This document shows positions 1 through 44,454 of a stretch of 44,454 nucleotides of DNA, piece by piece. A model generated the notes under the pieces. That model was given only the letters and a program-made list of their open reading frames with translations. It made no database searches and was not told the DNA's origin. This DNA is from Mesotaenium endlicherianum (Eukaryota). A program made the position numbers and the translations under genes. The stretch spans positions 779,602 to 824,055 of the forward strand of contig WELA01003606.1 in NCBI GenBank assembly GCA_009602735.1. The letters are read 5' to 3'. How positions within the stretch are numbered: position 1 is the stretch's first letter; every line of letters begins with the position of its first letter.

Positions 1-171
1 CCACTTCCCATCTCCTCCCTCCTTCAAAAGAGTGAGATGCTAGCTTGCATCAACGTCTTCATGGCTGCCTTTAGCAACTTATACATCATCCTTGTCTCTC
101 CTCTCTACTCTCTCTACACTCCTACAAGCATCACCGACCAAAGCTCCTCCTCCAAATGAAGCAACTAGGTA

Positions 172-183
172 GCTCCGATACCA
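172..183 (-). promoter_or_regulatory. Primer-binding site (tRNA-iMet type) of element B
   Basis: Minus strand TGGTATCGGAGC immediately inside the LTR end; the canonical plant PBS is TGGTATCAGAGC. Confidence 0.85.
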
Positions 184-185
184 TG

Positions 186-906
186 TGAAAGGGGGAAGGG
201 TGCGGGGAGTGCGCGCACACACACTCACGCACCCTCACCCGCAAGTGGAAGCGTGCACGAGGACCTTTCCTAGTTGCATACACAAGGTGGAGTGGCCTTG
301 TGGTATGCCACCCTTGCAAGAGTTAGAGGGCTACATGAGAGAGGAGTGGAAAAGAACTCACTTTATTAAGAAAAGTCATGTACAAGATAAGAAGGTTAGA
401 CTAGACGAACTAGACTAGACTCCCTCTACTTCTTTGTGCTTCCCATTTATGCTTTAACTCTAAGTGTCCTCTCTAGCAAAGTACCTCCAGAACCGTCTAC
501 TATGGTTCCTTCCATGTAGGTGACCTTGCCTAGTTGGACAAGCTAGCACACTCACACGCACGCAATCACACTCTAGAATATTCTACTACACAATCCACTA
601 ACTCCTCACGAAGTTTCTAGAAATTCCACGATCACTTTGGCACTCTACGTAATTGTACGTAGTTTGTGAAACCCTCATGTTTCAATGTCCTACTTTCTGG
701 ACTCCAACCGGAATTGTCGTCACTAGACCTGTCCTTGTCACTAAATTGAATCTGTGACACTAAACACTCACTAAAAACTCTCAAAATTCATAACTTTCTC
801 AATACTTGTCCAAATGACTTGAAATAAAGGCCAAAGTTCTTCCAAAATTACACTCTATGCATATAAAATGCTAGGAAGATACAAACTATACTTCGATAAC
901 CTTACA
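186..906 (-). mobile_element. 5' LTR of a minus-strand LTR retrotransposon (element B) that runs off the left edge; inserted into the gag of element A
   Basis: Minus strand begins TGTAAGG (906) and ends CCCCCTTTCA (186), the same termini style as the LTR at 3157-3900. It is followed after 2 nt by a PBS and truncates the element A gag frame at 907. Confidence 0.8.
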
Positions 907-1814
907 CACGGAGTGCTTGAAATCCACGGTATCCACCTTTTGGGCCACTTCAATGATCTTTGAGAAGTCCGTCAAGTCGCGTATTCCACTTTCTTTGCCA
1001 CCTTGGGCTTGAGGCCAAAGATGTAGCGGTCAATCTTCTCCTCGAGAGACATATTGGGGATCTCAAGAGTGAGGGCGTGAAATCTGGATGTATACTCTTG
1101 AACGGACGTCGTTTGCTTGAGATGGTGGAGCCTTTCTTGGGCAATCTTCTCCGCATTGATGGGCATGAATTGCTTCTTGAGGGCCTCACGAAAATTTGCC
1201 AATCTTGCATATGATGGTGGGGGCTCTTGGCCGAACATGGGGTGCGCCATAGCTTGATATATAGCCGCTTGATAGTTACGCCACCATGATGTTGCTGCTC
1301 CTCTAAGTAAGGTAACAGCAAAGGGAACGTAGTCCTCCTCGGGTCCTTCAAGGAATGCGAGGTACGTCTCCACTTGGTAGAGCCATAAATTTAGGTTGGC
1401 ACCTTTCCCGGGGTTGAAAGTGTCGGGTTTGCCGGGCTTGATGAGTTTCCTTGCTCTCGTTGGCTCTTGTGGAGGCGCTTGAGGCGGGGCTGGATTTTGA
1501 GCATTGCTCGCAATAGAGGCAACCATGGCAGCCATAGCTTCTCTTGACGCTTGCACGTTTGCTTCAAAGGTGGCCAAGCCCACTTGGTTGTGGACGGTGA
1601 TTAGGAAGGCTGCCCACTCATTTGCGGGAACTCTTTATGGTGGGGTCAACTTTGCTATAGCGGCGGCCACGGGATTTGACGGTGCTCCTCCTTGTGGTGC
1701 TTCTTGTTGTTGCAAATTTTCTTGAGTGGACTCTCCCATCGGCGCTGGAGGAGGGTTTCTTGGAGAGGAAGGGCTTCCTTCGAAAGCTTGCTGTTGATCT
1801 TGAGGATCGGCCAT
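907..1814 (-). pseudogene. gag: Ty3/gypsy gag (capsid) of element A, disrupted
   Basis: ATG at 1814 (MADPQDQQQ...), one in-frame TAA, then ORF 972-1583 with retrotransposon-gag motifs (KPDTF, LLRGAATSWW, LHHLKQTTSVQEYTSRF, YIFGLKP). It frameshifts near 975 into LTDFSKIIEVAQKVD and is cut by the element B LTR. Confidence 0.85.
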
Positions 1815-1838
1815 CTTCTTGTGCTACCAAAGTGCCTA

Positions 1839-1850
1839 GCTCCGATACTA
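1839..1850 (-). promoter_or_regulatory. Primer-binding site of element A
   Basis: Minus strand TAGTATCGGAGC, 1 nt after ...TTCACTACA and just upstream of the gag ATG. Confidence 0.75.
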
Positions 1851-1851
1851 C

Positions 1852-2638
1852 TGTAGTGAAACAGATAGATGACGTACTTAGTGAAATATAATACTTTATC
1901 TATTAAAGACAAGGATCTTTGAACACAAGTGGTAGCTTCTTGAAAGAGAGATGGCTTCTTGAAAATTAACATATTTCTAGGAAGGTGTACGTTGATGTGT
2001 TGGCACCCAACACATCCCAAAACTTGCCACCTCTGTCTAAAATAGTGTACACATGTCTTTTTGACCTAAAAATGGCACATTTGACTTTTGCCACATGGAG
2101 TTCTTCTAGGTCTTTCCTCTAACTTTGAAAATGCCTTAGAAGGTTCAAAGAACATGAACCAAGTCAGTAGAGTACCTATTCACACTTGAATCCACACAAT
2201 AGTACTCCAAATATATTTGAAAACATTAAAATATATGCAAACTAATATATTATAACTCAAATCACTACAACAGTGAAGGTTGGAAAACATCAGGACCTCC
2301 AAATTCAAAGTACTTTTTTGAATATTGCACCGAACACAAATGTACTTTTCACACCTAACACGTGTGCTTCATCTAAAGTACAAAAAAATGTACACTCAAA
2401 TCCGTCGGAAAATTCGACAAAGTACATTGCCAAATTCCTTTTTCAAAGGGAATTTTGTACATATATGACTCTTATACACCACATGATTACTGAATTTATG
2501 ATAAGCACTCAAAAGTGGCCAATTGTGGTGTCTTTTTTGGTTTCATTGTCAGTGAAGCTAGTGCATGTTAAAGATCCTTGTCTTGAATACAAAAAGTATT
2601 CTACTTTATAAAGTACTTCATCTATCTGTTTCACTATA
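1852..2638 (-). mobile_element. Probable 5' LTR of element A, bounded by ~70-90 bp inverted repeats
   Basis: Abuts the PBS. Left end TGTAGTGAAACAGATAGATGACGTACTT...AGACAAGGATCTTT matches the reverse complement of the right end TATAGTGAAACAGATAGATGAAGTACTT...AGACAAGGATCTTT. Confidence 0.65.
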
Positions 2639-3156
2639 TGCACAGAGGGTGGCTTCTAAGGAAGAAGGGTCCAACTACACATGAGAAGGCTACATATATG
2701 AAAAAGAACTTCACGATACTGTAGGGGGTATGTGTACCCAACCTGATAGGTAGGAAGGACCCTTGTACAGGCAATCCAAGATAAGATTTTCATTGTTTTT
2801 GAAATATTTTCACTTAAATACAACAGATCAATTATTGTCCTCCAAGAAAATTAATGATTTCTTTGCTTGTACCATGTAGAAAGCAAGTAGAAGAATTAGA
2901 AACAATAAGAACCTTACATACCAATGTCCACAAGCAAAGTACAAGAGCGCAGAAGGATACAAATTGCATTTGTAGAACTTCATTCTTGTCTTACTTTGGA
3001 ATTACACAACTTATTTCATACGTCACCACATGTAGTAATTTAGATCTTGAGGTGTTTATTGTATGCCCACAAAATGTAGAATCAACAATGAGAGGTATTA
3101 GACCCTATTGTGAGAAACTATAGTGCAATGAAGTAGTGAACAAACCACAGTGATTT

Positions 3157-3900
3157 TGTAAGGTCAAAGGTTAATAAAGTGCATTTTTGAGTTTCATAAA
3201 AGTATGTTTTCATTGTATATTAGTGTAGAGTGCATTTTTGTGGTCATTCTGATATAAAGTTCATCGAATTTGGTCAAGTATAAAGAGAGTTACGGATTTT
3301 TGAGGTTTAATTAGTTTTAAGGTCAGTTGACGACTGTCCTTAATTCGCAGTGAGCGCCACCGTCGGATTGACTGACAGCGTTGAGCAATCTGGCCCGTTA
3401 GAGTGAACTCGAACCTTCACATAAGTTCGGCTGACGCGGAGTGCCGACTAGGTTGATTTACCTAGAAGTTTCGATTTAGCCTAGCGCGTCTAAGATAGAA
3501 TATTCTAGTAATGTAGAAGCATGTATGTGGACGTCAATTCGGCCCGACACGTCAGATGAGACTGATCTGGCTTACTCACGAATATTCTGGAAGGGACAAT
3601 TTGACGAACACTTGGGAAAATCCGTAGCTTCCTCCTAGGGTGGAGCACTTAGGCAGAAAATTATAAATAGGCATAACTTCTTTGTTTCTCATCAGTTTTC
3701 ACTTTTGTAAATTTCTACGGGTTTGTAATGCCAAGGCCTTTCATCCTACACCATTTGTGAGCAGTTTCTTACTACTCAAAATGTCATGTAATTATCCTAA
3801 GCTTTCTTAGCAATATGCCGCTGCACCCTTTAGTATGATTGCAACTAGTTCCTTTCCTCGTGAGTTACTACGCTTCCACTAGGGCACTCTGCCCCTTTCA
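3157..3900 (+). repeat. 5' LTR of element C
   Basis: TGTAAGGTC...GCCCCTTTCA; direct repeat of 10556-11285. Confidence 0.95.
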
Positions 3901-3902
3901 TC

Positions 3903-3914
3903 TGGTATTGGAGT
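3903..3914 (+). promoter_or_regulatory. Degenerate PBS (tRNA-iMet type) of element C
   Basis: TGGTATTGGAGT 2 nt after the 5' LTR. Confidence 0.75.
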
Positions 3915-3937
3915 AGGGCTAGTTTGCATATTATATT

Positions 3938-4969
3938 ATGGAGTCGCAGGCCGGCAGCTGGAGGAGGCGAACATGTCGAGCATGTTGAGCTCGCGGGGCA
4001 GCAGGCAGCACTAACAATGACCAGAGAGCAACAAGAGATGCAGGCGATGCTAAGGCAAATGGCAAATGCAATTAGAAAAGAAGTCTACGCCCAATTTCAA
4101 TAAAATATGCGCGCAAAGGTGGAGAGAATCGTGGGAGTTGTTGTTGGGAACGCCGCTTCGATGAGTTCGGCACTTACACCTGTTGTGCCCCCAATTCATA
4201 TTAACCCAGTGGTGCAACCAGTTATTCCACCCGCATCGGGAGTGCGTGCGCCTAAGCCTGAAGTTTATACTGGAGAGCGTGGATCGCCGCCTGTTCATCA
4301 ATGGATTTTTGGAGTGAAGAAGTTTATGGAGTATTCTGCGCTCACGCCCGACAGGCAAGTTGCCTTTGTCATGACTCTGCTGCAGAAGAGTGCTGGAGCT
4401 TGGTATGAACGAGAAGCGCAGCTGTCTGGAATTCTGCTACTGTTGATCAGCTATTTGAAGGCCAGAAGAGGCAATTTCAACTTATTGCACCCGAGGCTAC
4501 CGCTCGAGATCTATTGGTGCGCCTTCGTCAACGAGGAAGCGTTCAGGAGTATGTTTCGCGCTTCAACGAGCTGGTGCTTCAATGTCCATCCATGCACGAG
4601 TCGGAGATGATGGACAAGTTCAAGAGGGGACTCAAGCCAACTGTGGCCAAGGAAATGGCGCTCAAGGACCCTACCAGTCTTGGAGAAATGATGGCATTGG
4701 CAACAAGGGTTAACGCTGTGGAGTATAGTCAGAGGTAGTGGGGCAGCCACAACTTTGGAGGATATCGACAGTTTGGTTCTCAAGCGCCAAGCACGAGTGG
4801 ACAAGGTCCAGTATCTATGGAGTTGGGACTTGTTCAGTACCAACGCAGGCAGCAGAATTCTAAGCCGAGAGGACCCTGCTGTAATTGTGGCAAGCTTGGA
4901 CATCTGGCTCGAGACTGTGATGTGAAGGCGAAGCAACCTCTACAACAGAAAAAAGGAGGACGCAAGTAA
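3938..4969 (+). pseudogene. gag: gag of element C with CCHC zinc knuckle, frameshifted
   Basis: Fragments PKPEVYTG, LRQRGSVQEYVSRF, KFKRGLKP and knuckle CCNCGKLGHLARDC (~4877-4918), ending in TAA at 4967-4969; several frameshifts and stops. Confidence 0.85.
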
Positions 4970-6761
4970 GTCGTTATGGGGTGTCTACTGGCGTGAAGAC
5001 GAGAACTCACAAGGAGGTTACCCCCAGGAGCCTGCCGAGAAGCGAAAGACGAAATGTTGACAAGCCTACCATCGTGGAAGGAGTGGTCGACGGCAACAAG
5101 GCAAAGTGTATGGCCGACAGTGGCGCAAGTGCAAACTTTGTGCACAAGAAGCTGGTGAAAGAATGGCGAATCCCTGTGCAGAAGACAAAGAGGCAATTTT
5201 GGCAAATGGGCAGAGACTCAAGTGTGGTGCATCTACGGAAGCTATTCACGTGGAAGTAGCAAGGCACCGGAGTAAGGAAGTTGAGGAGCAGGCAGAGTTG
5301 GGTCACCATGAGGTGATATTGGGCCGACCATGGCTGAGAAAAGCCAACCCTCAAGTGCACTGGAGCACAGGACAAGTGAAAGTCCAAGGGCGTGATGGTC
5401 GAATGGAGATAGCAAAACAGGTGGAGGTAGATACGACCACAAGTAACTGTCTTCTGTCGGGCCCTGCAAGTTAAGAAGCTATGCAGGGCAAATCAGGTGA
5501 AGGAGATGTACCTTGTTTCGGTGGCCTTGGCCAGGTCATCAGATGTAGCAAGCGTGAATCCTAACAGCCTGGGCGAATGTACATCGCCGGAGGAGCAAGT
5601 AGTGGTGTCTGATCCCCTTGCTCAGAAGGAGCAGAGCCCAACTGCTCAAGAGAAGAAGCCTGCTGAGATGCGTGCCCAAATTAAGGCGCTGTTGGAGGAG
5701 TTCAAGTGCGTTTTTCCTGAGGAGCTACCTGCAGGATTACCTCCACAGAGAGCTATGGAGCACAAGATCAACTTGGAACCAGGGAGCAAGCCACCTGTGA
5801 GATCCGCCTATTCAAAATTGTTTGCAGAGTTGGATGAGTTGAAGAAGCAGCTGACAGAGTTATTGGAGAAGGGATTCATCCGACCCAGCGAGTCTCCATT
5901 TGCAGCGCCAGTCTTATTTGTGAAGAAGAAGAATGGCACTATGAGGATGTTTGTCAACTACCGGGCTCTCAACAAGGTCACCATCAAGAACAGGTACCCA
6001 CTTCCACGAGTGGACGAGTTAATTGACGTGCTTGTCGGGACGAAGTATTTCTCGAAAATTGATTTGAGGAGTGGCTATCACCAGGTACGGATTGTGGAAG
6101 GAGATGTTCAGAAGACTGCTTTCAGGACTCGCTATGGTTTATTCGAGTTTACAATTATGCCTTTTGGATTGACTAATGCACCTGCTACATTCATGGGACT
6201 CATAAATAGTATCTTCAGACCCTACTTCGACTAGCTTGTGGTGGTATTTTTGGACGATATCCTGATATATTCGAAAACCTTGGAAGAGCATGTGGAGCAT
6301 CTAAGAAAGGTGTTGGAGGTCTTGAGAGATCATAAGTTATATGGGAAGATGAGCAAGTGCGACTTCTGTCTCAAGGAGGTCGAGTTTCTTCGACACATAG
6401 TGGGAGCTGAAGGAGTCAAGGTGGAGCAAAAGAAGGTGCAAGCTGTCAGAGATTGGCCGGTACCTGCTGCTATTCATCAACTCAGGAGTTTCCTCGGCAC
6501 GGCAAATTATTATCGATGTTTCATTGAAGGATTTGCCAAGGTGTGTACACCGCTCACGGACATGTTGAAGAAGCAGGAGAAGTGGCTATAGGGTGACAAG
6601 GAGCAACAAGCATTTGAGAAGATTAAGGAGTTATTGACACAGGCACCTGTGTTGGCAATCGCCAGCCCAGAACTTCCTTTCACCATCATCACGGACGCAT
6701 CAAATTTTGCAGTGGGAGGCATTTTTCTCCAGGTTCAGGGCAAAGGATTGCAACCTGTGGC

Positions 6762-7502
6762 TGAAAGTGGCAGAGTGGCCTAGTGGAAGCGTAGTAACTC
6801 ACAAGGAAAGGAACTAGTTGCAATCATACTAAAGAGTGCAGCGGCGTATCACTAACAAGGCTTAGGAAAAATACTCAACATTTTGAGTGGCAAGAATTTG
6901 TTCACAAATGATGTAGAATAGAAGGCCTTGTCATTAGAAAGGCCTAGAACTTTACAGAAGTGAAAATTGATAAGAAACAAAGAAATTATGCCTATTTATA
7001 ATCTTCTGCCTAAGTGCTCCTCTCTAGGAGGAAGCTACGAATTTTTCTAAGTGTGTCAAATCGTCCCTTCCAGAATATTTGTGAGTAAGCCAGATTAGTC
7101 TCATTTGACGTGTCGGGCCGAATTGACGTTCATATACATGCATCGACATTACTAGAATATTCTATCTTAGACGCGCTAGGCTAAATCGAAACTTCTAGGT
7201 AAATCGACCTAGTCGGCACTCCGCGTCAGTCGAACTTACGTGAAGGTTCGAGTTCATTCTAACGGGCCAGATCGCTCCACGATGTCGGTCAATCCGACGA
7301 TCGCGCTGACAACAAATTAAAGACAGTCGTCAACCGACCTCAAAACTAATTAAACCTCAGAAATCCGTAACTCTCTCAATACTTGACCACATTCGATGAA
7401 CTTTATATCAGATGACAAAAAAAATGCACTCTACACGACTATACAATCAAAACATACTTTCATGAAACTCAAAAATGCACTTTATAAACCTATGACCTTA
7501 CA
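6762..7502 (-). mobile_element. Solo LTR of the element C family, inserted antisense in the RNase H of element C
   Basis: Reverse complement of the 3157-3900 LTR with exact TSD GTGGC at 6757-6761 and 7503-7507. Removing it restores QPVAYENRKL. Confidence 0.95.
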
Positions 7503-8172
7503 GTGGCATATGAGAACAGGAAGTTGAGTCCTGCGGAGCAAATCTATGCAGCACACGAGCGGGAGATGTTGGCTATTATCCGGGCTTTGAGGATTTGGCG
7601 ATGTTATGTGGACGGCCGGAAGGTGTTCATCAAGACCGACCACAAGAGCTTGGAGAAGTTTATGACGTAGGCAACATTGACACCAAGACAAGCAAGATGG
7701 ATGGAGTTTCTGCAACAGTTTAACCACAAGATTGAGTACTTATCTGGGAAGATCAACTCTACAGACGCTTTATCCAGGAGGTGTGACCTTGCAGCTGTCT
7801 CAGTCATATAGGAGAATATGGACTTTTAGGAAGAAGCTTAAGAGAGGTTATCAGGAGGATCCAGAATTTGCGGATGGTGGAACAGTTGAGGCCAACGCGA
7901 GTATGCAGAAGAAGGACGGCATATGGTATTATGGTGATTCCAACAGAGTGGTGGTACATGACATCAAGGAGCTACGAGACTTACTACTTGCGGAGCATCA
8001 TGATTGCTTATATGCTGGACATTTAGGAAGCGAGAAGACGGCAAGTGTGCTGAAGCGGAGACACTATTGGAGAAATATGAACAAGAACATCGAGGAGTGG
8101 ATCAGGAGTTGCGATGCGTGCCAGAAAAATAAGACACCAAATCAAAAGAAGGGAGGTACATTGCAGCCTCTG

Positions 8173-9429
8173 TGAAATAAATCTTGCTTATTTAAGATTA
8201 ATATATTTCATTTAAAGATATAAGATCAGAGATAGGTGGAAGCGTGTGAAATCAGGGAGCAATCTTCGCCCTTATAAGAATTCCGTTTACTCATCTACAC
8301 CTCTTGACTCACTTACCGTAGTGTGCCTTAGTTGCACACTAACACGAGGCACAAGTAAGAGGCGAGCTTGAGGACTTGAGCTTCTCCTTTAGAAACCCAC
8401 GGCCTCTTGCCTACCAGGCATGCAAGCATGTATAGCACATTCACAACATCAAGGGACTGAATAGCAAAGGCGCTCTCATTCAGATGACCATAATGTAGCT
8501 CAAACACATCTCACTGACTTAGGTGCAAACCATGGAATCTGTCCGCTGTGTGACCCCAAAATGTCAGAGGGCATAACTCTGTCAATACTACTTCAAATTG
8601 AGCAAACTTAACGGCAACGGATGCATCTTGACAAAACCTTTCCGAAAAGTCCTAGTTCGCTCCATTTGGAGCGCAAACGAAGCAGCCATGGCAATTTCCG
8701 TGAAGGCTGGTCATTAGAACGAACCCAAAAAGTGCACACATCACTTGCAAATAAAAATCCGACTGTAAAGCCTACTGTCCAGAATGAGGGACCACGAGAT
8801 CCCAGCCTGCTATGTACCTAGTGACCACCTGGTTGAACACGGCGCAAGGTGCGCCGTTTCGTGGAAAACCCGTTCAAGTTGGGACCCACGGATCTAGGTA
8901 TAACGACCATATTAATTGGTCGGTTGACTGAAGTCCTAACTGTTCAGTTGACTGACAACGGCTCCGCCTACCCAGGAGTTAACCACACGGGTAGGACATC
9001 GGTTTACCGAATCTCAGTCGACCTCTCGACTTTCGGTATACTACGGTCACATGTGCCAATCTACAAATAACAATCTAAATATATATGTATATCCTCAGCG
9101 TACTGAAGCTAAGTATATTGACTAATATCAAGCGAGCTTACTCTATGTCAACCCACTGATATTATACCCTATATATAAGTGATATATAAATCTCAGCAAA
9201 CTACACTATGATACAAACGTCATCCTGCTGACCTTTTCAACAAAGTCAGCAAACGACACTATGGTACAAAAGTCATCGTGCTGACCTTTTTGACAAAGTA
9301 AGTAAACTCGCATTACATCGACATACGTTCATTTAGATGAACTTGCACACGTGAGTATATAGACATAATACTTAATTAGTGTTATATATATATGCAATTA
9401 ATTGATAAATAATGAACTGATTCATTACA
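8173..9429. mobile_element. Probable solo LTR of a different family, inserted in the integrase
   Basis: TG...CA ends with short imperfect IR (TGAAATAAATC / GATTCATTACA) and near-TSD CTCTG/CCCTG. Removing it restores GTLQPLPIPEYPWEQIAMDF. No coding motif recognised inside. Confidence 0.8.
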
Positions 9430-10541
9430 CCCTGCCTATTCCAGAGTATCCTTGGGAGCAAATTGCTATGGACTTCATCACGTCGTTCCCAGTTAGTGGT
9501 CAAGGGCACGATGCAATTTAGATTGTATCTGATAGACTTAGCAAGATGGCTCACTTCATTTCCATGAAGAAGACTTGTACGACAACAGATGTGGCACGGC
9601 TATTCTTTGATCATATTTTCAGGCTACATGGGTTGCCGAAGGTGATTGTTTCAGATCGGGATCCAAGGTTTACTAGCAACTTCTGGCGGTCGTTGTTTAC
9701 TTCAATGGGGACCAAGCTGAGTATGAGCACTTCCTATCATCCTCAGACAGACGGGCAAAGTGAGAGGCTCAACAGAACTCTGCAAGAGGTGCTCAGAAGT
9801 TTCATTATGGAGGACCCTTCAGAGTGGGACAAGAAGTTGCCAGGGTTGGAATTTGCCTACAACAACAGTATGCAGGGATCAACCAAGCAGTCACCATTCA
9901 CTATGGTTTATGGGAGAGAAGTATGTCATCCAGGGAACATCTTGTTGGAGAAGGCCAAGGAGACTCAGGTTCCTACTACACAAGCGTTTATGGAGCAGAT
10001 GGCCAACACTTGGGATACGGCAAAGACGTGTGTTCGGAAGGCACAGGAGGAACAGGTCAAGCATGCCAACAAGCACAGGAGGGAAGTGACATTCCATGTG
10101 GGCAACAAAGCACTCTTGCCAACAGAGAACCTACCTCTCACAGGCAAGAGGAAACTGCGGGCACGGTTCACAGGTCCCTTTGTGGTGTTCTAGCAGGTTA
10201 ATCCAGTGACCTACAAGTTGGAACTTCCTTCAGTCTAGCGTATCCATGATATGTTCCATGTCAGTTGTTTGCGGCCATACATTGACCCAAATGAAGGACA
10301 TCCAGGACGACTACCTACACCGCTACCACCGGTCGAGATCGATAATGTATTGGAGTATGAAGTGGAGGCGATTGAAAACGATCGACGAGTCAAGCGAGGT
10401 CAACGATTTTTTCAACAGTATCTGATCAAGTGGAAAGGCTACCATGCGGATGACAACACTTAGGAGCCAAAGGCCAACTTGACTCAATGTAAGAGTAAGT
10501 TGAGACGTTATTTGCAGAATGCGTTGAGGACGTCGCATCTT

Positions 10542-10555
10542 GAGGAGGGGGATGA
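10542..10555 (+). other. Polypurine tract of element C
   Basis: GAGGAGGGGGATGA directly before the 3' LTR. Confidence 0.85.
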
Positions 10556-11285
10556 TGTTAGGTCATAGGTTTATAAAGTGCATTTTTGAGTTCCATAAAA
10601 GTATGTTTTGATTGTATATTATAGTAGAGTGCATTTTTGTTGTCATTATGATATAAAGTTCATCGAATTTGGTCAAGTATAAAGAGAGTTACGGATTTCT
10701 GAAGTTTAATTAGGTTTGAGATCGATTGACAACTGTCCTTAATTCGCGGTGAGCGCGACCGTCGGATTGACCGACAGCGTCAAGCGATCTGGCCCGTTAG
10801 AATGAACTCAAACCTTCACGTAAGTTCGGCTGACGCGGGGTGCCGACTAGGTCGATTTACCTAGAAGTTTCGGTTTAGCTAGCGCGTCTAAGATAAAATA
10901 TTCTAGTAATGTCGATGCATGTATGTGGACGTCAATTCGGCCCGACACGTCAGGTTAGACTGATCTGGCTTACTCACGAATATTCTAAAAGGGACGATTT
11001 GACAAACACTTAGGAAAATCCGTAGCTTCCTCCTAGGGAGGAGCACTTAGGCATAAAATTATAAATAGGCATAATTTCTTCATTTCTTATCAGTAATTTC
11101 TACGGGTTTGTAATGACAAGGCCTTTCATCCTACACCATTTGTGAGCAGTTTCTTGCCACTCAAAATGTCAAGTAATTTTCCTAAGCCTTGTTAGTGATA
11201 TGCCGCTGCACTCTTTAGTATGATTGCAACTAGTTCCTTTCCTCGTGAGTTACTACGCTTCCACTAGGGCACTCTGCCCCTTTCA
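10556..11285 (+). repeat. 3' LTR of element C
   Basis: TGTTAGGTC...GCCCCTTTCA followed by TSD GATTT. Confidence 0.95.
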
Positions 11286-12534
11286 GATTTGACAAAATGC
11301 ACTTTTTGTGCAGATTATTTCAAGAACTCAAGATATGACTCAGTTCATTCAATACTCATTCAACATGTCTTAGATTTAAAAGTAATTACTCTCACACCTT
11401 AGGAACCAATAGATGTAAAGTGGAGACCAATAAAAGTAAGCCTCCGAATTTTACGGAAGTAGCAGCTTCAAGTGTGCGAATCTGGACACGTGTCCAACTT
11501 TAAGGGGTCATGATTTTTCAAATTTTGTTGAAAACCCATTTTTTTAAGTTTTGGGATGTTTATCAAAGATTGCTGTACACGCATACAAGATTTCACCCCC
11601 ATTGGATCATTGTGGTACTCTTGGGGCAACCTGCCTTGACTGTTGAAGTCACACTAGAATTGGTACTTTTGCCCGTTATCGACAGATTTTGTGTCAATCC
11701 TAGAACTTGCATATCTCATCCAATCCAGTACATATCCAACAAGTCTGAAATATTATGAGTACATTAATTTGAACCTTGTAAAGGTCATTGCACAAACTCC
11801 TTGATGATCCAACATCTCTGCCGTATTTTGCGGATGCACCAGCTTAAAGCGTGTCCAACTGTCCAACTTTGAGAGGACATAATTTACAATTTTTTAATCC
11901 CATGACGTTTCCTTAGGACCAATTGCAACCTCACCAAATTTTAACCCATTATAACATATGTTGAGTAAGGGGTGAAATCTATAGTGAGAGCTGTACAAAG
12001 GAGGAAATGTAGAAGTGGTCAATGTTTACAAATTTGGTCACTCAAGTGAAAATAGTGAATATCTCCCAGATTCGTACATTACAATTTGAAGCTTTTGAAA
12101 AAGTGCGTTTAACAAAGATACCTACCCATTTTAATTTTTTTGATATAGTTCTAAAAATTAAATGTTGTTGTTCAAACAACCCAAAAGCTGAAAGTTGTTG
12201 CCACCCTAATTAAGCGTTGGATTTATGCGTCAGTCTGATTTTTTTTCCCGGCTACGGCAACTAAGGGCGACCAAAAGTGCGAGGATTACATATATTTGAT
12301 ACTAGACGGTAGGAACTCTTTGATAAGATGCACAAGTAGTACAAAACTTGAAATCTTTCACATATCGTAGAATCTTATATCTGGCTCCCAAAATTAAATT
12401 TTCTCTTAATTTCGTTTTAGTGCTTTTCCAGTTGAAAAGAGTTAGAACCTTATGGTATAATCTGGTTCCGTTCAGATGAGAGATTCGTCGTTGGTCCTCA
12501 TCTGGGGTCTCGTCCGGTCTGGTCCAGTTTGGTC

Positions 12535-13416
12535 CATTTGCTAAAATTACAAAATCTACCCCTAGTTTCAAAGTAATTGCATAACTACATCTCGCGCATG
12601 TAAAATTTCTCCACGTCGGCCTTGCTCGAAATACTGACGTGTCCCACAAATTCGCACGCGACTCTTCTTGACACACTTCTGCTCCATTTCGCCACCAAAA
12701 GGCGGAGTTTTGCCTCTTTCAAGTGACCCACCTTCACGAACCAAACTCGCCCGAGGCGAAATTTTGGAAAAACACACCTCTCGCTACCTACCTTTTTATC
12801 TTCTTTCCCCTCTCTAAATAATTGAAGGGCCCATAAATGAACCCTTCGCCGCGCCTCCAAATTTGAAGACGACATTTCGAGGTCCATAGCTAGGTCTTCT
12901 CGGCGGCGGTTTAAGCAGGCCTCCATGGATTTACCCTTAAGATCGGTGCGATTGCTTAGAAGAGCAAAGGAAACCAGAAGGAATCTCCATGGCAATGTGC
13001 CATAAGTAACAAACCCCTTTTTTGCAGCCGCTACAATTAGCTTGATGTAACTTGGTTCATACGAGAAATAGCAGGTAGTGCGAGATTTTTAGTTTGTAAA
13101 CATACCGGATTTAGAAAATAAGGACACCAAAAATATGTTTCAAAAAAACTTGCGGGCCATTGTTTTTGGCGTCCCGGGCGAGTTTGGTTCGTGAAGTAGG
13201 TCACTTGAAAGAGGAGTACGGCAATTTTTGTGGCGAAATGGAGCAGGGGTGTGTCAGGAAGCGTCGCGTACAAATTCGTGGGACACATCAGTATTTCACG
13301 TAAGGCCAACGTGGAGAAGGCTTACATGCGCGAGATGTAGTTTTGCAGTTACTTTGAAACTAGGTGTAAATTTTGTAATTGTAGCAAAATGTAGGTGTAG
13401 TTTTGCAATTTGCCCC
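12535..13416. mobile_element. Non-autonomous long-TIR (Mutator-like/foldback) DNA element
   Basis: ~220-bp inverted repeats at ~12535-12755 and ~13176-13390. The right arm extends to ...TTTTGCAATTTGCCCC (G-rich terminus on the other strand); the left tip is missing and no TSD was seen. Confidence 0.65.
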
Positions 13417-15607
13417 ACAACTATTCAGAACGACGTCAGGAGTCAGGAGTCAGGAGTCAGGACTGGTCAGGACCCTCGACTTCTGGGCTAATCGGGTAAT
13501 ACCGACCAGAAAGGTCGAGAACACGGCAATTTTCAACAAGTCACGACTCACGACAATCTCAATTGGTCTCAGTGCATTGGCCGGCCTACATTCTTATTCG
13601 TGCGCTGTCTTTTAATACGCCGCCAAAAGTGGGTGCCTTTTTACTGGAGATTTGTAATGATCAGAAATATGAGTTTGTCGTGTCCTGGAGACGTGAAAAC
13701 CTGAGGATTTTTAACATGTTGAATCAGAATTCGAAACTCGTCAATTAGAAATGGTTGGATGTGGTTGGAAGTTGTTCACAGCGAGTAACTCCATGCAAAT
13801 GCTTCGTCTGCTGAACGTGAAGTTAGTGGATGTAAATGACTAGTCAATTGAAAATGCCTCGGTCACGGAATCTTGATTGCGTAGCAGAATGATTTAGTGT
13901 GCGCCCAGTGTAACTCCTTTCCAGGTCGTCAGCAGATCATTAAATAGTTTACGATGGTGACGAGACCCTCTTTTTCGTTCTTTGTCGTGTGCGTCATTCT
14001 CATGGCTGTGCACTCCATTTCCGGTGTGAGGATACAAGAAGCTGACCGTAGGTACCTGCCTTGATTCAAAAAAATATCATGTGTTGCATGAGTCCTATGT
14101 TCAATCTAGGAAGGCCTTGTTCCTCGTGTGGGAGCCCTTTACCGTACTGCATACAAGTCGCGCGAGCTGCGAAAGTGATTATATAACTCTATGTACTGTA
14201 TGCATCGTGCGTGATAATCTTTCGAAACTTGTATCATTCATATTACAGCCTGTTCCAAATTAAACACTGTTGCGCACCACATGCACTGTATTTGCCCTTC
14301 AAGCTCGTGCTCTTAAAACCACGGCATGTTGGTGCCTAAGCTTGCAAGATGTTGTTTGACTATTATTCTGAATTATGTGCTTACGTAGACAAGTGTGGTC
14401 CAAATGAATGCTCTTCTGTCAACCTAGGCCCGACCTGTGGTGCACAAATTGAGGTCAATCTTGACCTGGGGTGGGTCTAGTGGTCATGCACTCACGTACA
14501 TAATCAGGCCATTATTGCAGACTCTGCCCTCCTCAACCTGCGAAAAGGATTTCGAGACCAATCTGCCCTTAAGTCGTGGGACAATGTGGACTGCGATAAT
14601 ATTGAGGGTGTATATTGTAATGCCGCTGGACATGTGTATTACCTGTGAGTGCTTCCCATTTCCTTAAAAATTCATCTATTTTCTTCTCATGTTGTTTCAG
14701 TGGAAGCATAGGGGGTGGTGGGGGGTGCCCGGGGGGCGNNNNNNNNGGAAGGGGGTGCGGGGCGTGGGGGTCATATCTGTCCTGCCTGCTTGGTCCATCT
14801 AGCAATGAGTAACTCATCTTCGTTTCTGCTGGGCCTTCATACTTGCACTCTTCATCCAAAGCTGGACTCCAGTCACAGATATGTCCCTATTTCTGTCTCT
14901 CCCCCACCTCCAGTAGAAGGGGGCATGAGCCACGCAGTTGCGCCAGCACTCGTGGCTCTTACTCAGTACGGCCATGGTGGCTGCAAAGTGCCATGCACCT
15001 CTCTGGGCTGGGGTGGCATAACACCATAGTATCTTGCGAGCATGCAGGCGTAAAACATGTTGATTAACTTGCTATTCAACCTCAGCTTCCGGGTGGCGGG
15101 CATCTAGCACTCCCTTGTTTCCGGGAGCTTCTAAGAGACTCCTGTTATTTACAGACCTCCCTCCTCTGCTGTGGGAGAGGCTCTCCTGGCACGGATGCCT
15201 TCTCCGGTACTTTGGGGGGGGCGCTGGTCCCAGCAATCTGCAGCCTCACATCGCTCACCCACCTGTAAGCTTGCTGACCCTGGAAGATGTTTGATGCGAT
15301 GCATTGTCTGTCTTGCTGATGCTTAGTTCCCCAACCAACAGGTCAGAACAGCTGTACAGAATGCCGAAATTGCTGACAGCCATGACAGCCACGCGAGGAT
15401 GTGCTGGCGCTGAAGCCCCCCCCTCCTCGTTCTGATTTTCTTGCTGCAATCTGCTGGCGAGTTGCGACGATGTGCATTATAGCACGGAGAGGGGGGGCTC
15501 AAGGTGCTCTGGTCGAGACACGCTTATCATTGGCACAGAGGGCTCAGCTTTGCAGCATGGTGTACTCGCTGTTTGGGAATATATGTGCAAGTACTTCAGA
15601 TGTCATC

Positions 15608-16058
15608 ATACGCAAGGAGCTTGTTCTTCTCCCTCTTGTCGTTCTCTCTTTTCTCTTCTCCACTATTTCCTTGATTTCCTCCTTAACCTCCCTCTCCTCT
15701 TTCTTTTGGCAAGACGTATAACATGGTGTTTTGTCCCTCGTGTCTTGTCCATTCTGTCCCGGCAGACAGATAGTAGGCAGTGATCTCTCGGGAAGCATCC
15801 CTGGCTGCGTGGGGAACCTGTCCTCGCTGGAGTACCTGTGAGTTGCTCCGCCGCCAATGCCTATGCCTTCTAAGTTCTGTACCTCTGCCGCATGAGACAG
15901 CTCATCCAGTTCGAGCACACACTGCATTCTGCGCATACGCTGCTTTCTGCTCGGCTGTGGCTCTAGCCCGCCCCCTGAATGCTCTTTACTCGTTTCTGCA
16001 CTGCCACGTGGAACCTGTTCAATTGCCGTGATGCTTCCCCCTTGTATGTCCATTACAT
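15608..16058 (+). pseudogene. Decayed signal-peptide exon and LRR N-cap exon upstream of the LRR exons
   Basis: 15608-15715 reads (ATA)RKELVLLPLVVLSFLFSTISLISS...QD then gtataa. ~15894-16058 reads LIQFEHTLHSAHTLLSARLWL*PAP*MLFTRFCTATWNLFNCRDASPLYVHYI, which resembles the LRRNT consensus but has two stops and AT where a GT donor is expected. Confidence 0.45.
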
Positions 16059-16378
16059 ATGCTTCAAATTCTTAGCTACCAAGCCCAGACCCCGAAAGCT
16101 GAAATCAGAAACCGTAAGGGTTGTTGCAAATAACCATGAACCCTAGCTTACAGTGGCTCTATTTGATGCACATCCTTGTGGCCTGCATCATGCTGACATG
16201 AGCCTTGAGCAGATCCATTCATGGACCTCTCGGTGCTGATGGCGGCCATCTGTACCATGGCACAACTTCCCACTTTGCTGTACCGAGAGAGTGAATGTAA
16301 GGTTCTTGGCCTAGGGTGGGGAGTGAAGGGTTTTTATTTTCAATATCGCGGGCTTGTGATTACCGTTGCGATTTGCAG

Positions 16379-16450
16379 TAATCTTGGTGGTAACTACTTC
16401 AGCGGCCAGCTGCCGACGGGCCTGTCCCACCTGAAGAATTTGCAGATTCT
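16379..16450 (+). CDS. 72-nt plant-type LRR exon 1
   Basis: ttgcag|T AAT CTT...ATT CT|gtgggt encodes NLGGNYFSGQLPTGLSHLKNLQIL, matching LxxNxFSGxLPxxLxxLxxLxxL; phase 2-2. Confidence 0.8.
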
Positions 16451-16518
16451 GTGGGTGCCCTTCCTTCAAACCCCAACACCTTCCGCTGAGGTGTAATTTC
16501 CAAAGCTTGCACTCTGAG

Positions 16519-16590
16519 GTCCCTGCCTCCGAACAACTTTTCCGGACCCATCCCCGGCTGCTTCCAGGACCTGGCTGCGCTGCAATACTT
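16519..16590 (+). CDS. 72-nt plant-type LRR exon 2 (not in the ORF track)
   Basis: ctgag|G TCC CTG...TAC TT|gtaagc encodes SLPPNNFSGPIPGCFQDLAALQYL; phase 2-2; the acceptor is a weak GAG. Confidence 0.75.
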
Positions 16591-19040
16591 GTAAGCTCTT
16601 GAATCGCCGTCGGCAGGCTGCAGCTACACCTTCCATCTGCCTGTCTAAATGCCACACCCAGCGTAAACTTCAAGTTTAATGCCGCTAATACCCTGGCCCT
16701 GATGCACAGGTGGAGCCCGTGGAGTATTCTCCCAGGCAGCCAAAGTCTCCACTCCTTGCCCTGCATGCAGGCGACCTGACATGCTACCTCTGCTGTTCCA
16801 CGCTAGACCGTCCTGTACGGTGCATGGGTTATTTTGAACTGTGTGCTCTCCCGCATTGCCCATGCTCCAAGCTGCAGACAGAGGTCACGGTACACCAGGA
16901 CCGACACGAAGTCCACGTCATGCGCCGTTGGCGTCATTACTTGGCCGCCGTCACATGTGTACACGCAAACAGTGTCTGACAGGTCCAGTTCACGCAGGGT
17001 CCAGGCCAGGCGTAGTGGAGGTCACTCAAGGGTGCTGGTCACACAACGTCTAACGGTGTCATTGTCGGTGACATGCATGGTCAAAATGGATACAAGGTCA
17101 TACAAGGTCAGGTCAAGAGTCATATATGATTGTTCTGTCTGCGCAAGTTTGTGGCCTGCATCATCCTGTCATGACCTTTATGGTTCAGAGCAGATGCATG
17201 CATCACGCAGCATAATTTCCACGCAGGCACACAGCTCTTTCGAACACTATTTTTACTCTCAAGAGTTCTCCAGACAACTTCAAGAGCCACAATATTTTGC
17301 ACACGCTTTACATACATACTGTCGACAATATCCAACTCAACGCTGACTGAACCTGATTACAAATCAATGACGACTTGCATTTCTCTTTTTACTCGCTCAA
17401 AACACTCAAAAGTAGCTCAAAGCGAATGGAGTCGAGAGTTTGTACCTTGTTCTCTGTTATCAGTAGCTCTTTCAAATCATCAAATCAAACATCTATGCAC
17501 ACCATTGGAGCTTTAGTCTTGGAACTACCATGTTTTCACGTCTCACAGGCTTCAACTCTACACTTCAATCAAACACACACACTTTACACTTATGATACCA
17601 AACATCATTGCCTTTACTTACATGCTGTACTTGGTTTTTACCTAATGCAATGTAACTTTTACTTAGAATCACCGCTTCACCTTGAGGGCTAGCATATAGA
17701 GTTCAGGTCAGGCGTGGGTGCAGGTCATGTGAAAAGCTCTTAAAGTCAAAACTTTGGAAGATTTGGACTGACGGCGAGGTGGGTGTGTGCAGGCGTCTGT
17801 ATTCCAACAGCTTGAGCGGGCCGCTCCCGGCGGAGCTTTGCCTCCTGAAGAATCTAGAAGAGCTGTGAGTTCTTCTGAGAATTTGGCACTTTGGGGGCTT
17901 AGGAGTCGAGGTCGGGTGCTAGGGTGAACCCCTGCACGATGACAAATCTGGCCCTGGCAAGCTGATGTATTCTTTGGCCTGTTGCCTTTTCTCATAAAGA
18001 GAATAAACATCAGGGTTGGGCTTGGTATATATATGTGAAGAAACTTCATGCGTACAGACAAACAGGCATGTCAGCATGCCTGGAGGGGTGTCAGCTTAGG
18101 CTTGCCTTGCTTCTCAAACATGCATGCATGCCCCAGCCCTTGCCGCAACCTGTTTGTTCTGCCCTCTGCGGGGCAATTTGCCGAGAGAGTTCTGCTGCGC
18201 ACATGCAAAGACAATAGTCGGGCATACCTCTGCCCTCGTTGCGCACTATACTGGCGCCTTGCTTCAGTGGATAACAGTGTCTAGCACGCGGCACACGCGA
18301 GGGAGTCCTTGGCCCAAGCTGACGGGCTGCCCAACCCGTGGGCTTGTCTTCTCCGCTGAAGGGTTGTGCATCGAGAGTGCTCGTGCGCTGGTTGTCAGAA
18401 GTTTGCTGACAACGCCCAAAGTGTCAGGTGTGAGCTCTCCCTGTGAGAGCTGTCTGGATCCTGGAGCAAAGCCAGCAGGCCGTCCAGGCCCCCCGTTTGC
18501 CAGCTGGCGAGCTTGCTGACTGTCGGGTGCCTGGATCCGCTGCCTGCCTCATCTCGCTTATTGGCTGCTCTTTTATTCTTTGTGCCGGGAGGGGGACAGC
18601 TCAGTCATTGAAAACCAGCTCTCAGGGAGCATCCCCAGCTGCATGAGCGCCTTTCCCGCCCTCCAGGAACAACTGTGAATGTCTGAGCGCCCACCTGTCC
18701 TCCTATCCCTCTGCTTGTGGCGCTGCAACTCTGCGCCCTGGGGCCCACTCTTATGCCCAGCAGAGCCGTGAGTCCCCTACACCACTAATGCCTCTTTAGG
18801 CTACCTTGTTGGCCAATGTCCTCTCTTTCTGTCCGCGCAACAGTTTCCCGTCCTTCTTTTCAACTACTGCCGGGTCAGCTCTTTTCCCTTTCACCTCTCT
18901 CTCCCCGCTGGACTACATGCAGGGCTCTGTGTCTCAAGGCTCCTCCGAGATCCTCCACTGCCCGCCAGCCGCCTCAAGTGCCAAACTTCTCAGCACGTTC
19001 CGCAATCCTCTGGTGCTTCTCATCGCTGGTCTCTGGGCAG

Positions 19041-19306
19041 GCATCTGAGGGACAACTACTTCACGGGCTCTTTTTGTCCCGGCGCTTACAACTATGATCG
19101 CTCCTTAAATTGCTTCTCTGGCAAGTGTTCCAATGGCCAGAGAAGCGCCAAGGAGTGCGCCGCCTTTTGCGGCGCCACGTCAGCACAGGGCCCCTGTGGG
19201 GGCCACGGGCGGTGCTTCCTCAGTGGCACACAGCCCACGTGCACCTGCGACCCAGGATACGAGAGCGCACAGGTGGCGGGTGTTGCCAGCTGTACGCGCT
19301 CCTCAG
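19041..19306 (+). CDS. Exon with last LRR, Cys-rich cap and EGF-like module
   Basis: ggcag|G then open frame HLRDNYFTGSFCPG...LNCFSGKCSNGQRSAKECAAFCG...PCGGHGRCFLSGTQPTCTCDPGY...CTRSS, then G|gtgcca. Phase 2 in and phase 1 out, compatible with both neighbours. Confidence 0.75.
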
Positions 19307-19929
19307 GTGCCACACCCCCACTCCCTCCCTTCTTCAACGGTGCAGTACACTTCATGAATGTGCTGTGTGTAAGGGTCGGCGACTGCAGCTCCGGCGCAAC
19401 TCTGCAGCTGTTGGGTATTTTGATGATGAAGTCGGAGGCCTGGCTGTACGCGAGCCCCAGGTCACAGGTGCCGTTCTGGTGTTGAATCCATTTTTCATTG
19501 GATTGGGGACGTACGCAGTATTTGTCAGGGAACATAGGGTAGAGACTTGCTAGCCCAAAGGAAAGCTGTGTTTGCATATGTTTGCGTGTTTGTGTCAACG
19601 TTTTGGGGGTGTGGCCCTTTTCGTGCGCGCACGCCTGCCTCAAGTGCCGCTTGCGAAGCAGAGAAGAAGTGTAATGGTGGAGTTACTTTGCAGCTGTGTC
19701 CTGACTGGAGGAACTGTTGGAGGCTGTCTAACGCGGGCAGGGATGTGCATTCCTGGGGCACTGCTCAGAAGGCGCACAGCCATCCAATGCTTGCGCGCTC
19801 ATTTCGCGCCACTGACCTTTCCTTGCGCGACCTCCCGTTGTGCGACCTGTGCTATTGGCGCTTGCATCACCCTGCTTACTCTCTGGTGCTCTTTTTCTGC
19901 GTGCATGCATGTAACGCCATGTCCCTCAG

Positions 19930-23013
<3,084 letters not shown>

Positions 23014-23353
23014 TGAGCTTTGCAGTGCGTGCATTACACACCACATGCACCAGGTTGTAGAAACTTCTCTGTCGTGCAGCCCTCTGTCCTACAGGAACAG
23101 AGGGGCAGTCCTTCCAATATCTTCCTCCTCCGAGATGTATGCAAATCTTGATGGCTCTTTGCCCGTTCAAGTCATTTCGTCAGCAGGAAACGAAGCAGCA
23201 AGTTGACGTGGTGACTTTGCTGTGTGCGCCAGCTGGCTACGTCTGGCAGCAGCTGTGGCCTGCATTTGGACGCTCATTTTTCGCACTCTGTGATCTCGCC
23301 CCCACCCACTTTACCCATCCTTGAACCTCAATCATTTGAGTGTCCAAGTGCAG

Positions 23354-24558
23354 GGTACAACCCGTGTGGAAAGAAAGCGATGAACCCGTGCGGAGGCGGG
23401 AGGTGCTTTCCCAGGGGGACCAGCAACGAGTGTGACTGCCCCCCGCAGTTTGTGGCGGTCACCAACTTGGACGGCTCCCAGTCCTGCGCCCCTCGTAAGG
23501 CTCTCTCTCACTTCTTGGCCCGGTCGTTGCATCAATACTTGTGCTGGCGTTTCTCCCATGCTGCGGTGCTGTTGAGAAGGCTTCGAGTGCCTCGTAGATC
23601 CACTGTTGGTCGAATTTCTTGTGGGTTCCCTGCAGGCTGCAAGTGTGGCTCAATGCATGTAGATCTAGAACTGCAGCAACAACTGTACGAATCAGTGCGC
23701 CATGTGGCGTGTTCTTTTGACTCTCCATTTAGACCACAGTGACAAGCACGTTTGCATGATGGACGCGCATGTACAGCAGCAGCAGAGCTCCTACCTGAGC
23801 CCAGCAAGCAAGCACGGATCGGGCCTTACGGGCCGATGCTGACGATGCTGGCTGGGCGCCATGCGGAAGACACGGAGCAGACACGAACGCGGCAGCCCTG
23901 GCTCCAGCTCTTGCAGAGAGGCTTCTCTAATATTGGGTTTTGTGTTGTAGAGCGGTCTTCCTTCTGCCCAGTGAGGGTGCGCGCGTGCGTCCAACGCACG
24001 CAGAAGGCTCGCTTGCGCAGTGTGGACCCGGGTGTGTATGCAGTGCATCAGTCTGCAGTGTGGTGTGGTGTCTGTGTTCTGGTGTGCACGCGCTTTCAAC
24101 AAATCAAGCCGTGTAGGTGCAGCTGCTGCAGGGCTTCAGGGCCTAGGGGCTTAGGGCTGAGGGGCGTTGTGCTTGCGACAGAAGGCCAGGAGTGCGTCAC
24201 CCGGCTGGCCTCGGGTGCGACGCTTGCTCTCCCTAGCAGGAGGAGGGCTGTAGGTGATCTGACCTTGCGCTTGCACGATAGCCGCGCACGCCTTATCATG
24301 TCAGTTACAGGCGTGAACGTGTTCCTCCAACTAGAAGCGGCAGCTCTCAGCACCTTCCAACCGTGAGGAGACGTTTGTTCGTGCAATTTTTCTGTCACGC
24401 CTGTCCCGCCACCACAGAGAAGGTGTGCCGGTTCTTCCTGTACAACCCGTGCAACGTGGGCACGTGCGTGGACGACGGCAGGGGCGCGTACGCGTGCATC
24501 TGCCCCGCGGGCTTCTACGGCGGCTTCCGCCTCGACTCCTCCCCCACCTGCGTCCCTG
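23354..24558 (+). CDS. Two EGF-like domain exons (23354-23494, 24418-24558) of the same gene
   Basis: Both are 141-nt phase 1-1 exons with six Cys: NPCGKKAMNPCGGGRCFPRGTSNECDCPPQF...SCAP and VCRFFLYNPCNVGTCVDDGRGAYACICPAGF...TCVP. Confidence 0.88.
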
Positions 24559-25111
24559 GTGCGCCCTCCCCTTCCCTTGCACCTTCTGCCGGGCAGAAAC
24601 CAAAGGGAGATTGTGAGCTGCGCTCTTAGCTGCAGCAGGAGTTGCACTGAGCGGCTGTCGTAGCCAAGCGTGTCCCTTTGGCCTGTCAGTGCCGGCTCCC
24701 TCTGCCGGCCCTGCTCTGGCTCTCCGGGGCCTGTGGGGCGTACACGCAGAGAACATTCTGAGCCGCCAGCTGGCGTGTCAGATGCATCGACTTGAGTGCT
24801 CAAGTGCGTCATACTCGCGCCTCGCAAACTGGTAACTCTTTGTCCCATCAGCGGCACAGGCCGCATTGGGCTCAAGTTGAATCGTTCCCGAGACTCTGGC
24901 CTTCATCCAGTGCCAAGTGGCGCCTGTGCGCGCACTTACATCCTGGGGCAGTCCGCTTTCCAGCGGGCTCCCTCCCAAGTCTCGTGCTGTTTGCGGCGTG
25001 CACAGACCACTGCGTACAGCTGTCGTGCGCAGCGGTCGACGCACTCCCTCGCTGCGCACGCTTTGCAACCAACTGCGCGCTGGCCGTGCCTGCCTGCGTG
25101 CGTGTGCGCAG

Positions 25112-27133
25112 CGCCGCAAGGCACGGGCACGCAGAAGTACACCGTGCAGGCCGCGGAGTCGTGCTACCTCATCCACACGGCGTTCCGCCTCAAGCTGCCG
25201 CAGTTCCTGGCGCAGAACAAGGTGCGCTCATGAACTTCTCGCAACCTCGCCGCGCCCATTCTTATGTGCAACCCATGGCACCAGCAATGGAACTCCCGCT
25301 TGCATGCATGTATTTACCCTTTTCTTTCTCTTCAAGATGGTGCGTTGAAGGCACAAGGGTGTAGTATATCTACCTCGCTGTTCATCGACGGACACCTTGT
25401 GGTTAATCAGATCCTACATTCCGAACGGCCCTCGATGTGGGCTGCCCTTGCGTTTGCAATTTGAAGGGTGCCACGTTTGCTCATATGGGTGGGTATGCGG
25501 GCCATTGCAAATGCGCAGGGCCTCAAGTGCGATGCGCTGCGAGCGGGTACTGTCGTGAACGTGACACCTGTCAAGGCCAACCTGGGCTGCACGCTGCTCT
25601 ACTCCCTCAACCAGGCAAGCGTGCATCCACCACTCGCTTTTTTGAGCTTGATGAGTGCTACCGTCCCTCTTGAGAGACCTGTGCAAGACTTTCGTCTGCC
25701 GTCGTACCTTTCTAACTCGTTGCTCTTCAGGACAAGGATAGACTTAATTTACCGCACGCACGTCAGCAGAGCTTTGACCCTTGATTGCGTGTAAGCTTGA
25801 TGACAAAGTAATATAGAAAGTGAAGGCGAAACATTTAGGCAAGACCCATCGTCTCGTCTCTCAAGGACCAAGATGAGCGTTTGCAATGATGGCGGTGTGC
25901 CCTTCCCCCATCTGTAATTTCGGCCCTTTGTGGTCGTCACTCGTGAAAAGGCAACGAGTTGCTGTTCTTGTGGCGAGGGAGTGCCAGGGGGACACGTGCG
26001 CGTCGGTGAAGGCGCTCTTCAGCCTGAAGGTGGACCTCCTCGCCATCAACCCCGGCATCGACTGCTCGTTCCTCGTGCCCGGGCAGCAGGTGGCCGCCTC
26101 ACCTCCCCCGTAAAGCCACACCTGCATGGCCCTCCTTGCATGGTGTCGAGCGCTTGTTCTGGTAGATTCATTGGAATACTTCTCCAGCCTAGATTTCTCG
26201 ACAAGTCCGTGCAGGAACTTCGACGAGAGTCCAGATGAAGTTGGTATACTGCCAAAAACAGTTGGAGGTTAAGTAGAATATATTTTCCCGAAGTTCCATC
26301 TTCCACCACGAAATGTATCACGGCAAAGCCTGCCCCCCCCTCCCCCCCTCTCTCTCTCTCTCTCTCTGCCTCGTCCTCTCCTTTCCTCCTCCCTTCCCCT
26401 CGCTTTCTCCGTCTCTTCTGCTCTCCATCTTTATGTGCGTTGAGTGTGAGGGGAAGGACGTAGGGAGGGGGATGAATGACATATTTGCTTTGTTTGTGAC
26501 TCTGGATTTTTTCCCTTTCCTGGTCCATGATGGCGGGTTGCTGCACGACTCAGGTATGCGTCAGGTCGTCTGCAAAGAACCTGGCGGACCTGCCATTGTG
26601 CACGCAGCAGAAGCCCGTGGAAGCTCTGGACACGTGCCCCAAGCTGTGGGCCAAGTACCACCTCACTCCTGCGCGTTTCTTCGAGCTCAACCCTGGCATC
26701 TACTGTCAGAACCTCGTTCCCAAGCAAGGTTTCTCTGTCCCGGGCCAGCAGGTACTCCAGCACCTTCTGTTTTTCATCACCACTAGCCGGAACATCTTCT
26801 GCATGGGGGCTCATTGGGGAGTAGAGCTCGTGTTGTACACAAAGCCGCGAGACTTGGAAATGGAGTGATGCATCATTTGCTCGTGTGGTGCCCTGATGGT
26901 TTACATTTGCCTCACGATAATGATTTGATATTCTCTCGCAGGTTTGTGTGGCGGCGGCCCCCGACGGCCGTCCTCGGTGCAAGAAGGCGTACAAGCTGCA
27001 GCGTGGGGACTCGTGCGCCTCCATCATATACCACAAGTGCAAGAGGAGCGTGGCTTTGTTCAGAAAACTCAATAGTGGGCTCGATTGCCAAACAGGATCG
27101 TTGTTTATTCAGCAGATTGTATGTGTTCCATAA
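25112..27133 (+). CDS. Four LysM domains, C-terminus of the same gene; exons 25112-25221, 25519-25614, 25988-26089, 26554-26751, 26942-27133
   Basis: YTVQAAESCYLI...QNKGLKCDALRAGTVVNV; YSLNQGDTCASV...INPGIDCSFLVPGQQVCV; VEALDTCPKL...LNPGIYCQNL...GQQVCV; YKLQRGDSCASI...LNSGLDC...QQIVCVP*. All junctions are in phase; one GC donor at 25615. Confidence 0.88.
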
Positions 27134-30100
27134 TGGATTGTTCTTATCAGGGAGGTTTTTACGCAAATATTCTGGTTTGAGGTTGTCCGAGCTGAACTTT
27201 CAGGCATCGGTCTGTCACCACTAGTCTTTTGCCAAAACTGATTTTAATTGTTTTTGTCAGAAGTACTGCTAAAATGCTCTCGCTTTGAGGTGGTCATCGT
27301 TTCGGTACGTAGATTACATTCCACATTCACCACGCCTTCACTATTCATTCATTCTAGTTATTACTTTCACAAGCGGTTTATAGTATGATATCCTCAATTG
27401 GTCTGAAATGTCTGTCTTTGGCGTTGCAAGATCGTGGTTGCTGGCTATAGAGTCAAATTATAGCAAGACTTGCGACGTAGTTCTGACCATGTCAGTGCGT
27501 ATTACCATCGATTATGGAGAATAGTGCTGTTTCTAACATTCAAATTTGGAGTACATTTGACGATGGATGCACACGTTTGAAGTGGTGCAGTTAGCTTGGA
27601 TGTGCGGTGATAGGAGCATAGGACCAGGATAAGGGTAGAGCCGGTACGAACTAGGAGGCGCACCTACTGGACCAGGAGGAGCCACCCATCGACGGGGAGT
27701 GGAGCAGGGGAGCATTGGTAGAGCGTTTGGTGGGTGCAAAGGGGCAATCAATCAGTGGGGAGGGAAAGCTGTGAGACAAGGAATGGATTGTTGCAGGCCT
27801 CAGGCCTCAGAATATTTTGCAGGAAGTTGGCCGCCTTTGGAGCAGCTTGGATGGCATGGTCGAGCCGAGCAAAGGTGTTATCGCACTGGCATAGTTGGGC
27901 CGAGCAAGGGAAAGTGTTATTGGACTGAGCAGTATTGGGGTTGACCACGGGGGGATGACTAACGGGGACTGGCCTCCACACCAAGTAGCGAGCCGGTGTT
28001 GAAGTTGCGAAACTGAAGTAGAATCAGAACTAGAGACAGAAGCCCAACAAATTATTTTATTTCTTTGTTCAATGCTTTCAATATCATAAAAATCAACTAT
28101 TAGAATCTGCACTATTGAGCAGTAACATGAAAAGCAAAGAAGCAAATACCGCACCCAGTTTTGCATTCATCTTACTAAAATAGCTTATATTGCTAGCATA
28201 ACTTGTTTTGATGCGAAAATCATTGCTTTTTGAACACAACATTGATGTGGATTGCAAATTCCTTTTCTCATAAAAATATAGCTTATTCTTGCTACAAACT
28301 ATTGCTGCAAGTCATAACCGCATCATAAGTCTCTTAAGGAAGTGGGAAAGATGTGCACAACTTTGCGTGCGTGCCCTCGATATACACAAGCACCCAATGA
28401 CCATATTCTGATGGATTGGGCATGTGGTGCTTTGAACTAGAGCCCATCTGGTCGCCTCATTGTGCGAAATCAACACAAAAGAAGAAACACCTAACTCTCC
28501 TCAGCCCTGAAATAGCTGTATTCAAAACATCTCCGATACAACGCCCCAAGAGATTCTTGCAAGTGCTCCCACCCCACCGGCGCACAAAACGGTAAATTGT
28601 TGATACATATTCCCAGCACAAGAACAACAAACTAGACGAGGGTTTTTCCCTTCTTAAAAATAGTTGAAACATATCTCACGTGTACAAGAGCAAGAGCTCA
28701 TGCATGCAGGGCTTGCACGCCAGGGTTAGCTTAACGTGCACGCTCATCAAAGAAGCATACTTAGAGGCACGCATGCACAAGGCAGGCCACGATACGCTCT
28801 CTGCCGTTCAAAACAAATCGGGGAGTGGTCCTCATTTTCAAGTTGCAGCTCTCAACGGCCCTCATTCTTGGACCAAAGAGCACTTTGGAAAAGACAAACG
28901 AGCAAGAATGCATTGCTCTTGGGACAACCACACGAATTATTTAGTCATTTGATTATTTGAGTATGTGAGCATTCAAATAGTTGGTTATTTTGTCCTTTAT
29001 TCATGGATGACTTGATCAGAATCCTGGAGCCGTAAGTAACACATTGTATTGACATGCATACATGCATGTGCGCATGTATTGACATATGTATTCATTTATA
29101 GTGCACCTATGTACGACGCGTGATGAATGATTTCATCTCTCAAGCGATTAGAAGTAGAACACATCAAGGCTCACTCAGCGCGTCGGGCGGCATCCAGAGC
29201 CCAAGCCCTGCATGTAGACTGGCACCATTCCAACATTGTGATGGGAGGGACAGGCTAGTATATATGTTCTTTACACTCATCGATCACATCGAGCAAGCAC
29301 GGTCTTAACAACATGCCTCATACGCCCGATTGTTTATGCCCATTATAATTAACAACTATACATGAAAGACTTGCACTCCGGGTCGGCATTGCGATGCCGC
29401 CTGAGTGCACGCATGCATGCACTTTTTTATTGGGGGTGGGGGAAAGGGGGGAGGANNNNNNNNNNNNNNNNNNNNNNNNNNNNNNNNNNNNNNNNNNNNN
29501 NNNNNNNNNNNNNNNNNNNNNNNNNNNNNNNNNNNNNNNNNNNNNNNNNNNNNNNNNNNNNNNNNNNNNNNNNNNNNNNNNNNNNNNNNNNNNNNNNNNN
29601 NNNNNNNNNNNNNNNNNNNNNNNNNNNNNNNNNNNNNNNNNNNNNNNNNNNNNNNNNNNNNNNNNNNNNNNNNNNNNNNNNNNNNNNNNNNNNNNNNNNN
29701 NNNNNNNNNNNNNNNNNNNNNNNNNNNNNNNNNNNNNNNNNNNNNNNNNNNNNNNNNNNNNNNNNNNNNNNNNNNNNNNNNNNNNNNNNNNNNNNNNNNN
29801 NNNNNNNNNNNNNNNNNNNNNNNNNNNNNNNNNNNNNNNNNNNNNNNNNNNNNNNNNNNNNNNNNNNNNNNNNNNNNNNNNNNNNNNNNNNNNNNNNNNN
29901 NNNNNNNNNNNNNNNNNNNNNNNNNNNNNNNNNNNNNNNNNNNNNNNNNNNNNNNNNNNNNNNNNNNNNNNNNNNNNNNNNNNNNNNNNNNNNNNNNNNN
30001 NNNNNNNNGCATGAGCCGGACTTGAGAGGCGGGAGGGGGGCATTTGACGGGAGCACGGAGGCAGAAGGGGGGGGGGGCAAGAGAGGGAAGAGGGGGAGGA

Positions 30101-30932
30101 TTTTCGGGTTTAAGTTTGAGGTCTTCACACTTTGGAGTTTACGGTTAGGATTGCCAGATTCTTGGTTTTAAATCAGGGTCATATGTATCAGTTGGGGTCA
30201 CGCGATTTGAAGTTTGGGAAGGGGAGGGCTGCTCACCTCAGCACTCTTGGCAGCGGGGGGGGTCTGAGCTGAATTTCATGTGCTCGCACAGCTGCACCCG
30301 GGGGAAAGCAGCCAGCCAGCCAGCCAGCCAGCGGGCGCATACGAGATTGCGCTAGGTACCTCCTTGTCCTGGGCAAAGAAACCGAGGCATCTTCTCGTTC
30401 GTGCAGTCTGCCTCTAAGGGCATGCGTGCATGCCTGTCTCTGTTTTTGCATGCGTGTCTGTGCGCGCGTGCATGTGTGTGTGTGTGCAAGTATGCGAGCA
30501 CGCATTTGTATTGGGGGTAGAGCTGTGCTGCCCAAGCATCATGCAGATCTACCCTGGGGCATCACACCCTAGAAAGAGAGCAGAAGCTGGGGGTGAGCAG
30601 AAATCTCAGGGGCACCATTTCACACACGCCCCCCCGGCGCCAAACCCCTCTCCCTCTCTCCCCCCCCTGCCCCCCCAATAAGCCCAAAACCAACCCAGGA
30701 TTTTGGGTGTGGGTGGTAAGGGCGGAGGCTGGGGCACACGGGGAGAGCAGAAAGGGGGGAGCTCAATGCGAGTGCTGGACAAGCGTGCATGCAGGCGTGA
30801 CACGTACAGCGCCACATGCGTATGTACCCGTGTGCACGTGCGCATGCGCGTGTGCGCGCCCTCGCGAGCATGTGCATGTGCCTCTGCGCACGTGTGCGTG
30901 TGCGTGTCTATATTTATCTGTGTGCATGTGCA

Positions 30933-30935
<3 letters not shown>

Positions 30936-30981
<46 letters not shown>
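30936..30981. repeat. (TG)n microsatellite
   Basis: Pure TG run, flanked by TGCG/TGCA-type degenerate repeats. Confidence 0.9.
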
Positions 30982-30985
<4 letters not shown>

Positions 30986-31077
30986 GTGCGTGCGTGCGTG
31001 TGCGTGCATGCGTCTCCAATCCTCGCAAGAAATTCAGTTCAAAAAAATATCCTGGCAACTGTCGGAGGCTTGCAAAC

Positions 31078-31235
31078 GTGGAACACAAGAGTGATACTCA
31101 AACGGGAGGTGGATTGGGGTTCTCTCCGCTCGTGCCCTCCACAGCCTGGACGATCTTGTAGTACCTGTAAGACACACACGATCATACTCGTATTCACTCT
31201 TAGGCATGCGCCATGAGCGCACGTGCACACGCGTA

Positions 31236-31267
<32 letters not shown>

Positions 31268-33273
31268 TGGGTGTAGGAGAACGTGTGCTCTGTGTGTGCA
31301 CGCGTGTGTGCGCGCACGCACGCCTGCGTGTGGGGTGTGCGTGCGCGTGAGTTTGCGTGCGTGTGCATGTACGTGTTTCACAGCGAAAGTCTCTCCTACA
31401 AGCAGCGGACTTTCACATACATCCCCGCGCCGCTTCCTCCCTGGGGCAGCAGAGGCAGCAGCGCCGCTCCCTTCCTGGACTTCCGCAAACCCTAACCCAA
31501 AAACCCACAGCCTTATCCTCAAGCCCTACTTTCACGTCCACATCCCAAGCGGCCTAAACCCCAGCATTCCAGACCCACCTGCCCCTGTTTTCCAGACCCT
31601 AGCTCCGGAGGCTACGGTCCATGCCCTGCCCCAGCCACAGGAAACCCCACACCCCTGGAGCCCCCAGACGCCTCAAACCCTAAAACACCGGGAACGGGAA
31701 CACTTGAACGCTCACAGAACCCGGGCTCTGAGGACAACGCAGCCCGGGCTCGCCCACCCGGCCACCTGGCGCTGCTGCATCTTCAGTCAGGCCCCCGAGA
31801 GGCAGGGGGTTCACCTCAGTCCCCGCAGGCCCAACTGAGCCTTCCTTGAGTTTTTTTCACTGTCGCCAACTGTGGGGGGGACTGTGGACAAGGGCTTTCC
31901 CTGAACCCTCAATCAACCCTAACCTTAGAACCCGACTCCTAAGCCCTAAGCCCTTGCTACGTGTCAACAAGGGGAAGAAGCAATGCTTCCCCGCAAGCTG
32001 CGCGTCTCGAAGTCTGGCTGGTCTCCATGCCAGGGGTTTATCCACGGGCCAGTGTGAAACCGTCCCTGCAATCGAGCTACCCCCCCCCCCATCTCTGTCC
32101 TTCATGTGCCCCCCCACCGCCCTGCACCCTCCCGTGCCCTCCTCCCTCTTCCCTTCCCCCTATCTGCGTGTCCCCCTGCCCCCCTGTCCCCTTGCCCCCC
32201 AGTGCCCCTGGGCCCCTGTCCCACTGTCCCCTTGTCCCCCTGTTTCCCTGTCCCCCTTGTCCCCCACTCCCCCTGGGTCCCTGTTCCCCTGTCCCCCTGT
32301 CCCCCGTCCTCCATACCCCTAATTCCCCTGGGGAGGATACAAAGCAGTGTGCATTATGCTGCTGGCCTGATGGCACATGCACGTGCTTGCAGTGGGTGAG
32401 GGTTGAGGCGGGTGTGCCCGTCAGGTGGGGAAGATTTGACACTGGGGGGTGGGGGGTAGTTCAAAGAGTCGAACCACGAGGTGGGGAGATTTTGACAAGG
32501 GGGGTGGGGGTGAGTACTAGCAACCCAGGCTCAGCTTAAGGGGAGCAAGTCTTAGGGTGGGGAGCATTGGTTTGAGTGCTTGTTTTTTTTTTTTGGGAGG
32601 GGAAAGGGGGGGGNNNNNNNNNNNNNNNNNNNNNNNNNNNNNNNNNNNNNNNNNNNNNNNNNNNNNNNNNNNNNNNNNNNNNNNNNNNNNNNNNNNNNNN
32701 NNNNNNNNNNNNNNNNNNNNNNNNNNNNNNNNNNNNNNNNNNNNNNNNNNNNNNNNNNNNNNNNNNNNNNNNNNNNNNNNNNNNNNNNNNNNNNNNNNNN
32801 NNNNNNNNNNNNNNNNNNNNNNNNNNNNNNNNNNNAGGGGGGTGGGGGTGAGTACTAGCAACCCAGGCTCAGCTTAAGGGGAGCAAGTCTTAGGGTGGGG
32901 AGCATTGGTTTGAGTGCTGGTTTCTTTTTTTGGGGAGGGGAAGGGGGGGGGGGGGGAAGATCCAACACACCCATCCTCAGAGAGAGCCCCATGGGGGCGA
33001 TCGGAAAGAGGGGCCGCGAGGTTGAAGTTGTACACCTGGCTCTTGGCCTGGAAGCTCTGCTGGCACACCGTGAGCGCACCGCCTGGCGCCACGAGGGCGC
33101 AGCACAGCGTGCACGCCAGCAGCAGCGCCCAGTAAATCCCAGGCAAAGAAAAGGAAGGACAAGGAGATAGAGAAGAGGAACGAGAAGAAGAAGAAGAAGC
33201 AGAAGGAGGAGGAGAAGGAGGACAAGTAGAAGAAGAAAGATCTGGGAGACCGGAAGTTTCTGCTGCTTCCCAT
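31078..33273 (-). pseudogene. ATG27/mannose-6-phosphate-receptor-like membrane protein gene, apparently disrupted and only partly visible
   Basis: Exon ending at 32971 encodes a hydrophobic stretch then VCQQSFQAKSQVYNFNLAAPLSDRPHGALSEDG. Exon starting at 31164 continues YYKIV and, after a frameshift, ITLVFH. From memory this resembles the land-plant ATG27-domain family (YNFNLASP..PHGVLSEDGFYKV..VLWFQ). The nearest ATG (33273) is out of frame by 1 nt. Confidence 0.6.
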
Positions 33274-36200
33274 ACTGCTGCGGCCAATGCTCCCACCCCT
33301 TCCTGCTCCTCGCCTTCGTTTGCAGTTGCCCTGGTCCTGCTGCAGCTGCAGCTGCAGCTGCTGCTGCTTATGTGTCACGTCTACTGCTGGCTCCTGAAGG
33401 GGTTGGCTTGGTGCCAGCCCCAATAACCCTTGATTTCCTCCGCTTCCTTATTTCCTTGTTTTTTTTAACTCCGACTCTTCTCCCGGGGGTGAGGGCGCGG
33501 GGGTGGCTACTTAAGAGCAAAGAACGGGTGAGTACAAATGCACCGCGTTCAGAAAGGGTGCGTGAGAACCGGTCAGTCCAAAAGTGTCTGTCGTACTGTG
33601 AGGCTTCCAGATGGCGGGCAATCCAGGCAGGTATTGAAGAAATTATACAGATTGCCTGGAGACTACATTACTGGAAGCTGATGCCAACACCTGTGTTTGT
33701 CTCTTAGCTAGCGAGGACAATCAATGGTCGCGGGCCAGCCCAAGCTCTGATATCGAGCCTGCATTGTCAAGCCCTGGAAATGTCCAGCTGTCTTCACGTG
33801 CTGGGGTGTTGACTTTGCCCCTTCTTTGGTCAGATTATCGGTCAATAGGTCACCCGTTGAAGCTTCTGCCACTGAACCAGAGCATAAATCTCTTTTTAAA
33901 AATTGTGAATTTGAGAATGCACGATGCGGATGTTTTTCACTAGAAACAATAATCCATAGCCAGCAAACTACATCTTATCAGCTGTGACCAACTACATGCC
34001 AACAAGGTCTTTTATTGGAGTCGTCTGATTGTGTGCTTGAAAAAAACTTGCACCACTTGACGAGCTCTACGAGAAACCAAAGAACCCAAAGAACCGAGGC
34101 ACGCAAAACCATGTACGACTCATCTTGGTGTTCATTTTTAAATTATGCTTATGGATGCGAACGTGGAGTCACGTACTTATGCAGGGGACCTGAAAAATGG
34201 GGGGACCATGGGGGGGACCACGTTATGATCCCGTGACAGTCGTCGCAAAGCAAACGACGAGTGCACGGTGGTGCACGGCAACACAGGGCAATGACTACAA
34301 GTACGCCAGCACACGCCAGCATGGCGGCGACCATGGTGGACTATGGCTGGATCATTGGAGTCCGAAATTCTGGGATAGTGACAGCATGGGAACTTGTTGC
34401 TAGTAGTGAGTCTCATTGATTCGAGATGTAATCTCAAAAGAAATTGAATGCCCAAAGCTCCTCACCTTGTAACCGCTATGCTCACTATCTGTTTTTGTGC
34501 CCATTTAAAGTCTCCAAAGATAGTACATTGCTTTTGGCAAATCAATCTGGGCCACCAATCGGCAGCATGCCACTCAGTCGGATTCAGTCTTGTCCTCAAC
34601 AAGATCTGTGACCATCTCTTTCAGCTTGCCAAGGTGCTGGGTAATGATCCGGAGGGTTGCTCCATCCAGGGAACCGAAGCCTGCTGTAGCAGCCAAATTC
34701 AGTGCACAAGAGCTTAGGTGAGGAGGATTAAACAATTCCGGCTAGAACTGTTCCTCCTCTGGCTGTAGGGTTCTTGATTGAACCCTTTGAAAAATGGATC
34801 CCAAATTGCAGCGCATTGAGCTGCTGCGCTAGAGGACCCTAGCTGTCCTCAAAGGAGACATTTCTTGAATATTAGCGTGAGAAGGTAGAAACTATAGTTT
34901 GAGTCTATATTAACATGAGGAGGTAGAGACTAAAGTCTGAAACTCATTGTCAGTCACATTCGAGGTGTCAGCTTTTCCTAAGGCTCCTAAATGACTACTG
35001 AAGAAATGGTTTTGCTCAGCTCTGTGTTGTACCGCTCTGGCACGAAGGCAGGGCATAATTAGGGAGAGAGACAAGACAATACTCTAGTAGCACTAAACAA
35101 CGTGCATTGCAATGCTTGCGCATATATCTTGCTGGACTTATGTAGTATGTTCTCTATGTGCTAGAGTTGAACAAAAGGACTGCTATCTATTTTTGAGAGA
35201 GGAAAAACTTCGAAGGAACTATGAAGAGATTTTGAAAGATGCATGGCATTTTCGATTTGAGAATTTACTGTGCTTCAAACTTCGATTTGATCTCGCAAAT
35301 CAAATTTTCAGCAGTTTCAAAGTCCTCCCATCTGCAAGTCCAAAATTTGCCCGGTCATGATGTCATATGACTCATTATCACGTCAAGTATGTCTTAATAA
35401 AAACTAGAGTAATAGAAAATTGTAGAAGACACACGAGCAATACGATTGCATGCAAAACACACCCAGATGACAGGAAGTCGGTTGCATGATCATAGAAACG
35501 TATATTGGGGACAATTGGGGACTACCATTCACCACATCTTAAAAGCCATATGCAAGATGCCCACAAATGTGTACGACAAGAAAATTTGCTCATGTGGCAC
35601 CATGTAGAGGGGGCACAGAATGGTCATGAAAACTGACCACAACCAGGTACAAAAATATTGCAACTCCTATTTACACACTGCTCGCCAGTTTTCCGCAAGA
35701 GGAACACGAATACCCCCACGAGAGTGAGGTATGAACCAACAAAATATTTAGCCAATGCAATATATAACCTCAGCTTAACCTTTTGCAAATAAATAGTGGA
35801 CGATGTGTCCAGCCATGCGGACTGAGATGTCCGTCCAAAATGACATATATGACTAGAAGCTACAAGCCTAGAATTAAAATGTTAACCCAAAAAACTAATA
35901 TAACTCAAGGGCGTGTATGCCCAAAGGGCTGGACCAGGATGTGAAAGCCTCAGCGTCTGGAGAAACGCTTTCGTGTCTAGGTACCTCACGAGCACACAGA
36001 AGAGAGTGCTCAACATGCAAAACACTCATGATTCATGAAGGATGAATGGTGTAGCGTGTGCTTGACGGGGCACATGCAGGGCAAGTATAACCAGACCAGC
36101 TCAAATACGAAGATGAATAATAACAAGTCTTCACGGCTGCCCAGAAATATATAAAAGCCCACGCCCAAAAGGAAGGAAAGGAACAGGCGGAGGAGCGAGA

Positions 36201-36464
36201 TAGCCCCCATGCGCACGTGCTTGCGGGTGATGGCCAGACAAATAAGGAGAAGTGTCTCGACAGCACCCGCCCACACGCTCTCTCGAACTCTTGCACCTTC
36301 CGCTCCTGCAGAGTGTTGTGACCCAGAGTCTGCAACTCGAAATGCACATAACCGTGCTCACGAAACTCTTCGAATCGCATCTGCACCCAATGCCTGCAAC
36401 CTGCGTGTCGAGAGAAGAGAACTTCAGGAGGAATTTTTTTTTCCTCTGAGTGCTTCCTTCCTTG

Positions 36465-37652
36465 TCAATGCTTCTTGCTCGGCTTGACGTACGAGTCGCA
36501 GCTCAGAGCCTTGATGCTGTTGGGCACGTTCCTGCCCGCCACCTGGCCCACGTTGGTGAACCAGCTCTCGGGGTAGTCATACTTGGTGGAGTTGAAATTC
36601 TTCCATCCGCCGGGGATCTCCCAGTACAGCCCGCTGTAGGAACAATAATAGAAGCCAAAAAGAAGAAAAACACAAAGCCAAAAGAGCGGAAGGGGTCAGT
36701 ATCTCTACCATGTCTCTGCCAAAAGCTCACTGAGCATCATCAGCAGCACATAACGCAAGAAGCGACGGGACAGGCCTGGACACAAAGGGACATAGCGTAC
36801 GGTGTGTGTGCGTGTGCGTGTGCGTGTGTGTGTGCGTAAACAGTGCACCTGGTACCCGGCAGCAAATGGCAGCAAATGACAGGAAATGCCAGATACAATG
36901 ACCAGCAGGTGATTTTAAAGACGGAAGAAGCAGCAGCAGCAGCAGACGCAGCATCAGAGGGCAGAGGCCAGAGAGGGCAGGGGCTGCGGGGCACTCACTT
37001 GCCGTAGCAGTTCACCTGGTCCCACATGATGAAGCGGCCGCACCCCACGTGGTTCGGCTTCCCGTCGTTCACATTCCACCGGATCTTCAGCGAGTTCAGC
37101 GGCCTGTTGGTGGAGGGCAGCGTGAAGCACCCCACCCCCGGAACGGGGGCCTCCATGGTGTTTTCGGTGCCCTTGTAGCCATTCTGTGTGTAGATTGACA
37201 CGTAGGACCCCACGTTCACCTTGTTGACAGCTGGCGTGGGGGGAGGGGGGGCCACCACGGGGGCNNNNNNNNNNNNNNNNNNNNNNNNNNNNNNNNNNNN
37301 NNNNNNNNNNNNNNNNNNNNNGGGGGGGGCGGAGGGAGCTGCGACCGAGGATTGCATGCGGCAGGAGCGCGTGGGGAGGTCGTAGTTCTGCTGCACGAAG
37401 AACTTCTGGTCGTCCACGCCCACCAGGTTGTAGTGCTTGCCTGCAGCAGGACAGGCCAGATGGGGGGAGGAAAGTAAGTTGCATGTTGTGTCGGAGGGGG
37501 AGAGAGAAAAGGGAGGGAGAGGAAGAAGAAGAAGACTCCCACGCACGTGACTTACACAGTCACATGCACCCCCCACACATTACATAAGCATTTATACGCA
37601 CACAAACATGCATGGACGTGCCCACTTACAAATATACATGCACGAACGCACG

Positions 37653-37687
<35 letters not shown>

Positions 37688-38717
37688 GCGCGCGCATGCG
37701 CAGGCACGCGCGTCTTATCCACACAAGCTGACAGTTGTGCAACGTAGTAGCTCACAGCCACGTGCATAAGGGGGGGCGGCAAGCGGGCAAGGGTACCCGA
37801 GGGCGCGCGCGCGAGGAAAAGGTGACAGAGGGTTGGAGGAGAGCTACCAGCTGCGGTTTTGAGCACGGTGCCCCACGACCACACGCAGATGTCCGCGTTC
37901 TCGTAGCCGGCGGAGTTGTACCACGCGTTGAGCTGCGGGTCCGTCGCGGCCTCCTCGAGCTCGTGCGCGATGATGTTCACCATCCCGTCGGCGCCCGTGT
38001 CGCCATTGGGGGCGGCGTAGCCGCTGTAGAACTGCGAGGCGCAGCCGTTGATGCACTGCGTGGCGGGGTTGCCGACGAACGCGTACTTGATGGCCTGCCC
38101 GGCCACGCTCATGGCCGAGTGCCAGCCGCAGTAGTCCGTGCAGAAGCCCCCCTTCTGCGCAATGGGCAAGACCCCACGCGCACACAGGTGCCATGCAACG
38201 AGCGACAAGCGATGTTTGAATGCTGAAACGGGCCTGAACCGTGCAGAAGCCCGCCTTCCGCGCACGGGCGAGACGCCGAGCGCGCGTGTGTGCGAAGAGC
38301 CGCGGGGGACGAAGGAAGGAAAAAGGGGGGCAAGGCAAGGGGGAGCAGCGTGAGCGCGTGCAAGGTGCCAGCTGTCACGCAGGAGGCACAGGCAACAATG
38401 GCAGCAGTGGGGGGCAGGCGGAGATCAGCGAGAAGGACAAATGGAAGTTGGACACTACAGCGAGAGGGAGCGGTGGTGGCAGCAGCGGCACCAGCTGGCG
38501 ATGGGGGGGGGGGGGGGTAAGAGGAGAAACAAGAAAGAGTCGTAGAGGCCTCTACGGGCCCCTAAATTGGTAAGGGCTCTGGATTTACACTGAAAACATA
38601 CCCCTCACCCCTCTGAATGTGGAAGCGGCCTGGAGCTGAACGTGTCAAAGAGCGCCCATACATGCTGCCAAAAGGGGGGCCTCATCACATGCCGCTTATT
38701 TATTTCCCAGTACAATT

Positions 38718-38766
<49 letters not shown>

Positions 38767-39425
38767 NNNNNNNNNNNNNNNNNNNNNNNNNNNNNNNNNN
38801 NNNNNNNNNNNNNNNNNNNNNNNNNNNNNNNNNNNNNNNNNNNNNNNNNNNNNNNNNNNNNNNNNNNNNNNNNNNNNNNNNNNNNNNNNNNNNNNNNNNN
38901 NNNNNNNNNNNNNNNNNNNNNNNNNNNNNNNNNNNNNNNNNNNNNNNNNNNNNNNNNNNNNNNNNNNNNNNNNNNNNNNNNNNNNNNNNNNNNNNNNNNN
39001 NNNNNNNNNNNNNNNNNNNNNNNNNNNNNNNNNNNNNNNNNNNNNNNNNNNNNNNNNNNNNNNNNNNNNNNNNNNNNNNNNNNNNNNNNNNNNNNNNNNN
39101 NNNNNNNNNNNNNNNNNNNNNNNNNNNNNNNNNNNNNNNNNNNNNNNNNNNNNNNNNNNNNNNNNNNNNNNNNNNNNNNNNNNNNNNNNNNNNNNNNNNN
39201 NNNNNNNNNNNNNNNNNNNNNNNNNNNNNNNNNNNNNNNNNNNNNNNNNNNNNNNNNNNNNNNNNNNNNNNNNNNNNNNNNNNNNNNNNNNNNNNNNNNN
39301 NNNNNNNNNNNNNNNNNNNNNNNNNNNNNNNNNNNNNNNNNNNNNNNNNNNNNNNNNNNNNNNNNNNNNNNNNNNNNNNNNNNNNNNNNNNNNNNNNNNN
39401 NNNNNNNNNNNNNNNNNNNNNNNNN

Positions 39426-39496
<71 letters not shown>

Positions 39497-40760
39497 CGAG
39501 AGCGAGAGAGAGGGGGTGGGGGGCGGGGGAGCGCGAGCATACCTTCACGTCAGGGCTGGTCAGCACAAAGTAGATGCCGTTGGTGTCGTCTGGGAAGGCC
39601 CCCCCCTGGGAGCGCAGGGAGGCAGTGGCAATGGCTTGGATGTCGCCATCTGTCAACGAGTAGCCCCCGTTAGCTCCCCCGCGGGAGTATGAGTCCGACA
39701 CCTCGCCCTGCAGGACCACGCTGGGGGTGACTGTGGCCCCCCCCGGGCCGTAATACTGGAAGTTGATGGCGTGCCAGCCGGCGACGCTGGCCACGGTGGG
39801 GGCGTAGCTGGCGCGCGGCACGTTGAAGGAGTAGATGAAGTTGCGGACGATGGCCTGCGAGGTGGCGCTGGCGAGGCCCGGCTGGTTCCAGTTGCCGTAC
39901 CATATGAGGTACACCTTCACGGGCGCTGACATCACCGGGCCCCCATGATGGGTGGGCGGGTCTGCAGAGGGACAAGACCCAGGAGATAGATCAGGGGAAG
40001 AGAAGATACATGCATATTAAACGCGCTATGTGCACACCATAAATCCAGAATCTATGTAATTGGACACGGGAAGGTGAAGACTAGATGCGAGCAAAGTGAA
40101 GCTTCAGAATGAGGCTCATCCAACTGAACATTCTAAAGGGATCAGACAACACAGCAGAATCCAGACACCTGCTATGTTCTGCAACCCGGGAGTGTTGGCC
40201 AACCGCCTGCAACTCTGTGGAGAGTACCAGATTTCGAGAAGAACTACTAAAAATGTGCAACCAGCCTACTGGACTCAGTTCCTTTTCCATACAGAACCTT
40301 GAGCACGCCACCCCCGTACAATGCATCATCTGACGTCATCACATACCAACACCATTGGTGTCATTCTTCCCTCTCTGCCAAACTTTTAATTGCGCAATGG
40401 AAGAGTCACGCTAAGCTGCTGGTGTAAGAGCCAAGGCCACACTTGATCCCAGCCAGAGCACAGAAAATTTGCCTGGAGCCACAATCAAGGAAGAAGTATG
40501 GAGGACCGGGAGCAAACGGCCACACCTTGGGCGGCCTCCTTGGCACTGAGCGCGGTCTCCACCCACGTCAGAGTTCCATTGCGCTCCTTCTTCTTGTGCC
40601 TCGGTTTAACAACCTGGGCACCCTTGGTCGCCGTCGTGATGGACGTCACAACGGGTCTAATACGGCGGACGCCTTGCGGCCTTGCCTCTACCTGGCAGCT
40701 CATCGTGGCCGCCACGAATAGGAGCAGCCATATGCATCCCCCCAGAGAGATTTTTGCCAT
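36465..40760 (-). CDS. EXORDIUM/PHI-1 family secreted protein with C-terminal extension; exons 40760-40526, 39961-39543, 38154-37848, 37440-36999, 36633-36465
   Basis: Signal peptide MAKISLGGCIWLLLFVAATMSCQVEA; Phi_1 motifs HGGPVM, VYLIWYGNW, IYFVLTSPDV, GFCTDYCGWH, YAFVGNP, APNGDTGADGMVNIIAHELEEAATDPQLNAWY, ENADIC, FFVQQNYD. All introns are GT-AG and in phase; an N gap lies in the Pro-rich linker. Confidence 0.92.
38720..39510. repeat. (GA)n microsatellite spanning an assembly gap, intronic
   Basis: GA runs on both sides of the Ns at 38767-39425. Confidence 0.9.
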
Positions 40761-42044
40761 TCTGTTTTGACTTGGATTCCCAACTCTCTGCCCGAAAGAC
40801 GACTGAGCTATGACTATCTTCTGCCTGTCAAGTAGCTTAAGTGCCTCACACTGGAAACCTCACTCACGTATAAGAAAGTTCACGACTTGGACTACATACA
40901 AGAAGTCTCAATATTAGCACGCCGGTGCAAGCTGGTAGCTCACAGATACATATCCAACTGGAGCCCCGCACTTTCTTATACCTGCTTCCAGCCTGCATGT
41001 GCTTCCACAAGACAGGATATATACTGGAAAAGCTGTAAAAACAGGACGTAGCGGGCTTGATCGGGCTTGATTGGACTCGATGGTCAGCGTTGGTGTTTCG
41101 TGTTTGCCTGGGCTCTCAGCCTGCCTGGTCTGTGGCAGGCAATGACAGGCCTATGATAAATGCGCGTCGTGAACCTTGGATCGCGGTCAGTGCTCTGTCG
41201 TCTGCCTAGACTAGTCGACAACTTTCTTAAGGATACAAGGTTGATTGCCTGCTGGAAATTATTGAAAGTCGTTGAAAATCGTGAGATCCACTGTGTATTG
41301 TCCTTCTGTTTGCCCAAATTCGCCATTATGGATCGCCGACGACAAAAGCTACTAATAAGTGCACCAGATGCTCCGCGGCGTGTAAACAGAGCTCCACTAA
41401 AAGAGACTGGACTGAACTGCACTAGAAGGCGTTGAAATTTGACAGGCACCCACGTTGAGGAAGTCTAGCGTTCTGCACATGTGACATATCGCGCACAACC
41501 TGCTTCAAAGTTCACCCTGCACTACGTCATCGCTAAATTGGAATAAATGGCCAGCTTCGCACTCGTCCAAATACTTTTTACTCTAATCAGCAGGCCTAAT
41601 ATGTAGTATAATTTGCACTTGTTTTTTCTTTCCTAGTATCATGCCGGAGAAGACGCTTCGGTATGAATTGGCATGGATCTTCACATCGAGCAACAGGAAG
41701 GGACACAAGAGGGACATGAAGCAACCTTGAGATCCCAATGTCCCGAGTTCCACAACTCGTGCAGTTCCCAAGATCCCACTTCAGCATCAAGCAGACACCA
41801 CCGGATCAGGGTCCAGCAGGCTAGCATATGTGGAGACCAGCACGTGAAAGTGGGAAAACCTGAAACAAAAACGACCTGGCTGGATGCTGAGTAGCCCTTC
41901 AAGATTTTCACCCACTTTCACCTGTTCGCAGCAGGTTCGCAGTATTTCCCAGCTTCACTCTTGCTCATTTACCACTTCAAGCCACTCAAGAGTCAAATAG
42001 TAAATACCACTTCATACTGCTTCATCATGCTTCATACTCATCAT

Positions 42045-42277
42045 AGGGGGGAAACTGGCGCTAATGTTTTCGATTTTTAAATTTAGGTCCCTAAAATTTT
42101 GAATTCTATCACTAATTTTCCCAAGTTTGATTTCAGGTCGCTAATGACAGGTATTTATTTGATTAAAGTGCTCTAATTCACTGTACCAAATTTGAGATTT
42201 TGATTTCAGGTCGTTAGTTTTTATCTTTGAATTTTGGGCTCTGATATGCCCAAATTTTCGAGGGGAGTTCCCACCCC
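42045..42277. mobile_element. Possible small MITE/TIR relic
   Basis: AT-rich island starting GGGGGGAAACT and ending AGTTCCCACCCC, with internal repeats of the TTGATTTCAGGTCG / TTTAGGTCCCTAA type; no clear TSD. Confidence 0.3.
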
Positions 42278-43658
42278 ATGATACTCATAGTATCATACTT
42301 CCTGATACTTCCGACTCCCGAGTCACGAGAGTCGAGTCCACTCGAGTCTTGGCTCTCGAGACTCTCAATTAGTAAGTTGTCAAACCTAGTCAACTACGTG
42401 TTTCCACCGTCGCGGTTGATCATTCATTGCAATCCAAAGTCGGTGAAGACAAAACGATGTCTTAATACGACACCAGTAGTTGTTGCTAAGGGCTGTATTG
42501 GATCCAAAAGACGGGATCAGATCAGTTCAAAACAGAACAACTTACTGACACGCCCCGACAGGGTCCGACAAGCCCCTCCCCGATGGAGTCACGAGTGTAC
42601 ACGTCCTTGACTCCGGAGTCCGAACTCCGAAGTCCGGACCGCAGTCCGGACAAGCTGAAGTCAAGCGTCGGACGGGATTTACGACGCCGTTCAACAGCGA
42701 CTTGGAGCGACTTTCGTTCTTATTTCCGAAATTGAGAAAAGCCTGTGCACGCCCAATCCCCCGTGCCACCCCATGCCACCCCATGCCACCCCATGCGGCT
42801 CCATTGTGCTGCAAACACGATTAAAATCTCGATGGGCATATTGATGGGCATTGGTGCAGTCACTTCTACAGAACACTGGCTACAGGGAAGAGTCAGATCA
42901 ATGTCACATCGTCCAATTAAGGGGAGCTGCATGTAGCTTTCACCTCAAGTTAAGACCTGCAAGACAGGCCTACAGGTTACCCTTGGGCAGCCCACTTTGA
43001 CAGTTTCAGCCACAAGATCAGGTTCGAGATTAATTCCCGGCTTTACGATTCAGGAAGCAAGCCGCCGGGGCCTCTTCGTCTCGTTCTCCTGCACGATCGC
43101 ATAGCTACATTCTTCTTCTTCAAGCAGACGCACACATTGTTACAGGGTACGCGCATCAGCGTATTATGAGTGATGGCGTACAAGAAGCAGCTAATTTAGA
43201 GCTGGGGCTGGCAACGTGGCTGATTCCTAGTCGTTAACAAGTAGGTTCTGCCAAGCTGGGACTTAGGCTGGGAGAATATTCGTTGGGAAGGCTTCTACCT
43301 GGGAAGCGCATTTCATGATAAGTGTCGGAAGGGGCTCAGGAGAGTGAGAGGCAATATTCAAGTGTCACCCTCTCGGTGCCCCTTTGGTACAGAGTAGACA
43401 GCTGGCAGTCTGGAGGTGGAGCCACCTGGGCCTGAGCCTGACGTGTCGGTTGAAGTAGGTTGTAATTTCTTGTCACACTGCAAGAGACGCAGTTTCCCTA
43501 TTGCTGAAAAGAATCTCTTGGATATGTGCAAGTGCAACACCGGAGCCGCCTGGATCTGCCACCTGGCATCGGCCGGCACAGCCCACGTCAGCATCCACCT
43601 CAGCGCGCAAAGCGGAGCCTCTTCACCTCGTTCATTTTGTGCCAACCGATAGAGAGAG

Positions 43659-44243
43659 ATGGGACCGTCAGGCGTGCGGAGGGGGGCCGGCATTGCCCCC
43701 GCCACGCACGCGTCCCCTTCCTTTCCCTCTTCCTCCTCTGCCAAAGCTTCCTCCTCCACTTCTCCTCCTCCTGCTGATGCTGGTGCTGCTGGTCCTGCTG
43801 CTGCTGCTCCTCGTGACAGTCCCAATGCTATGGCAGCAGGAGGAGATGCCAGGGGGGTAGGCAGACAGAGGGAGATGGAGAGGGGAAGCGGCAACAGAAG
43901 AGAGGGAGGGAGGAAGGAGGAGAGGAAGGGCGAGAGGCAAGGGGAGGGGGGAAGGAAGGGTGAGGGGGAGGGAGAGGGGAGGAAGCTGCTATCTGAGGCA
44001 GCGGCTTTGCTGCAGCAGGGGAGAGCAGACACGGCGCTGGCAGTGTTGCAGCGATCTCGCGACACCTGTCAGGCCCTGAGGGGCTACGCGGAGGTGCTGG
44101 CAGTCGCCCAGGTGTGCCAGGTTGCGGGCTCTCCAGAAAGCCAGTGGTGCTCTTGCGGCAGCGGCGGCGGCAGGCATAACAAGGCGGGCGGCAGATCCGT
44201 ACCAGGTGGCAAGCGTGTGTTGGACTGTCACAAGATCCTCCAG
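43659..44243 (+). CDS. First coding exon of a probable plant DnaJ-domain protein (continues beyond the window)
   Basis: Open frame with helical segment LLSEAAALLQQGRADTAL...LRGYAEVLAVAQV, ending LDCHKILQ|gtaggc, similar to the DWYxILQ start of J-domains. The HPD motif is not in the window and the start codon is uncertain. Confidence 0.5.
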
Positions 44244-44454
44244 GTAGGCTGATTGCTCCGCCGCCCATACCCCGCCGCCCGTTGTTCCCGCCGCCCAGCC
44301 CCGTCCCTGTCCCTGTCCCGCCCTTTTCCTCCCCTCCCTTCGTCCCTAAGACCTTTCCTGACGTTAACCCCTCTACTCCCCCTCCTACGAATCTCTCATT
44401 GAACACGTGCAAGCCCCCCCCCTTCTCCCCCCCTCCCCTTTTCCCTCTCCCCAC

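What the first reader, a model, noticed from the sequence alone, without database searches (positions are those of the whole stretch)
16379..27133. Mosaic LRR-EGF-papain-EGF2-LysM4 protein: candidate pattern-recognition-coupled protease
Seen: 14 exons that join in phase give LRRs, a Cys-rich/EGF module, a Pro/Lys-rich linker, a C1A protease with intact oxyanion Gln and Cys/His/Asn, two EGFs and four LysMs. Known: LysM binds GlcNAc polymers (chitin, peptidoglycan), LRRs and LysMs are the ectodomains of plant immune receptors, and typical plant papains carry only an I29 prodomain with or without granulin. Inference: an extracellular protease with no transmembrane or kinase domain that docks onto fungal or bacterial walls and cleaves there, combining sensor and effector in one chain. 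I know of no characterised protein with this architecture, though unannotated relatives may exist in algal genomes.
Basis: partly seen in the sequence, partly recalled or inferred. Interest (0 to 1): 0.9.

Follow-up and report, generated by a model that had tools for sequence, protein, structure and literature searches.

The report
Algal protease with swappable recognition modules
This is a 20-exon gene of a conjugating green alga that joins leucine-rich repeats, a papain-type protease and four LysM sugar-binding domains in one reading frame; it is one weakly expressed copy of a large family that I could not find described, whose members likely are secreted in a self-blocked form and would then dock on fungal or bacterial walls and cut proteins there.

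Summary
The architecture is real and longer than reported. Twenty exons (13954-27133) join without a stop into 964 aa: signal peptide, LRRNT, LRRs, Cys-rich/EGF, Pro/Lys linker, a ~40-aa pro-segment, C1A protease (Q430/C436/H582/N602), two EGFs, four LysMs; no transmembrane or kinase part. It is not a one-off: 157 of 352 proteins retrieved share the protease-EGF-LysM core, named ones from Mesotaenium, Closterium, Spirogloea and Netrium. The slot in front of the protease holds LRRs, a legume lectin or hevein repeats, and 35 of 123 members have Cys-to-Ser. RNA reads join protease, EGF and LysM exons, but mostly come from paralogs. This copy lacks a normal exon-3 acceptor and has an N-marked join between its halves, so it may be damaged or chimeric. 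An AlphaFold model of a paralog puts the pro-segment and the LRRs where the cathepsin propeptide sits, so the LRRs lie on the pro side and would be released or act as a lock. C1A+LysM fusions are already catalogued in Chlamydomonas, so this is a new variant, not a new kind. No binding or activity was tested.

The parts
13954..14047 (+).
   Evidence: Only strong hydrophobic stretch, aa 1-28; aligns to paralog P0004 N-terminus; RNA depth
14521..14644 (+). Exon 2: LRR N-terminal cap (LRRNT_2)
   Evidence: Pfam PF08263 21.2 bits; donor 14644 used in 4 reads
15178..15264 (+). Exon 3: first LRR; 5' end uncertain (AC instead of AG at the 72-nt position; in-frame GAG acceptor assumed)
   Evidence: 4 reads splice instead to 15048, which gives a stop at aa 78
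15766..18674 (+). Exons 4-8: five phase-2 LRR exons (15766-15837, 16379-16450, 16519-16590, 17793-17864, 18600-18674; 72, 72, 72, 72, 75 nt)
   Evidence: tblastn to paralog LRRs; ~50-55% identity to paralogs
19041..19306 (+). Exon 9: last LRR strand, Cys-rich cap and EGF-like module
   Evidence: Pfam EGF 22.4 bits
19930..20117 (+). Exon 10, 5' part: Pro/Lys-rich extensin-like linker; holds one N (20006) and a second in-frame acceptor (20023)
20118..20234 (+). Predicted short propeptide (about 40 aa) with Gly-Leu at 20127-20132
   Evidence: Paralog models align here to procathepsin K and propapain pro-regions; Gly-hydrophobic motif in 53 of 61 rows vs 26.7 shuffled; no sequence-level match
20235..22942 (+). 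Mature C1A papain-like domain (end of exon 10 to 20298; 20742-20992; 21830-21973; 22726-22942). Gln 20286-88, Cys 20747-49, His 22771-73, Asn 22831-33
   Evidence: Pfam PF00112; model; fold of paralogs Z 27-32 to papain-family structures
23354..24558 (+). Exons 14-15: two EGF-like modules (23354-23494, 24418-24558)
   Evidence: Pfam; RNA joints 22942-23354, 23494-24418, 24558-25112
25112..27133 (+). Exons 16-20: four Cys-containing LysM domains and stop codon (25112-25221, 25519-25614 with GC donor, 25988-26089, 26554-26751, 26942-27133)
   Evidence: Pfam LysM; local profile finds four; all four introns seen as RNA joints

Best explanation
The gene encodes a predicted secreted papain-type protease that likely starts out self-blocked by a short propeptide and, once freed from its N-terminal LRR half, would bind chitin or peptidoglycan through its four LysM domains and cut proteins on microbial surfaces as a defence enzyme. 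Steps: (shown) one open frame with signal peptide, LRRs, EGF, Pro/Lys linker, pro-segment, intact Gln/Cys/His/Asn protease, two EGFs, four LysMs; (shown for the family) protease-to-LysM exons are one mRNA; (predicted) the ~40-aa pro-segment runs along the path of the cathepsin propeptide and the LRR solenoid sits where the I29 cap sits; (inferred) the extensin-like linker holds the zymogen in the algal wall or mucilage, the variable N-terminal module gives target or trigger specificity, and cleavage near the basic residues before the Gly-Leu motif frees protease-EGF2-LysM4; (inferred) the target is a GlcNAc polymer of fungi or bacteria. The window's own copy is a minor, possibly damaged member of this family.
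For: Frame and residues. RNA joints from protease through LysM4 on the + strand. Transcript-assembled relatives carry the whole core in one ORF: Netrium P0132 with three hevein chitin-binding domains, P0235 with a legume lectin. Closest solved LysMs: chitinase A 5BUM and 4PXV, then Ecp6 4B8V and LytE 8I2E. LRR fold matches plant receptor ectodomains, Z about 35. LRRs diverge faster than the rest (49-55% vs 86-95% identity to nearest paralogs). Pro-region placement: P0005 model aligns from residue 17 to procathepsin K 70P (Z 27.5, rmsd 2.6, 227 aligned); P0008 model aligns 152..663 to 40P..215 (Z 32.3, rmsd 2.3, 254 aligned), pTM 0.66. Purifying selection signal.
Against: No binding, activity, secretion or induction data. 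35 of 123 members have Ser for the catalytic Cys, 4 of 14 Mesotaenium-named ones, so proteolysis is not essential to every member. The pro-segment has no sequence-level match to solved propeptides and low confidence in the small model (pLDDT 54-58 at residues 21-40). LRR docking rests on aligned ranges of one model; repeat-number variation also lowers LRR identity. No listed RNA joint spans exons 8-9-10 (10 joints were not shown). This copy: 0.4-2.6% of reads at five sites, an unproductive splice in 4 reads, an N-marked join at 20006. A pheromone-induced C1A in Volvox points to a possible non-defence role.
Confidence: 0.5

Rival explanations
1. The family works on the alga's own wall, mucilage or mating partner (conjugation, cell separation), with LysM and lectin modules binding self glycans.
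For: Named carriers are all conjugating algae but one; extensin-like linker; a Volvox C1A protease is induced by the sex pheromone (passage in PMC2474614); paralogs are expressed in eight public libraries whose conditions I could not see.
Against: LysM relatives are chitinase-type and the Netrium member adds hevein domains; that zygnematophyte walls are mainly cellulose and pectin is recalled, not tested.
Confidence: 0.2
2. The protease domain serves mainly as bait or clamp: the protein traps microbial protease inhibitors or substrates, or soaks up chitin fragments, as a soluble decoy or co-receptor in the manner of tomato Rcr3 with Cf-2.
For: Cys-to-Ser in 35 of 123 members while His and Asn stay in 142 of 143; read ends that match the Cys-to-Ser paralog P0011 by eye (table 7); catalytically inactive Rcr3 still triggers Cf-2 (PMC7382257 abstract, figure legend and section headings).
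Against: 80 of 117 fully covered members, this one included, keep all four catalytic residues; no signalling domain in the chain and no kinase motif in 145 members.
Confidence: 0.17
3. Whatever the family does, this particular locus is a decaying duplicate or an assembly join of two paralog copies and makes little or no full-length protein (independent of the family-level explanations).
For: No AG at the 72-nt exon-3 position, splice to 15048 gives a stop at aa 78; second GAG acceptor at 16519; N at 20006 with a diverged duplicate of the acceptor; low own-allele share; LTR retrotransposon remains just upstream.
Against: No stop or frameshift in 964 codons; differences mostly synonymous; joint 23494-24418 with the window's letters in 8 reads; in-frame acceptors exist at 15136 and 15178 and the exon is skippable in frame; reads may come from another strain or allele.
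Confidence: 0.35
4. The LRR-EGF exons and the protease-LysM exons are two genes joined only on paper.
For: No listed RNA joint across exons 8-10, and the N at 20006 lies at that border.
Against: 39 retrieved proteins have LRRs before the core, from three named genera; exon 9 ends in phase 1 and both exon-10 acceptors keep the frame; the 3' half has no signal peptide or start of its own, the 5' half no stop.
Confidence: 0.07

Closest known systems
Chlorophyte C1A-LysM proteins (Chlamydomonas 'Peptidase C1A/LysM(3x)' and variants; PMC2728734, PMC6362431 suppl. Table 3); Volvox pheromone/wound-induced C1A protease (Amon et al. 1998, PMC144025)
   Same: Papain domain followed by tandem LysMs in an alga. 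The Volvox protein is a pheromone-induced C1A (passage in PMC2474614); its extensin linker and three chitin-binding repeats are recalled, the paper was not held.
   Different: None of the five catalogued C1A architectures has LRRs or an EGF pair between protease and LysMs; the table holds no zygnematophyte. Homology of the fusion was not tested: no named chlorophyte carrier came up.
Plant papain-like cysteine proteases (MEROPS C1A: EP-B2, actinidin, RD21-type)
   Same: Fold, catalytic Gln/Cys/His/Asn, signal peptide.
   Different: No I29/ERFNIN prodomain in this protein or its near paralogs, no granulin; a ~40-aa predicted propeptide, in length like that of procathepsin X (1DEU); EGF2-LysM4 tail.
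Plant LRR receptor kinases/proteins and LysM receptors; tomato Cf-2 with Rcr3
   Same: Plant-type LRRNT+LRR solenoid and LysM modules; an LRR paired with a secreted papain, as in Cf-2/Rcr3 (PMC7382257).
   Different: No TM or kinase; LRR and protease in one chain; LysMs are of the Cys-bridged chitinase-A type.
Fern and horsetail chitinase A LysM domains (4PXV, 5BUM; species recalled) and Bacillus LytE (8I2E)
   Same: LysM modules appended to a hydrolase to bring it to a GlcNAc polymer.
   Different: The catalytic domain here is a C1A protease, not a glycoside hydrolase or a peptidoglycan endopeptidase.
LRR-extensins (LRX; features recalled)
   Same: Signal peptide, LRR, Cys-rich part, Pro-rich segment in that order.
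   Different: The Pro-rich part is short and is followed by protease, EGF and LysM domains.

Membership tests
Peptidase C1A (papain family) | Peptidase_C1 profile match and papain fold | tested here: met
   PF00112 65.3 and 62.5 bits on two exons; paralog models Z 27-32, rmsd 1.2-2.3 to papain-family chains
Peptidase C1A (papain family) | Catalytic Cys, His, Asn and oxyanion Gln | tested here: met
   Q430, C436, H582, N602 in the 964-aa model
Peptidase C1A (papain family) | Proteolytic activity, E-64/DCG-04 reactivity | not testable with these tools
   Needs protein
Cathepsin L-like / RD21-type plant PLCP | I29 prodomain with ERFNIN motif, optional granulin | tested here: not met
   No I29 or granulin hit on exon 10 or on P0002/3/4/8; ERFNIN pattern in 0 of 145 members; only the Netrium member has a sub-threshold I29 hit, 22.9 vs 24.4 bits
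LysM domain proteins | LysM profile match and two-helix core | tested here: met
   Two exons above the Pfam cut-off, one below, one repeat split by an intron; four by local profile; helix pairs in the paralog model
LysM domain proteins | Binding to chitin or peptidoglycan | not testable with these tools
   Only similarity to chitinase-A LysMs
Plant LRR/LysM surface receptors (RLK, RLP) | Plant-type LRR ectodomain with LRRNT cap | tested here: met
Plant LRR/LysM surface receptors (RLK, RLP) | Transmembrane helix with or without kinase | tested here: not met
   Hydropathy gives only aa 1-28 and a weak internal protease helix; chain ends after LysM4; no HRD kinase motif in 145 members. GPI signal not tested with a predictor
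Chlorophyte C1A-LysM proteins | C1A domain followed by tandem LysMs | tested here: met
Chlorophyte C1A-LysM proteins | Common descent of the fusion | tested here: inconclusive
   No named chlorophyte carrier among hits, so none could be put in the tree
LRR-extensin (LRX) | Chain ends in a long extensin domain (recalled) | tested here: not met
   Pro-rich part is 64 aa or less and internal

The most novel reading that the evidence does not exclude
Probability: 0.2. Interest if true: 0.88.

Novelty: new variant of a known kind. Interest (0 to 1): 0.6.

Why it matters
How the algal sisters of land plants deal with fungi and bacteria is little known. This family puts three modules of land-plant extracellular immunity (LRR, LysM, papain protease) into one secreted-type chain, varies the front module among LRR, legume lectin and hevein, is expanded in several zygnematophyte genera, and includes many Cys-to-Ser forms. 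It gives concrete, testable candidates for a pre-terrestrial extracellular defence, and a possible natural example of a protease whose prodomain cap was replaced by a recognition domain. The individual locus matters less than the family.

Tried and rejected
No whole genome is held for this window, so paralog DNA and copy number could not be read. Complex prediction of LRR half against protease half was not available, so LRR docking has no controlled test. The ESM Atlas gave no answer. The look-up of sequencing runs listed no RNA holder on record; that blank is not used. Amon et al. 1998 was not held. Pro at the fifth residue after the catalytic Cys looked like a lesion, but 13 other members share it: rejected as a sign of decay. 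The papain-domain tree (quick method, 156 rows, fragments under 190 aa and three near-duplicates left out) puts the window in a starred 9-row set whose other members are all Mesotaenium models, nearest P0003 (92%), but deep branches are open, so a single origin of the family is not shown; some rows labelled plain there are truncated members. Rhizoctonia P0083 (LysMs before the protease, EF hands) has another order and was set aside. The Leptophrys transcript P0080 may be from algal prey (inference, untested). Earlier findings of this scan: none by sequence or full word set; the eight listed are prokaryotic and do not bear on this. Literature searches without a description of this family: 0 papers; 0; listings seen; passages checked in PMC6027541, PMC11289646, PMC12820192, PMC10505561, PMC6912462, PMC3919710, PMC11822879 had none. 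Subscription papers (among them the original Mesotaenium, Spirogloea, Penium and Closterium genome papers) and unseen supplements may mention it.
Full report
Observation. The region is an intron-rich eukaryotic gene on the + strand. Joining exons by coordinate gives 20 exons from 13954 to 27133 and 964 aa with no internal stop. Single exons match Peptidase_C1 (65.3, 62.5 bits), EGF (22.4, 32.3; middle one 10.9, below cut-off) and LysM (25.5, 22.4; one at 16.8 below cut-off; the first LysM is split by an intron); single 24-aa LRR exons are too short to score, 1 of 6 giving a weak hit. The catalytic set is Q430, C436, H582, N602. The only strong hydrophobic stretch is aa 1-28. The order is signal peptide, LRRNT, six LRR exons, Cys-rich cap and EGF, Pro/Lys linker, pro-segment, protease, two EGFs, four LysMs.

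Blemishes of this copy. Exon 3 has AC where a 72-nt LRR exon needs AG; in-frame alternatives exist at 15178 (GAG) and 15136 (AAG) but were not seen in RNA, while 4 reads of run X7 splice 14644 to 15048, which stops at aa 78. Exon 6 has a GAG acceptor; the other 17 acceptors of the model are CAG. One N at 20006 stands between two 82-nt copies (82% alike) that each carry the exon-10 acceptor, both in frame: a local duplication or a join of two paralog copies, exactly between the LRR half and the protease half.

Family. The protease exon's nearest proteins are Mesotaenium endlicherianum gene models at 74-93% identity, so the window likely comes from Mesotaenium or a close relative. P0008 has LRR, EGF, protease, EGF and LysM in one model. 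With local profiles seeded on the window and iterated on the retrieved set, 157 of 352 proteins have protease, EGF and LysM in that order: 72 Closterium (eight strain labels, so redundant), 11 Spirogloea (7 assigned by id prefix), 10 Mesotaenium, 3 Netrium isoforms, 1 Leptophrys, 60 with no name seen; 39 also have two or more LRRs in front (23 Closterium, 3 Mesotaenium, 1 Spirogloea, 12 unnamed). Pfam confirmed the calls on the members sampled. The front slot varies: LRR; LRR plus legume lectin; legume lectin (P0104, P0235); three hevein domains behind a weak I29 (Netrium P0132); a weak ricin-B hit (P0141, E 0.036). Against nearest paralogs the window's LRRs are 49-55% identical (P0004, P0008), the protease, EGF pair and LysMs 86-95%. 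At the catalytic Cys column 83 of 123 filled rows have Cys and 35 Ser; 80 of 117 rows covering all four positions are intact.

RNA. Eight public runs of the coded organism A were laid on 13800-27400 (at 96%, 33 at 99%). Stranded runs put the RNA on the + strand. Joints match the model from protease through both EGFs to all four LysM introns, GC donor included, and exon 11 to 12. No listed joint spans exons 8-9-10 (10 joints not shown). Most reads are from paralogs or another allele: at five diagnostic sites only 1 of 268, 1 of 130, 4 of 155, 2 of 152 and 5 of 308 reads lack the other letter (from; other tallied sites 5-19%). The joint 23494-24418 with the window's own letters has 8 reads against 134 with the paralog letters. 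Read by eye, loose read ends match P0002, P0008 and the Cys-to-Ser paralog P0011. Of 43 listed coding differences 30 are synonymous, against 24% expected (p 3e-10; only the best-supported 46 rows were used, 110 rows were not shown), which confirms the frame and points to purifying selection. Transcript-assembled relatives (P0132, P0235) hold front module, protease, EGFs and LysMs in one ORF; no LRR-bearing member was shown to come from a transcript.

Structure and mechanism. AlphaFold2 on paralog P0008 (79 rows) gave pLDDT 86.5, pTM 0.66; the LRRs match plant receptor ectodomains (MIK2, Z 34.9, rmsd 3.2, 318 aligned) and the protease papain-family enzymes. There is no I29 or ERFNIN, but a conserved ~40-aa segment precedes the mature domain. 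In the P0005 model it aligns from residue 17 to procathepsin K 70P, propapain 79 and procathepsin X 6P; that this part of a cathepsin propeptide crosses the active-site cleft is recalled. A Gly-hydrophobic pair lies 26-45 aa before the mature start in 53 of 61 rows where that start could be located, against 26.7 +/- 3.6 in shuffles (rows are related). In the full model the match to proenzymes starts inside the LRRs (152..663 to 40P..215 of procathepsin K; 151..665 to pro-triticain), which suggests that the solenoid sits where the I29 cap sits. This is one model read through aligned ranges; the pro-segment shows no sequence-level match to solved propeptides and is of low confidence in the small model. 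The LysMs are of the Cys-bridged kind and nearest to chitinase A LysMs 5BUM (E 8e-11) and 4PXV, then Ecp6 and LytE. Best reading: a secreted zymogen whose LRR half belongs to the pro-region, and whose mature protease-EGF2-LysM4 part docks on GlcNAc polymers of microbes (0.5). Rivals: own wall or mating (0.2), bait or decoy (0.17), two genes (0.07); separately, this copy may be damaged or chimeric (0.35).

Known relatives and novelty. Zhang et al. 2009 (PMC2728734, passages) note peptidase_C1+LysM in Chlamydomonas. Van Holle and Van Damme 2019 (PMC6362431, passages and supplementary Table 3 rows) list five C1A-LysM architectures, all in Chlamydomonas, none with LRR, in 21 species without a zygnematophyte. 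PMC2474614 (passages) cites a pheromone-induced Volvox C1A; the original was not held and its domain layout is recalled. PMC7382257 (abstract, first legend, headings) describes Rcr3 with Cf-2 and activation by subtilases. Ten searches of the held library, five of them aimed at this family, found no description of it. It is therefore a new variant of a known kind: the pairing is known, the lineage-wide family with an exchangeable front module, EGF2-LysM4 tail, short propeptide and frequent Cys-to-Ser forms was not found in print. Interest 0.6.

Noticed in passing
window ~3800-10600 (+) and 975-1634 (-): Ty3/gypsy-type LTR retrotransposon remains upstream of the gene: RVT_1 at 5431-6231, integrase core at 9522-10190, a separate gag/Ty3 capsid frame on the minus strand.
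   Followed up: partly
window ~40770 to ~36400 (-), possibly further exons to ~30200: An EXORDIUM/Phi_1 gene (PF04674, 61 bits on 39546-39959) with further exons after the Phi_1 part that I did not identify; PMC10505561 notes 12 EXL homologues in Mesotaenium.
   Followed up: partly
window 14759-15191: The 3' part of intron 2 is transcribed on the + strand at 99% identity (X1 contig; depth 5-12), mostly with another letter at 15055, and runs on into a different exon 3: a near-identical copy with a retained intron or an internal start.
   Followed up: partly
P0011, P0009, P0086, P0096 and many Closterium proteins: Cys-to-Ser forms with His and Asn kept (35 of 123); read ends suggest P0011 is expressed.
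   Followed up: partly
P0132 (Netrium): Keeps a weak I29 and has three hevein domains inserted between it and the protease, which suggests that front modules were inserted into the pro-region.
   Followed up: partly
P0047, P0051 (Closterium); P0072, P0125, P0127: Some members carry C-terminal extras: EF hands, or a fifth LysM and a Cys-rich tail that looks Kazal-like by eye.
   Followed up: no
P0083 (Rhizoctonia solani): A fungal LysM4-EF-hand-C1 protein with the reverse order, likely an independent fusion.
   Followed up: no
P0010 (unnamed, 1350 aa): About 22 tandem Cys-type LysM repeats and nothing else.
   Followed up: no
window 25614/25615: GC-AG intron, seen as an RNA joint; JGI models of paralogs P0002, P0003 and P0008 lack the 14 residues before this donor.
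   Followed up: partly
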